A stretch of DNA of 44,120 bases, taken from IMG/VR virus record IMGVR_UViG_3300025706_000009, one strand, 5' to 3'. Positions within the stretch are counted from its first letter, which is position 1; each line of letters opens with the position of its first letter. This stretch comes from a virus. The position numbers and the translations under genes are program-made. Under the pieces are notes generated by a model, which was given only the letters and a program-made list of their open reading frames with translations, was not told the origin of the DNA and ran no database searches. Below are positions 1-44,120 of this stretch, piece by piece.

Positions 1-127
1 CCGCAGACCGAGAAGAACAAGCGCATGAGCCAGATGCTCGACATCATCGAGAGCCAGATCAACTCGGGATGGAAGGCCAAGGGCAAGGCTGTGCTCAACA
101 AGGACGACCTCTACCGCTCCGGCCAGG
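1..127. repeat. Terminal direct repeat, copy 1. Identical to 43994..44120. Consistent with an assembly overlap of a circular or permuted genome, or with true terminal redundancy.
   Basis: Read directly. The string ccgcagaccgagaagaacaagcgcatgagcc...ctctaccgctccggccagg is present at both window ends, offset 43993. Confidence 0.95.
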
Positions 128-963
128 GCCGCGTGGTCTGGATGACCGACGATGCGGAGATGACCGACGTGGAGCAGCTCCGGGGCACGGACGTCCCGCA
201 GAGCCACTTCCAGTTGCAGGAGATCCTGGACCGCGAGATCCCCGACATCGGCGGGGTGAATCAGGAGATGTTCGGGGCGCCCGAGAACGACCAGCTCGAG
301 GTGGCCGGCGTCCTGGCAAAGATGCGTATGGCTGCAGGCTTGGTGGGGCTCCAGGAGTACTTCGACAATTACCGCTTCGCCAAGCAGACCGTCGGCCTCC
401 GGCTCATCGAGGCCGTGACCAAGAACTGGACCCCGGACAAGGTCAAGCGGGTCACCGGACAGGAGCCTTCCCAGGCGTTCTACACCAAGGGCTTCGGGCG
501 CTACGACTGCGCCGTGACCGAGGGCCTGCTCACCGACACCCAGCGACAGATGTTCTACGCGGAGCTCAAGGCCATGCGGAAGGACGGCTATGCCGTGCCC
601 ATGGAGCTCCTGGTCGAATACATGCCGGTACAGCTCAATGGCGAGATCAAGAAGGCGTTGGTCAAGGCAGAGCAGCAGCAGAGCCAGCAGGCCCAGCGGC
701 AGATGCAGCTCGACGAGATCACCAAGCAGGTCATGCAGGCCACCCAGATGCTCCAGGTTGCCCAGGCCAGGGAGAAGCTGACCCAGGCAGAGGAGAACAG
801 GGCGACCGCCGCCCTGGACCGCGCCAAGGCGGCAGCGGAGATCCAGGACATCGGGGCACAGAGGGCGCTCGACCTGATCAATCTCATGTTCGAGGCCCAG
901 CAGCGCATTGAGGACCGCAACCTGCAGCGGGAACAGGCCATGCAGGCAGGGGGCGCTCAATGA
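1..963 (+). CDS. Portal protein, C-terminal part. It continues the ORF that starts at 42953 (whole protein about 667 aa).
   Basis: This frame is open from base 1 to the stop at 961-963. Through the repeat offset it is in frame with 42953..44120. Located directly after terL. The C-terminus is a Q/A-rich coiled-coil-like tail. Confidence 0.85.
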   Translation, partial: PQTEKNKRMSQMLDIIESQINSGWKAKGKAVLNKDDLYRSGQGRVVWMTDDAEMTDVEQLRGTDVPQSHFQLQEILDREIPDIGGVNQEMFGAPENDQLEVAGVLAKMRMAAGLVGLQEYFDNYRFAKQTVGLRLIEAVTKNWTPDKVKRVTGQEPSQAFYTKGFGRYDCAVTEGLLTDTQRQMFYAELKAMRKDGYAVPMELLVEYMPVQLNGEIKKALVKAEQQQSQQAQRQMQLDEITKQVMQATQMLQVAQAREKLTQAEENRATAALDRAKAAAEIQDIGAQRALDLINLMFEAQQRIEDRNLQREQAMQAGGAQ

Positions 964-1355
964 AGCATGAGATCGGCACCATCAGAGACTGTTTCGGTCA
1001 GGAGCTCATGGCCAGTATCCGCAGGGCAATGCATGAGTGCTCCCACCTGACGGAGCCCTACTACATCTACTTCTTCAACCAGAGCGACGCGATAGACCAC
1101 ACAATCCACCGCACCACGGTCAGGATCATGCGGAAGGACCAGCTCCGCAAGGTGATCCCTTATGTGGGAGGCAAGCCGGTCCCCATGCTGGGCACGGGCC
1201 TGCTCAAGGTGGACAACCAGAAGGGCAAGGCCGAGTGGGTCTGGATCCTGCCCCGGGACATCCCGCACACCCAGGGCGCAACCCCGTTCGACCAGGTAAT
1301 CGAAGAGGTGGCAAGCAGGGCATTCGCCCTGAACGTGCCCATCATAAACGCGTGA
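960..1355 (+). CDS. Hypothetical protein (131 aa)
   Basis: The ATG overlaps the portal stop (ATGA). Codon usage matches neighbouring genes. No recognisable motif. Confidence 0.6.
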   Translation: MKHEIGTIRDCFGQELMASIRRAMHECSHLTEPYYIYFFNQSDAIDHTIHRTTVRIMRKDQLRKVIPYVGGKPVPMLGTGLLKVDNQKGKAEWVWILPRDIPHTQGATPFDQVIEEVASRAFALNVPIINA

Positions 1356-1362
1356 GGTGAAC

Positions 1363-1605
1363 ATGGACAGAGTAAGGCTCGTCATAGATCGCACGGCTGC
1401 AGGGCTTCAGGACAAGGTCAACAGGGCATACGACGAGGGCTACCGGCCCGACGGCTCCTTCAACAGGACCGATGACGGCAGGTGGTTCATGCAGACCATG
1501 ACATTGCCTGAACCCAGCGTACCCGAGAGGGTGGAGCCCAAGGAGAAGGAGCCCAAGCCGAACAGGTCCAAGAAGGCTCCTGCCAAGAAGGCAGCGAAGA
1601 AGTAA
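1363..1605 (+). CDS. Small hypothetical protein with a Lys/Ala/Pro-rich basic tail (80 aa)
   Basis: ATG 1363 is preceded by tgaGGTGaac. The track ORF 1357 starts at a GTG 2 codons upstream. The C-terminus reads KEKEPKPNRSKKAPAKKAAKK. Confidence 0.6.
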   Translation: MDRVRLVIDRTAAGLQDKVNRAYDEGYRPDGSFNRTDDGRWFMQTMTLPEPSVPERVEPKEKEPKPNRSKKAPAKKAAKK

Positions 1606-1652
1606 CCCAACCCGCCGCCGGGGATAACGGGCGAACGAAAGAGAGGGCGAAA

Positions 1653-2477
1653 ATGTCAGAATCAGCGGTAGATCCGACCAGCACGGGCGTAGCAGCAGCT
1701 CCCGCCGCCGGGGATGGTGGACAGCCGGCCGCGCCGCCAGCGGCACCAACGGAACCAGGGGCCCAGCCAGCAGCGCCTGCAGACGACCTCAACCTGAGTG
1801 ATCGTGAAAGGGCGTTCCTGGAGGGATTGAGGGATGAGCGTTCAAAGAGGCAGCAGATAGAGAGGGAACTGGAGCTTGCCAGGGCAAACCATGTGCCGGG
1901 ATCGTTCCAGCCAGCTCCGTCGCAGTTTGGAGCGCCAGCGCCGCTTAACGAACCTGCCCAGCCAGCGGACCCGTTCGCTGACCTGGACGACGACGACCTC
2001 ATGACCGGTGCCGACATCAAGGCGAAAGTCGTGCCGAAGTTCATGGGGATGCTCCAGCAGATAGCCGGGGCGATAGCGGTACAGCAGCGGCAGGCTCAGT
2101 TCTCTGATGTCACCAACGACGACATCAGGACGCACATCCCCAAGATCATAGCGGAAGACCCCGCGCTCGCGCAGGTCATCAAGGTCCTTCCCGCGCCGGC
2201 ACAGTTCATCCTGGCCCAGACGCTGACAAGGTTCGCCAAGAACGCAGCGCCGAAGGCCGCTGGACTGTCACCGGAAGCGCCAAAGGCTCCTCCCGCTGCA
2301 CCGGTCGATGCCTTGAGTGAAATCGCTCGCGCAATCCTCGCCAATGCCAAGAAGCCTGGAGCACCAGGCTCCGGTGGTGGCGGGGCTCTTGACGACGTGG
2401 TGGCGCTCCTGAAGAGCATGACGCCGGAGCAGTACGAGGCGTACCGGCAGCAGAAGAAGAAGGACATGGGCCTGTAG
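1653..2477 (+). CDS. Putative scaffolding protein (274 aa)
   Basis: Lies between the portal and major capsid genes. Ala/Pro-rich, low-complexity N-terminus with charged helical segments. The call rests on position and composition only. Confidence 0.55.
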   Translation: MSESAVDPTSTGVAAAPAAGDGGQPAAPPAAPTEPGAQPAAPADDLNLSDRERAFLEGLRDERSKRQQIERELELARANHVPGSFQPAPSQFGAPAPLNEPAQPADPFADLDDDDLMTGADIKAKVVPKFMGMLQQIAGAIAVQQRQAQFSDVTNDDIRTHIPKIIAEDPALAQVIKVLPAPAQFILAQTLTRFAKNAAPKAAGLSPEAPKAPPAAPVDALSEIARAILANAKKPGAPGSGGGGALDDVVALLKSMTPEQYEAYRQQKKKDMGL

Positions 2478-2512
2478 GGGTGGGGTGAGACAGTCCGAAG
2501 GAGGACACAGAA

Positions 2513-2773
2513 ATGGAACTTACCACCACAACCGAAGTCCCCGCAGCCGTAGCGATATTCTACGACCGTGAGCTTCTGGCAAATGCAAGGGCAAAGCTCT
2601 TCCATGAGAAGTTCGCGCAGACCCGGAACCTGCCTTCCAAGTCAGGCGACACCATCAAGTTCCGCAGGTATGGCACCCTGACCACGGCCACCACGCCGCT
2701 CACCGAGGGCGTGACCCCTGCAGGGCAGAAGCTCTCCAAGACCGACCTGCTCGCCAAGGTCAGCCAGTACGGT
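2513..2773 (+). CDS. Major capsid protein, exon 1 (87 codons)
   Basis: RBS gaaGGAGGa precedes ATG 2513. The sequence ...FYDRELL...GDTIKFRRYG...LTEGVTPAG...LLAKVSQYG looks like the N-terminus of an HK97-fold (N4 gp56-like) capsid protein. Capsid-like sequence stops after QYG (codon ggt 2771-2773). The remaining 17 codons before the stop are intron sequence. Confidence 0.8.
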
Positions 2774-3449
2774 AGCCATAAAATTGCCGTACGCAAATCC
2801 TTTCTGATTTACGGGAACGCCTAAACAAGGAGATGACAATCCATGCAAGGTAACCCGAGGGAAGCGGTTCTCATCTCATATCTGGCCGGGATAATCGACG
2901 GCGAGGGCACAATCCGCATTAATCGTTGCGCTGGAGATAAAACGCTAAGGCAGCTCAAGCGGAAGAATCCTATTCATGCCGGACAAATATCGGTCGGGAT
3001 GACCTCCAAGGATGTCTGTGATCTTTTGCAGTCCGTTCTTGGTGGATCAGTGAGAGAAGAACGCGTTCCTGATGGTCGCAAGGTTATATATCGGTGGGCA
3101 ATCACGTCCAGGCCAATGGTAATCGCGGCCCTCAATAAGCTCATGCCTTATCTGATTGTGAAGAAGGAACAGGCGCAAGCTGTTTTGGAGTTTTGCGAAT
3201 ACTGGCCGGACAAGAATGTTCACCTTGCTTTGACGCCACAGGAACTACAGCGGCGTGAGGATGCGTTCTGGAAGGTTCGCAAGCTCAATGCCGTTGGAGC
3301 ACCCGCAACGACTGAGCGAAAGGACATTCGTGAGAATGAAGCGACAGTCTGAACTTATGAGAAATCATAAGAGGGGAATCGAAGCGTTCCCCCGCCTCTT
3401 TACTGAGGTCAGTAAGCCGACAGGTGACGCGGCTGAAAGTAACAGGATG
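2774..3449 (+). mobile_element. Group I intron (about 676 nt) carrying a homing endonuclease ORF
   Basis: P1: gtacggt (2767-2773) pairs with gccgtac (2786-2792), with a U-G wobble exactly at the 5' splice site. P10: exon 2 gatttt (3450-3455) pairs with the immediately adjacent aaaatt (2780-2785). The intron ends in G3449. Splicing joins frame 2 to frame 0 and restores ...SQYG|DFVYVTDW.... Confidence 0.8.
2843..3352 (+). CDS. LAGLIDADG homing endonuclease, single-motif type (169 aa)
   Basis: The motif YLAGIIDGEGT lies near the N-terminus. The size fits homodimeric I-CreI-like enzymes. RBS aaGGAGatgacaatccATG. The ORF sits inside the intervening sequence and is AT-richer than the capsid exons. 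Confidence 0.85.
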   Translation: MQGNPREAVLISYLAGIIDGEGTIRINRCAGDKTLRQLKRKNPIHAGQISVGMTSKDVCDLLQSVLGGSVREERVPDGRKVIYRWAITSRPMVIAALNKLMPYLIVKKEQAQAVLEFCEYWPDKNVHLALTPQELQRREDAFWKVRKLNAVGAPATTERKDIRENEATV

Positions 3450-4130
3450 GATTTTGTCTACGTCACCGATTGGGTCAACATGACGGTTGAGGACCCCGTT
3501 CTCACCGTGGCCCAGGAGGAGCTGGGCGACCAGGAAGGCCGCACCCGTGACGAGCTCGTCAGGGACATCCTGATTGCATCGCTCACCGCGACCCATGCGG
3601 CAGGCGGGTCCAATGGCAACACTCCGACCGAGATCACCAAGGCCGACATCGACGACCTGGTCAAGACGCTCCTGGGGGCAGACGCTGAGTTCTTCGCTCC
3701 GAAGATCACCGCTTCCACAGGGGTAGGCACGTCACCCATCAGGGACGCCTTCTGGGGCATCGCACACACCGACCTCATCGACGACCTCGAGGATGTGAGC
3801 AACTTCAAGAGCACCTCGGAGTATCCGCGCCAGGAAGGCGTGGTCGACGGCGAGTGGGGCTCGACCGGCAATGTCCGCTGGCTCGTCAGCTCGGTAGCGG
3901 CGAAGAACGAAACGCCGAACCCGGACGAGTACGACCTGCCGATCATCGGCAAGAACGCCTATGCCGTGACCGACCTCGAGAGCGGCAGCGAGAGCATCGT
4001 GAAGGCGTTCGGCAGCGGCGGCACTTCCGACCCGTTGAACCAGAGGGCCACGGCAGGCTGGAAGATGGCATTCGTAGCGCGGATCCTGAATGACAACTTC
4101 ATTCAGCTTCTGCAGGTCACCCACAGCTAA
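3450..4130 (+). CDS. Major capsid protein, exon 2 (226 codons plus stop)
   Basis: DFVYVTDWVNMTVEDPVLTVAQEELGDQEGRTRDELVRDIL... continues the capsid-like sequence. The upstream part of track ORF 3255..4130 (3255-3449) overlaps the HEG in another frame and is intron. Confidence 0.8.
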   Translation, partial: DFVYVTDWVNMTVEDPVLTVAQEELGDQEGRTRDELVRDILIASLTATHAAGGSNGNTPTEITKADIDDLVKTLLGADAEFFAPKITASTGVGTSPIRDAFWGIAHTDLIDDLEDVSNFKSTSEYPRQEGVVDGEWGSTGNVRWLVSSVAAKNETPNPDEYDLPIIGKNAYAVTDLESGSESIVKAFGSGGTSDPLNQRATAGWKMAFVARILNDNFIQLLQVTHS

Positions 4131-4158
4131 GGCCCGTAAAGGGAAGGAGGAAAAATCA

Positions 4159-4584
4159 ATGTCTCAGATAGTTGTAGGACATCTTGAATCGGACGGGAAG
4201 GCAATCAACCTGCCCCTTGGTTTCGTCCCCGACGTTGTCTTTCTGTTCAACGCCATGGCGACAGCAGGCGAGGTATTCCTCTCGGTGTGGTTCGGCGGCG
4301 AGATGGTCGACGCCGCGGAGATCCAGGCGAAGTCTCTGGCAGACAACGGTACAACCGCTGGCCTGACATGGGACTATGTCAGCTCCGGCGGCTACATCTC
4401 GGACTACACCTACGCCACCACCGCCCTCGACAAGGGCACCAGCAACGATGACGACGACCCCGTGAGGAACACCGCCCAGAAGGGCATCACCATCAGCGCG
4501 GACTTCTCCGACGACAGCGACGAGCTCTGGTACATCGCCATCGGCGCGGACAAGGTCAAGGACCACGGCGACATCAACGCGTAA
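4159..4584 (+). CDS. Hypothetical acidic protein (141 aa). A capsid-associated or decoration role is suggested by position only.
   Basis: ATG 4159 follows gggaAGGAGGaaaaatca. Asp-rich patches (NDDDDP, DFSDDSDE). Directly downstream of the capsid gene. Confidence 0.6.
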   Translation: MSQIVVGHLESDGKAINLPLGFVPDVVFLFNAMATAGEVFLSVWFGGEMVDAAEIQAKSLADNGTTAGLTWDYVSSGGYISDYTYATTALDKGTSNDDDDPVRNTAQKGITISADFSDDSDELWYIAIGADKVKDHGDINA

Positions 4585-4599
4585 CCTAACCAGGCCATG

Positions 4600-4617
4600 A
4601 GGGGGCTCCGGCCCCCT
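4600..4617 (+). terminator. Stem-loop after the capsid/decoration genes (possible terminator or attenuator)
   Basis: agggggc-tccg-gccccct forms a 7-bp GC stem with a 4-nt loop. The downstream tract is not U-rich, so terminator function is uncertain. Confidence 0.35.
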
Positions 4618-4640
4618 TCGGCCATAAGCGAGAGGGAGTC

Positions 4641-5048
4641 ATGAATCCTGAACTGAAGAAGAGAGACAAGGAACAGGCGGCACAGTTGAAGGAAGCGAAG
4701 AAGAGGTGGCTGAAAGAGCTGGAGGAGGAGCCCAAGGTCGAGTGCATCGTGAGGAATCACGACTTCCTCAACCAGGGCGTACCGATCGAGTTCACCTTCA
4801 GGCGGGTGAAGAAGTACAGCATAAAGGACGGCGAAACCGTCACGCTCCCGCTGTCGGTCTACCACCACATCAACTCCATGCAGGTTCCAGCCCCGGTGAC
4901 TGTCCAGGACCTCACCACCGGACAGATGAAGACCGACTTCTCCCACAAGAGGGCCAGGTTCACCGCCACGCTGACCGAGAAGGGCATCGCAAGCCTTCAG
5001 TCCATGGTGTCTGCCCCTGCTCGCAAAACCAAGGAGGCAAGCCAGTGA
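4641..5048 (+). CDS. Hypothetical protein (135 aa)
   Basis: RBS gagaGGGAGtc precedes the ATG. Charged helical N-terminus. No recognisable motif. Confidence 0.6.
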   Translation: MNPELKKRDKEQAAQLKEAKKRWLKELEEEPKVECIVRNHDFLNQGVPIEFTFRRVKKYSIKDGETVTLPLSVYHHINSMQVPAPVTVQDLTTGQMKTDFSHKRARFTATLTEKGIASLQSMVSAPARKTKEASQ

Positions 5049-5653
5049 AAAGGCTATTCAGGATAGTCATTCCTTTGCTCACCATCATGGCCGTGGCTGT
5101 CATCGCATGGTCGGCGGGGGCTCTCAGGATCAACCTGGAAGCTGTCAAGAACCCGCAGTTGCTGCTGAAGATCCTCGAGCGCATGGACTACCAGCAGGAC
5201 GACATTCTCGCGTATCTCAGCACTGACGATTACGTTCTCAGTGATCCGGGGCTGACCTATGGCAGCGCGGCTGCCAAGCTAAAGATCAGCAACACCTGGT
5301 ACATGATCAATGGCGTCATGTACTACGTCGCTTCGGCAGAAACGGCTCCGGTTGATACGATCCCTCAGAACAAGTACGGAGCCTGGGCGCTCGAGGTCGG
5401 TACGAACGGAACCATTGACGAGATCGGAGCGGCGGCAAACACCACCGGCTACGCATCGGCAGCCCTTGCAGTCGCGGGACTTCCGGCAGTTCAGACCGAC
5501 CATGCCCGTCTGGGGTACGCCACGGTCATTCATACCGGGGCAGACTTCGTGGGCGGCACAACCGAGTGGACCACGGCCGGCGTGACCGCCGTGTACGTCG
5601 ATCTCCTTCCGACCGCGAAACTGTCCAGCGACCTGATCAGCAGGGGTAAATAG
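5045..5653 (+). CDS. Hypothetical protein with an N-terminal transmembrane/signal-like helix (202 aa)
   Basis: GTG 5045 overlaps the preceding stop (GTGA). N-terminus VKRLFRIVIPLLTIMAVAVIAWSAG. The longer track ORF from 4706 overlaps the previous gene in another frame and was rejected. Confidence 0.55.
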   Translation: MKRLFRIVIPLLTIMAVAVIAWSAGALRINLEAVKNPQLLLKILERMDYQQDDILAYLSTDDYVLSDPGLTYGSAAAKLKISNTWYMINGVMYYVASAETAPVDTIPQNKYGAWALEVGTNGTIDEIGAAANTTGYASAALAVAGLPAVQTDHARLGYATVIHTGADFVGGTTEWTTAGVTAVYVDLLPTAKLSSDLISRGK

Positions 5654-5654
5654 C

Positions 5655-6302
5655 ATGTACGAGTGGGACCTGACAGCCATACGGAGCAAGGTTCGATCCA
5701 TCACGGGCTACCTGTCCACCGGACAGATGGCAGATGGAACCATCGACGGCCACATCAACCAGGCCTACTGCAACGAGCTCCCGCGGCTGTTGGGTCACAC
5801 TCAGTTTCATGCATGGTTCACGTTCGACACCGTTGCCAGCACCGGAGAGTACACCATCGACGACCTGGCCAGCGACGACGGGGCGAACATCATCGCCTTC
5901 GACGGCAGCTATATCACCGTCGACGATGCAGACGCCTCGGTCTACTACGACAGGGCGGCATTCTTCGCCATCTGGCCGGAGGGTGAAACCTATACCGAAG
6001 GCACACCTACCGACATTCTCATCGAGGGCAGGAAGATCTGGCTCCGAACAATCCCGGACGACGCATACGAGGTCAAGATCCCCGTCACCCGGAAGTGCCC
6101 GGAGGCCCTCGAAGAAGCAACAGACAAGCCGCTCGACCCATCATGGGGGCCTCTTATCGCCTTCATAGCGTCAGAGATCATCCTCCTGGAGAAGGGCAGG
6201 GATGTTTCCGCGGCAGAGGCAGGCAAGCGGTATTACCTATCACTGGCCGGATACGATGCTGCTCACCGGCTCAGTGGCCAGCGAGCGGCTCCGAGGTGGT
6301 GA
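5655..6302 (+). CDS. Putative virion structural protein, possibly a head-tail adaptor (215 aa)
   Basis: Size and position resemble adaptor genes of podoviruses. The N-terminus ...IRSKVRSITGY... is typical of such proteins. Weak, by-eye call. Confidence 0.35.
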   Translation: MYEWDLTAIRSKVRSITGYLSTGQMADGTIDGHINQAYCNELPRLLGHTQFHAWFTFDTVASTGEYTIDDLASDDGANIIAFDGSYITVDDADASVYYDRAAFFAIWPEGETYTEGTPTDILIEGRKIWLRTIPDDAYEVKIPVTRKCPEALEEATDKPLDPSWGPLIAFIASEIILLEKGRDVSAAEAGKRYYLSLAGYDAAHRLSGQRAAPRW

Positions 6303-6868
6303 TGATGACAAAGCGATTCCTCCAGGCTTTCAAGGACATCATAGGGCTCGAAGGCGGGTATGGAGCAGATCCGGACGATAAAGGCAACTGGACAGGCGGG
6401 GAGATCGGCAAGGGCGAGCTCAAGGGCACGAAGTACGGCCTTTCCGCTGCCAGGTATCCAAGCCTTGACATCAAGAGCCTCACCTTACAGGACGCCGAGG
6501 CCATCTACTTTATGGATTGGTGGGCTCCGCTTAAGCTTGATGACATCACTGACGAGCAGATCGCGTTTGAGCTGTTCGACACATCGGTCAACTGTGGAGC
6601 AGCTCCGGCCATCCGGATCGCCCAGCGAGCCCTTCGGTTCCTCGGGGAGCATATCGACCCAGACGGAAAGATGGGGCCTGACACCCTTGGAAAGATCAAC
6701 AAATGGTGCATCAAGGACGCCATGAGCCTGCATAAGGCTCTCAATGGTTATCAGTTCATGAAATACGCGGCCATCGTGGAAGCAGCCCTACAGGATCCGA
6801 AGAACCCAAGCGAGAAGTACGGTCATGGATGGCTGAAGAGAATCCAATACTACAGGAGGGCCGCCTGA
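6302..6868 (+). CDS. Endolysin: GH108-type muramidase N-domain plus a PG_binding_3-like C-domain (188 aa)
   Basis: Motifs GLEGGYGADPDDKGNWTGG...KYGLSA...AEAIYFMDWW...FDTSVNCG...DGKMGPDTLGKIN match the GH108/PF09374 pattern from memory. The ATG overlaps the upstream stop. Confidence 0.8.
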   Translation: MMTKRFLQAFKDIIGLEGGYGADPDDKGNWTGGEIGKGELKGTKYGLSAARYPSLDIKSLTLQDAEAIYFMDWWAPLKLDDITDEQIAFELFDTSVNCGAAPAIRIAQRALRFLGEHIDPDGKMGPDTLGKINKWCIKDAMSLHKALNGYQFMKYAAIVEAALQDPKNPSEKYGHGWLKRIQYYRRAA

Positions 6869-7149
6869 TGGCCATAGATCCCGAAATCGTCGGCACCGTG
6901 ATAGGCAGCGCCATCGTGGTCATCGGGTTTGGCGGTAAGTACATCCACACGAAGTACAGTGCCACGACGAAGAAGGACAATGGGAACGGTGGCCCTCGAT
7001 TCTGTGCGGAGCATCACCACATGGTCGAGTCGGTCACGAAGTTATGCGGCGAAGTCAAGGATGGATTCGGCGACATGCACGACAAGATCAACGCAACAAG
7101 AGAGGCCGTGGCCAGGATCGAGGGCATGTTGCAGCGAGACAGAAACTGA
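6868..7149 (+). CDS. Small membrane protein in the lysis cassette, candidate holin or i-spanin-like (93 aa)
   Basis: The ATG overlaps the endolysin stop (TGATG). One N-terminal TM segment (IVGTVIGSAIVVIGFGG) followed by a charged helical tail. Confidence 0.5.
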   Translation: MAIDPEIVGTVIGSAIVVIGFGGKYIHTKYSATTKKDNGNGGPRFCAEHHHMVESVTKLCGEVKDGFGDMHDKINATREAVARIEGMLQRDRN

Positions 7150-7160
7150 AGAGGTGAACC

Positions 7161-7472
7161 ATGAAACAGGAAGACCGCAAGGCTATCAGGCTGTTCTACC
7201 AGACGCTGCTTTCAGGGGCATCGGCGCCCCAGCAGACCGACTTCTACTTCCGGGTGCTCAAAGGCAACCACACAAGCCGCAAGGCATGGCTGATCGAGAA
7301 CCAGGAGCTGCTTAACGTGCCCCCGGAGCTGGCCATCATCATCATGAACCTGGACGAGCTCACCAAGGAGGACCTGGCCGTCATCGCGGCTGCCCAGGCT
7401 GCCCCCGTGGCTGAGAAGGTCATCAACAGCATCTGGGCCTGGAAAATATGGCCATGGAACTGGCTGAAATGA
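7161..7472 (+). CDS. Hypothetical protein with a Trp-rich amphipathic C-terminus (103 aa)
   Basis: RBS gaGGTGAacc precedes the ATG. The C-terminus reads INSIWAWKIWPWNWLK. Confidence 0.6.
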   Translation: MKQEDRKAIRLFYQTLLSGASAPQQTDFYFRVLKGNHTSRKAWLIENQELLNVPPELAIIIMNLDELTKEDLAVIAAAQAAPVAEKVINSIWAWKIWPWNWLK

Positions 7473-7509
7473 CCTCGGGGAAGCGAGAAGGGAGAGGGTG
7501 AGGGAGATC

Positions 7510-7920
7510 ATGGCCAAGGCAGAGAAGAAGGCCTATTTCATCAGCGAGCTTGAAGTAAGGCTCGCCAAGGGCGACGGCATCTGGGAGCTCGAAGCTCCGC
7601 TTGCCTACTGGTCCCCCCTGGTGGGAAGGATTCAGGTGCCTGCTGGCTTTCAGACCGACTTTGCCAGCGTTCCAAGGGTGCCCATAGCATACTGGCTGTA
7701 CGGCGCACGGGCGCACCGGGAAGGCGTGATCCATGACTACCTATTCCGCAAGGACTGCGTGGGCTCCTGCAGGATCAGCTTCATGGACGCCAACAAGGTA
7801 TTCCTCGAAGCCATGACGGCCAGAGAGAAGCCCTTCTATGTCAAGTACCCGATGTACGCGGCCGTGTGCGCCTTCAGCTACCCGTGTTTTCACAAAAGAA
7901 AAGTCTTCGACAAACTGTAA
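7510..7920 (+). CDS. DUF1353-like protein (136 aa)
   Basis: The pattern VPAGFQTDFASVPR...HDYLF...ANKVFLEAM matches the DUF1353 signature as I recall it. ATG 7510 follows a gggagagggtgagggag purine tract. Confidence 0.6.
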   Translation: MAKAEKKAYFISELEVRLAKGDGIWELEAPLAYWSPLVGRIQVPAGFQTDFASVPRVPIAYWLYGARAHREGVIHDYLFRKDCVGSCRISFMDANKVFLEAMTAREKPFYVKYPMYAAVCAFSYPCFHKRKVFDKL

Positions 7921-7936
7921 CAGGAGGAGAGAAACC

Positions 7937-8353
7937 ATGAAGAAGGAAAGGACACTCATCATATCACTAGCCGCCCTGGTGGTGGGCATCATCGCCATGG
8001 TTTCCACCCTCCAGGCGTTCACCAACGCGGTCGAGTACAAGGAGTTCACAACGACCGGGGCAAGCTCCACGGCAGGAACGACATTCCAGGGCGACGTCCT
8101 GGTCTGCGCCTACAACACGACCGGAGGCTCCTTCTCCGGCACGGTCAAGGTTCAACTTTACCACACCCTCGGAGATGGCAGCGGAGAATGGATCGACACC
8201 GGCGACACCTTCACGGGCGAAGCCTGTAAGATCCTTGAGGTCCCCGAGAACGGCGTGAAGCTCCGGGCGTATGCCACGGTATCGAGCGGATCTATCCGGG
8301 TGAGAATGTCCCAGGAATACCCCCCAAGGGTCAGGACTCAGGGAGGTAAGTAA
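7937..8353 (+). CDS. Hypothetical protein with an N-terminal signal/anchor (138 aa)
   Basis: RBS cAGGAGGagagaaacc precedes the ATG. N-terminus MKKERTLIISLAALVVGIIAMVSTLQA, followed by a Thr/Gly-rich beta-type domain. Confidence 0.6.
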   Translation: MKKERTLIISLAALVVGIIAMVSTLQAFTNAVEYKEFTTTGASSTAGTTFQGDVLVCAYNTTGGSFSGTVKVQLYHTLGDGSGEWIDTGDTFTGEACKILEVPENGVKLRAYATVSSGSIRVRMSQEYPPRVRTQGGK

Positions 8354-11300
8354 TGGCCAAGAGACTCTTTTACGCAATCCTCATCATAGCGGCCCTGGCC
8401 CTGCCGGTCGTCGCCGGTATCCAGAAGGGCTCCGGCGGGGGTACGGCCTCCGAGGTCTATGTAGACAACTCCACGGGGGGATGGACCGGGGATGACGCCC
8501 AGGCAGTCCTTGAGGAGATACAGGCATCCATAGCGGCCTATGCCACATCGGCCGGGGTTTCCGACGATGCCTATGATGCAACCGCGTGGAACGGCTCGAC
8601 CACGCTGGCCCCTTCCCAGAATGCAGTCAGGGACAAGATCGAGGCCGTTGTTGCCGCCCTGGCATCTCCGGCGGCTCACTACCTCACCGATCAGGCAGAG
8701 GGATCCCTCTCTGCCGAGGTGGTGGTATCGGCCAACGGCAAGGCTCTGGTGACAGCCGCGAACTATGCGGCCATGAAAGCCTTGCTCGACCTTGAGATCG
8801 GGACAGACATCCAGGCCTATGATGCAGACCTGACAACCTACGCGGGGATCACCCCGTCAGCGACCGTTCAGACCTTCCTGACCTCTGCGGACGCTTCAAC
8901 GGCACGGAATAACCTGGGGCTCTCCATCGGGTCGAATGTGCAGGCCTACGATGCAGACCTCACTTCTCTGGCTTCAGGGATCACTGGTCTTGTCAAAGGT
9001 GCAGGAAATGGTGGAGGGTACGCCGCGGCAGCCGCCGGGACCGATTATGTGGCTGTCGATGCTGACCTGACCTCGATAGCTGGCGGCATCACGGGCCTCG
9101 TCAAGGGCGCCGGTAACGGATCAGGCTTCAGCGCGGCCGTGGCGGGAACCGACTACCTGGCCCCCGCTGCCATAGGCGTCACGGTCCAGGGCCTCGATGC
9201 GGACCTCACGGCACTGGCCGGGATCTCGGGCTCCCGGGGCGACATTATCTACTACGGTGCGGCAGGATGGACCAGGCTCCCAAAGGGAACCGAGAACTAC
9301 ATCCTGACCCAGGGAGCGAATGATCCAGCATGGGCAGCAAACTCAGGCGGTGCCGGTGCTTCGGCCTTTTCCGACCTGACCGACATCGCGGTTAATGCCT
9401 CCACGGCAGGCCCTGTCTGGTGGGACGGTACCCAGGGGAGAGCGATCAAGGCCGGGGTTGCCGGATCATACCTGAAGAGCGACGGCACGTTCGACACTCC
9501 AGCCGGCGCAGGCGACATGCTGGTTGCGTCTTATCCTAATATCGTGGCCGTAGAAGCAGAGCCTGTCACGAACACCTACATGATGGTAGCCGACGGTTCT
9601 CAGTGGCAGTCGGTTGCCCCTGCAGACGTCAGGACCGCCCTCGGTCTGGTGATCGGCACCAATGTCCAGGCGTATGACGCTGACCTCACGACATTTGCCG
9701 GGATAACGCCATCTGCCAACGTGCAGAGCCTGCTGGGCTGTGCCGACTATTCAGCGATGAGGACGGCCCTCGGGCTTGCTATTGGAACGAACGTACAGGC
9801 TTACGATGCTGACCTGGCCACCTGGGCAGGAGTGACCCCGAGCGCCAACGGCCAGAGCCTTGTCGCTGCAGCGGATTACTCGGCAATGAGGACCCTGCTG
9901 TCTCTCGTACCCGGAACCAATGTGCAGGCATACGACGCGGATCTCGCTACCTTGGCGGCACCCACGGCGAACAGGATCTATTATTCCAATGGTTCTCAGG
10001 CACAGACGGCCGTTGCCCTCGGCGCGGCGAATACCGTATTCGTGGGGAACGGGACGACCTCTGCTCCGGGGTTCAGGGCGCTCGGCGTCGCGGATCTTCC
10101 GACCATAACCCCTGCCATCGGCGGGACCGGCGTGGCAAACGGGGCGAACAATACCATCACGTTTACCGGCAATTACACGCTCGGCTTGACGCTCTCGAAC
10201 AACACCGCCGTCACCCTTCCGACTACCGGCACCCTTGCGACGCTGGCAGGGTCTGAGGCCCTGACGAACAAATCGGTCAACGGGGTCACGCTCTCGGCGG
10301 CCTCGGACTACACCCTGACGGTGCCCGGAACCGGGACTGCGGCATTGACCAGCAACAAACTGAGTGCGTTCGCTGCCACGACATCGGCTGAACTGGCGGG
10401 TGTCATATCGGACGAGACAGGCAGCGGGGCACTTGTCCTCGCAACCTCCCCGACCCTCGTAACCCCGACCATCGGTGCTGCCACCATGACATCGCTCGTG
10501 CAGTCCGGGCAGACCATCGGGAGCAACATCATCGTAACCAACGGCTTCAGCGTCGATGCAGACGGCGACGTGACAGGAAAGTCGTTCACAACCCCGCAGG
10601 TCGCAGCGACGGCTGGTGAGGCTGTGCTCTATGCGGCAGAGGCAACCCCGTCGGGTCTGTATACATCCCTCAAGGGACCGGCGAGTGCACCGTCCGGCGG
10701 GGCATATTCCTTCCAGTTCACCAACACCCTGCCGAGCGCGGGACAGAGCTTCAAGTTCGGCACGGTGTCAAGCCGGATCGTGCCCCTGGAGTACACGACA
10801 TATGCAGAGCTCACCGGGGCGACATTCACCGGGGCCGTGCAGCTTCCCGCCGTTGGGACATCGCAGCACAGCCTTATTCTCCCCCACGGCACGGCTCATT
10901 CCTCTCCGACGAACGGCGAAATATGGACGACCACGAGCGGCCTGTACGCAAGAATCAACGGGAGCACGGTGGGGCCGTTTCTCGCATCGGGCAGCACCAC
11001 TCTCGATGGGGTAGGGAATCCAGGCGACAACAAGTCGTTTACGATGGGGCCATACACCCTCGGGTTCACCTCGTCCACGGCCACCTGGGGCGGCGTGACG
11101 ATATCCAACACGGCGGCAGATCCAAGCGCAGGAGCTCTCTTGACCCTCGGCTACACGGCTGACGGTGACGCACAGACGGTATTCCTCGACTGCCTGGACA
11201 ACTCTTCAGGGGACAGCAAATTCAAGGTCGGCCAGCATGGCATCCTGACCATGCCGGATGCATCGGCGTACATCGCCCTCGGTGCGGATCCCGCAGATCA

Positions 11301-12777
11301 GGGGGTCTTGAGGCTTGCAAATGCAACCGTGATAGCATGGGAAGATGCGACGGAATGCACCCTGACTCATGTGGATAATACGGGCCTGTCGCTTAATCTG
11401 GCCCTCGCTGTCGGTGGGGCTCTGACTGTGACCGGCAATATACTCCCCGGGTCCGCGGGTGGCTCTGACCTTGGCAGCACGGCGGCAGAATGGGGCGACC
11501 TCTATCTGCATGACGGTGGGGTCATCTACTTCCAGAATGACCAGAGTGTTTACCTGACACCTTCCGCTGGAACTCTTACGCTTACAGGGGCATTCGTGGC
11601 TGATTCTATATCCACTACCCGCACCACCGACCCGCAGTACATGAGGCTCTACGAGGGCAACGGTGAAGCTGGCGATAATTACTTCCAGATCACGGCCACA
11701 GCGATGGCGGCGAATGTGGCATTGACGGCACCGAGTGCACTTCCCGGCGGCGAAAACTACCTCCTGAACTGTGACGCAGACGGCACGATGGGCTGGACAG
11801 ACCCTGCAACCCTCGGCGGCGGTGGAGGCGGTACACTCACCACGCTTGAGGAAGCAAACTCCGGTGTGGGTGATGCCGATATTGTAACCCTCGACTTCGG
11901 GGCAGGGTTCGACCTCACAGAAGACCCCAACACGGAAATTAATGTAGCCCTCGACCTCACCGAGTACACGGGTGCAATAGGTTCAACCAGTGGAGAAATT
12001 GGCAACATCTACATGGGTGATGCGGCGGTGATCTACATGGGCGCAGATCAGGATGTTTCCCTTACCCATGTGGCAGACACGGGTATTATCCTAAACGATG
12101 CCATGCAGTTCCAGTTCAGGGATTCGGCCATTTACATTGCGTCCCTGAACGATGGGTACTTAGACATTGAAGCCGACACCGCAATCCGTATGCTCGGCCC
12201 GGTCGATATGGGAGTAAATGCACTGGACTGCGATTCCAACACGGTTACGTTGTCAACGGTATCAGGTGCCATAGACGCTGGCGGGGCCACATCTCTTGAG
12301 ATACCGAACAGCGATGACCCTGACGTTGATGCCGCTGGTGAAATCTCATGGGATACCGATGGATGGATGCGGGCCTATGACGGTTCGGCACAGGTTGCCA
12401 TTGCCCGTAAACTTGAGGAAATCCATGTCACGGTCGTAGCACCGAACGACCTTGCTGATGCTGTCCGTGACAAGTTCGTAGTTTGGTCGAACGAATCAGG
12501 CATGAGCTTCATCGTGACCGGATGGAAGGCGTGGAGTGGAACCGATAATACGGAGTTGAACATCGAGGAGTACGATGCTGACGGCCAGAACAATGCGACC
12601 GTGGACGCCGTGAACATCCAGACCGACGGAACCGGAATCTATACCGCATCGGATACTTCGATAACCGGTGCGACCATTGAGAACGGGCACCTGATAGCTC
12701 TGGACTTCGATGACGCCGACACGCCGACCTATGTAAAAATCACCATCTATGGCTACTATAATGCTGATGTGAACTGA
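8353..12777 (+). CDS. Large tail fibre/adhesin-like protein with internal repeats (1474 aa)
   Basis: Single long ORF. It has an N-terminal hydrophobic segment and repeated GTNVQAYDADLTxxAGITPSANVQSLL..ADYSAMRTALGL units. The composition is Gly/Thr/Ala-rich, as in fibres. Confidence 0.75.
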   Translation: MAKRLFYAILIIAALALPVVAGIQKGSGGGTASEVYVDNSTGGWTGDDAQAVLEEIQASIAAYATSAGVSDDAYDATAWNGSTTLAPSQNAVRDKIEAVVAALASPAAHYLTDQAEGSLSAEVVVSANGKALVTAANYAAMKALLDLEIGTDIQAYDADLTTYAGITPSATVQTFLTSADASTARNNLGLSIGSNVQAYDADLTSLASGITGLVKGAGNGGGYAAAAAGTDYVAVDADLTSIAGGITGLVKGAGNGSGFSAAVAGTDYLAPAAIGVTVQGLDADLTALAGISGSRGDIIYYGAAGWTRLPKGTENYILTQGANDPAWAANSGGAGASAFSDLTDIAVNASTAGPVWWDGTQGRAIKAGVAGSYLKSDGTFDTPAGAGDMLVASYPNIVAVEAEPVTNTYMMVADGSQWQSVAPADVRTALGLVIGTNVQAYDADLTTFAGITPSANVQSLLGCADYSAMRTALGLAIGTNVQAYDADLATWAGVTPSANGQSLVAAADYSAMRTLLSLVPGTNVQAYDADLATLAAPTANRIYYSNGSQAQTAVALGAANTVFVGNGTTSAPGFRALGVADLPTITPAIGGTGVANGANNTITFTGNYTLGLTLSNNTAVTLPTTGTLATLAGSEALTNKSVNGVTLSAASDYTLTVPGTGTAALTSNKLSAFAATTSAELAGVISDETGSGALVLATSPTLVTPTIGAATMTSLVQSGQTIGSNIIVTNGFSVDADGDVTGKSFTTPQVAATAGEAVLYAAEATPSGLYTSLKGPASAPSGGAYSFQFTNTLPSAGQSFKFGTVSSRIVPLEYTTYAELTGATFTGAVQLPAVGTSQHSLILPHGTAHSSPTNGEIWTTTSGLYARINGSTVGPFLASGSTTLDGVGNPGDNKSFTMGPYTLGFTSSTATWGGVTISNTAADPSAGALLTLGYTADGDAQTVFLDCLDNSSGDSKFKVGQHGILTMPDASAYIALGADPADQGVLRLANATVIAWEDATECTLTHVDNTGLSLNLALAVGGALTVTGNILPGSAGGSDLGSTAAEWGDLYLHDGGVIYFQNDQSVYLTPSAGTLTLTGAFVADSISTTRTTDPQYMRLYEGNGEAGDNYFQITATAMAANVALTAPSALPGGENYLLNCDADGTMGWTDPATLGGGGGGTLTTLEEANSGVGDADIVTLDFGAGFDLTEDPNTEINVALDLTEYTGAIGSTSGEIGNIYMGDAAVIYMGADQDVSLTHVADTGIILNDAMQFQFRDSAIYIASLNDGYLDIEADTAIRMLGPVDMGVNALDCDSNTVTLSTVSGAIDAGGATSLEIPNSDDPDVDAAGEISWDTDGWMRAYDGSAQVAIARKLEEIHVTVVAPNDLADAVRDKFVVWSNESGMSFIVTGWKAWSGTDNTELNIEEYDADGQNNATVDAVNIQTDGTGIYTASDTSITGATIENGHLIALDFDDADTPTYVKITIYGYYNADVN
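8791..9225 (+). repeat. Fibre repeat cluster 1 (in-frame xQAYDADLT / GITGLVKGAGNG units)
   Basis: Read in translation: IQAYDADLTTYAGITPS..., VQAYDADLTSLASGITGLVKGAGNGGGY, VDADLTSIAGGITGLVKGAGNGSGF, LDADLTALAGISG. Confidence 0.8.
9631..9960 (+). repeat. Fibre repeat cluster 2 (three ~120-nt / 40-aa tandem units)
   Basis: ALGLVIGTNVQAYDADLTTFAGITPSANVQSLLGCADYSAMRT / ALGLAIGTNVQAYDADLATWAGVTPSANGQSLVAAADYSAMRT / LLSLVPGTNVQAYDADLATLAA. Confidence 0.85.
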
Positions 12778-12786
12778 GGTGAACCC

Positions 12787-13548
12787 ATGAAGCGAATCCT
12801 CATACTGACAATCCTGCTCATGTCCTCGCTGGCATGGGCAGGGAGTACGACGGTGGTGGTGGGGCAGGGGGGCGGGGCTCCAGTTGCTTTCTGCTCTGGA
12901 TCTGTACTGTTCTGTGAAGACTTCGAGGGAACAGATACTTCCTGGGATGTAGCCGAGTCACTTGACTGTGATGGGTATGATTCAGATGGAGTTTACTGCG
13001 ACGATGACACATCGGTTTCTATGGAGGGGTCGGAGGTTCTCGGAGTCCGGGGGCCTAATACTGACTATATACAAGAGGCCCTATCTTCCTCCGATCAGAC
13101 AGAATTGTATTTTGAAGTGTGGTGGAGAGTTAATAACGTAAGCGGAGTGAGATCAGGTCCAGGGTGTTATACATCGGGGGGATATCAGTCAATATCATTG
13201 GATCAGTCTTGGGGGACTCTTAGAGCCATTATAAAAGGTGGGACTGCTGGGCTTAATACATCCAAAACAGATTTTGCTGCAAATACCAAATATCATATAG
13301 GAGTCTACTGGAAGATTGAGACTGCGGCAGGAAACAATGATGGAATTGTGAGGGTTTGGATGAATACTGATGGAGGTGAATTTGATGCAGCGGATTTGAT
13401 TTTGAATAATACCTCAGTTGATACTGGAGCCGAAAGCGAAGGATGGCAAGCTGATGTTTGGAGAATACCGGGTCCGGCGGCAGGATATGTGAGCTACACA
13501 GATAACAATAGAGCTGTTGCAGGAGCACCGTCATGGGCATACGAATAA
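12787..13548 (+). CDS. Secreted-type protein, possibly a ConA/LamG-like carbohydrate-binding fold (253 aa)
   Basis: Sec-type signal MKRILILTILLMSSLAWAGS. The segment YHIGVYWKIETAAGNNDGIVRVWMNTDG resembles lectin/glucanase-fold proteins. Low-GC DNA. The fold call is weak. Confidence 0.55.
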   Translation: MKRILILTILLMSSLAWAGSTTVVVGQGGGAPVAFCSGSVLFCEDFEGTDTSWDVAESLDCDGYDSDGVYCDDDTSVSMEGSEVLGVRGPNTDYIQEALSSSDQTELYFEVWWRVNNVSGVRSGPGCYTSGGYQSISLDQSWGTLRAIIKGGTAGLNTSKTDFAANTKYHIGVYWKIETAAGNNDGIVRVWMNTDGGEFDAADLILNNTSVDTGAESEGWQADVWRIPGPAAGYVSYTDNNRAVAGAPSWAYE

Positions 13549-15029
13549 TAAGGATCATACTGCTTTCTATTCTTATTCCTTCTGTTCTTTGGGCTCTTCC
13601 CGCCTTTCCTGGGGCTGAGGGCATGGGGGCATCAGCCACCGGGGGAAGAGGCGGCACGGTCTATGTGGTGGATACGCTCTCCGATAATCCAGATGATGGG
13701 GTTACGTTCAGGGAGGCATGTGTTGCATCCGGGGCAAGGATCATTGTTTTCTCGGTGTCTGGGACCATTAATTTACTGACTACCCTGACGGTCAGTAACG
13801 ATAATCTTACCATTGCGGGTCAGACTTCACCCGGGGGCATCTGCATCTCGGGTGCATCATTCATTCTATCCCAGGTGGAAAATGTAATCATAACCCACAT
13901 GCGATTCCGCAAAGGCTCTCATATTGGAGATGCTGACACGGCTCGGTCTATTGAAATTAACGGAACACAGAACAATACTGATCCAGCGCATAATATTATC
14001 ATAGACCATTGCTCCTTTTCTTGGGGGCCGGACACCAATGTCAGCATCAACTACACGGTCTATGATGTCACACTCTCATGGTGCATGATCACCTGGGGGC
14101 TGCAAGATCCGCACAGTGAGTCTAATCACGGTCTCGGAACACAGATATGGGGAAGATACACACAGACTTATAATACAGTTCCCTATGGCATTACTATGCA
14201 CCATTGTTTCCATGGATATAATTATTACAGATTGCCCGAGCTCACCTTTGCGGGGTTTATGGACCTTACTAATAATGTATCCTACTATTGGCATTCGACT
14301 TACGCGCCGTATTTGCAGCCCATGAATGACGGTGGTACGAACAAGCTCGGCTATGCCAATATGAAACACTGTTATGCTGATGTGAGGTCGGGCGAGGGCA
14401 ATGACCAGGACTCCTCACGATCCGCAATTCTTTATCCATCGTCGGTGACAGCCTATCAGGCAATTTACATGACCGGATGTCTTTCGGGGGCCAGGACATC
14501 ACAGGGTGCCTCTCAATGGGATGTGGGGCAATACGACTCAGGTGGTGGATGGGGATTGAACCTCATCTCTACGAATTGGCAGAGCGGGACCGAGTTCGAA
14601 GTACGCGATATCCCGGTCACGGCTACTACCATGAGCAGCGAATACGCCGCCACCGTTGTGGCTGGATGTGGGGCCAATAGGATCTCATCGACCACCGAGG
14701 TCACTAGGGACGCCGTTGACGCATCAGCCCTATCCAATTATATTGCAGGAACCGGAGCTTATGAGGCTGATGTGACATATCCCGATGACTGGCCCACGTT
14801 CTCCACTTCCAGCGACAACCCCACCGACTCGGACAGCGATGGTATGTGGGACACCACTGAAACAGCCGTGTTCGGAGATCTGACCAAGGACGGGACCGCC
14901 GACACGGACGGGGATGGATACTATGATTTTGAGGAGTACTTATTCTACCTCGGTGGCTATCAGGAGTCCGAATCCCCCTCCACGCCATCTATCCGCTCTG
15001 GCGGCATACGCAGTGGAGGTATCAGATGA
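13533..15029 (+). CDS. Pectate lyase-like (PL1, right-handed beta-helix) polysaccharide depolymerase with an N-terminal signal-like helix and a C-terminal Ca-binding-type Asp repeat (498 aa)
   Basis: FPGAEGMGASATGGRGGTVYVVDTLSD...IIVFSVSGTINL...LTIAGQTSPGGICISG...VIITHMRFRKG matches the PL1 N-terminal signature from memory. The C-terminus reads DSDSDGMWD...DTDGDGYYDFEEY. Confidence 0.8.
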   Translation: MGIRIIRIILLSILIPSVLWALPAFPGAEGMGASATGGRGGTVYVVDTLSDNPDDGVTFREACVASGARIIVFSVSGTINLLTTLTVSNDNLTIAGQTSPGGICISGASFILSQVENVIITHMRFRKGSHIGDADTARSIEINGTQNNTDPAHNIIIDHCSFSWGPDTNVSINYTVYDVTLSWCMITWGLQDPHSESNHGLGTQIWGRYTQTYNTVPYGITMHHCFHGYNYYRLPELTFAGFMDLTNNVSYYWHSTYAPYLQPMNDGGTNKLGYANMKHCYADVRSGEGNDQDSSRSAILYPSSVTAYQAIYMTGCLSGARTSQGASQWDVGQYDSGGGWGLNLISTNWQSGTEFEVRDIPVTATTMSSEYAATVVAGCGANRISSTTEVTRDAVDASALSNYIAGTGAYEADVTYPDDWPTFSTSSDNPTDSDSDGMWDTTETAVFGDLTKDGTADTDGDGYYDFEEYLFYLGGYQESESPSTPSIRSGGIRSGGIR

Positions 15030-15295
15030 ACCCGATCAAGGTACGGATTCTGTACGGCCTGATAAGCGTCCTCACGGTATTCTGTCTCGCCCTCTCCGGG
15101 CAGGTCGGCGGGCAGGTCAGCTCCGGCTCGGGGGGCGGGGGGGCTGGAGACACCTGCGGCACGGGCGGACTCGCCACTCTGTCGAATTTGCAGAACGCTA
15201 CGGCAGGGTCTGACCCGTCGTGGATTGAGGGCAGCGAGCCAACACCCCCCTCCACCCCCTCTTTCACCGGCGTCATGACCGGCAGCATAAGGTAA
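15026..15295 (+). CDS. Small signal-peptide protein, Gly/Ser/Pro-rich (89 aa)
   Basis: The ATG overlaps the upstream stop (ATGA). N-terminus MNPIKVRILYGLISVLTVFCLALSGQ. Confidence 0.5.
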   Translation: MNPIKVRILYGLISVLTVFCLALSGQVGGQVSSGSGGGGAGDTCGTGGLATLSNLQNATAGSDPSWIEGSEPTPPSTPSFTGVMTGSIR

Positions 15296-15311
15296 GAAAG
15301 GAGATCATTAT

Positions 15312-15962
15312 ATGGCCTTCGATAAGACAAAACCAGCCGGAACCACACCGCTGAAGACTTCGGACGATCAGATCAGGGCAAACAACGAAGCCCTTGAGAC
15401 TGCCATCGGCCAGGATCACGACTTCGCCACGGGCAGCACCCAGACCGGGAAGCACAAGCAGGTCATATTCAAGGCCCCCATCACCAAGCCTTCTTTGGCA
15501 GCCGACGAGGGCGCCCTCTTCACCAAGACCGTGAGCACCAAGAGCGAACTGGTCTACGAGGACGAGGACGGAAACGAGGTGCCCATCACCAGTGGAGGGA
15601 AGCTCGCAGCGGTGGTGGGTTCAGCAAAGGCCGTTCTCAGAATTATCAAGGTGAGGTTGGAGTATTTTAGCGCCATTTACAGTAGGATAACGATTACGAG
15701 CATATACAACGGGGACACGCTCGAAGTGACGACCGTGGCCGATACATCGAACTATTACAAGTTCAACGTCACGGGAAACTGCCTTGGCGTTCTTGGCCTG
15801 TTTGTTACAAGCAGGACCGGAAGCGGCTCTGGAGCTGCAGAACCCTACGCATACGCTTCCAGTAATGACATGACCATACGGTTCATGTCCGGCGACTTCA
15901 AGGAAAATCTGCCTCTGAACAACAGCATAGAATTCACCATCTCCTACCTGACCGACGCATGA
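15312..15962 (+). CDS. Putative tail fibre/tail-associated protein with a mosaic C-terminal domain (216 aa)
   Basis: RBS gaaAGGAGatc precedes the ATG. The N-terminus (MAFDKTKPAGTTPLKTSDDQIRANNEAL...GKHKQV...DGNEVPIT) resembles conserved N-terminal adaptors of podovirus fibres. The DNA becomes AT-richer after about 15625. Confidence 0.5.
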   Translation: MAFDKTKPAGTTPLKTSDDQIRANNEALETAIGQDHDFATGSTQTGKHKQVIFKAPITKPSLAADEGALFTKTVSTKSELVYEDEDGNEVPITSGGKLAAVVGSAKAVLRIIKVRLEYFSAIYSRITITSIYNGDTLEVTTVADTSNYYKFNVTGNCLGVLGLFVTSRTGSGSGAAEPYAYASSNDMTIRFMSGDFKENLPLNNSIEFTISYLTDA

Positions 15963-15969
15963 GGAGCGC

Positions 15970-17778
15970 ATGAACGACTTTCAGCCCTTTCCCATCTACG
16001 ACCTGAAATATGGCAAGGTCACGGCCAAGAAGCCGTGGCTGTTGCCCCAGGACGCCTTCAAGGAGCTCCTGAACGCCTACGTCGAGCGGGGTGTCCTGAA
16101 GAAGCGCAAGGGCTATACCGAGTGGGGCCGCATGGTCCACCTGGTGGAAGATGAATCAGTGGGGACAGGCGATAAGAGCGAGGTCACTTTCTCCGGCACC
16201 CTGGCGAACGTGCCTATCAGGGACCTTGAGATCACCGATGGCGTGGAGAAGTTCACCGACAACGGCGACGGGACGTTGACCGGCGATGCCGGAGGGGTCG
16301 GAACGATAGTGTACGAAACGGGGGCCTTTTCCGTGACTTTCAATGCTGCCCCGGAGATCGACGCCGACATCACGGCCGATTATAACTTCTACCCGGGCCT
16401 TCCGGTCATGGGGATCTGGGAGCACTACACGGCGACCGGCAGATATCTCCTGGCCTTCGACACAAAGAGAATGTGCAAGTACAACACGGCAACGAGCCTG
16501 CTCAACGACATGGCCGAGGAGGACACCTGGACCGGCCTGGATTACAACTTCTTTCATTGCTGCAGCGCGACCGACGACAAGATTTACATAACGAACGGGG
16601 TTGACCAGATCAGGACCTGGGACGGGACCACACTCGCTGCCCTGACGGTCGATTACACGGGCGGGTCCACGAACAAGGTCAATACCTGCAAGTTCATCTT
16701 CGAGTATCACGGTCACATCGTCCTTCTGGCGCCGACCGAGGAAACCACCTTCAGGCCACGGAGATGCAGGAGCAGCACAGCGGGGACCTACACGACCTGG
16801 CCCTCCTACGGCTGGGTGGACTGCCCGACACCTGACGAGATCATGGGCGCCCAGATGATCGGCAATGTCCTGTATGTCTGGTTCAAGGAGAGCCTCTGGA
16901 AGCTGAACTATACCGGGATCTACACCAGCCCGTTCGAGTGGGAACGAGTCAGCCAGGAGGAAGGCCTCTACGCACCATTCTCCACCATCACCATCGGCGG
17001 GAAGAGCTACGGCATAGGCAAGAGCGCCATTATCGCCACCGACGGCGTGAACCTTGCGCCCGTTGATTCGGCCATACCTGATGGGATCATATCCGACTAC
17101 GACGTCGGACAGGTCAAGTACTGGTATGCCGGGAAGATCCGCGACCTCAGGCAGATCTGGTGGACGGCCTTCGCCGTGGGATCGACCGAGCCTGACAGGG
17201 TGCTCGCCTTCAATTATGAGGACGGCAACTTCTTCCCGTATGACCTGGCCTTCATGTGCTTCGGCAGCTACACGGCAGGATCTACCCTGACCATGGACGA
17301 CATCGAGGACGCCTGGGACGACATCGAGTACACCTGGGACACCGGGAGCGCCGTGGCTGGGTATCCGCTCAAGCTGGCAGGGGACCATGACGGGTACATC
17401 TTCCTGACCAATGACGGGTATAACGACAACGGGGAGGACATCAAGTTCCTGGCCGAGACAGGGGAATGGAACCCCTACATCCAGAACGGCCTGGAGGCGA
17501 ACCTTGGCTGGGTCGATTTCTTCCTTACCACGAACGATGAAACCGAGCTCACCATAGACTTCTACTGTGACCAGGACCCGACCGCGTACCTGACCAGGAC
17601 GCTCGCCTTCGAGGATGAGAGCGGCAGGGACAAGGTGACGGTCTGGAAGAGGGTTTATGTAGGAGCCGTGGGCAGCCACCACCGGATGAGGATATACCAC
17701 ACGGCCAGCGAGCAGCCCGTCGAGATCCACGCCATCGTGCCGTACTTCAAGCAGGAGGGGGCGATCCATGGCTATTAA
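15970..17778 (+). CDS. Putative tail tubular/nozzle-like structural protein (602 aa)
   Basis: Size and position are upstream of the internal-virion-like genes. Repeated beta-strand-rich W/Y/G motifs suggest a propeller-like fold. No diagnostic motif. The antisense ORF 16156..17817 is judged to be a shadow ORF. Confidence 0.5.
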   Translation: MNDFQPFPIYDLKYGKVTAKKPWLLPQDAFKELLNAYVERGVLKKRKGYTEWGRMVHLVEDESVGTGDKSEVTFSGTLANVPIRDLEITDGVEKFTDNGDGTLTGDAGGVGTIVYETGAFSVTFNAAPEIDADITADYNFYPGLPVMGIWEHYTATGRYLLAFDTKRMCKYNTATSLLNDMAEEDTWTGLDYNFFHCCSATDDKIYITNGVDQIRTWDGTTLAALTVDYTGGSTNKVNTCKFIFEYHGHIVLLAPTEETTFRPRRCRSSTAGTYTTWPSYGWVDCPTPDEIMGAQMIGNVLYVWFKESLWKLNYTGIYTSPFEWERVSQEEGLYAPFSTITIGGKSYGIGKSAIIATDGVNLAPVDSAIPDGIISDYDVGQVKYWYAGKIRDLRQIWWTAFAVGSTEPDRVLAFNYEDGNFFPYDLAFMCFGSYTAGSTLTMDDIEDAWDDIEYTWDTGSAVAGYPLKLAGDHDGYIFLTNDGYNDNGEDIKFLAETGEWNPYIQNGLEANLGWVDFFLTTNDETELTIDFYCDQDPTAYLTRTLAFEDESGRDKVTVWKRVYVGAVGSHHRMRIYHTASEQPVEIHAIVPYFKQEGAIHGY

Positions 17779-18151
17779 GCGGTTCATCAAGCCGATGAAG
17801 GCATTCAGTAACCTCAAGAGCGCATTCGATTACCTTATCGCACTCGAGAATGCCCTTGACTACATATTCAGCGAGATCCTGACCCTGCTGAACAAGCGGT
17901 ACACCGGGACTGCCACCTGGAACCCGGGGAGCATCAACAACGGGGCTCAGTCGAGCACGGACGTAACAGTCACAGGGGCTGCAGTCGGAGATCCGGCCTT
18001 TGCAGGGTTCTCCCCGGTCACGGCCGCCGGCTGGGTCATAAGCGCCGTGGTGACGGCAGAAAACACGGTCAAGGTTACCCTGGTGAATCACACCGGGGGC
18101 GCTGTGGACCTTGCCAGCGGAACGGTGACGGCAATCGTATGGAAGGGATAG
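17768..18151 (+). CDS. Hypothetical structural protein (127 aa)
   Basis: The ATG overlaps the end of the upstream gene. The C-terminal half is a Thr/Val/Ala-rich beta-type domain. Confidence 0.55.
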   Translation: MAIKRFIKPMKAFSNLKSAFDYLIALENALDYIFSEILTLLNKRYTGTATWNPGSINNGAQSSTDVTVTGAAVGDPAFAGFSPVTAAGWVISAVVTAENTVKVTLVNHTGGAVDLASGTVTAIVWKG

Positions 18152-18153
18152 AC

Positions 18154-18576
18154 ATGCAGAAGGATATATGGGAACTGACGCCTCTGAGGATCTACGATCT
18201 CAGGATCGTGCCGAGGAAGCTGCTGGAACAGGTCAAGGGCCTGGAGTGGAACATCGACAGGGTCTATGCCCTGTCGGAGAATATCTGCTCCAACCCCACG
18301 AATCTGATCTATGTGTTCTACGACAATGAGAACATCATTCACGGGGTCCTCTGGGCTCGCATCAACATCCTGGACGAAAACCTGTATGTGTCGATCCTGT
18401 CCGTAGACGAGGAGTACCAGGGCGTGAACGGGGCGCCGATAGACGCGGCCTATGCCCTGCTCAACATGGTCAGGAACGATGCGAACCTGAAGAAGATCAT
18501 CTGGAGCACGACCAGGCCGAAGGCATACGAGAAGCACGGGTTCAAGCGGTCAAAGAAAATCATAATGGAGGGCTGA
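18154..18576 (+). CDS. Possible GNAT-fold acetyltransferase-like protein (140 aa)
   Basis: ATG 18154 lies 6 nt after ggaaggg (alternative ATG at 18139). SVDEEYQGVNGAPIDAAYALL...PKAYEKHGFKRS resembles GNAT motifs A/B. By-eye call only. Confidence 0.35.
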   Translation: MQKDIWELTPLRIYDLRIVPRKLLEQVKGLEWNIDRVYALSENICSNPTNLIYVFYDNENIIHGVLWARINILDENLYVSILSVDEEYQGVNGAPIDAAYALLNMVRNDANLKKIIWSTTRPKAYEKHGFKRSKKIIMEG

Positions 18577-18579
18577 GAC

Positions 18580-19656
18580 ATGGGAGACTTTCTATTCGGA
18601 TCACCGCCTGACGTCGATATGAAGAACACCCTGACGCCGGAACAGCAGAAGGTGCTGGCGTCGCTCAATACGTCCCTCCTGAATGTGCTGTTCAACCCTG
18701 GAGGTGGCGCAGGAACAGGTGGTGCCGTGACGCCAACGACCGGAGCAGCAGGGGCGGGATCGGTGACGCCGACGGCATCTGCCGGCCGAAAGATCGTGGG
18801 ATACGATCAGGACGGCAGGCCGCTCTGGAGCAACAGCACGTCGAGCGCGGCGGTAGCGGCAGGGGCGACCCCGTGGGCGCAGCCTTCGCCTCTCGCGGAC
18901 CACGGAACAACCCTGGCAGGGGCCCCGGTCTACGAAGGCGACATGACGGCAGGCCCGTCGAGCATCCAGAACAAGATCTTCAGCCAGATCCCGGGGCTCC
19001 TGGGCGGCATCGGAGGCGACAAGACCGTGAACAGCGCCCTTGACTCGTTCCTGAACAAGTACAAGGGAGGGTACAGCGCAAAGTCCTTTGACCCGACGAG
19101 CACCCTGAAGATGTTTCAGGAGTCAATTTTTGATCCTGCCATGAAGGGATACAAGGAGGAAACCCTGCCCCAGATCGCGGAGCTGTTCGCCGGGAGAGGC
19201 TCGTTCGACAGCGGCGGGACCCTGCACACCATGACCGAATCGGCAGAGGACCTCATGGGCTCACTCATGGGCACCAAGGCGTCCATGCTGGACAGCGCAA
19301 AGAACGCCTGGGACAACATGGAGATGAACAAGTTCCTTGGTATCAACAGCATGATCCCCGGTGTGGCCGGCGCGAAGACCAGCAACGTGACGGCAGGGCT
19401 CGCGGGACTCCCCTACGCCATGGCGGCAGGCGACACCCAGCAGGAACTCGATCAGTTGGATATCAACGAACTGATGTCCAAATGGACCCAGGGGCAGCCG
19501 TACAACAACCCGTACCTGAACATTCTGCAGATGGCGCTCGGGACTCCGGCCATCACGCCTGTGGTGAATGGTGGAAGCACGGGATTCCTGGATGCTCTTG
19601 CCCCTGGCATAGGCATGGCCGGCGGGGCAAAGCTCATGTCAATGCTCGCATCATAG
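18580..19656 (+). CDS. Putative internal virion/ejection protein (358 aa)
   Basis: Gly/Ala/Thr-rich N-terminus, Met/Gly-rich C-terminus. It is the first of three consecutive genes ending in the giant protein. The call is positional (gp14/15/16-like arrangement). Confidence 0.45.
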   Translation: MGDFLFGSPPDVDMKNTLTPEQQKVLASLNTSLLNVLFNPGGGAGTGGAVTPTTGAAGAGSVTPTASAGRKIVGYDQDGRPLWSNSTSSAAVAAGATPWAQPSPLADHGTTLAGAPVYEGDMTAGPSSIQNKIFSQIPGLLGGIGGDKTVNSALDSFLNKYKGGYSAKSFDPTSTLKMFQESIFDPAMKGYKEETLPQIAELFAGRGSFDSGGTLHTMTESAEDLMGSLMGTKASMLDSAKNAWDNMEMNKFLGINSMIPGVAGAKTSNVTAGLAGLPYAMAAGDTQQELDQLDINELMSKWTQGQPYNNPYLNILQMALGTPAITPVVNGGSTGFLDALAPGIGMAGGAKLMSMLAS

Positions 19657-19666
19657 GAGGTGACGC

Positions 19667-20737
19667 ATGGCGAACGGCGCAATATATGTTCCACAATGGG
19701 ACCCCTGGCAGGGACTCAGGCAGGGCATCCTGCAGCTCGCCATGGGATACAGCAGGGGCCTCGAGAAACAGGACATGACCAGCCAGATAGCTGAGCTCAT
19801 GGCGAATCTTCCCGGGACGAGAGAGAAGCAGACGCTCTTCCCCATGGCCATGAACCAGACAGGAGGGACGCCGGCACCAGGCGAGGGCATTTCACCGTCC
19901 GGCGGCGTTGACACCGGGACACCTGCAGCACCCGCCATCGTGGAGCAGGTCCCCGAACCCTTTGACCTGAAGAAGGTCATGGGGGGTATCACAGACCCGA
20001 ACCTGGCCATGGGTATTCTTCCGACCATGATGAACTACGATTCCGAGAGCAAGCGCATGGCCGCGGCTGAGAAGCTGGCGGCCCAGAAGGAGGCCTTCGA
20101 GCAGGCGAAGCTGGACAACGAGCCGGTGAAGATCACGGCATGGAAGAAGGCCGGGAACGAGTATCAGCCATTCACGGTGACTGTGAAAAGAAAGAACGTG
20201 CCCGAGGTCGAGGCCAGGTTCCAGGAGAAGGGCTACTATGTGGGCGAGACTCCGAAGGCGATACCGCAGGGGCCCCATAAGGTGATAAGCTACAAGGACC
20301 CCATCACTGGCCGGTTTGTTCAGAAAGATACGGTTACGGGACAGATCATGGACTATCCCGGGCAGGGCGAAGGCGAGAAGGCTCCTACTCAGAAAGAGGC
20401 AGCAAACAAGATATCGGATATCGACAAGGCCATCTTCTCGCTGGAAACAAAGGGGACTCTCGGTGACCCCATAATGGCCATGCTGGCCGCGAGCAATCCT
20501 GGTCTTGTAGATCAACTGAAGGGCGACCCGAAGGAGGCGATCAAGACCCTTGAGGCAGAGCGGGACTATTACCTGCCCTATGCCCCGAAACAGATACAGG
20601 ACAGGTACAAGCCGAAAACCGACAATGCCCCGAAGGTGCTCAGTGATCCGGCCAAGGCAAAAGCATACCTCGATGCGGCGGGAGGCGACAAGGAGAAGGC
20701 CCGGAAACTGGCCAGAAAGGATGGTTGGACATTCTGA
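19667..20737 (+). CDS. Putative internal virion/ejection protein (356 aa)
   Basis: Strong RBS tAGGAGGTGAcgc precedes the ATG. Charged, Lys/Glu/Pro-rich. The call is positional. Confidence 0.45.
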   Translation: MANGAIYVPQWDPWQGLRQGILQLAMGYSRGLEKQDMTSQIAELMANLPGTREKQTLFPMAMNQTGGTPAPGEGISPSGGVDTGTPAAPAIVEQVPEPFDLKKVMGGITDPNLAMGILPTMMNYDSESKRMAAAEKLAAQKEAFEQAKLDNEPVKITAWKKAGNEYQPFTVTVKRKNVPEVEARFQEKGYYVGETPKAIPQGPHKVISYKDPITGRFVQKDTVTGQIMDYPGQGEGEKAPTQKEAANKISDIDKAIFSLETKGTLGDPIMAMLAASNPGLVDQLKGDPKEAIKTLEAERDYYLPYAPKQIQDRYKPKTDNAPKVLSDPAKAKAYLDAAGGDKEKARKLARKDGWTF

Positions 20738-23700
20738 TGCCCGACATCTTCGACCAGGTGGCAGGCGGGACCACTTCAAAGGGTGACATCTTCGACCAGA
20801 TAGCACCCACAAAGAAGCCTTCTCCGTTCAGGGATGTTATCGAGAAGGCGTTCAATGCCCTGTACGGCATGAACCTTGGGCAGGGGGAAGAGGCGCTCTA
20901 TGGAACACCGACCGGCAGGGCTCCATCCGCACCCGGCAAGATGGGCTTCTTCGAGAAGAACGTCATTCCTGAGAGCCCTCCTGTACCGCTCAGTGAACGG
21001 GAGGCGTCCCTGCTCCCGGCTCCAAGTGGCGCGCCATCTCGGCCACAGGAATCCATCCGCAGCGGCGAGCCTACCCCTGCCATGGACACCCTGAAGGCCC
21101 ACGGCAAGAACATCCTCTCGGCGGCAGACCAGGTTCATGCCCACACCATGGACCTCATGGCCGGGCTCGGGAAGATCATCGAAGAGGCCGTGCCCGGATA
21201 CTCGGGGACATGGCTCAAGCAGAAATACCAGGAGCTTGCCCGGAAGGACCGGGAGCTGGCCGAGGAATTCAAGACCGACCCGCAGGGCGCAGCAGACAAG
21301 CTGACGAAAACGGTCCTCCAGGGCGTCGTGAGCCTTGGTGATCCGACCCTTCCGCTCATGGCGAACCCGGCAGCGTTCGGCGCTGTTTCTGCAATAGCGG
21401 CTTATGGCCAGGGCAGGCCGGTTGACCAGAGCATCATCGACGGGCTCAAGAGCGGCATCGTGGCCAAGGGGTTCGGAAAGGTCCACGGGCTCAAGCCCAC
21501 CGAGGCGGCAGGCAAGCTGGGTGCGATCGGAGCGACCGAGGCGGCAACGGGGACACCCGGAGGCCTGGAGGAGAAGGCGCTCGCCGGTCTTGAGGGCGGG
21601 GTCACGCAGGGCATCTTTGGCGGCATGGCGGCGTCCCGGCTTGGACCGAAGGGAAGGGAGGCGTACAAGACGAATGCCCCGATTGTAGGCCATGAGAAGG
21701 CCCTGGAGATTGCCAGGACCGTCGAGGCGCAGAAGTCACCGAAGGGGGATATCTTTGACAGGGTGGCAGGGGTGAGCACTGAATTACGCACTGAGAAGCC
21801 CACCATCAAATACACCGAGGGTGAGACCCCTGCCCCTTCCGGCGAGACGAAACCCGAGAAACCGAAGGTGGTTGAAAATGCCATCGAAGGTGATATAATG
21901 CCTCCTGTGACCTCCAAGCAGGGGCCGGGCGAAAAAACCACCGAAGCAACCCCTAAGCCCGAGGGTGGGGAAAAGGTATTTTACAGGGGAACCACTTCGG
22001 GAAGCACTGAGCGGATAGAATCGCCCTTCGCAAAGGATAAACTATTTGTAAGTTCTGATAAAAAACTTGCTTCAGCCTACGGTGAGAACATAGAAATCAT
22101 CACAGCGAAACCAGATGCCAAGATATTGTACGAAGGAACTCCTGAATTTAAAAAGGTATTTGGCAAAAAAGAAGTGATGGGTAATCTCAGGAAAGGCGAG
22201 CTCTACCCTGATGGGTTGCAACGCGCCGTGAATGCAGCAGAATCCGCAGGATACGACGCTGTTCATTTTTCGCAGCAGGGCAATGTCGGGACTGTTATAC
22301 TTAACGAGAAAGCCTTCAACCGAAACCAGCCTTTTGAGCAATCCCGCCCCCCGGAGAAGGGGGGCAAGACAGCCCTTTCCGACATCGGTGAATCACCGAA
22401 GGGCATACCTGCAAGAAAGACGCCCCCGATTATTACTACCGAGCAGAAGAAGCGGCAGGCCAAGGCGAAGGCGGTCAAGGAGCAGCAGCTCAAGGTAGAG
22501 AGCGCCGAGGACGCAAAGAAGGCCGTCCATTCCATGATCAGGGAGCGCCGGTATCGCCTGAACCTTGCGACCTACGAATCGAACCTGTTTATCAATGAGA
22601 TCGAGCGATCCACCTCACGGGAACAGCGCGAAGTCATCCCGTTCATCATCGAGAATACCGACGTTCCAAAGGGCCTGAACCGCCCGGACCTGGAGAAGAT
22701 CCACGCAGCGGAGAAGGCGAACCTTGCTCCGATAGCCCGACAGGTGAAGGACCACTTCGACAAGGGCTGGCAGAAGATGAAGGAGAGCACCCCGGATATG
22801 TCCGCGGAGCAGATCGAGGACTATGTTACCCATATCTGGGACATCCCCAAGGGAAAGAAGCGTGAGGTGACAAGCTGGTTCACCACGCAGAACCGATTCC
22901 TGAAAAAGAGGTTCATCGAAACGATCAATGAAGGCGTGGAGAAGTTCGGGCTTCAGCCGAAGACCCTGGACATTTCCGAGATCATCCGCATCCATGACAG
23001 CGTCATGAACAGGGTCATAGAGAACAACCGTTTCGTCGAAGACCTGAAGAAGCTCAGGAAGGACGGCGTACCCCTTATCGAGAGGGCAGACAAGGCTCCG
23101 CAGGATTGGGCCTACTTCGACCATCCAGCACTGAGAAGGGGCCTGATCATCCCCGGTGAGGCCAAGATGGGGGAGAAGGTTTCACCCGAGCTTGCCGACA
23201 TCTTGGCAGAGATGGGCGTCGCCATCGGCAGGAGAATTTCCCCCGTGACGTTCGGGAAGCCGACATGGAAGGCCGGGGAGTACCGGCCCGGCGATACCCC
23301 GGAGGTCAGGTTTCAGCGGTTCATGTCGAACCGTACCATTGCCCATGAGATAGGTCATCACCTGGATGCGACCCTGGGCCTGGGCGACAAGTTCCTCAAC
23401 AAGTACAAGACCGAGCTTTACGAGGTAAACAGGAAGCGGATTGAATCGTTCGCGGGGACCGACAAGGAAGCCTATGCCAAATCGACCGAGGAGCAGATCG
23501 CGGAGTTCTTCGCCATTCTGTTCACCAACCCGGACCTCGCGAGCAAAGTAGCGCCTACCGCGACGGCTGATGCCCTTACCAGGCTGAAGGGTGATGGAAT
23601 CATGACGAAGCTGGCAGGCTTCGACTTCGAGAAGAACGCCAAGAACCTGATCGAGGAGCGACTCGACACGATGGTCAAGCTCCCGGTCAAGGTTCACCCG

Positions 23701-25314
23701 GACCTTGAGGCTCCGTTGAAGGTGATATTCGAGAGCCGGATGACGCACCCGGCAATTCAGGCGTATGAGACAATGAACGGCATCCTGAAGAAGACTGAGC
23801 TGAGTCTCTCCCTGTTCCATCATGTGGCCCTCGGGGAAACCGGGATCGGCACCATGGGTCTGCCGAAGACCCTGGGTATCTACTTCAACCCGGTCAAGAT
23901 TTTCAAGGCGATGTGGCGTGGGGAGTATGACATCTACAAGAAGGAGCCCATTGCCAGGGATGCCATAGAGCACGGCCTGCAGGTGGGAGCGACGTCCGAC
24001 ATCCCCGTGAACATGATCCAGACGAAGCTGAACGACATGGCCAGGAAGACCAGGAATGTCCTGGTTATCAACAAGGCGACGGCGTTCCTGAGAACATTCA
24101 ATGAGCAATGGGATAAGGCCCTCTGGAATTACCTGCATGATACCCTGAAGCTGCAGGGCTATGAGTCCCTGTGCGCGAAGATGGACCCCACCAAGGACAT
24201 CAAGGCACAGAAGGAGGAGATAGCTCAGTTCGTGAATGACACGTTCGGCGGCCAGAATTGGGATGTCCTCATGGTGAGCCCCAAGTCCCTTCAGCTCATG
24301 TCCTGGTTCCTGCTCTCCCCGGACTGGACCCTCTCCACGCTCCGGCAGGCCCTTGCCCCTACCGGCATCGGCACGATTCACAAGGAAGCAGGCAGCGCAC
24401 TCAGGAAAAAGATGGGCGCCCATTTCTGGATCAAGGCCGGCTTGTACTTCGGTCTGGGCATCAATATGCTCAATTACATGAACAGGAAGAGGGACGAGAA
24501 GGAACACCCGGAATACTACGAGGGCGAAGAGCGCGGCTTTTTCGACAGAACCATGGCTGGCAATGCCATCGGCCACAAGACGCACCTGTTCGCAGGAAGG
24601 TACGACGACGGCACGGAAAGATACGTCCGATGGGGCAAGCAGTTCAGGGAGCTTCCCGAAATGTTCTTCGATGATACCGGTTTCTCTCCGATCAGCGCGA
24701 CCATCAAGAAGATCGGCGGCAAGATGGCACCGGCCCTTCAGCTCGCATCATCCATCCTGACCGGCTCGTCCCTGTCCGGGTTCAGGAACGACGACATCAA
24801 CGGGAAAGAGGGCTGGGATAAGGTCTACGGGATAGCGAAGACCATCCTTAAATCACCGTTCCCGTTCAGTTCAAGGACCATGTTCGATGAGAACAAGGAA
24901 TTCCATGCAACAGACCTCGCCATGCCAAGTTCTAAGGGCATGACCCGGTATCGCTCCATGGAACTGTTCAAGGTTGCCGTGGCCAAGGGCGACGAGAGGA
25001 TGCTGAAAGAAGTCTACCAGGATACCCTGAGAAACAATCTCCCGGCATACACCTTGTTCAATGCATCCCTGGCCCAGCTCAAGGCAGAATCGACCAAGGA
25101 GTACAACGAGGGCCTGAAAAGCATAGCCGACATTCAGGAGAGGGCGAAGCAGGTAGAGACGCCCCTTGAAGCTGCACGGCTGGCAAGGATCATGAAGCGC
25201 ATGATTAAGGAGAATGCCGACCGTATGGCCGGGATGAAACTGCTCGATGCGGCGATCCTGAACCTGAGAAAGTACCAGATCCTAAATGAGGCCGAGGCGG
25301 GTAGCAAGAAGTAG
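20737..25314 (+). CDS. Giant internal-virion-type polyvalent protein with an HEXXH zincin motif and an AT-rich inserted domain (~1525 aa)
   Basis: ATG 20737 overlaps the upstream stop; the track start 20725 is a TTG. HEIGH at 23344-23358, within NRTIAHEIGHHLD. There are three KGDIFDxxA motifs. The segment at about 21964-22340 is low-GC and encodes FYRGTTSG...LFVSSDKKLASAYG. Confidence 0.7.
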   Translation: MPDIFDQVAGGTTSKGDIFDQIAPTKKPSPFRDVIEKAFNALYGMNLGQGEEALYGTPTGRAPSAPGKMGFFEKNVIPESPPVPLSEREASLLPAPSGAPSRPQESIRSGEPTPAMDTLKAHGKNILSAADQVHAHTMDLMAGLGKIIEEAVPGYSGTWLKQKYQELARKDRELAEEFKTDPQGAADKLTKTVLQGVVSLGDPTLPLMANPAAFGAVSAIAAYGQGRPVDQSIIDGLKSGIVAKGFGKVHGLKPTEAAGKLGAIGATEAATGTPGGLEEKALAGLEGGVTQGIFGGMAASRLGPKGREAYKTNAPIVGHEKALEIARTVEAQKSPKGDIFDRVAGVSTELRTEKPTIKYTEGETPAPSGETKPEKPKVVENAIEGDIMPPVTSKQGPGEKTTEATPKPEGGEKVFYRGTTSGSTERIESPFAKDKLFVSSDKKLASAYGENIEIITAKPDAKILYEGTPEFKKVFGKKEVMGNLRKGELYPDGLQRAVNAAESAGYDAVHFSQQGNVGTVILNEKAFNRNQPFEQSRPPEKGGKTALSDIGESPKGIPARKTPPIITTEQKKRQAKAKAVKEQQLKVESAEDAKKAVHSMIRERRYRLNLATYESNLFINEIERSTSREQREVIPFIIENTDVPKGLNRPDLEKIHAAEKANLAPIARQVKDHFDKGWQKMKESTPDMSAEQIEDYVTHIWDIPKGKKREVTSWFTTQNRFLKKRFIETINEGVEKFGLQPKTLDISEIIRIHDSVMNRVIENNRFVEDLKKLRKDGVPLIERADKAPQDWAYFDHPALRRGLIIPGEAKMGEKVSPELADILAEMGVAIGRRISPVTFGKPTWKAGEYRPGDTPEVRFQRFMSNRTIAHEIGHHLDATLGLGDKFLNKYKTELYEVNRKRIESFAGTDKEAYAKSTEEQIAEFFAILFTNPDLASKVAPTATADALTRLKGDGIMTKLAGFDFEKNAKNLIEERLDTMVKLPVKVHPDLEAPLKVIFESRMTHPAIQAYETMNGILKKTELSLSLFHHVALGETGIGTMGLPKTLGIYFNPVKIFKAMWRGEYDIYKKEPIARDAIEHGLQVGATSDIPVNMIQTKLNDMARKTRNVLVINKATAFLRTFNEQWDKALWNYLHDTLKLQGYESLCAKMDPTKDIKAQKEEIAQFVNDTFGGQNWDVLMVSPKSLQLMSWFLLSPDWTLSTLRQALAPTGIGTIHKEAGSALRKKMGAHFWIKAGLYFGLGINMLNYMNRKRDEKEHPEYYEGEERGFFDRTMAGNAIGHKTHLFAGRYDDGTERYVRWGKQFRELPEMFFDDTGFSPISATIKKIGGKMAPALQLASSILTGSSLSGFRNDDINGKEGWDKVYGIAKTILKSPFPFSSRTMFDENKEFHATDLAMPSSKGMTRYRSMELFKVAVAKGDERMLKEVYQDTLRNNLPAYTLFNASLAQLKAESTKEYNEGLKSIADIQERAKQVETPLEAARLARIMKRMIKENADRMAGMKLLDAAILNLRKYQILNEAEAGSKK

Positions 25315-25361
25315 CCAGATCACGACCAGTGCGACGAGGAGTTTCAGGGCGGTGCGGCCGG

Positions 25362-25505
25362 TCATGGCTTCCTCGGTGTAGCCTTATAGGCTATGAGCAG
25401 CCCGACAGCGAACACCATGAGCACGGCTATTGCGACATCAGCAATCAGCGCCGACCGCGGATAAGCCAGAACCCACTCTATCGACAGCTTCCACAGGTAC
25501 AGCAT
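25362..25505 (-). CDS. Tiny membrane protein (47 aa), last or second-to-last gene of the leftward operon
   Basis: RBS cAGGAGGaacc precedes ATG 25505. Sequence MLYLWKLSIEWVLAYPRSALIADVAIAVLMVFAVGLLIAYKATPRKP has one clear TM segment. The longer track ORF to 25664 has no RBS. Confidence 0.45.
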   Translation of the reverse strand: MLYLWKLSIEWVLAYPRSALIADVAIAVLMVFAVGLLIAYKATPRKP

Positions 25506-25650
25506 GGTTCCTCCTGTTACCACGTTAGGGCTGCATTTGCAAATTCGCGGATTGTTCGCCGGTTGCCCGTGGAATGGCACCTGGCCTTTGCCTGTTATGC
25601 GACAAGAACAGGCCCATTTATGGGTGATGAAACGGCTTCCGCATATTTCC

Positions 25651-27978
25651 TTACTTTTCACCACCTGTTTTCTGTGACAGGTCAGATACAGGCTCCATCT
25701 CCTCGAATAACGTACCCTGGTTGAGATCGGACTTCGCCTTTCTGAGATTGCGACATGATTCGTTGAAGTATGCCTCTTTCAATTCGATGCCTATAAACAT
25801 CCTGTTCAGTTGCAATGAAACGTAACCCTCTGACCCGATTCCAGCGAACGGAGAGAAGACAACATCCCCAGGATTGCTCCACAGGTTAAGGCACCTTTCG
25901 ATGGTGTCAAGTTGCAGCGGGCAGATATGGCGCTCGTCCTGGTGCTCCCGTGCGGCTCGTTCATTTAATGTGCGCGTTTGCCGAATATCAAACCATACCG
26001 GGCTGGCGTATCTTTGCCATACTTCATGGCTGTATTTATTCACCCTGGCATCATCTGACTTCTCGGCGGTAGGCTCTGGTCGCTCTCCCACATAGTATTC
26101 AAATCCTCTTCCGTGCGAAATGGGCTCATAATTATCACCGGGCTTTCTCATCGTTACCACATAGTCAGGAAAACCATTCCCGCACCTTGATGAATCCTTG
26201 CTGATCTGCTTGTGGGCCAACGTCAAGACCTTTGTTCTGACGGCCTGAAGAAGAGGGTCTTTCCAGATACAAACCTCGGAATGGTATATGAAACCATGCT
26301 TTTCAAACATCCTGATTATATCCCCCCTGAAGTCTCGCATGCCGATCACTCCATCCCTTGATATGGTCATTGGCAGGTTCATGCAGTGGATGGATACAAG
26401 TCTTCCTGGCATAAGAACCCGCTTGATTTCACCGATCAGGTAATCAAAGTGGGCGGCAAACTCTTTATCATTCTTGCAATTTCCCATGTCGCGGTGACTG
26501 CTGGTGTAAGTGAACAGTTGGGCAAAAGGAGGGCTGAATATTGAATACCCAACAGAATCATCATGTATCGTTTTAGTGACTTCTACGCAATCCCCTAGAT
26601 ACATGGTCCACCCATCACCATGCTCGGTGTGCTCGCGGTAGACATCCCTAAATCTATGAACGCTTTTCATTTCCTCGGCCGTAACGGTTGCCATGTGCTG
26701 CACCATATTCATGCTCATTTCCTCAGCAGCCTTCTCCTTACGGCGAAGGTTTGATATTACACACCCGTCCAGCTCCGATTCGATGACGTGGACATTCACT
26801 GTGTTCGGCTGGCCGAATCTCCAGCATCGACGAACAGCCTGGTAATACTGCTCGTAAGAATCTGACAGGCCAACGAAGATCATATTGTGGCAGTTCTGCC
26901 AGTTCATGCCGTACCCGGATATTGATGGCTTGGTTACGAGAACCCGTATATCTCCATTGGCAAAACCGATCATGGACGCCTCTTTATGTTCGGGGGCATC
27001 GCTACCCTTGATCTGTACCGAATCGGGAAGACGCTTTGCCAGGGCGTCATTCTCCGCGTTCAGTTCGCACCATACGAGCCATTGCTCATCGCTCCCGTTG
27101 ATCGTATTGGCTATTTCCTCTACTCGCTGCTCAAGCGTAGACTTACGGGCGGCTCTGCGCTCGGAAAGTGTCAGTTTCTCCACGGCGAACAAATGCCCAA
27201 CCTGTGATGCGTCGGCTTCTATGGTGTGTTCATGTACTTCCAATGAGGGCAGCACGAACCCGTCATCAGAATAGCCAAGGTCCGACGGTTTCTTGAGCAT
27301 AACAGCCCATTGGCTCATCCATTCCCAGAACCGTTCTTGGGCATGGCCCTTGAGCCTCCATGTTCCGGTGTCACTCGCATCATTCACAAAGAACATGGCG
27401 AGCATTTCTGCACGGGTCATGGCCCCAAGGAATTCAGCATGGTTGCCGAGCTCAATGTAGTCGTTCGGGGCTGGCGTGGCAGTACATGCCAGTTTGAATT
27501 GAGTACCCGTGAATGATTCTATGATCTGCGTTCGGACCTTCCCGGTATATGATTTCAGGATGCTCGATTCATCGAGAACGATACCAGAAAAAACCGACGT
27601 GTCAAACTTGTGCAGCATCTCATAATTGGTAATATTAATGCCGTTAATGATATCTGTGTTCTCCCTCGCGAGAGAAACGACTATCCCAAACTTCTTGCCC
27701 TCCCTGATGGTCTGTCTTGAAACCGCCAGCGGAGCCAATATCAAGATAGGCTTATCGGTTCTTGTATGAACATGCCGCGCCCATTCAAGCTGTATCGGTG
27801 TTTTGCCAAGGCCGCAGTCTGCAAATACCGCGAGCCTGCCGCGACGCAATGCATACCGCACAATGTCTTTCTGAAACCCGAACAGCATAGGGTTCATTTC
27901 ATCCAGCGGAATGTCAAATCCCATTGGCTGAATATTAAACTGCTTATCCTCTAAAAACTTCTGATAGTCCGTGCTCAT
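25651..27978 (-). CDS. SNF2-family helicase fused to an N6/N4 DNA methyltransferase (775 aa)
   Basis: Helicase motifs ADCGLGKT, VLDESS, CTATPAPN, QAVRRCWRFGQ. The C-terminal MTase has SPPF (motif IV) before FSPFAGIGSEG (motif I), the beta-class order of N6_N4_Mtase. Low-GC DNA. Confidence 0.85.
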   Translation of the reverse strand: MSTDYQKFLEDKQFNIQPMGFDIPLDEMNPMLFGFQKDIVRYALRRGRLAVFADCGLGKTPIQLEWARHVHTRTDKPILILAPLAVSRQTIREGKKFGIVVSLARENTDIINGINITNYEMLHKFDTSVFSGIVLDESSILKSYTGKVRTQIIESFTGTQFKLACTATPAPNDYIELGNHAEFLGAMTRAEMLAMFFVNDASDTGTWRLKGHAQERFWEWMSQWAVMLKKPSDLGYSDDGFVLPSLEVHEHTIEADASQVGHLFAVEKLTLSERRAARKSTLEQRVEEIANTINGSDEQWLVWCELNAENDALAKRLPDSVQIKGSDAPEHKEASMIGFANGDIRVLVTKPSISGYGMNWQNCHNMIFVGLSDSYEQYYQAVRRCWRFGQPNTVNVHVIESELDGCVISNLRRKEKAAEEMSMNMVQHMATVTAEEMKSVHRFRDVYREHTEHGDGWTMYLGDCVEVTKTIHDDSVGYSIFSPPFAQLFTYTSSHRDMGNCKNDKEFAAHFDYLIGEIKRVLMPGRLVSIHCMNLPMTISRDGVIGMRDFRGDIIRMFEKHGFIYHSEVCIWKDPLLQAVRTKVLTLAHKQISKDSSRCGNGFPDYVVTMRKPGDNYEPISHGRGFEYYVGERPEPTAEKSDDARVNKYSHEVWQRYASPVWFDIRQTRTLNERAAREHQDERHICPLQLDTIERCLNLWSNPGDVVFSPFAGIGSEGYVSLQLNRMFIGIELKEAYFNESCRNLRKAKSDLNQGTLFEEMEPVSDLSQKTGGEK

Positions 27979-28321
27979 AGTCGTACATCTCCTCCATTGA
28001 ATAGAATACCGGGATGTTCAATTCTTTTGCCCTTGCAATTTCATTCTGTACGCCTCGGCTTGTCTCGATCCTGTCCGGTATAACCAGAACACAATCTGAA
28101 ACATCGAGCCATTGCAAAGAATAATCGTGGAACATGGAGACAGTCAACGACTTCCTTTCCTCATCTGTCATATGAAGAACATATTGATGATCTAGCCATG
28201 GGCAGAATGGGGCATGTCCCATGAGAAACAGGCTTTTGCATAACTGGATACCCCTAGCGATATTTCCAAGAACTCCGAGCACATTATCATCGGAGTATTT
28301 ACCAGCAACATATACCTTCAT
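27944..28321 (-). CDS. DUF4406 / nucleoside 2-deoxyribosyltransferase-like protein (125 aa)
   Basis: The pattern MKVYVAGKYS...N...A..L...GHAPFCPW...CVLVIPD...SRGVQNEIARAKELNIPVF matches that family as I recall it. RBS GGGAGGAGGGA. Confidence 0.6.
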   Translation of the reverse strand: MKVYVAGKYSDDNVLGVLGNIARGIQLCKSLFLMGHAPFCPWLDHQYVLHMTDEERKSLTVSMFHDYSLQWLDVSDCVLVIPDRIETSRGVQNEIARAKELNIPVFYSMEEMYDYEHGLSEVFRG

Positions 28322-28379
28322 CCCTCCTCCCTTCTCATTTTTACAACCTCTTCCCTCTTCCTCCTGATATATTCTAGGC

Positions 28380-29546
28380 TCATTTCTCCTCCATCCTTTT
28401 CATTGGCACGACTTCGCCTTTTTTCCTCTCCCGTATCTCCCTGACAACCTCGTAGGCGTCCGTGTTCTCAACCTGGCAGTAGCGGTCGAACGCCTTGTTG
28501 GTAAGCCCTGACGCCTTCAATGCCCGGTCTGCCCCTAGCATTTTGGCCGTTTCCGTGGCCGTGGTGTGCTTGGTGCCGGGGTAGAGTGGGACGCCTGAGA
28601 TGCCTAGCGCCTTACACGCCTTGTTCCACCAGTCGGACAGGTGACGGGGGCCGAAGACGAGGTTGCGCCTGACGGTTCCACGGACCTTGCCGTGATGCCG
28701 AAAGAATGGCATGTCAGGCATGGCGGGATACTCTCTCTGTAATCCTTTCCAGGCGGCCACATGATCTTGATGTAGGTGGATATGCTTGAATCTGTTTTTA
28801 AGTTTAGTGGGATTACATAAGTGTATCCACTCCCCATCGAAATCTCCTTCCCTTATCCTTCTCAGGTCATCGGGCCTCAGTGCCGTGTAGGTTGCAAGCA
28901 TGTCGCAGCCAAGCCACACCTTCGGCGGGGCGATCTCCTTGAGCTTATTCAGCACCTTCTCCTGTAACTCCCATGTCAGGATCTTGCGGTATCCCAACTC
29001 GTACTTGATGTCAGGGAACGCCGGAAACTCTGCCAGGGTGATCACATCCCCCCTGGACAGGCACCACCGCCAGAAGTTCCGAAGCTGCGCCATGTGGTTG
29101 TGGCGGGTCTTCTGGGATATGCCGGGTATGCCCCTGAGATAGTCGGCTATCATCCCACCCGTGATGTCCCGCAGGTTGATTCTGCCGAAGTGGGCAGATG
29201 CCGCATTGATCATGAATGACACCTTGCCGATGGATCGTAGCCCGTCCTGCCGCTTGACCTCCAGGTACTTCGGTGCAAGGGCGGCGAATGAGTTTGGGCG
29301 CAGACTCCGATAATCGTCAGGGTTGAAGTCCCGCCCACGCTCGGCCTTCTCATGCCTGAGATGGTTAAGCTCCTGCTCGGCCTCGGTCAGATTAACGAAT
29401 GTCTTGTAGATGCCCCCCGGAAACTTCACTATATACGTCCTGGCGCGATTCGTTGGGTGGTCCGGGCAGGAACACCACCTACCGTTGTACCTCATCACCT
29501 TGCCGCAAATAGAGCACTTTTCTCTGGTATATATCCCCCCATCCAT
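28380..29546 (-). CDS. Tyrosine-recombinase (phage integrase)-like protein with an N-terminal Cys4 zinc ribbon (388 aa)
   Basis: Strong RBS GGGGAGGAGGTGtagtc precedes ATG 29546; the track start 29612 has none. It has ALRPDDLRRI (Arg I), KLKNRFKHIHL, ...GTKHTTATE... and ...FDRYCQ (Tyr). Several catalytic positions look substituted (see findings). Confidence 0.65.
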   Translation of the reverse strand: MDGGIYTREKCSICGKVMRYNGRWCSCPDHPTNRARTYIVKFPGGIYKTFVNLTEAEQELNHLRHEKAERGRDFNPDDYRSLRPNSFAALAPKYLEVKRQDGLRSIGKVSFMINAASAHFGRINLRDITGGMIADYLRGIPGISQKTRHNHMAQLRNFWRWCLSRGDVITLAEFPAFPDIKYELGYRKILTWELQEKVLNKLKEIAPPKVWLGCDMLATYTALRPDDLRRIREGDFDGEWIHLCNPTKLKNRFKHIHLHQDHVAAWKGLQREYPAMPDMPFFRHHGKVRGTVRRNLVFGPRHLSDWWNKACKALGISGVPLYPGTKHTTATETAKMLGADRALKASGLTNKAFDRYCQVENTDAYEVVREIRERKKGEVVPMKRMEEK

Positions 29547-29608
29547 GACTACACCTCCTCCCCGAACTCGGGGCCTGGAAGTGTACTCCATCTGGGCGGG
29601 GGTTGTCA

Positions 29609-30448
29609 TCATATCTCGCTAAGTCCTGTTAATATCAGGCTGTTCTTCTCGTCCTCGACATCGAAGAGCCTCATCTGGTTGTCGGTGAAGTCTACATCCG
29701 CAAGGGGAATGCAGGAAAAATGTAGATACGCCTTACGTTTCTGGCGCGTGTCTCTCCTTATCGCATCATCTACTAGACAAGCATCACTAAATTCCTCAAG
29801 GGTGAGCAGTCTCCAATCGTGGTCCGTATGGTAGGGGCATCCAATACAGGATGATTTCGGCGGGACATGGTTGGGGAAGTTTCTGTCTATCCACTGGATG
29901 CACTGCTGTCGGTTCATCTGTATCCATTCGATGAGGGGAAATCTCATGTTGGACATACGATCAGGGCGATATGTTTTGGTCCTTCTCAGTTCGTCCATAG
30001 AAATTCCAATCCACTGTTCAACGGCCCCCTGTGGCGCTCTCTGGCCCTTGTGAAGACCGAGGAGTTCGCGCAATTTTCTTTTTATGGGTTGAATCTTGAA
30101 ATCATAGGTGCATTCCCGTCTACCAATGGATTTTCCATTACATCCTACGGAATGAGTTGGCATTTTGACGAACCCATAACTATCTATCGCGCTCTCCCTG
30201 AGATTCATCCCGTTTTTTGTTCCCTCCACCCGCACAATCGGTGTCCCATGCTCCTTCCCCATCTGCTCCAGCCATTCAAGGTGCTGGTACGTCTTCATGG
30301 TTTCCCATCCCGTATCTGCAAAGATTGCAAGGTGGGGCTTGGGGAGAAGTCCCTTTATGGACATGAGAAAAATAGCGGTAGACTGCACACCAGCACCGAG
30401 AGAAAGAATGCGGAGCTTGTATAACTCTGTGGCGGCGGGGGTTGTCAT
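29609..30448 (-). CDS. PAPS reductase / PP-loop ATP-pyrophosphatase family protein, DndC/IbrA-like (279 aa)
   Basis: N-terminal LSLGAGVQSTAIFLM is a PP-loop-like motif, with ADTGWE following. The C-terminus has CIGCPYH. The size is typical of phage PAPS-reductase-like proteins. Confidence 0.7.
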   Translation of the reverse strand: MTTPAATELYKLRILSLGAGVQSTAIFLMSIKGLLPKPHLAIFADTGWETMKTYQHLEWLEQMGKEHGTPIVRVEGTKNGMNLRESAIDSYGFVKMPTHSVGCNGKSIGRRECTYDFKIQPIKRKLRELLGLHKGQRAPQGAVEQWIGISMDELRRTKTYRPDRMSNMRFPLIEWIQMNRQQCIQWIDRNFPNHVPPKSSCIGCPYHTDHDWRLLTLEEFSDACLVDDAIRRDTRQKRKAYLHFSCIPLADVDFTDNQMRLFDVEDEKNSLILTGLSEI

Positions 30449-31042
30449 CTACTTCGTCACCTCGGCTATGAGGTCGGCGAGGATGCTCCCTAAGTCAACA
30501 TGGTCTATTGGCATTGGTATCTTTATGACCATGTTCTCTGATATTATCTTCAGTATCTTGTCCCGGTACTTTCCGACGACATCAGCATCCTTCGGCTTAC
30601 ACTCCTCATTCGCGCAATTCCCGTCCTCGTCCAGCGGCCAGCCGCAGGAGGGGCAGGACTGCGGGTCGGTGTCCGGGCAACCGTCCCACTCGTCATCGGG
30701 TATCGCCTTCTTCTCCTTGCCACACTCACAGCAGCGTTCGTATGGCCCCTCCCATTCGCCCTTGGCGTTTATGGTGTAAGAGCGGTCGAACCATGTGTCA
30801 GTCTCATGGTCACATGTGCAGTAGTCGGGCTCGTCCGGTATCTCCTTAATCGCCTTCTCGTATGCCTGCCGGTCCCGCTCATCTGCCCACGCTGTCACCA
30901 TGTCCACGGCCTCCTTGTAGTCCTTGACCGTGCGCTCAAGGGCGGCGAGGCGGTAGGCGAGTGCTAGGATGGCACGATACCCCAGGTGCACACAGTATCC
31001 ACCTTGATCCAGTATCTTCAACTCATCAATCGGATCGCTCAT
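30449..31042 (-). CDS. Cys-rich hypothetical protein, multiple zinc-ribbon-like CxxC pairs (197 aa)
   Basis: Contains CTCDHETD, CCECGKEKK and CPSCGWPLDEDGNCANEEC. The ATG overlaps the upstream stop. Confidence 0.6.
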   Translation of the reverse strand: MSDPIDELKILDQGGYCVHLGYRAILALAYRLAALERTVKDYKEAVDMVTAWADERDRQAYEKAIKEIPDEPDYCTCDHETDTWFDRSYTINAKGEWEGPYERCCECGKEKKAIPDDEWDGCPDTDPQSCPSCGWPLDEDGNCANEECKPKDADVVGKYRDKILKIISENMVIKIPMPIDHVDLGSILADLIAEVTK

Positions 31043-31353
31043 CGCGCCACCCCCATGAGCCGCAGGAGGGCTGCCTCGGCTTCGGCTATCTCTTCAGTCA
31101 GTCCATGCCGTCTGAAAGACTTGCATTGTGTTTTCACAAGCCGCTTCACCTTCTCCACCGCCTTCCTCGCCTCCTCCGGGTCCGGCCTCGGGATGTACTG
31201 CTCCTCCATGACCATGAGCAAATCCTTGTACTTCTGCTCAAGGTCTTGATAATCGGCCAGCTTGACGTACTCGCCGTCGTCTTCCTCTTCCATCCATGAT
31301 TGCGCATCCCCGTCACAGGTTTCACAATATGCATAATGATTATACCGCTTCAT
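31039..31353 (-). CDS. Hypothetical protein (104 aa)
   Basis: ATG 31353 follows aAAGGAGtagag; the track start 31368 is a TTG. CETCDG motif, acidic. Confidence 0.55.
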   Translation of the reverse strand: MKRYNHYAYCETCDGDAQSWMEEEDDGEYVKLADYQDLEQKYKDLLMVMEEQYIPRPDPEEARKAVEKVKRLVKTQCKSFRRHGLTEEIAEAEAALLRLMGVAR

Positions 31354-31371
31354 CTCTACTCCTTTCAAAAT

Positions 31372-31395
31372 CCGGGGCCTGTGGTAGCGCCCCGG
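31372..31395 (-). terminator. Stem-loop after the annealing-protein gene (possible attenuator)
   Basis: On the minus strand, ccgggg-N12-ccccgg is followed by attttg. 6-bp GC stem. Confidence 0.3.
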
Positions 31396-31407
31396 TGGAG
31401 GGGTCTA

Positions 31408-32463
31408 CTATCCGAGCTTGTCAACTTCCGTGTTGATCCACTTCCGGGCCTCTTCCATCTTGTCCGCTGGCAGGTCAACGATGTTCTCGATGTCGAAGGC
31501 TCGCTTGAATGCGGCCACTGACAGTTGGAATTCAGACAGGCTCTTGTCGATCTCCTGTGCATCGGCCTCGGTGATCTTGCCCTTCCCGTTGCCGTTGGTC
31601 TTCGGGGGCTCCTCGGTGGTTTCGGTCTTCCTGGTGCGGGTCTTGGGCTTGTCCTCTTTCTGGTCCGTTTCGATTGGCGGGAAGGCATCGTCTGCCGAGA
31701 CATCGCCGTTCTGGATCTGCTGGCACAGGTTTCTGATGGTCTGGACATCCTGGGCGGTGAAATCATTCAGGGCTTTCCCGATGACGGACCTCACCCTGTC
31801 CTCGGTGATGCCGTACCCGGACAGGAACCCCATGGCCTTGTCCCTCGACTTGACGATACCGTCCCTGCTGATATGGTTCAGGGCTGCCTGCTTTGCTACC
31901 TCGATGGCCTCATTCCTGAGCCACTGAGGGACACCGTTGAACACCACGTTCCTGATGGCCTGACTCTGCCCCTTCTGGAACGCCACATCTTCCCACCTGT
32001 CCTGCTCGAAATTGCCGGGAGCACTCTTGGGCTTCGTCTTCTTGAATGACCTTGTGACCGTGAATCCCGTTTCAAGGTCCACAAATGACGGCGTGAATAT
32101 CCAGTACCCGGGGTGCTCCTCGACCTCCATGGTGATCACGCAATTCGTCCAGTTCCGGGCGATGGACAGGGCGCACCCGATGGTTCCACCTTCCACGTTC
32201 TTTGTCTTCCCGGTCCTCTTGTCCTTCACGGGCCAGCGGTAATAGAAGTTGTCGGCCGCATACTCCGCTTCCTTCTTCACGGCCTTGACCACATCATCCA
32301 GATCCCGGGCCTTCTGTACCCGGACAGCCGTATGGTATCCGGCCTTTGACTGCACCATGGCGCGGCCCCCTGCGATCAGGTCCATAGCCGTGTCTGCAGG
32401 TGCTCCCGTGAATACCTTTGCCTCGTTGAAATCAACCATCTCACCTTGTTTTGCTGCTTCCAT
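31408..32463 (-). CDS. Putative single-strand annealing/recombination protein (351 aa)
   Basis: Lies immediately downstream of the Cas4-like exonuclease gene, the classic exo + SSAP pairing. Contains a KGQSQAIRNVVFNGVP segment and a charged C-terminal tail. The family was not identified by eye. Confidence 0.4.
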   Translation of the reverse strand: MEAAKQGEMVDFNEAKVFTGAPADTAMDLIAGGRAMVQSKAGYHTAVRVQKARDLDDVVKAVKKEAEYAADNFYYRWPVKDKRTGKTKNVEGGTIGCALSIARNWTNCVITMEVEEHPGYWIFTPSFVDLETGFTVTRSFKKTKPKSAPGNFEQDRWEDVAFQKGQSQAIRNVVFNGVPQWLRNEAIEVAKQAALNHISRDGIVKSRDKAMGFLSGYGITEDRVRSVIGKALNDFTAQDVQTIRNLCQQIQNGDVSADDAFPPIETDQKEDKPKTRTRKTETTEEPPKTNGNGKGKITEADAQEIDKSLSEFQLSVAAFKRAFDIENIVDLPADKMEEARKWINTEVDKLG

Positions 32464-32476
32464 ATTGATTCCCTCC

Positions 32477-33268
32477 TTATGCGGCTATTTTCGATTTGTA
32501 GGGGCAGGTCTGATAGTACCCGCACCATAATTTCGAGCACAAAAAGTGACCAGGATCGGCCGGCCTGAAGATGCCAGCATTCAGGTCACGGAGGAACGCC
32601 TCAAGGTAGAGCCTCCACCGTGCCATCGATGCCTTGTCCCTGGTGGTCGGTATCGGGCTGTAGTTCGTCTTTGTCTTGAGCGGGATGATCTCATCATAAA
32701 CAAACTCGTCAGGGTAGAACCCGAAGTGCGCCCGATAGAGCTCATAGTAGAATGACGGCTGGATGTCTGTGGCGGCTGCCTCGCTGTTCGATGCCTTCCC
32801 CCGGATCTTCAGGTCACGGATTCGCCTGTCTTCTGCCAGGTCGATAGTTCCTGCTATGGGCAGATCAAGGCCGATGTATGCCTGTACCATAAGCTCCGAT
32901 GCAACCGGCTTGATGATCGGGGCCACATCGGAATGATACTTCTCCATGGCGGTCACGGCCTGGTTGAGATTATCGTTCAGGATGGCGTTCTTCTCGCTCA
33001 GTTGAGCCTGGGGGATGAATACGCCTTCCTCCTTGACCAATCTCACGAACTCATCCCTGACTGCATCCTGCAGCGAATCAAGGGGCATTATCTGACCATC
33101 ATGCTCGATCATGTTCCTGGCGTTCAGGTCCGCGCCCTTGTGCCCCGCCGATCCTCTCCGGGCTGCGACGCCAGGGGGGATGATGTCACCAAGAAGATAC
33201 CGGCGCTCGAACTGCACCCCGCACCTGAGCCATGTATTTATCATTGACTGATGGATTGATCTGATCAT
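32477..33268 (-). CDS. PD-(D/E)XK exonuclease, Cas4/RecB-like with a Cys cluster (263 aa)
   Basis: GTIDL...IRDLKIRGK supplies the D...D-x-K core. An N-terminal Cys (WLRCG) plus C-terminal CSKLWCGYYQTC give the 4-Cys pattern of Cas4-like nucleases. ATG 33268 overlaps the upstream stop. Confidence 0.7.
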   Translation of the reverse strand: MIRSIHQSMINTWLRCGVQFERRYLLGDIIPPGVAARRGSAGHKGADLNARNMIEHDGQIMPLDSLQDAVRDEFVRLVKEEGVFIPQAQLSEKNAILNDNLNQAVTAMEKYHSDVAPIIKPVASELMVQAYIGLDLPIAGTIDLAEDRRIRDLKIRGKASNSEAAATDIQPSFYYELYRAHFGFYPDEFVYDEIIPLKTKTNYSPIPTTRDKASMARWRLYLEAFLRDLNAGIFRPADPGHFLCSKLWCGYYQTCPYKSKIAA

Positions 33269-33462
33269 CCCTGCAACCCCCTGTACGCCCTCCATAGGCA
33301 CTCTATCTTTGCCTCGACCTTGGGCAGATCACCGGCCTCGCATATCTCCTTGTACCGTTGGGCGGCGGCTATCTCGCTGCGGATAGCGGCCCGTGCCTTG
33401 GCAGGGTTCAGCTTCGATGGGGCCTTGGGGAGAGGGCGGGTGCTATCATAGATCACTTGCAC
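33265..33462 (-). CDS. Small hypothetical protein (65 aa)
   Basis: GTG start preceded by GGGGAGGG. Translationally coupled on both sides. Confidence 0.45.
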   Translation of the reverse strand: MQVIYDSTRPLPKAPSKLNPAKARAAIRSEIAAAQRYKEICEAGDLPKVEAKIECLWRAYRGLQG

Positions 33463-33608
33463 ACCCTCCCCACCATAAGCTCGGCCTGCGCCTGCTTGTA
33501 CCCCGCCTGTTCCCCGTGCCGGTATGCTGCGTAGGAGCAGACACCGAGGGCCACGGTCACGGCCAGGACCAGGGCGATGATGTCAACGGCGAGAGAGAGT
33601 CTATTCAT
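33453..33608 (-). CDS. Small membrane protein (51 aa)
   Basis: ATG 33608 follows GGTGGAGGaatcca. MNRLSLAVDIIALVLAVTVALGVCSYAAY has one TM segment. Confidence 0.5.
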   Translation of the reverse strand: MNRLSLAVDIIALVLAVTVALGVCSYAAYRHGEQAGYKQAQAELMVGRVCK

Positions 33609-33786
33609 TGGATTCCTCCACCTTGGGCCATTCCTGGAACTCGCCGCAGAAATCTGTTGGCCTAACCGCCGGCCACCAGTCGTGAGGAACTTCGTCCGGG
33701 GCCCGGAACGATGGCGGGTATCTATGGCATGACATACTCTCCACATGGAAGAACCGGCACTTCTCGCATGTCATTGGTCCGTTCAT
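33601..33786 (-). CDS. Small Cys-containing hypothetical protein (61 aa)
   Basis: ATGA overlap with the upstream gene. Contains CEKCRFF...CHRYP...FCGEF. Confidence 0.5.
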   Translation of the reverse strand: MNGPMTCEKCRFFHVESMSCHRYPPSFRAPDEVPHDWWPAVRPTDFCGEFQEWPKVEESNE

Positions 33787-34022
33787 GCTGATACCTCCGG
33801 CATCCTCTCAATGTACTTCGAGGGATTCAACTTCTGATCGAGATTCGTGAATGCCACTTCCCATGTGGGACCCTCAAAGTGGCCGACTTTGCCGATGTAT
33901 AGGACGCATTTGGTTTCGACACGCTCACTGGATAGGGTGAATCGCTGGTACTCAACGGCATGACAATCGCCCACTTGCGCGGCTATGGCCGCCAACTTCT
34001 TCTCTGCCTGTCTGAATGTCAT
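33783..34022 (-). CDS. Hypothetical protein (79 aa)
   Basis: ATG 34022 follows GAGGAGGGatgag. The longer track ORF to 34082 overlaps the upstream gene. Confidence 0.5.
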   Translation of the reverse strand: MTFRQAEKKLAAIAAQVGDCHAVEYQRFTLSSERVETKCVLYIGKVGHFEGPTWEVAFTNLDQKLNPSKYIERMPEVSA

Positions 34023-34023
34023 C

Positions 34024-34191
34024 TCATCCCTCCTCATCCATTTCTGTCTGGATCTTGATTGCCTCGTCCTGAAATCCCTCACACCTGTCCTCCATGTGGC
34101 AGGGGCAACTTATCTCTGTGCCATCGCACCCCTCGCACAAGGACTCACGGGCGCACTGGCGGGCCTCGTCTGATGTGTCACGGTAGGTCAT
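34024..34191 (-). CDS. Small Cys-rich acidic protein (55 aa)
   Basis: ATG 34191 forms an ATGA overlap with the upstream stop and follows GGAGGGcggt. Contains CEGCDGTEISCPCH...CEGF. Confidence 0.45.
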   Translation of the reverse strand: MTYRDTSDEARQCARESLCEGCDGTEISCPCHMEDRCEGFQDEAIKIQTEMDEEG

Positions 34192-34550
34192 ACCGCCCTC
34201 CTGTCGATGCACGGGCGGGTGCAGACCTGTCGTGCGTACTTCACCATGTCGAACTTCGGATAGTGGTCAACGTCCTCCACCCTCTGCCGTGCGCCTTCCT
34301 CCAGGGCCGTCCTGACGAGGTCCTGCAGAACCATTGCGAACTGCTGGTCCTTGTCGTACCGGTCGAAAATGAAGTCATCGAATCCCGTGTCCAGCTCCAC
34401 GCCGTCCCGGTTGTAATACTGCCGTGTCAGGTGGATTTCCTCGATGTCGATGAGCATGCCGGTTCCGGTTTCCCGTTCCGGCGGTTCGACATAGACATGA
34501 ACTTCGAGGTCAAGCTCTCCGTAACGGATTGTGACTTTGTGGTTTGACAT
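34188..34550 (-). CDS. Hypothetical protein (120 aa)
   Basis: ATG 34550 follows agAAGGAGGcccc. The 100-codon upstream extension in the track overlaps the neighbouring gene. Confidence 0.55.
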   Translation of the reverse strand: MSNHKVTIRYGELDLEVHVYVEPPERETGTGMLIDIEEIHLTRQYYNRDGVELDTGFDDFIFDRYDKDQQFAMVLQDLVRTALEEGARQRVEDVDHYPKFDMVKYARQVCTRPCIDRRAV

Positions 34551-34572
34551 GGGGCCTCCTTCTCTTGGGGTG

Positions 34573-34896
34573 CTAGGCTGATTTTTTCGGCCGACCACCG
34601 AGGCGGCCATTTGCCCGGCTGGATGTCTGCTTTTTCGGTGTGGAGATGGAGCCGAGGGCGGCGGCAGCAATTTTAGCTGGGGCCATCTCGGATAGTACCT
34701 GCTCAACCGTGAGGTTTTCGCCGTAGCGGGATTTGAGATTCCTGGCAATGGTTTTCCATTCATCCTGACCGTGAGCTTCAGCACGATTGATGACATTGTG
34801 CCGAGCGGCGTAAACCATATCGGCGGCGAGGGAGAAACCGATTGTTGCATCTGGATTGTCGGACAACATTTTCTGGTAGTGGGTGTGGGCCCTCAT
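34573..34896 (-). CDS. Hypothetical protein with a C-terminal GRP/AT-hook-like basic tail (107 aa)
   Basis: RBS GAGGTGtaatc precedes the ATG. The C-terminus reads ...SRANGRLGGRPKKSA. Confidence 0.55.
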   Translation of the reverse strand: MRAHTHYQKMLSDNPDATIGFSLAADMVYAARHNVINRAEAHGQDEWKTIARNLKSRYGENLTVEQVLSEMAPAKIAAAALGSISTPKKQTSSRANGRLGGRPKKSA

Positions 34897-34898
34897 GA

Positions 34899-35263
34899 TT
34901 ACACCTCATCCTGTCCCGCTGTGGATAACCTGGATTTGATCCCAGCGATAATATCGTGCGAATACTGACTGCTCACGCCCTGTGAGTACCATTTATCGGA
35001 TTTGACGTCGTACCAGATTTTCCCATCAATGGAGTGGAGTATGCGTGTTGCCTCACAATTACTGATTGTCTCGCCATTGAGCAGCGCACGGCTAATGTTT
35101 CCGGTGTTGTAAAACGAGAGGACCAATCCCAGCGCGGGGACTGTTACATCGAGGTTGAAATACACCCTGTGCATCTCGTTTTTGATCCATTCGCGCCCAC
35201 CGATTGCGACCATGTTAGATACCACTAAACTCTGTACCTGAGACTCGATCTGCATAGTGTCCA
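34899..35263 (-). CDS. First gene of the long leftward operon; hypothetical (121 aa)
   Basis: ATG 35263 follows cacAGGAGGacgtt. The track start 35294 would coincide with the predicted transcription start. The DNA is AT-richer. Confidence 0.55.
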
Positions 35264-35300
35264 TAACGTCCTCCTGTGATTTATTTTTGATCATGGGTAT

Positions 35301-35329
35301 ATAATAATCCTATCGTTAGGTAATGTCAA
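35301..35329 (-). promoter_or_regulatory. Sigma70-type promoter (leftward): TTGACA-17 nt-TATTAT
   Basis: The minus strand reads gTTGACAttacctaacgataggatTATTATatacc. -35 is at 35329-35324 and -10 at 35306-35301. Confidence 0.6.
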
Positions 35330-35399
35330 CCCCCAATCGTCATTTTGATAAAAAAATAAAAAGCAATGATATTAGTAATATACATGATCCGCGCGGGAT

Positions 35400-35663
35400 T
35401 CAGAAACAAAATCTAAGAGCGTAGTTGGTGAGGGGCCAGAGGATGACACCGGCGAGTCCGGTCCATCCGATGCCCCATAAGAACGTCTTGGACATGGGCC
35501 AGTTATCGGGCGATCCTACCGCAACGAACATCAGCAGGACCGCCCACAGGAAACGGAGAGGGGAAGGGGAGGTCATGCCTCCGCCCTCCTCAGTCTCAGC
35601 GGGGCCGATCTCGATGTATGTCTTGGTCTTGTGGTTCACGATCCAATAGCCGAGCTTTCCCAT
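35400..35663 (-). CDS. Small membrane protein with two C-terminal TM segments (87 aa)
   Basis: ATG 35663 follows gaAAAGGAGGTGtgac. Contains LRFLWAVLLMFVAVG and GIGWTGLAGVILWPL. Confidence 0.55.
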   Translation of the reverse strand: MGKLGYWIVNHKTKTYIEIGPAETEEGGGMTSPSPLRFLWAVLLMFVAVGSPDNWPMSKTFLWGIGWTGLAGVILWPLTNYALRFCF

Positions 35664-35664
35664 G

Positions 35665-35985
35665 TCACACCTCCTTTTCGGGGTCGTCCACATAGGCACA
35701 GGCGCGGGATATGACGGCGGCCTCGTCCTTGAGGACGAAACAGGGGCAGGGGCCGCTCCGATCATTAACAGAGCGCGCCTTCACGATTTCGGGAAATATC
35801 TCGTCGCACAACTCGCAGAAGTCGTCCCTGTAGCCAGCTTGATCGGCCGATGCTTCAGACATATATTCCCGGCGATAACAGATCGGGCAGGTGTCGGTTC
35901 CGTCGCGCTTCATGATTTCATCCCAATCCTCAAGGATGACGCGCACGGTCTCGCGGTAGAGTCTGGTGTTTTCGATGGTCGCCAT
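35665..35985 (-). CDS. Cys-rich hypothetical protein (106 aa)
   Basis: RBS tAGGGAGGGAtaaacc precedes the ATG. Contains CPICYRREY, CELCDE and GPCPCF. Confidence 0.6.
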   Translation of the reverse strand: MATIENTRLYRETVRVILEDWDEIMKRDGTDTCPICYRREYMSEASADQAGYRDDFCELCDEIFPEIVKARSVNDRSGPCPCFVLKDEAAVISRACAYVDDPEKEV

Positions 35986-35988
35986 GGT

Positions 35989-36081
35989 TTATCCCTCCCT
36001 ATTCTCCCGCAAGAATGCGGACATGAATGCTTTGTACTCCGGTGAACTGGTGATCTGTTCGACTATGGGTTTCTTGTTCAT
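35989..36081 (-). CDS. 30-aa leader ORF (MNKKPIVEQITSSPEYKAFMSAFLRENREG)
   Basis: Not in the track (under 60 aa). The ATG follows aGGGAGGGacgct and lies about 35 nt downstream of the predicted transcription start. Confidence 0.35.
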   Translation of the reverse strand: MNKKPIVEQITSSPEYKAFMSAFLRENREG

Positions 36082-36122
36082 AGCGTCCCTCCCTTGCCTT
36101 GCGGCATATCATGATACTGCCT

Positions 36123-36150
36123 ATTATAAGAATCTATCGGATAATGTCAA
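36123..36150 (-). promoter_or_regulatory. Sigma70-type promoter (leftward): TTGACA-16 nt-TATAAT
   Basis: The minus strand reads cTTGACAttatccgatagattctTATAATagg. Both hexamers are consensus. Confidence 0.65.
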
Positions 36151-36227
36151 GAGCATTCTTAACATATTTTTGCGAAAAATATAACCCACAATATATTCAA
36201 TGGTTATAAAAATAATCAACTTGCCTA

Positions 36228-36256
36228 TTGACAAGCCGCATCTTGTTATTTATTTT
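36228..36256 (+). promoter_or_regulatory. Sigma70-type promoter (rightward): TTGACA-17 nt-TATTTT
   Basis: The plus strand reads aTTGACAagccgcatcttgttattTATTTTtatggcATG. The -10 ends 6 nt before ATG 36263. Confidence 0.5.
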
Positions 36257-36262
36257 TATGGC

Positions 36263-36466
36263 ATGATAGCAAAACTCGATGTGGAAATGGTCAATCTGCT
36301 CAGAAAACGCCACAAGTTGAAGACCAGGGATCTGGTCAAACTCCTTGGGTACAAGTCCCGGCAGGGCTATGCCTACATGATTTCGTCACAGAGCATAGCC
36401 AAGGTTCCTGAACTTGCCAAGATATTTGGCGTAGAGAAAAGAGCATTGGTGATAATTGATTGCTAA
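36263..36466 (+). CDS. HTH (XRE/Cro-CI-like) transcriptional regulator (67 aa), possibly leaderless
   Basis: LRKRHKLKTRDLVKLLGYKSRQGYAYMISSQS...LAKIFGV shows a helix-turn-helix pattern. An alternative start is ATG 36287. The track start 36200 lies upstream of the promoter. Confidence 0.6.
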   Translation: MIAKLDVEMVNLLRKRHKLKTRDLVKLLGYKSRQGYAYMISSQSIAKVPELAKIFGVEKRALVIIDC

Positions 36467-36516
36467 GGGCATGATAAAGACAGTCCTCACGGGCGATGCC
36501 ATATTGCCCTCCTCTT

Positions 36517-36551
36517 CCCGGTCGGGTACTACGGCCTGGCCGGGACTTTTT
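36517..36551 (+). terminator. Intrinsic terminator T1
   Basis: cccggtc...ggccggg forms a stem (7 bp including one G-U, extendable by 2 bp), followed by acTTTTT. Confidence 0.6.
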
Positions 36552-36619
36552 GCCTCGCAACTCCGCACCACATGCGGGGACAGTATACGGGCGTCCGAGC
36601 GACGCCTCAAACCTCCTTT

Positions 36620-36644
36620 GGGGGTCGCAAGGCCCCCACTTTTT
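36620..36644 (+). terminator. Intrinsic terminator T2 (GCAA tetraloop)
   Basis: gggggtc-gcaa-ggccccc (7 bp including one G-U), followed by acTTTTT. Confidence 0.7.
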
Positions 36645-36675
36645 ACAGACCACAAAGGTGCAATGCACTTCGCGG

Positions 36676-36726
36676 CCCCCGGTCAAAACCAACGCATGGG
36701 TACTGCGTGGCCGGGGGATATTTTTT
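36676..36726 (+). terminator. Intrinsic terminator T3 (branched stem)
   Basis: cccccggtc...ggccggggg forms a 9-bp stem including one G-U. It encloses the inner hairpin acgca-tgggtac-tgcgt and is followed by ataTTTTTT. Confidence 0.65.
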
Positions 36727-36740
36727 CTGAGAGGTAATCG

Positions 36741-36911
36741 ATGGCATACGACATGAAAGACTGGTGGAGAGACAGCGGCAAAGAAGAACAGCGCATCAAC
36801 GGCATGAGAAACGGTGCCATGAGAAGGGCCAAGAAGCGCGGCATTAAGTTGAGCCTGGCCGAGATCCGCATCATGACGGAGGAGCAGCTGAGGGAGGCGT
36901 TCGGTGGATAG
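36741..36911 (+). CDS. Small basic hypothetical protein (56 aa)
   Basis: Not in the track. ATG 36741 follows tGAGAGGtaatcg. Sequence MAYDMKDWWRDSGKEEQRINGMRNGAMRRAKKRGIKLSLAEIRIMTEEQLREAFGG. Codon usage resembles its neighbours. Confidence 0.45.
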   Translation: MAYDMKDWWRDSGKEEQRINGMRNGAMRRAKKRGIKLSLAEIRIMTEEQLREAFGG

Positions 36912-36956
36912 GGTTTTCAAGTGCCAGGATGACGGGGATCGTTGCTTTTCCCATGC

Positions 36957-36992
36957 GATCTCCCAACCCGTGGTCCTGGCGCTTGGGAGATC
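36957..36992 (+). promoter_or_regulatory. Perfect 10-bp inverted repeat (gatctcccaa-N16-ttgggagatc) covering the SD of the next gene
   Basis: Read directly. The right arm contains GGGAGA, 6-11 nt before ATG 36998. Confidence 0.55.
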
Positions 36993-36997
36993 ATATC

Positions 36998-37705
36998 ATG
37001 GGAAAAAATCCGGCATTTCAGTTTTATCCGTCAGACTGGACGAGGGATCTGGACGACCAAGACCTTGAGGTCGAAGGAGCGTGGATTCGCGTGTGCTGTA
37101 GACTCTGGTGGACAGAGGGGAAAGCCACAAAATCTATTGGAGAGTGGTCCCGCATTTTGAGAAAAACTCAGAAAAAAACGATGAAAATTTTTCAAATTTT
37201 GATCGAAAAAGGCATCGCGAGTGGAAGCCTTTTGGATAACCAAAACATAACCATAATTTCTCGCAGGATGGTTAAGGATATTGAAATATCAAAGATAAGA
37301 CAAGAAGTTGGGAAGAAAGGCGGCAACCCTCAACTTAAAAAACCCGAAACTCATTTGGATAACCAAACCGACAACCAAAATCCAACCCCTTCTTCTTCAT
37401 CTTCTACTACAAAGAAAAAGAATATTGCGCCTTCGGCTGGTTTCGATCTCTTCTGGTCACTGTATCCCGTCCATAGGGAGAAGAAAAAAGCGGTCATCGC
37501 ATGGAATAAACTTCATGCCGAAAACGGAACTGTCGAGATGATCCTATCTGCGCTCAAAAATCAGATCGAGTGGAGAAAGACCGCAAAGGGATTTATCCCT
37601 GAATGGCCATATCCTGAACGATGGATAAAAAATGAGCGGTGGACGGATGAGATTGAAAAGACGGAAACAGCCCCATCAATCATCAACAAGGGGTGGCAAT
37701 CATGA
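36998..37705 (+). CDS. DUF1376-type replication initiation / replisome organiser protein (235 aa)
   Basis: The N-terminus NPAFQFYPSDWTRDLDDQDLEVEGAWIRVCCRLWW matches the DUF1376 signature (YFxFYxxDW...L). The C-terminal FDLFWSLYPVHREKKKAVIAWNKL motif is common in phage replication organisers. Confidence 0.65.
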   Translation: MGKNPAFQFYPSDWTRDLDDQDLEVEGAWIRVCCRLWWTEGKATKSIGEWSRILRKTQKKTMKIFQILIEKGIASGSLLDNQNITIISRRMVKDIEISKIRQEVGKKGGNPQLKKPETHLDNQTDNQNPTPSSSSSTTKKKNIAPSAGFDLFWSLYPVHREKKKAVIAWNKLHAENGTVEMILSALKNQIEWRKTAKGFIPEWPYPERWIKNERWTDEIEKTETAPSIINKGWQS

Positions 37706-38013
37706 CTGTCATCGACCGGAGCAAGGAATATCTCAGGGAGCAGGCAGACAAGGCCATAGCAAAAGCAGAGGCCGAACCGGACACCACAGTCAAAGACCTC
37801 TACGGACAGTTCATCAAGATGGCACAGGAATCCATCAGGCTCCACCAGGAGATGCTTGCCCTGGACAGCAAGATCCGGGACCGAGTGAATCAGGCAGACC
37901 TCGAAACCCTGGAGCTGATCTGGAACAACATGGCCCTGTCTCAGGAGATAATCAGGCAGGAGATGGAGAACATTGCAGTCTATCGTGAGGAGGTGAAACG
38001 TGCAGGCAGCTAA
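37702..38013 (+). CDS. Coiled-coil hypothetical protein (103 aa)
   Basis: ATGA overlap with the upstream stop. Helical, charged sequence. Confidence 0.55.
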   Translation: MTVIDRSKEYLREQADKAIAKAEAEPDTTVKDLYGQFIKMAQESIRLHQEMLALDSKIRDRVNQADLETLELIWNNMALSQEIIRQEMENIAVYREEVKRAGS

Positions 38014-38758
38014 ACAGGAAGACTCTCACCCGATAATCTCATCATACGAGCTTTTGAATAAGCTCAAGGAGCAGGGAGAGGCAAGGCCCCTGGTGAACAT
38101 CCGATCGAAGATGCCATCCCTTGATCGGGCAATCGAGAACTTCAACGATGGGGAGCTTTACGCCGTGTCAGGACCCACCAAGAACGGCAAGACTACCCTG
38201 TGCCAAACCCTCACAAGGAATTTCTGTGACCAGCAGTACCATTCCCTGTGGTTCTCCTACGAGGTCACGCCCAGGCAGTTCGTGCATTGCTTCGAGGAAG
38301 AGGACTTCCCCCTGTTCTACCTTCCCGATGGACTCAAGGCAAGGTCGATGGATTGGGTAGAGGGCAAGATCATCGAGAGCCTGGACAAGTTCAACACTCG
38401 GGTCGTGTTCATCGACCATCTGCACTACCTCTTCGACCTGGTACAGAGAGCGAACATGAGCCTTACCATCGGCAACGTAGTCAGGAGACTCAAGGGCCTT
38501 GCCGTGGCAAAGAAGCTGGTCATCTTCCTGCTCTGCCATACGACCAAGCCCGGAGGCGAGGGCTCTGACCTCTCGTATATCAGCATCCGGGACAGCTCAT
38601 TCGTGGCCCAGGAAGCTGACAGTGTGTTTATGATCCAGAGAACAGGGGACAACGAGGGGCAGCTCAGGGTTGAGTTCCATCGCAGGACGGGGTGTTTCCA
38701 GAGGACCGTGAACCTCATCAAACACGGAAAATATTTCTACGAGCAGGGAGAAGTATGA
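38000..38758 (+). CDS. DnaB C-terminal-domain-like / RecA-fold ATPase, putative replicative helicase or loader (252 aa)
   Basis: GTG follows GAGGAGGTGAaac. Walker A is SGPTKNGKTT and Walker B is RVVFIDHL, followed by LLCHTTK. Confidence 0.65.
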   Translation: MQAAKQEDSHPIISSYELLNKLKEQGEARPLVNIRSKMPSLDRAIENFNDGELYAVSGPTKNGKTTLCQTLTRNFCDQQYHSLWFSYEVTPRQFVHCFEEEDFPLFYLPDGLKARSMDWVEGKIIESLDKFNTRVVFIDHLHYLFDLVQRANMSLTIGNVVRRLKGLAVAKKLVIFLLCHTTKPGGEGSDLSYISIRDSSFVAQEADSVFMIQRTGDNEGQLRVEFHRRTGCFQRTVNLIKHGKYFYEQGEV

Positions 38759-38946
38759 TGGGAGCCTACACCTACACCGACCTTATCGCCCTGTTTCAGC
38801 CCGTGGCCGACAAGCTGGCCGCCGAGGGCAACCCGCCTGACGTTATCGCCTACAGGTTCGCTCAGTACGCAAAGCAGAAGATGAACCAGCAGAAAACCAA
38901 GAAGAGAAAACCCGTGCTGCAGCTCGCAGACAAGCTCGGGATATAG
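38755..38946 (+). CDS. Small hypothetical protein (63 aa)
   Basis: The ATG overlaps the upstream stop (ATGATG). Basic C-terminus. Confidence 0.5.
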   Translation: MMGAYTYTDLIALFQPVADKLAAEGNPPDVIAYRFAQYAKQKMNQQKTKKRKPVLQLADKLGI

Positions 38947-38954
38947 GAGGCTAT

Positions 38955-39206
38955 ATGTTCGGACCCAAAGCAATAGCGGAGATCAGGGAGCAGGTTGGGC
39001 AGTTGCTTGAGTCCTACCAGTCGGCCATAGACGCAGCTTACGCCAGGACACCCAAGGCGCTCAAGGTCGGGTTCAGCGTGACATTATCCCCAGGCACGGC
39101 AGGCGGCATCGACATCAAGACGAGCATGTCCCTGGTGGCCGAGCGGATCAAGGACAGCACCCACGGGACGGCGGACGAGCGCCAGATGCGGATCCAGGAG
39201 GCGTGA
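38955..39206 (+). CDS. Hypothetical protein (83 aa)
   Basis: RBS tAGGAGGctat precedes the ATG. Confidence 0.55.
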   Translation: MFGPKAIAEIREQVGQLLESYQSAIDAAYARTPKALKVGFSVTLSPGTAGGIDIKTSMSLVAERIKDSTHGTADERQMRIQEA

Positions 39207-39207
39207 C

Positions 39208-39372
39208 ATGGGGATATTCGCAGAACTGGCAAAGTCAAAGAGGAACCGGGAAGCCTACAAGGCGCAGGTGGTGAAGCAGGCGCGCATCATCCAGGACAAG
39301 GACCGCGAGATCGCACGGCTCAAGCGACAGCTCGCAGCGGTCAAGGACTTCGTGGAGAGGGCGCTGGCGTGA
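39208..39372 (+). CDS. Small coiled-coil protein (54 aa)
   Basis: Not in the track. The ATG lies 1 nt after the upstream stop. Sequence MGIFAELAKSKRNREAYKAQVVKQARIIQDKDREIARLKRQLAAVKDFVERALA. Its stop overlaps the next gene's GTG. Confidence 0.45.
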   Translation: MGIFAELAKSKRNREAYKAQVVKQARIIQDKDREIARLKRQLAAVKDFVERALA

Positions 39373-39734
39373 AAAACCCTGGTAGTCGTTCCGAGTACGG
39401 GGAACAGTGCGCCGTGTTCGAGTGGGCAAACCGCGAGATCCGCTGGGAAACGGCCTACCTCTTCTCAACCCTCAACGGCGTAAAGCTCCCCGTAGGCCTT
39501 GCGGTCAAGTGCAAACGAGCCGGCAACCGCAAGGGCGTCCCCGATATCTGGCTGCCCGTCCCCCGCGGCGACCATCACGGCCTGGTCATCGAGCTCAAGA
39601 TAAAACCCAACAAACCCACCATCGAACAGACCGAGTGGCTCGAGGGGCTCAAGGCAATGGGATACAAGGCCCTCGTCTGCTACGGAGCAGATGAGGCCAT
39701 AGCGGCAATAAAAGACTATCTCGGACCCAGATAA
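39369..39734 (+). CDS. VRR-NUC domain nuclease (121 aa)
   Basis: GVPDIWLPVPRGDHHGLVIELKIKPNKPTIEQTEWLEGLKAMGY matches the VRR-NUC core (D...ExK...Q..w). Confidence 0.7.
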   Translation: MKNPGSRSEYGEQCAVFEWANREIRWETAYLFSTLNGVKLPVGLAVKCKRAGNRKGVPDIWLPVPRGDHHGLVIELKIKPNKPTIEQTEWLEGLKAMGYKALVCYGADEAIAAIKDYLGPR

Positions 39735-39754
39735 ACCAAACCCAAGGAGGCATT

Positions 39755-40141
39755 ATGAAAAGGCTCATCGGCATTATTCTGGCAAGCATTATCCTGGCGT
39801 CTGCAGCACAGGCGGCAGACTGTATCGCCACCTGCAGTTGGGACGGCCTACAGGCCAACGGCCTGCCCGAGGGAAGTTTGCCCGTGCAGATCATCCTCTT
39901 CGACGCGGACACCCAGGACACCCTCACCCAGGCCAGCGTCAATGGTCCCGTTACAGGCCTGCAGCTCCCGTCGTTCTCGCTCGTACCCCCGGACAACGAG
40001 GTTCTCGTCGTTCACGTTGCGGCGAAAGCGGTGGACTCGGCAGGAAACGTATCGGCGCCCAGCGAGGTACACACCATCACCCTCATCGGCAATGACACCG
40101 TGCCCCCGGGCACCGTGATCATCAACATCAACCTAAACTAG
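39755..40141 (+). CDS. Secreted Ig/FN3-like protein (128 aa)
   Basis: RBS AAGGAGGcatt precedes the ATG. Signal peptide MKRLIGIILASIILASAAQA. Beta-rich mature part. Confidence 0.55.
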   Translation: MKRLIGIILASIILASAAQAADCIATCSWDGLQANGLPEGSLPVQIILFDADTQDTLTQASVNGPVTGLQLPSFSLVPPDNEVLVVHVAAKAVDSAGNVSAPSEVHTITLIGNDTVPPGTVIININLN

Positions 40142-40149
40142 GAGGTAAC

Positions 40150-40554
40150 ATGAAAAAAGTCGTTATCGCAGTCGGCATCATCCTGGCAATCGTCGTGCTC
40201 TACGTCGGATCTTACTACGGCACCCGGGCAGTCACCGTACACTACGGCACCCGGGCAGTCACCGTACCCAAGGACTCACAGCTCATCGACCAGATCATCA
40301 CCTTGCAGGAGAAACAGCAGGAGATCCTGACCACCGCCCAGCGGAACCTGGCCGAGAACATCGCGCCCACAAACCAGAAGCTCAACTCCTACCTCAAGCG
40401 GTTGAACCTGGTGGACCGCACATCATACGAGAAGGTCATGAAGACCTACTTCCCGAACGATAAGCTCCTGCCGGATCCGAACGCAAAGGAGGCCCCCGCA
40501 ACCATCACCCCAGCCCCTGCAGACATAGCGCCGGAAGCACCAGCGGGGAAATAG
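40150..40554 (+). CDS. N-terminally anchored membrane protein with a periplasmic coiled-coil and an internal 9-aa duplication (134 aa)
   Basis: RBS tAGGAGGTaac precedes the ATG. TM segment VVIAVGIILAIVVLYVG. YGTRAVTVH/YGTRAVTVP duplication. Confidence 0.6.
   Translation: MKKVVIAVGIILAIVVLYVGSYYGTRAVTVHYGTRAVTVPKDSQLIDQIITLQEKQQEILTTAQRNLAENIAPTNQKLNSYLKRLNLVDRTSYEKVMKTYFPNDKLLPDPNAKEAPATITPAPADIAPEAPAGK
40214..40267 (+). repeat. Perfect 27-bp tandem duplication (2 copies), in frame
   Basis: actacggcacccgggcagtcaccgtac occurs at 40214-40240 and again at 40241-40267. Confidence 0.95.
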
Positions 40555-40555
40555 C

Positions 40556-40765
40556 ATGGCTGAGATCCTAGACAGTCAGGAAAAGATAGCTGACTTCCTC
40601 GGGATCTCCGTCAGTAAGCTCAAGACCATGCGCTGCGAGCTCGACAAGGCAGGCGTCACATTCATCTTGGTCAAGGGCAGGCCACCGCGGCGGCGAGTGT
40701 GCGCCGTCAAGAGCACACTCATAAACTGGCTCTCGCTGAAAGCAGAGAAAGGCGAGACAATCTAA
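40556..40765 (+). CDS. Excisionase/MerR-type HTH DNA-binding protein (69 aa)
   Basis: EKIADFLGISVSKLKTM...GVTFILVKGRP...STLINWL resembles Xis/AlpA-family winged HTH proteins. Confidence 0.5.
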   Translation: MAEILDSQEKIADFLGISVSKLKTMRCELDKAGVTFILVKGRPPRRRVCAVKSTLINWLSLKAEKGETI

Positions 40766-40787
40766 GCACTCCTCATCTCCTCCTCAC

Positions 40788-40825
40788 GGCCCCCGGGACC
40801 TTACCCACCCCGGGGCCTCTTCTCT
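40788..40825 (+). terminator. Intrinsic terminator at the end of the rightward early operon
   Basis: ggcccc(c)ggg-N11-cccggggcc forms a 9-bp stem with one bulge, followed by tcttctct. Confidence 0.5.
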
Positions 40826-40872
40826 ATGCAATCCAAATGCCAAGAAAATTCAAAGACATGAATTTTGACCAG

Positions 40873-40913
40873 CTGAGTCGGCCACCTCAGATGACCTCCT
40901 GAGTCGCCCACCT
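40873..40913 (+). repeat. Two 15-bp direct repeats (ctgagtcgGccacct / ctgagtcgCccacct), 26-nt period, upstream of terS
   Basis: Read directly at 40873-40887 and 40899-40913. One mismatch. Confidence 0.85.
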
Positions 40914-40997
40914 GTTAGCCTTTTGGCGCAATTTTCGTGCCTATGACATACACTGTTCATGCCGGTAGAAGCCTCAGAAGTGAGGGAGCGCAACGTA

Positions 40998-41414
40998 ATG
41001 ACCGCGCGGGATGCGATGGATAAGCGCGGCATGTCTATCGATGACTTTCTCAGGGTAGTTCAAGACGGGATCAATGCCAAGGTCACCAGGACCCACAAGA
41101 TCAAGGGCAAGATAGCATCGTACAGGAACGGCCGGAAGAAGCTGGCCAAGGGCGTTCGCATCATGGCCGAAGGCTACAAGCCGGAGATCTCCAAGCAGGG
41201 CACGGCCTACGATGACGGCGACACCCTGGTACAGTTCGACGAGATCGATCACAAGATCAGGCTCGAGGCCGCGGATATGGGCTTCAGGCTCCTCGGATCA
41301 TTCGCCCCAACCAAGCATGAGCACACCTTGCCGGAAGGAACCGAGCTCGAGAAGGCCGCCATTGATGCCTTGAAGGACATGGCGGCGAAGCACCGGGAGG
41401 CAGGCAATGATTGA
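40998..41414 (+). CDS. terS: Terminase small subunit (138 aa; alternative start 40959)
   Basis: Lies immediately upstream of terL and overlaps it. IRLEAADMGFRLLGSFAPTK resembles the conserved C-terminal helix of small terminases. ATG 40998 follows GAGGGAG; ATG 40959 has no SD. Confidence 0.6.
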   Translation: MTARDAMDKRGMSIDDFLRVVQDGINAKVTRTHKIKGKIASYRNGRKKLAKGVRIMAEGYKPEISKQGTAYDDGDTLVQFDEIDHKIRLEAADMGFRLLGSFAPTKHEHTLPEGTELEKAAIDALKDMAAKHREAGND

Positions 41415-42963
41415 TTCGATCACGGCAGGCCTGACCCGGAAGCAATGCAATAACCTGTACGATGAAGTGGCAGCACTCGCGCAGCCCCGCGACATTCATA
41501 GGGTCCTCTGCCAGCAGGATCTGTTCTTCCTTCTGAGCCGCGTATGCCGGCGCATGGACATAAACCGCGATTGGCTCTTCGAGCGCTGCAGGGAGGTGGA
41601 GGCCAACCCGAACGGGTACCTGGACCTCTGGGCCCGGGAGCATTACAAGTCGACGATCATCACCTTCGGCCTGACCATCCAGGACATCATCAGGGATCCC
41701 GAGCTCTGCATTGCCATCTTCTCGCTTAACAGGCCCATAGCCAAGAAGTTCATGAGCCAGATCAAGCAGGAGCTCACCGAGAACGTGGTCCTGAAGGGCT
41801 TATTCCCGTCTGTCCTCTGGGCAAATCCCGAGAAGGAAGCGCCTACCTGGTCACTCGATGACGGCCTTATCGTGAAGCGCCAGGGCAACCCCAAGGAGCC
41901 TACCCTTTCGGCATGGGGGCTCATCGAAGGCATGCCCACATCGGCTCACTACAACATCAGGATTTACGACGACATCATTGACGAGCGGCATGTAGGCAAC
42001 CCCGAGATGATCGCCAAGGCGACCAAGGCCTGGGAGCTCTCGCTCAACCTGGGCAGCGCAAACCCCACAAAATACCACGGCGCCAACGTGGAGCGATATG
42101 TAGGAACCCGCTACCACTTCAACGACCCGTACCGCGAGATCAAGAAGCGCGAGGCAGCCATCGAGCGCAAGTATCCCGGGACCATCGACGGGAAGCCGGA
42201 CGGGTATCCTGTCCTCTGGACCAGGGAGTTCATGGACGCGAAGCGGAAGAAGATGGGATCCTACGTCTTCTCCTGCCAGATACTCCAGGATCCCGTTGCC
42301 GACGAGGCCCAGAACTTCAAGGAGGATTGGTTGAGCTTCTGGGGCGGCGTCAACCACCAGGGCATGAACAAGTACCTGCTCTGTGACCCAGCAGGCGAGA
42401 AGAAGAAAGACAACGACTACACCGTTATGCTCGTCATAGGCCTGGGCCCAGACCAGAACTACTACCTGATCGACGGCATCAGGGATCGTCTGAACCTCAC
42501 CGAGCGCACCAGCCGCCTTATGGCCTTCCATCGCAAGTACCGGCCCAAGGCCACGGGATACGAGAAGTATGGCAAAGATTCTGACATAGAGCACATCGAG
42601 GACACCCAGAAGCTCGAGGAATACCGCTTCACCATTACTCCCCTCGGCGGCCCCATGCCTAAGAATGACCGAATCCGCAAGCTGATACCGCTCTTCGAGA
42701 ACCATCGGTTCTTCCTGCCGCCACGGCTCATCTTCACGGATTACCAAGGCAAGGAGCAGGACCTCGTCAAGCTGTTCATAGATGAAGAGTTCAGCATGTT
42801 CCCCTTTGCGCAGCATGACGACATCCTCGACGACATGGCTCGCATCGTAGACCAGGACCTCAAGGCCGTATTCCCCGACTCGGGCACCCTGACAGAGGCG
42901 GCAGTCAAGGACCTCTGGCTCAAGAACGCACCGCCGTCAGTGAGGAGCGCCTATGGCCGCTAA
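41407..42963 (+). CDS. terL: Terminase large subunit (518 aa)
   Basis: WAREHYKSTII is a Walker A-like terminase motif. It is followed by an Asp-rich nuclease half (LLCDPAGEKKKDNDYTV...DDILDDMAR). The gene precedes the portal gene. Confidence 0.8.
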   Translation: MIDSITAGLTRKQCNNLYDEVAALAQPRDIHRVLCQQDLFFLLSRVCRRMDINRDWLFERCREVEANPNGYLDLWAREHYKSTIITFGLTIQDIIRDPELCIAIFSLNRPIAKKFMSQIKQELTENVVLKGLFPSVLWANPEKEAPTWSLDDGLIVKRQGNPKEPTLSAWGLIEGMPTSAHYNIRIYDDIIDERHVGNPEMIAKATKAWELSLNLGSANPTKYHGANVERYVGTRYHFNDPYREIKKREAAIERKYPGTIDGKPDGYPVLWTREFMDAKRKKMGSYVFSCQILQDPVADEAQNFKEDWLSFWGGVNHQGMNKYLLCDPAGEKKKDNDYTVMLVIGLGPDQNYYLIDGIRDRLNLTERTSRLMAFHRKYRPKATGYEKYGKDSDIEHIEDTQKLEEYRFTITPLGGPMPKNDRIRKLIPLFENHRFFLPPRLIFTDYQGKEQDLVKLFIDEEFSMFPFAQHDDILDDMARIVDQDLKAVFPDSGTLTEAAVKDLWLKNAPPSVRSAYGR

Positions 42964-44120
42964 GAAATCTCAGGCAGGATACCGGGACCTCGGGGTCCAG
43001 AACGGGGCGAACTACGTCAAGGACTTCAACGAGGCCTACAACAATGCGTACCCTGCATGGTCCCAGGCCTGGACCGAGATGAAGAGGGACATCGAGTTCG
43101 TCCTCGGCAAACAGTGGAGCGCAGAGGAAGAAGCCTACCTGCTCAAGCAGGGAAGGGCAGCCCTGCACTTCAACAAGATGATGCGGATTGTCAAGCTCAT
43201 CAGCGGCTACCAGCGTAAGAACCGGCTGTCCCTGAAGGCAGACCCCGTGGAAGGCTCCGACGTACAGACCGCGGAGCAGCTCACCGCCATCCTCCTGTGG
43301 CTGTTCTCGAGCAACCAGATGTACCTGACCATGTCCGAGGGCTTCGAGGCCGGGGCACTCATGAGCGGTATCAACCTCCTGCACATCGGCATGGACTACA
43401 TGCAGGACATCGTCAACGGCGACCCGCAGGTCTTCAGGCACCCGCACAACCAGTTCCTCCTGGACCCGACCTTCACCAGGCGCAACCTGGACGACTGCGA
43501 TTACGCCATGATCAGGATGGCCCCGAACAAGGACCAGGCGAAGATCCTGCTCCCGTTCATGGACCCTGACGACATCGACGGCCTGAGGCTGTCCGGCATG
43601 GACAACAAGTTCCCTCTCATGACGAGCCACCGGGACACGCTCAACAGGCCGCGGCTGAACCTGTACTACTTCTGGCGACGCACCACGAAGACCGCGTGGC
43701 TGATCCTGGACCGTCAGACCGGTGCCACCCGGGAAGTGGATATGCCCACCGCCAAGGTCAACCAGGCCCTTGAAATAGCCTACGCCATGCACGGCGAGCG
43801 GTTCGAGAAGATCAAGAAGAGCAAGGGAGTCGTTGAGCTCGACATCATCCTGCAGAACCTGTGCGTGTACCACGGGCCCGACCCTACGGGCATCGAGTCC
43901 CACTTCCCCCTGGTCCCGGTCATGGGCACCTACGTCCCCGAGTACGAGGATTGGGCCTACAAGATCCAGGGGCTCTCGAGGCAGCTCCGCGACCCGCAGA
44001 CCGAGAAGAACAAGCGCATGAGCCAGATGCTCGACATCATCGAGAGCCAGATCAACTCGGGATGGAAGGCCAAGGGCAAGGCTGTGCTCAACAAGGACGA
44101 CCTCTACCGCTCCGGCCAGG
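42953..44120 (+). CDS. Portal protein, N-terminal ~389 codons. The ORF runs off the window end and continues at 128..963.
   Basis: ATG 42953 overlaps the terL 3' end. I translated frame 2 to 44120 and found no stop (MAAKKSQAGYRDLGVQNGANYVKDFNEAY...). It is absent from the track only because it is unterminated. The antisense ORF 42920..43903 is a shadow ORF. Confidence 0.85.
   Translation, partial: MAAKKSQAGYRDLGVQNGANYVKDFNEAYNNAYPAWSQAWTEMKRDIEFVLGKQWSAEEEAYLLKQGRAALHFNKMMRIVKLISGYQRKNRLSLKADPVEGSDVQTAEQLTAILLWLFSSNQMYLTMSEGFEAGALMSGINLLHIGMDYMQDIVNGDPQVFRHPHNQFLLDPTFTRRNLDDCDYAMIRMAPNKDQAKILLPFMDPDDIDGLRLSGMDNKFPLMTSHRDTLNRPRLNLYYFWRRTTKTAWLILDRQTGATREVDMPTAKVNQALEIAYAMHGERFEKIKKSKGVVELDIILQNLCVYHGPDPTGIESHFPLVPVMGTYVPEYEDWAYKIQGLSRQLRDPQTEKNKRMSQMLDIIESQINSGWKAKGKAVLNKDDLYRSGQ
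43994..44120. repeat. Terminal direct repeat, copy 2 (identical to 1..127)
   Basis: See copy 1. Confidence 0.95.

Follow-up and report, generated by a model that had tools for sequence, protein, structure and literature searches.

Closest described systems

Group I introns in phage capsid genes are already documented (PMC3706429; PMC7886860). The major capsid gene of mycobacteriophage LittleE contains an intron of ~0.8 kb that includes a gene for a homing endonuclease; RT-PCR and N-terminal sequencing demonstrated that this intron is spliced (PMC3706429). In crAss-like phages of the Delta and Zeta groups the MCP genes are split by group I introns with endonuclease domains, including LAGLIDADG (PMC7886860). 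Here we analyze a stretch of phage DNA of 44,120 nucleotides (IMG/VR record IMGVR_UViG_3300025706_000009; the window), in which positions 2774–3449 are very probably a mobile group I intron that interrupts the major capsid gene. This intron with its LAGLIDADG gene is well supported and belongs to a familiar type of selfish element; its one unusual trait is the close overlap of enzyme gene and ribozyme.

Like the window intron, that of LittleE follows an exon 1 that ends in U and itself ends in G; however, its endonuclease is an HNH enzyme encoded on the opposite strand, its capsid family and insertion site are unrelated, and its ribozyme structure is unresolved (PMC3706429), whereas that of the window intron is resolved. 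The crAss-like introns also come from metagenome-derived phages but lie in another phage order and capsid family, and they were identified by protein domains only, whereas here the RNA structure has been resolved and an intron-less allele found.

The T4 td intron, with its endonuclease I-TevI, likewise interrupts a late or essential phage gene at a conserved site and has its endonuclease ORF looped out of P6. It differs in host gene (thymidylate synthase rather than capsid) and in enzyme (GIY-YIG rather than LAGLIDADG), and the window intron, unlike td, has both ORF ends embedded in core helices. The td sequences at J3/4-P4-J4/5 (..AAACGGGGAAC..), J6/7-P7 (AACGACU), J8/7-P7′ (..AUAGUCUG) and the 3′ end (..AACAUAAUG) are probably very similar to those of the window intron. 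Subgroup IA2 (T4 td-like) is marked by P7.1/P7.2 between P7 and P3′ and by its own junction sequences; the window intron, with td-like junctions, has neither P7.1/P7.2 nor P2 and is assigned to no subgroup here. The only cultured-phage blastn matches to the window intron are in the terL intron of Streptococcus thermophilus Brussowvirus phages (e.g., P4761, KY705258), which aligns over J8/7-P7′-P9 (37 nt, 89% identity) and has a similar 3′ tail (GAUAACAAAUAAUG); it differs in lying in a terminase gene, in being ORF-less and in having extra sequence between P7 and P3′.

The capsid gene and its two exons

The main features of the locus are as follows.

2513–2773, + strand: major capsid protein exon 1, 87 codons, ending ...SQYG, colinear with the intron-less allele of the related locus L263
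2774–3449, + strand: group I intron, 676 nt, comprising a ribozyme of ~294 nt and an ORF body of ~382 nt in the P6 loop, recognized by a GC drop and covariation
2843–3352, + strand: LAGLIDADG homing endonuclease ORF, 169 aa, single motif YLAGIIDGEG(T)
3450–4130, + strand: major capsid protein exon 2, 226 codons plus stop, its first six bases (GAUUUU) being the P10 strand

The ORF at 2513–2824 ceases to resemble a capsid protein at 2773, and the capsid-like frame is back from 3450. Conceptual splicing of 2513–2773 to 3450–4130 gives 942 nt encoding a protein of 313 aa, which matches Pfam Phage_capsid_4 (PF25209) over residues 5–235, across the junction, at 29.1 bits (cut-off 27 bits); the unspliced fragments have no such match. 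In tblastn comparisons the spliced protein aligns in one piece with 31 of 32 phage records, annotated major head proteins among them, and the alignment with capsid homologues is gap-free across the junction, in agreement with the preliminary description of this locus, which had proposed a single 313-aa capsid ORF split by the intron. That description had named capsid homologues colinear with the read-through (unspliced) translations as counter-evidence, and nothing aligns with these translations. The spliced product would be an HK97-fold major capsid protein (Phage_capsid_4). Two records with two-piece tblastn matches (H11 and H12) were considered as further split capsids and rejected, being in-frame protein insertions with no introns.

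The intron-less L263 allele likewise encodes 313 aa and is colinear with the spliced window protein at 90% aa identity. Its junction is AGCCAGTACGGT|TCATACGTCC, within the stretch AGCCAGTACGGTTCATACGTCC, and the peptide across the junction of the spliced window capsid would be VSQYGDFVYVTDWVNMTVEDPVLTVAQEELGDQEGR. GC content is 0.58–0.67 in the exons vs. 0.49–0.53 within 2775–3449. The same exon/intron/ORF arrangement occurs in ~25 distinct related loci and the window intron structure also in six independent metagenome contigs; most of the ~27 related introns compared are inserted, as in the window, at the QYG|D site.

Gene callers divide this region into three ORFs, namely a fragment of 103 aa, a hypothetical protein and a capsid piece of 291 aa or ~245 aa. 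Public gene calls for related contigs contain the same mis-annotation, and TerL of the cultured S. thermophilus phages has two separate protein entries. When genome contigs were scanned for the host, the only finds were two short MAG contigs, one from a Deltaproteobacteria bin and one from an Acidobacteriota bin, which is unreliable, and a promoter and terminator scan gave nothing above background.

Splice sites

2767–2792, + strand: P1, exon GUACGGU (2767–2773) with guide GCCGUAC (2786–2792), U2773·G2786 at the 5′ splice site
2780–2785, + strand: P10 part of the guide, AAAAUU, which pairs with GAUUUU at the start of exon 2 (3450–3455)
3435–3449, + strand: 3′ tail GAAAGUAACAGGAUG, conserved in the alignment of relatives, with the terminal G at 3449

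The preliminary description had relied on three marks of a group I intron: a P1 whose pair at the 5′ splice site is U·G, a P10 helix and a G as the last intron base. All three can be read directly in the sequence. The terminal G is present in 27/27 relatives, and the P1 guide sequence is conserved among relatives; in a second capsid clade the exon end GAUUGGU is accompanied by the compensating guide GCCAAUC. P10 covaries with the guide, 42/48 pairs forming over 12 distinct combinations where 30.5 are expected (0/10000 permutations).

The intron ends in AUG (3447–3449), a triplet that lies in the reading frame of exon 2.

The ribozyme core

The Rfam model misses the intron. Its structure was derived by comparison with ORF-less relatives, more than 60 of which have the same core layout.

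2798–2804, + strand: P3 5′ strand, UCCUUUC, partner 3318–3324
2812–2822, + strand: P4 5′ CGGG (2812–2815), J4/5 AA and P5 5′ GCCU (2819–2822), laid out as in ORF-less relatives
2823–2847, + strand: L5 loop, holding the endonuclease RBS AAGGAG (2827–2832) and start AUG (2843–2845)
2848–2865, + strand: P5 3′ AGGU, J5/4 AA, P4 3′ CCCG (2854–2857), A, P6 5′ GGG (2859–2861) and AAGC, equal to ORF codons 2–8 (QGNPREA)
3248–3296, + strand: P6a/P6b hairpin, a P6 extension inside the ORF, CAGCGGC(GU)(GAG)...(CUC)A(AU)GCCGUUG enclosing UGCGUUCU-GGAA-GGUUCGCA
3302–3309, + strand: P6 3′ CCC (3302–3304) and J6/7 GCAAC, from covariation of the P6 triplets
3310–3324, + strand: P7 5′ GACUG (3310–3314), J7/3 AGC and P3 3′ GAAAGGA (3318–3324), from covariation and the sub-threshold RF00028 alignment
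3325–3349, + strand: P8 CAUUC-GUGA-GAAUG (3325–3338), J8/7 AAGCGA and P7 3′ CAGUC (3345–3349), from covariation and the same RF00028 alignment
3354–3434, + strand: P9 (3354–3371, GAAA loop), P9.1 (3373–3392), P9.2 (3395–3408) and P9.3 (3415–3434)

Folding and comparison, the check that had been proposed for this intron, yielded P1, P3–P9, P9.1–P9.3 and P10. The core has the P3/P7 pseudoknot topology, P3′ lying between P7 5′ and P8. Folding the RNA as a single sequence with the ORF deleted recovers P1, P4, P5, P6a/b, P7, P8 and P9–P9.3; P9.1–P9.3 were derived from RNAalifold together with the single-sequence fold.

Pairing in the intron is far above permutation controls. Among 27 distinct introns P3 forms 6.89/7 pairs with its own partner vs. 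3.90 with the partners of others, and P6 3.00/3 vs. 1.83 in cross-pairings (0/10000 permutations in each case); the P6 triplets found are GGG/CCC, UGG/CCA, GGC/GCC, GCC/GGC, UGC/GCA, AGC/GCU and CCC/GGG. P4 exchanges CGGG/CCCG for CUGG/UCAG, and both P4 and P5 are backed by permutation tests, that for P5 (3–4 bp) using a crude register. The P6a/P6b hairpin changes on both sides in 14/20 pairs and includes two U·U mismatches in P6b of the window intron. P7 is 100% paired with two covarying pairs (0/10000 permutations match the observed pairing), P8 covaries in 5/5 pairs, and P9 is 96.8% paired with covariation in 6/7 pairs. Taken together, P6a/b, P7, P8 and P9 have 84.3% of cells paired, vs. 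70.4 ± 0.7% when shuffled and ≤45.7% when slid, and 33 pairs changed on both sides. The predicted guanosine-binding site has the usual geometry (A3308-U3350, bulged C3309, G3310-C3349), and its columns are invariant or nearly so (alignment A2).

Several other placements were rejected. The hairpin at 3248–3296 was tried as P4/P5, and a partner for the 5′ element ACGGGAACGCCUAAAC was sought in the 3′ tail (P9.1 CCCCCG), in GCNNNNGC before J6/7 and at fixed offsets from P7, with no covariation; the ORF-less relatives show that this element is P4/J4/5/P5, its partners lie in ORF codons 2–7, and the hairpin is the P6 extension. An RNAalifold GC....GC mini-helix before J6/7 was dropped in favor of the long-range P6, and the P2 and P3 that Rfam puts within the ORF (3140–3200) were discarded, the true P3 5′ strand being at 2798–2804.

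The Infernal search that the preliminary description had suggested found nothing at the gathering score of RF00028 (16.7 vs. 50 bits, E = 0.14), but the P7/P3′/P8/P7′/P9 columns of the sub-threshold match agree with the covariation-supported structure. Because ORF-less members of the same intron family are also missed by Rfam, the weak score reflects the model and not the sequence.

The endonuclease ORF and its overlap with the ribozyme

The 169-aa ORF with the motif YLAGIIDGEGT is predicted to encode a LAGLIDADG enzyme with a single motif, of the same type as I-CreI and I-MsoI. There are 110 homologues of the ORF, and the family profile matches I-MsoI (E = 3.6e-11) and I-CreI (E = 7.4e-11) in the PDB, with PF00961 matching 24/32 family members. 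The window ORF alone has a weak Pfam match (LAGLIDADG_3, E = 0.15); the family assignment rests on the profile of its relatives. Like I-CreI and I-MsoI, which are ~165 aa long, the window enzyme has one LAGLIDADG motif with an acidic residue (D19, invariant in alignment A1), and the profile match covers residues 10–130; those two enzymes come from algal chloroplast rRNA introns, identity to them is low, and in contrast to them the C-terminal ~35 residues of the window enzyme are constrained by the ribozyme.

Only 69 + 97 nt of the intron lie outside this ORF, the ~166 nt from which it had been argued that the ribozyme core must overlap the ORF 3′ end. That overlap is present, but it is not confined to the 3′ end: the ORF sits in the P6 loop and both of its ends overlap the ribozyme. 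At the 5′ end the start codon is in L5, and codons 2–7 encode P5′, P4′ and P6; at the 3′ end the last ~35 codons encode P6a/b, P6′, P7, P3′, P8 and P7′. Third-codon-position conservation is raised at both ends (0.80 at codons 2–8 vs. 0.50 in the ORF body), and the overlap is compact dual coding under measurable selection. In several relatives the start AUG lies directly 3′ of CUAAAC. The sequence GAAGAACGCGUUCCU, mid-ORF, is conserved in nucleotides and complementary to P4/J4/5.

Alternative explanations

If a free-standing endonuclease gene had cut the capsid gene, fragments ending ...SHKIAVRKSFLIYGNA and starting MDFVYV would co-assemble without splicing. The AUG before exon 2 could start the second fragment, and the intron ends in AUG, UUG or GUG in 19/27 relatives; the other 8/27, however, end in AAG, ACG, CCG, CUG, GGG or UAG, so a start codon there is not conserved, and a usable RBS at proper spacing before exon 2 is absent. 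Moreover, the intervening RNA has retained the whole ribozyme, and strands that lie 450 nt from each other, with the ORF between them, have changed in a compensatory manner; a free-standing gene would not need this. The guide sequence also tracks both exon ends. We regard such a split capsid as scarcely credible; separate translation of exon 2 from the AUG at 3447–3449 is conceivable. It is also very improbable that splicing has been lost and that this capsid copy is dead, whether in a defective prophage or in the assembly of a non-viable variant. An integrase is encoded in the window, so a prophage is possible, and the P6b mismatches would fit decay; yet the core helices, guanosine-site pair, terminal G, P1 and P10 are all intact, the endonuclease ORF is full length with its motif intact, and the copies in the six contigs, from different samples, are identical. 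In addition, the nearest relative, L004 (endonuclease 82% identical), has a compensated P6 (UGG/CCA vs. GGG/CCC), which indicates ongoing selection.

In a third reading, the group I intron needs its LAGLIDADG protein, as a maturase, or a host factor to fold, because coding sequence makes up a large part of the core and both P5 (3–4 bp) and P6 (just 3 bp) are minimal helices. LAGLIDADG proteins are known as maturases in organelles. Many ORF-less relatives nevertheless have an equally small P5 and P6, and their introns supply no protein partner; we consider protein-assisted splicing unlikely.

Proposed mechanism and significance

From its anatomy, we infer that the mobile intron would act as follows. 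The late transcript would fold into the P1–P10 ribozyme; free guanosine, bound at G3310-C3349 of P7, would attack after U2773, and the freed exon 1 end would then attack after G3449, joining ...SQYG to DFVYV... and restoring one 313-aa HK97-type capsid protein. The endonuclease, by homology a homodimer, would cut intron-less capsid alleles such as that of L263, either at the QYG|D junction or close to it, and repair from an intron-bearing genome would copy the intron into the cut allele. Because ribozyme and ORF overlap at both ends, a translating ribosome must melt the catalytic core, and a given RNA molecule can probably be either translated or spliced, but not both.

A broader reading, which we offer tentatively and think rather doubtful, places the window intron among phage group I introns that escape all curated models and form a large clade, specialized on the one conserved capsid motif QYG|D. 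Its members would have no ORF, a sense ORF or a LAGLIDADG ORF in antisense. In the lineage with the sense ORF, the sequences of ribozyme and enzyme would be fused, the conserved N-terminal motif GNPR(Q/E)A doubling as P5′/P4′/P6 and the C-terminal tail KLNAVGAAATT..REGEAxV as P6′/P7/P3′/P8/P7′, and endonuclease translation would shut off capsid splicing. The conserved GAAGAACGCGUUCCU could then be an element of this switch.

A covariance model built from the window intron family would recover hundreds of phage introns missed by Rfam. L263, a relative at 90% identity with an intron-less allele, forms with the window a natural pair for studying homing. Endonuclease-mediated interference between co-infecting phages has been shown for PhiPA3 (PMC11620839), and a window/L263-type pair could serve for that question as well. 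For the phage itself, the capsid protein, its most heavily expressed late product, would depend on RNA splicing. If the broader reading is true, splicing of the capsid mRNA would be turned off molecule by molecule by endonuclease translation, and how much of its most abundant protein the phage makes would be linked to expression of the endonuclease.

The interrupted capsid gene

The ORF that starts at 2513 is capsid-like until ...LLAKVSQYG (2773), after which 17 unrelated codons lead to a stop at 2822–2824, and capsid-like translation restarts in a different frame at 3450 and continues through 4130. Joining 2513–2773 to 3450–4130 gives 942 nt (313 aa), and this product scores 29.1 bits against Pfam Phage_capsid_4 (PF25209; cut-off 27 bits) over residues 5–235, spanning the junction at 87/88; neither separate fragment is matched by that family. 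A tblastn search of 50,697 phage records with the joined protein matched 32, including annotated major head proteins of Bacillus phages Pascal, Page, and Pony and of Paenibacillus phages, and at least 80% of the query aligned in a single piece in 31 of them. The junction aligns without a gap (SQYG/DF vs. SQYGGY and AQYGDY in homologs). Homologs colinear with the read-through translations, which the preliminary description had named as evidence against an intron, were looked for among the capsid homologs and none was found. An uninterrupted 313-aa allele is present in viral contig L263 and MAG contig L270; the L263 allele (90% protein and 81% DNA identity to the window) reads ...AGCCAGTACGGT/TCATACGTCC... 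at the exact position of the interruption. By this comparison, the insert is a presence/absence polymorphism at a single phosphodiester bond. Reading frames, colinear homologs, and the intron-less allele all agree with the split at 2773/3450 and the single HK97-type capsid ORF originally proposed. GC content is 0.49–0.53 within 2775–3449 vs. 0.58–0.67 in the flanks, a drop typical of an inserted element.

A different interruption, at 2270–2450 near the C-terminal third of the gut-phage capsid homologs L001 and L002 (MT836218 and MT837590), is an in-frame protein insertion domain of ~60–70 aa and not an intron.

Other products of the window are a portal fragment, a long tail-fiber-like protein, and a large terminase. 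The sequence is a tailed, temperate phage or prophage (~44 kb), and three further genes suggest a temperate phage with a polysaccharide-coated host:

28380–29612, −, integrase
25651–27978, −, helicase fused to a DNA methyltransferase domain
13533–15029, +, pectate-lyase-like tail protein

Ribozyme structure

An Infernal/Rfam comparison, proposed as a check on the intron, gave no match in the window at gathering score. A sub-threshold match (RF00028, 16.7 bits, 3140–3371) has P7, P3′, P8, P7′, and P9 columns that were later found correct; its placement of P2 and P3 is wrong according to the comparative structure. The structure was derived by comparison, with a J8/7-P7′ motif scan that yielded >100 viral loci, the majority of them ORF-less. 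The ORF-less introns have the layout P3, UGAUUGA, P4, AA, P5 hairpin, CAA, P4′, P6 in their 5′ part and (G/U)(C/G)AAC, P7 GACUA, P3′, P8, AAGCGAUAGUC, P9, P9.1... in their 3′ part. The elements in the window are:

2767–2773, +, P1 exon strand GUACGGU, paired with guide GCCGUAC (2786–2792), including the splice-site wobble U2773·G2786
six bases 5′ of GCCGUAC, +, P10 guide AAAAUU, paired with the first six bases of exon 2, GAUUUU
2798–2804, +, P3 5′ strand, upstream of the ORF and followed by J3/4, as in the ORF-less layout
2812–2815, +, P4 5′ strand CGGG, followed by AA, as in the ORF-less layout
2819–2822, +, P5 5′ strand GCCU, as in the ORF-less layout
2823–2847, +, L5, containing an AAGGAG site and AUG
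2848–2865, +, P5′ AGGU, AA, P4′ CCCG, A, P6 GGG, AAGC; first ORF codons
3248–3296, +, P6 extension hairpin, within the 3′ part of the ORF
3302–3304, +, P6′ CCC, within the ORF, then J6/7 GCAAC
3310–3314, +, P7 5′ strand, within the ORF
3318–3324, +, P3′, within the ORF
3325–3338, +, P8, within the ORF, then J8/7
3345–3349, +, P7′, within the ORF
3449, +, terminal G of the intron sequence

P9, P9.1, P9.2, P9.3, and then the tail GAAAGUAACAGGAUG lie 3′ of the ORF. Since the return strands P5′, P4′, and P6 fall inside the first ORF codons, the ORF body is a P6-loop insertion, as in the T4 td/I-TevI arrangement. The ORF’s UGA stop (3350–3352) completes the usual guanosine-site geometry, its U pairing with A3308 across bulged C3309. 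The overlap of ribozyme core and ORF had been expected at the ORF 3′ end; it is found there (P6′ to P7′), and it extends to the ORF start as well (P5′, P4′, and P6).

P1, P10, and the terminal G are all present as first described. Within the QYG site P1 is invariant because the QYG codons fix the end of exon 1 across relatives; in a second capsid clade exon 1 ends in GAUUGGU and the guide is GCCAAUC, a full compensation. P10 shows the compensated variants ATCT/GGAT, AGTT/GGCT, ATGT/ACAT, AATC/GATT, AACT/AGTT, and ACCT/GGGT, with 42 of 48 positions paired (12 distinct guide/exon combinations) vs. 30.5 on permutation, a value equaled in 0 of 10,000 permutations. The terminal base is G in 27/27 related introns.

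The second-clade loci (L027, L029, L030, L031, L151, and L154) carry the same intron and endonuclease with extra P2 and P2.1, and the exons join in frame only when exon 1 extends one base past the U·G pair (GAUUGGU+U/G), a candidate splice site that departs from the usual group I rule. In A2, our MAFFT alignment of intron 3′ halves, the last three bases (window 3447–3449) are AUG, UUG, or GUG, read in the exon 2 frame, in 19/27; P9.0, the context of the terminal G, or internal initiation on occasion may explain why NUG is commoner there than expected by chance.

Comparative support for the fold

Pairing of helix strands located in 27 distinct introns by means of sequence anchors; the last value is the number of permutations equaling the observed pairing
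P3 (7 bp): 6.89 pairs with own partner vs. 3.90 with others’ partners; 0/10,000
P6 (3 bp): 3.00 vs. 1.83; 0/10,000
P7 (5 bp): 5.00 vs. 4.46; 0/10,000
P4: 82/88 paired vs. 77.3 on permutation; 17/10,000
P5: 51/66 paired vs. 46.1 on permutation, with a crude register; 0/10,000

P3 has 20 different 5′ strands with 2–6 pair types per position, and P6 has seven triplet combinations, including UGG/CCA in L004, the window’s closest relative, vs. GGG/CCC in the window. In P7 the covarying strand pairs are GACUG/CAGUC, GACUA/UAGUC, and GACCA/UGGUC, and the main P4 signal is CGGG/CCCG vs. CUGG/UCAG. In A2, 84.3% of cells are paired (70.4 ± 0.7 when shuffled, 32–46% with the partner slid), 33/44 pairs are changed on both sides (vs. 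22.3), and the covariation score is 0.460 (vs. 0.196), none of which was equaled in 500 shuffles; covarying pairs number 5/5 in P8, 6/7 in P9, and 14/20 in the ORF-internal hairpin. The search for P3–P9 by folding was largely borne out: the minimum-energy fold of the window RNA without the ORF body recovers P1, P4, P5, the P6 extension, P7, P8, and P9–P9.3, and comparison adds P3 and P6.

The endonuclease and dual coding

The 169-aa ORF (2843–3352) contains YLAGIIDGEGT. By itself it reaches E = 0.15 at best against Pfam; a profile built from 32 members of its family finds LAGLIDADG enzymes over residues 10–130, among them I-MsoI (1m5x, E = 3.6e-11), I-CreI (1u0d, E = 7.4e-11), and I-CvuI, and 24/32 members match Pfam LAGLIDADG_1, which upholds the assignment as a LAGLIDADG homing endonuclease. 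D19, G20, E21, and G22 are invariant across the family. With 169 aa and one motif, the enzyme is predicted to be of the homodimeric type.

Dual coding is visible as selection at the ORF ends. When 23 endonuclease genes are aligned by codon, the mean third-position frequency of the commonest base is 0.80 over the initial 8 codons, 0.50 over the middle 117, and 0.72 over the last 36. Bases 2848–2865 encode Q-G-N-P-R-E-A, the N-terminal motif conserved across the entire family, and the variable residues of the C-terminal tail (ATT-xxxxx-REGEA) coincide exactly with the P3′ strand, which covaries with P3 ~500 nt upstream.

Within the ORF, GAAGAACGCGUUCCU at 3056–3070 (codons E-E-R-V-P) shows nucleotide-level conservation, third positions included, among relatives with 45–55% protein identity. 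Its GCGUUCC (3063–3069) is complementary to GGGAACGC of P4/J4/5 (2813–2820) and recurs in the P9.1 3′ strand (3384–3390); the stretch may be an alternative pairing or regulatory element. Related introns in another capsid clade (L052–L055, L059, L064, L065, L161, L164, L171, L186, L224, and L243) carry in the P6 loop an antisense LAGLIDADG ORF, a distant relative (28–35% identity), with the reverse complement of its start codon just upstream of P6′/J6/7.

Distribution of the intron

The window ORF has 110 relatives at E ≤ 1e-3. Public gene calls near three of them are a capsid N-fragment (~90 aa), an endonuclease (~170 aa), and a Phage_capsid_4 C-fragment (~245 aa), beside SU10-type portal and adaptor genes. 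Among 80 viral loci that encode endonuclease relatives, the ORF of ~25 distinct ones is flanked by capsid halves and lies exactly after QYG, in inserts of 630–853 nt; the window’s own version is in six contigs from different samples. The family also occurs outside capsid genes: at L047 (1501–2090) the same intron and endonuclease family lie in the gene directly preceding a capsid gene that is itself uninterrupted, an arrangement that L039, L041, and L046 seem to share.

The sole cultured-phage DNA matches to the window intron are ORF-less introns that split terL, which is annotated as two TerL proteins; they come from 63 Streptococcus phage records, nearly all of them for phages of S. thermophilus. 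In Streptococcus phage P4761 (KY705258, locus L272), annotated with two TerL proteins and a 44-aa “hypothetical protein,” an unannotated ORF-less group I intron occupies the TerL gap (1166–1472); its J8/7-P7′-P9 is 89% identical to the window’s over 37 nt. Locus L223 has two group I introns ~200 nt apart in one gene (6019–6272 and about 6390–6600), of which the first passes Rfam RF00028 (95.2 bits) and the second, of the window’s family, is missed by Rfam.

Proposed splicing and homing, and alternatives

Anatomy and family membership suggest that standard two-step group I splicing would restore the capsid mRNA, and that the endonuclease would drive homing into alleles that lack the intron, for example that of L263. 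A ribosome passing along the ORF has to unfold P4-P6 and P3-P8, so endonuclease translation and splicing are probably mutually exclusive on a given RNA.

The intron closes with an AUG in the exon 2 frame, which might point to a capsid made in two pieces without splicing, but this is very unlikely given a complete ribozyme kept by compensatory substitutions, and that AUG is missing in 8/27 relatives. Nor is the element likely to be a decayed, formerly splicing intron, as its helices are intact and even the P6 difference from the nearest relative is compensated. Splicing may require a maturase or host factor, though we give this a low probability.

Introns in phage capsid genes are already established. 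The mycobacteriophage LittleE capsid intron has been shown to splice and carries an HNH gene rather than the LAGLIDADG gene of the window (PMC3706429, where lactococcal phage Tuc2009 is also cited as having a capsid intron), and the MCP genes of crAss-like Delta and Zeta phages are, like the window’s, interrupted by group I introns, whose endonuclease domains include LAGLIDADG (PMC7886860). The window intron therefore adds to a known type; what goes beyond the routine is the size of the family missed by Rfam, its adherence to a single capsid motif, and the overlap of ORF and ribozyme at both ORF ends.

Follow-up and report, generated by a model that had tools for sequence, protein, structure and literature searches.

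A probable mosaic early-operon end in a circular phage genome: an integrase lying between accessory genes, and a DUF7768–methyltransferase pairing

Gene content and base composition of the operon end

The window (44,120 nt) is the whole of a circular phage genome, approximately 44 kb in length, that encodes a P22-like portal; circularity was recognised from the opening 100 nt, which are repeated at position 43994. A leftward early operon is headed by a consensus promoter (TTGACA-16-TATAAT, positions 36150–36123). At its distal end lie the four consecutive genes that had been picked out in the initial annotation, all on the minus strand. In order, they encode a PAPS-reductase-like protein of 279 aa (29609–30448), a tyrosine recombinase of 410 aa (28380–29612), a DUF7768 protein of 125 aa (27944–28321) and an SNF2-methyltransferase fusion of 775 aa (25651–27978). 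The family labels first given to them hold at the family or superfamily level (phrog_424, phrog_1, DUF7768/DUF4406, and Helicase_C with N6_N4_Mtase). The reported overlaps, 4 nt (ATGA) between the PAPS-like and recombinase genes and 35 nt between DUF7768 and the fusion, were also confirmed. In the gene calls of two sister contigs, a later ATG (approximately 29546) was used for the recombinase, giving 388 aa, and the 4 nt overlap disappears if this start is correct. The 58 nt spacer between the recombinase and DUF7768 genes (28322–28379, minus strand) is purine-rich with a strong GGGAGGAGGG ribosome-binding site at its end, and a tRNA-like attachment core is absent from it.

The block had been described as an AT-rich island of approximately 45% GC against approximately 60% or more in the rest of the operon. 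Of 440 segments of 4.8 kb in the genome it has the lowest GC content (rank 1), but this is 50.7%, compared with 57.3% elsewhere in the genome, and its composition is not that of one island. The GC3 of the recombinase gene (0.715) is within the range of the neighbouring early genes (0.66–0.77), a composition native to the phage. The values for the PAPS-like gene, DUF7768 and the fusion were 0.557, 0.444 and 0.570, respectively, and the composition of the PAPS-like gene points to a separately acquired accessory gene.

When 43 further ORFs called in the genome were examined using PADLOC and Pfam, no partner gene of a Dnd, Ssp, BREX or DISARM system and no second methyltransferase was detected, and weak mad8 and PDC-S73 matches were all that was found. 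A VRR-NUC and a PD-(D/E)XK nuclease are encoded elsewhere in the genome, and no nuclease that might act as an effector was detected within the block.

The recombinase and PAPS-reductase-like genes

The recombinase matched phrog_1 (E = 1.9e-17) but no Pfam family, including Phage_integrase. It also matched lambda Int (1z1b, E = 2.5e-9, 341 columns aligned), consistent with a full-length lambda-Int-like fold, and an N-terminal zinc ribbon (CxxC...CxxH) is also present. In the family alignment R245, K269, H348, R376 and Y377 are invariant. In the subfamily that includes the window's protein, Lys replaces the second catalytic Arg (GTKHTT rather than the GTRHTT of distant members) and the His preceding the catalytic Tyr is absent. 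Given these two substitutions, the case for activity comes solely from the tRNA-side chromosomal contexts of proteins that share them (L098 and L099).

In genomes, 281 relatives were found, nearly all of them in Desulfobacterota, and the host of this phage is likely to be a member of that phylum. At 47 of the 65 bacterial loci that could be evaluated, a tRNA or tmRNA gene followed within 600 nt downstream in the opposite orientation, as is usual for ordinary integrases, and the protein would belong to a lambda-Int-like family that inserts adjacent to tRNA and tmRNA genes of Desulfobacterota. The 43 further ORFs included no detected member of another recombinase family. In the relatives the integrase gene is terminal, whereas here two genes separate it from the nearest sizeable non-coding DNA. 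This is the convergent intergenic region (25315–25650, no strand assigned), where the leftward early operon and the late operon meet end to end. A called gene within it encodes a small hydrophobic product of 47 aa (approximately 25362–25505, minus strand). The region is a possible location for attP, but attP itself was not found, and a search of this region found no tRNA or tmRNA fragment.

The PAPS-like protein is a PP-loop (adenine-nucleotide alpha-hydrolase) protein that matched phrog_424 (E = 6e-39), a phage family of uncharacterised function (PMC11437467). It has an SLGAGVQS loop and four conserved cysteines (C113, C183, C201 and C204; CIGCPYH). The predicted model (pLDDT 88.7) was closest to CysH (6vpu and 1sur), followed by TtuA, LarE and GMP synthase. 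That CysH enzymes are the best structural matches, and that viromics papers use such an annotation (PMC8879888), would fit an auxiliary metabolic gene encoding a genuine CysH and thereby enhancing the host's assimilatory sulfate reduction, but we consider this extremely unlikely. All of the TM scores were below 0.5 and the other PP-loop enzymes scored nearly as well as CysH. The match to PAPS_reduct (E = 4.9e-4) had a score of 20.6, below the Pfam gathering cut-off of 22.5, the family profile retrieved no solved structure at E <= 0.1, and the C-terminal catalytic motif ECGLH is missing from the sequence.

The company kept by this gene in other phages also argues against a role in sulfur metabolism. 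At E <= 1e-10 the protein has over 7,700 homologues; over 590 viral loci contain one, and 80 of these were inspected for the other genes of the block. The neighbours were helicases, polymerases and nucleases, with no sulfur genes; the 145 flanking ORFs included 11 UvrD-type helicases, three DNA polymerase A genes and two C5 methyltransferases. The closest homologue (62% identity) is flanked by an Acb2/Tad1-like gene and a primase. DUF7768, an integrase of the window's family and a full-length fusion were each found at none of the 80 loci. The protein belongs to a huge phage PP-loop family that is usually accompanied by helicases and polymerases and almost never by the other three genes. It would be a stand-alone enzyme, from a family normally located in DNA replication or repair modules, that adenylates a substrate, and this would be a nucleic acid or a nucleotide and not sulfate.

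These neighbourhoods bear directly on the original proposal that the four genes form one modification or exclusion system. In such a system the PAPS-like protein would add a non-methyl mark, for example by phosphorothioation resembling that of Dnd, Ssp or BrxP, the recombinase-like protein would serve as a subunit for DNA binding or regulation, and the machine would be completed by DUF7768 and the fusion. The co-orientation and tight overlaps of the genes are consistent with this, as are the intact state of the block in all copies of the phage, a weak PADLOC match of the PAPS-like protein to SspD (3e-7) and the reported synthesis of phosphorothioate DNA by BrxP-type PAPS reductases (PMC12914056). 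PAPS genes also occur near the proposed partners in a few instances: one directly adjoins DUF7768 (L172), a different PAPS_reduct gene is 3 kb from a DUF7768–fusion pair in a distant phage (L093), and at two of 80 fusion loci a PAPS-like gene is 1–2 kb away. However, the block was seen solely in copies of the same phage and does not recur outside it. In 80 genomic loci around integrase homologues there was no PAPS-like or DUF7768 gene, and the fusion was found at one, 5 kb distant, so that co-localisation in related genomes fails for both the PAPS-like and the integrase genes. The integrase differs from the other three genes in its native composition and resembles ordinary integrases in its chromosomal context. 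The lack of a cysteine desulfurase, DndB/D/E, SspA/B/C and a BREX or DISARM partner, and of a nuclease within the block, also counts against the proposal, and overall we judge the single-system explanation very improbable. The four genes are most probably not one system but an ordinary integrase between two separately acquired accessory units. As they are co-transcribed and tightly packed, they may nevertheless interact in a way peculiar to this phage.

The DUF7768 gene and the SNF2-methyltransferase fusion

The part of the proposed linkage that stood is the association of DUF7768 with the SNF2-methyltransferase, which is the sole conserved linkage in the block. Of the 80 DUF7768 loci examined in viruses, 22 contained the fusion (17 of 62 clusters when sequences were collapsed at 90% identity), and in 19 of them it was directly adjacent, with either gene order. 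The other 55 loci had 107 flanking ORFs, among them 19 MazZ-like dGTP_diPhyd_N, four MT-A70, three Dam and one N6_N4 gene. At one locus (L090) the partner was a C5 methyltransferase, and in the cultured coliphage PJ16 a DUF7768-like gene and a Dam gene overlap by 8 nt. As a control, methyltransferases accounted for 2 of the 145 ORFs flanking PAPS-like genes. In the reverse direction DUF7768 was found at only 3 of 80 fusion loci, and the pair is therefore facultative.

DUF7768 (E = 2.2e-9) belongs to the nucleoside 2-deoxyribosyltransferase superfamily; its homologues also match DUF4406, and Nuc_deoxyrib_tr is below its cut-off. Conserved residues are Y4, D76 and the motif S88-x-G90-x3-E94. The best solved relative was the uncharacterised 1t1j (2e-7), with Rcl at E of approximately 0.01, and in the alignment with the Rcl/DNPH1 motif the catalytic Glu, the nucleophile, is matched, with the Tyr also retained. 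The phage enzyme DmtZ, from the same superfamily, is a dAMP N-glycosidase by experiment, and its gene adjoins a dATP/dGTP hydrolase gene (PMC12884076). By analogy, DUF7768 is predicted to be a deoxynucleotide N-glycosidase or transferase and an accessory partner of the methyltransferase. A DNPH1/DmtZ-like deoxynucleoside-5'-monophosphate N-glycosidase would destroy one particular deoxynucleotide, possibly methylated or non-canonical, alongside the methyltransferase, though we infer rather than observe this tie between a dNMP glycosidase and methylation.

The fusion is intact, as first described. Its SWI2/SNF2-type ATPase module (approximately aa 1–440; 26659–27978, minus strand) matched phrog_16 (1.9e-78) and phrog_62 (4.6e-64) and retains Walker A (GLGKT, aa 56), DESS (aa 136) and motif VI (QAVRRCWRFGQ, aa 380). 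The beta-class N6/N4 DNA methyltransferase module (approximately aa 457–775 and the stop codon; 25651–26610, minus strand) matched N6_N4_Mtase (5.4e-18) and, among structures, 2zie (1.2e-9), DpnA, MboIIA and CcrM. Motif IV (SPPF, aa 482) and motif I (FAGIG, aa 711) are both intact, and SPPF was present in 12 of 14 homologues. SPPF is the variant of motif IV typical of N4-cytosine enzymes such as M.PvuII, and from this motif the evidence leans towards cytosine N4 rather than adenine N6 as the target. The family is represented in 426 phage records, 306 of them with at least 80% query coverage. The fusion would translocate along double-stranded DNA at the expense of ATP and in this way methylate phage DNA in a processive manner, at adenine N6 or cytosine N4, and this methylation would shield the phage from host restriction. 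Such SNF2-methyltransferase dyads have already been described in phages, where they are viewed as counter-restriction equipment (PMC5512222).

It is unlikely that the fusion acts mainly in replication or recombination, or that it chiefly controls phage or host genes epigenetically, instead of countering restriction. Elsewhere the fusion does occur within replication modules, beside a Prim-Pol gene (L093) or a RepA helicase gene (S-CBS3), and PHROGs places it under DNA helicase. However, a separate replication initiator and DnaB-like helicase are encoded in this genome, and the replicative helicase is therefore not the SNF2 module. The fusion is here a compositionally foreign accessory gene at the operon end, its methyltransferase motifs are retained throughout the family, and the published view of the dyad, as above, is counter-restriction.

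The recurrent adjacency of DUF7768 and the fusion in both orders raises the question of whether the two make more than a methyl mark, either by base exchange or removal on DNA exposed by the translocase or by supplying a modified dNMP for incorporation. The conserved catalytic Glu and Tyr would allow this, and the work on DmtZ indicates that transfer of deoxyribose-5-phosphate to a non-canonical base is possible for phage enzymes of this superfamily (PMC12884076). We nevertheless regard it as quite unlikely, given that approximately 96% of fusion loci have no DUF7768, and that no base-synthesis genes such as PurZ or Que were seen in the genome scan. DUF7768 is also paired equally with simple Dam, MT-A70 and C5 methyltransferases and MazZ-like hydrolases, which suggests that its substrate is in the free-nucleotide pool and not in DNA.

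A probable mosaic operon end and its relation to known systems

Taken together, the data make it probable that this is a temperate phage in which the distal end of the leftward early operon is mosaic and consists of three independent units, namely the phage's own integrase, identified by fold, context and native composition, the PAPS-like enzyme, and a two-gene cassette of DUF7768 and the fusion. The gene content, the intact motifs, the predicted folds, the neighbourhoods and the composition were established directly, and all the enzymatic activities and substrates are predictions. The sole modestly new point is the undescribed DUF7768–methyltransferase pairing; the other parts are of known kinds.

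The PAPS-like protein shares a predicted PP-loop alpha-hydrolase fold and conserved cysteines with DndC, SspD, BrxP of BREX type 4 and CysH. It differs in its length (approximately 280 aa), its own CIGCPYH motif and its separate phage family, and none of the partner genes of the DndC, SspD and BrxP systems is found in this phage. The integrase shares the three-domain fold of the lambda-type integrases that target tRNA and tmRNA genes, and its family has kept the catalytic Arg, Lys, His and Tyr. Its relatives, like those integrases, are located at the borders of integrated elements, where they adjoin tRNA or tmRNA genes at the 3' end. Unlike them, it has a zinc ribbon, has Lys for the second Arg, has lost the His/Trp position before the Tyr, and is separated from the neighbouring DNA by other genes.

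The fusion is closest to the SWI2/SNF2-methyltransferase dyad of phages, plasmids and conjugative elements, of which P1 DarB is the archetype (PMC5512222), in that an ATPase and a methyltransferase are combined in one polypeptide borne by a mobile element. The window's version is compact, with an N-terminal ATPase and a C-terminal methyltransferase, whereas in the DarB type the helicase is C-terminal to the methylase (PMC5512222). It is also without polyvalent extra domains, its gene belongs to the early operon and not to a set of virion genes, and its motif IV is SPPF whereas the dyads are spoken of as adenine methylases (PMC5512222).

DUF7768 resembles DNPH1/Rcl and DmtZ in its small size (approximately 125 aa), N-terminal Tyr and S-x-G-x3-E nucleophile motif. 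As DmtZ adjoins DutZ/MazZ (PMC12884076), so the DUF7768 family is often found beside a dATP/dGTP diphosphohydrolase-like gene. However, the similarity is weak and the Pfam assignment is to DUF7768/DUF4406 rather than Nuc_deoxyrib_tr, and in this phage, which lacks PurZ and other Z-genome genes, the partner is a DNA methyltransferase. A comparable pair is found in enterobacterial phages of the Nonanavirus and Sashavirus groups (such as Escherichia phage PJ16, Salmonella phage 9NA and Bas82), where an NDT/DUF7768-like gene is located immediately upstream of the methyltransferase gene and overlaps it. These carriers are virulent or unrelated siphophages, identity is just 32–35% and the partner is a small stand-alone Dam with no SNF2 fusion.

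Layout and composition of the four-gene block

The ORF list bore out the four consecutive minus-strand genes and the overlaps read from the sequence. They encode a PAPS-reductase-like PP-loop protein (PAPS-like; 29609–30448, 279 aa), a recombinase-like integrase (28380–29612, 410 aa), a DUF7768/DUF4406 protein (DUF7768; 27944–28321, 125 aa) and a fusion of an SNF2 ATPase to a beta-class N6/N4 DNA methyltransferase (25651–27978, 775 aa). The first two genes share 4 nt (ATGA), the last two share 35 nt, and a purine-rich spacer of 58 nt, ending in GGGAGGAGGG-ATG, lies between the integrase and DUF7768 genes. The family labels were upheld at family or superfamily level by profile searches (Pfam, PHROG and PADLOC).

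The first 100 nt of the window repeat exactly at 43994, and its two ends (1–127/43994–44120) overlap as a direct repeat of about 127 nt, which makes the window a complete phage genome, circularly assembled and about 43,993 bp long. Phage genes found include those for a P22-like portal, large terminase, endolysin, replication initiator and DnaB-like helicase. A PD-(D/E)XK nuclease gene is present with an uncharacterised partner gene (phrog_3657), and the two may form a recombination pair. A VRR-NUC protein is also encoded outside the block. Three or four metagenome samples gave assemblies of this phage with the block in place, and no DNA-level relatives of the block were found by megablast in 50,697 phage records.

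The block forms the distal end of a leftward operon, convergent with the late genes and headed by a perfect TTGACA-16-TATAAT promoter (36150–36123, minus strand). The late operon ends with a gene for a 1,529 aa protein (20725–25314, plus strand), convergent with the fusion gene, which had no Pfam or PHROG match. Its sequence has one HEIGH motif of the zincin type (aa 874, nt about 23344) and, at aa 419, an FYRGT stretch. The protein may be an injected, polyvalent effector like those in Iyer et al. 2017. A 47 aa hydrophobic ORF (25362–25505, minus strand), called on sister contigs, falls in the 336 nt convergent gap downstream of the fusion gene.

The proposal of a low-GC island held in part, as the block is the lowest of the 440 windows of 4.8 kb compared, but with 50.7% GC against 57.3% elsewhere the difference had been overstated. 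The third-codon-position GC (GC3) of the integrase gene (0.715) is that of the neighbouring early genes (0.66–0.77), and the PAPS-like (0.557), DUF7768 (0.444) and fusion (0.570) genes are outliers. The proposed "island" thus amounts to a native gene with a foreign patch on each side. Other low-GC patches (0.42–0.49) are found at 13001–14500, within the tail-gene region, and at 35001–37500, a divergent-promoter/regulatory region with consensus promoters at 36150–36123 (minus) and 36228–36256 (plus).

The PAPS-like gene and the integrase gene

The PAPS-like protein matched phrog_424 (6e-39), PADLOC SspD (3e-7) and, below the Pfam cut-off, PAPS_reduct (E = 4.9e-4; 20.6 bits against 22.5). More than 7,700 homologues were found at E ≤ 1e-10, with more than 590 loci in IMG/VR and 59 phage records. 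SLGAGVQS, R-x-C-T and S-S-C-I-G-C-P-Y-H are conserved in the family, whose profile matched no solved structure in the PDB by sequence. The predicted model (pLDDT 88.7) has the PP-loop-like alpha/beta fold of CysH, and CysH structures were the top matches (6vpu and 1sur; E about 2e-4, TM 0.39–0.49), with TtuA, LarE, GMP synthase and TilS close behind. The C-terminal ECGLH motif of CysH was not found, as the sequence contains no ECG[LI]H and ends ...KNSLILTGLSEI.

Immediate neighbours of PAPS-like genes (145 ORFs) included UvrD-type helicases (11), DNA polymerase A (3), DUF6378 (3), a RecA-dependent nuclease (3) and C5 methyltransferases (2). In the best 80 viral PAPS-like loci, no DUF7768 gene, integrase gene of the family found here or full-length fusion gene was found within 8 kb. 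A tblastn search missed a distant PAPS_reduct gene in two loci (L093 and L103), and the cross-checks were redone with profile HMMs, leading to the same conclusion. The PAPS-like gene is widespread among phages and stands as an independent gene. We read the product as a probable adenylating PP-loop enzyme of DNA metabolism. In the literature such proteins are treated as products of sulfur auxiliary metabolic genes (PMC8879888) or as "deserving further investigation" (PMC11437467). This phage "PAPS reductase" family is routinely called a sulfur auxiliary metabolic gene, yet it is found among helicases and polymerases and is without the CysH catalytic motif.

The closest PAPS-like homologue (62% identity; L089, 1744–3239) has an Acb2/Tad1-like gene on one side and a primase gene on the other. 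The Acb2/Tad1-hairpin gene, for an anti-CBASS/anti-Thoeris sponge, is directly upstream. A Tad2-like neighbour of DUF7768 was seen in one case. There are hints here that accessory genes of the PAPS-like/DUF7768 type sit in anti-defence neighbourhoods. DUF6378 is an immediate neighbour of both DUF7768 (3 cases, L105–L181) and PAPS-like genes (3 cases, L006–L085). In the window, the start of the PAPS-like gene is abutted by a gene for a 197 aa cysteine-rich protein (30449–31042, minus strand) with several CxxC/CxC clusters; it had no library match, and its homologues were not found next to the PAPS-like genes of other phages.

The integrase matched phrog_1 "integrase" (E = 1.9e-17) and no Pfam model, PF00589 matching only some members of its family, and by sequence it had no useful match in the PDB or phage records. 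Its AlphaFold model (pLDDT 83.3) has the catalytic-domain fold and core-binding domain of a tyrosine recombinase, best matching full-length lambda Int (1z1b; E = 2.5e-9, 341 columns) and also XerA, IntI, XerH, Tn1549 Int and Cre. The family alignment keeps an N-terminal CxxC...CxxH zinc ribbon, and R245, K269, H348 and Y377 do not vary in it. Relative to the R-K-H-R-H/W-Y set, Lys takes the place of the second Arg in the subfamily found here (GTKHTT, where distant members have GTRHTT), and the His before the catalytic Tyr is absent. Two integrases that are 64% and 58% identical (L098 and L099) have the same substitutions, and each is followed by a tRNA/tmRNA gene on the opposite strand, no more than 600 nt away. 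Integrases with these Lys/His changes sit at tRNA-Met and tmRNA junctions, and on this account we take the Lys-substituted subfamily to be active, as a prediction.

The integrase had 198 homologues, and its 281 relatives in GTDB genomes were nearly all in Desulfobacterota (Syntrophaceae, Desulfomonilia, Desulfobacteraceae, Syntrophales and Smithella). Among the best 80 genomic loci, 65 had sufficient downstream DNA to be evaluated, and in 47 of these a tRNA/tmRNA gene was found on the opposite strand at most 600 nt past the integrase stop codon. An integrase adjoining its attachment site, often a tRNA/tmRNA 3′ end, is classically arranged in this way, and members of the family lie at integrated-element edges. 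The genes targeted (L182–L261) are tmRNA and several tRNA genes (Met, Ala, Leu, Pro, His and others). None of the 80 loci included a PAPS-like or DUF7768 gene, and a single one had an SNF2-methyltransferase gene, 5 kb away. Scans of viral contigs with single proteins recovered one partial locus with the PAPS-like query and none with the integrase query, and alignments were used instead.

A scan of 43 further ORFs yielded no other recombinase family, and we read the recombinase-like gene as the phage's own integrase. Two genes separate it from the nearest sizeable non-coding DNA (25315–25650). No attP was found by a tRNA scan of the window, an Rfam scan of 25000–30600 (E ≤ 10), a short-word BLAST of 69 tRNA/tmRNA genes from relatives' loci against the window, a BLAST of the sequence that follows homologous integrase genes or a repeat search in the two spacers. 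This tRNA/tmRNA-targeting Desulfobacterota family is mostly missed by the Pfam Phage_integrase model and has been overlooked so far.

The SNF2-methyltransferase fusion and its association with DUF7768

The fusion matched Helicase_C, N6_N4_Mtase, phrog_16 (1.9e-78) and phrog_62. Walker A (GLGKT), DESS, motif VI (QxxxRxxRxGQ), motif IV (SPPF) and motif I (FAGIG) are all present, so that the SNF2-ATPase and DNA methyltransferase domains occur in one mobile-element protein. SPPF, which is found in 12 of 14 fusion homologues, is a motif IV variant typical of N4-cytosine enzymes, so that the target base may be N4-cytosine or N6-adenine. Fusions were found in 426 phage records, with hosts that include Mycobacterium, Staphylococcus, Flavobacterium and Synechococcus; isolates with the fusion include Synechococcus phage S-CBS3 and Flavobacterium phage FCV-1. 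The coupling of SNF2 ATPases to DNA methylases is already described for phages and plasmids, P1 DarB being the archetype, and counter-restriction via translocation-coupled methylation has been proposed (PMC5512222). Following this proposal, the fusion would methylate the phage DNA as it translocates and so counter restriction. The SNF2 module was rejected as the replicative helicase, since the phage encodes both an initiator and a DnaB-like helicase.

The initial annotation had likened DUF7768 to nucleoside 2-deoxyribosyltransferases (NDT). The DUF7768 match was above its cut-off (E = 2.2e-9; 38 bits against 26) and the Nuc_deoxyrib_tr match was below its curated threshold (23.2 bits against 28.8); the protein is therefore a DUF7768 member and only a superfamily relative of NDT. 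Its homologues also match DUF4406. Y4, S88, G90 and E94 are invariant in an alignment of 28 sequences, giving the catalytic Glu in S-x-G-x3-E and the N-terminal Tyr of the NDT superfamily. The S-x-G-x3-E motif aligns with SLGVGYELG of Rcl/DNPH1, with the Glu at the nucleophile position.

A fusion homologue was found in 22 of the 80 best viral DUF7768 loci (17 of 62 clusters at 90% identity) and was directly adjacent to DUF7768 in 19 of the 22. DUF7768 was upstream in six loci, as in the window, and downstream in the rest. In the closest cassettes (L102–L104) DUF7768 is 62–65% and the fusion 60–77% identical. The dependence is one-sided, as fusions are mostly without DUF7768, which was found in only 3 of the 80 best viral fusion loci. 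DUF7768 and the fusion are the sole linked pair within the block.

Genes flanking DUF7768 in the other 55 loci included those for MazZ-like dGTP_diPhyd_N (19), MT-A70 (4), Dam (3), N6_N4 (1), VRR-NUC (4) and PAPS_reduct (1). A DUF7768 homologue that is 69% identical overlaps a C5 methyltransferase gene, an archaeal-virus record has a fusion gene followed by an overlapping NDT-like gene, and in the cultured coliphage PJ16 (Nonanavirus) an NDT-like gene overlaps Dam by 8 nt. The cultured coliphage Bas82 also has the NDT-Dam pair. As a control, methyltransferases adjoined PAPS-like genes in 2 of 145 ORFs. The main lead from this analysis is that DUF7768/DUF4406 genes are repeatedly coupled to phage methyltransferases from unrelated classes, or else to MazZ-like dNTP hydrolases. 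The methyltransferase pairing is the one point absent from the searchable literature, where the name DUF7768 does not occur and DUF4406 occurs in 3 papers, but in no title or abstract.

Comparison with known systems

The possibility of a compact phage-borne exclusion system was examined against known defence systems. None of the partners of Dnd, Ssp, BREX type 4 or DISARM (DndA/B/D/E, SspA/B/C, BrxA/B/C/L, PglZ and DrmA/B/C) was found in the block and the 43 further ORFs. PADLOC returned SspD (3e-7), type II methyltransferase models and DpdE (4e-9) and nothing else for five block proteins, and weak mad8 and weak PDC-S73 only for the 43 further ORFs. By Pfam, these 43 included no desulfurase or PglZ. 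Neither PADLOC nor Pfam found a second methyltransferase among them or a nuclease in the block. In view of this lack of partner genes, second methyltransferase and block nuclease, an exclusion system is unsupported.

The observation behind the initial annotation was largely right, and its reading as one novel system is not supported. Each part belongs to an already known kind, and the four-gene combination is a lineage-specific juxtaposition of two units acquired independently, one on each side of a native integrase. Genes that are closely packed and low in GC where a phage operon ends need not form a single system, which calls for caution in annotation.

For DUF7768, a role as an S-adenosylhomocysteine nucleosidase relieving methyltransferase product inhibition would account for pairing with any methyltransferase class. 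It was set aside because it leaves the equally frequent MazZ-like partners unexplained, and no enzyme of this fold is known to cleave S-adenosylhomocysteine. We consider it improbable that DUF7768/DUF4406 is a dedicated, undescribed partner class of phage methyltransferases of any class (SNF2-N6/N4 fusion, Dam, MT-A70 or C5). If it were, the cassette of DUF7768 and fusion would do more than simple self-methylation under either of two possible roles. One would be to clean the nucleotide pool by destroying methylated or non-canonical dNMPs that modified DNA releases, and the other to exchange bases and so leave a DNA mark beyond methylation. That the pairing hides new nucleotide or DNA chemistry is likewise doubtful.

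DUF7768 itself is predicted to be a dNMP N-glycosidase, from the motif aligned with Rcl/DNPH1, its MazZ-like neighbours and the precedent of DmtZ. Removal of methylated or non-canonical dNMPs around a methylating phage is speculation. DmtZ, a phage enzyme of the same superfamily, hydrolyses dAMP and is encoded beside a dATP/dGTP hydrolase (PMC12884076), an arrangement mirrored by the MazZ-like neighbours of DUF7768.
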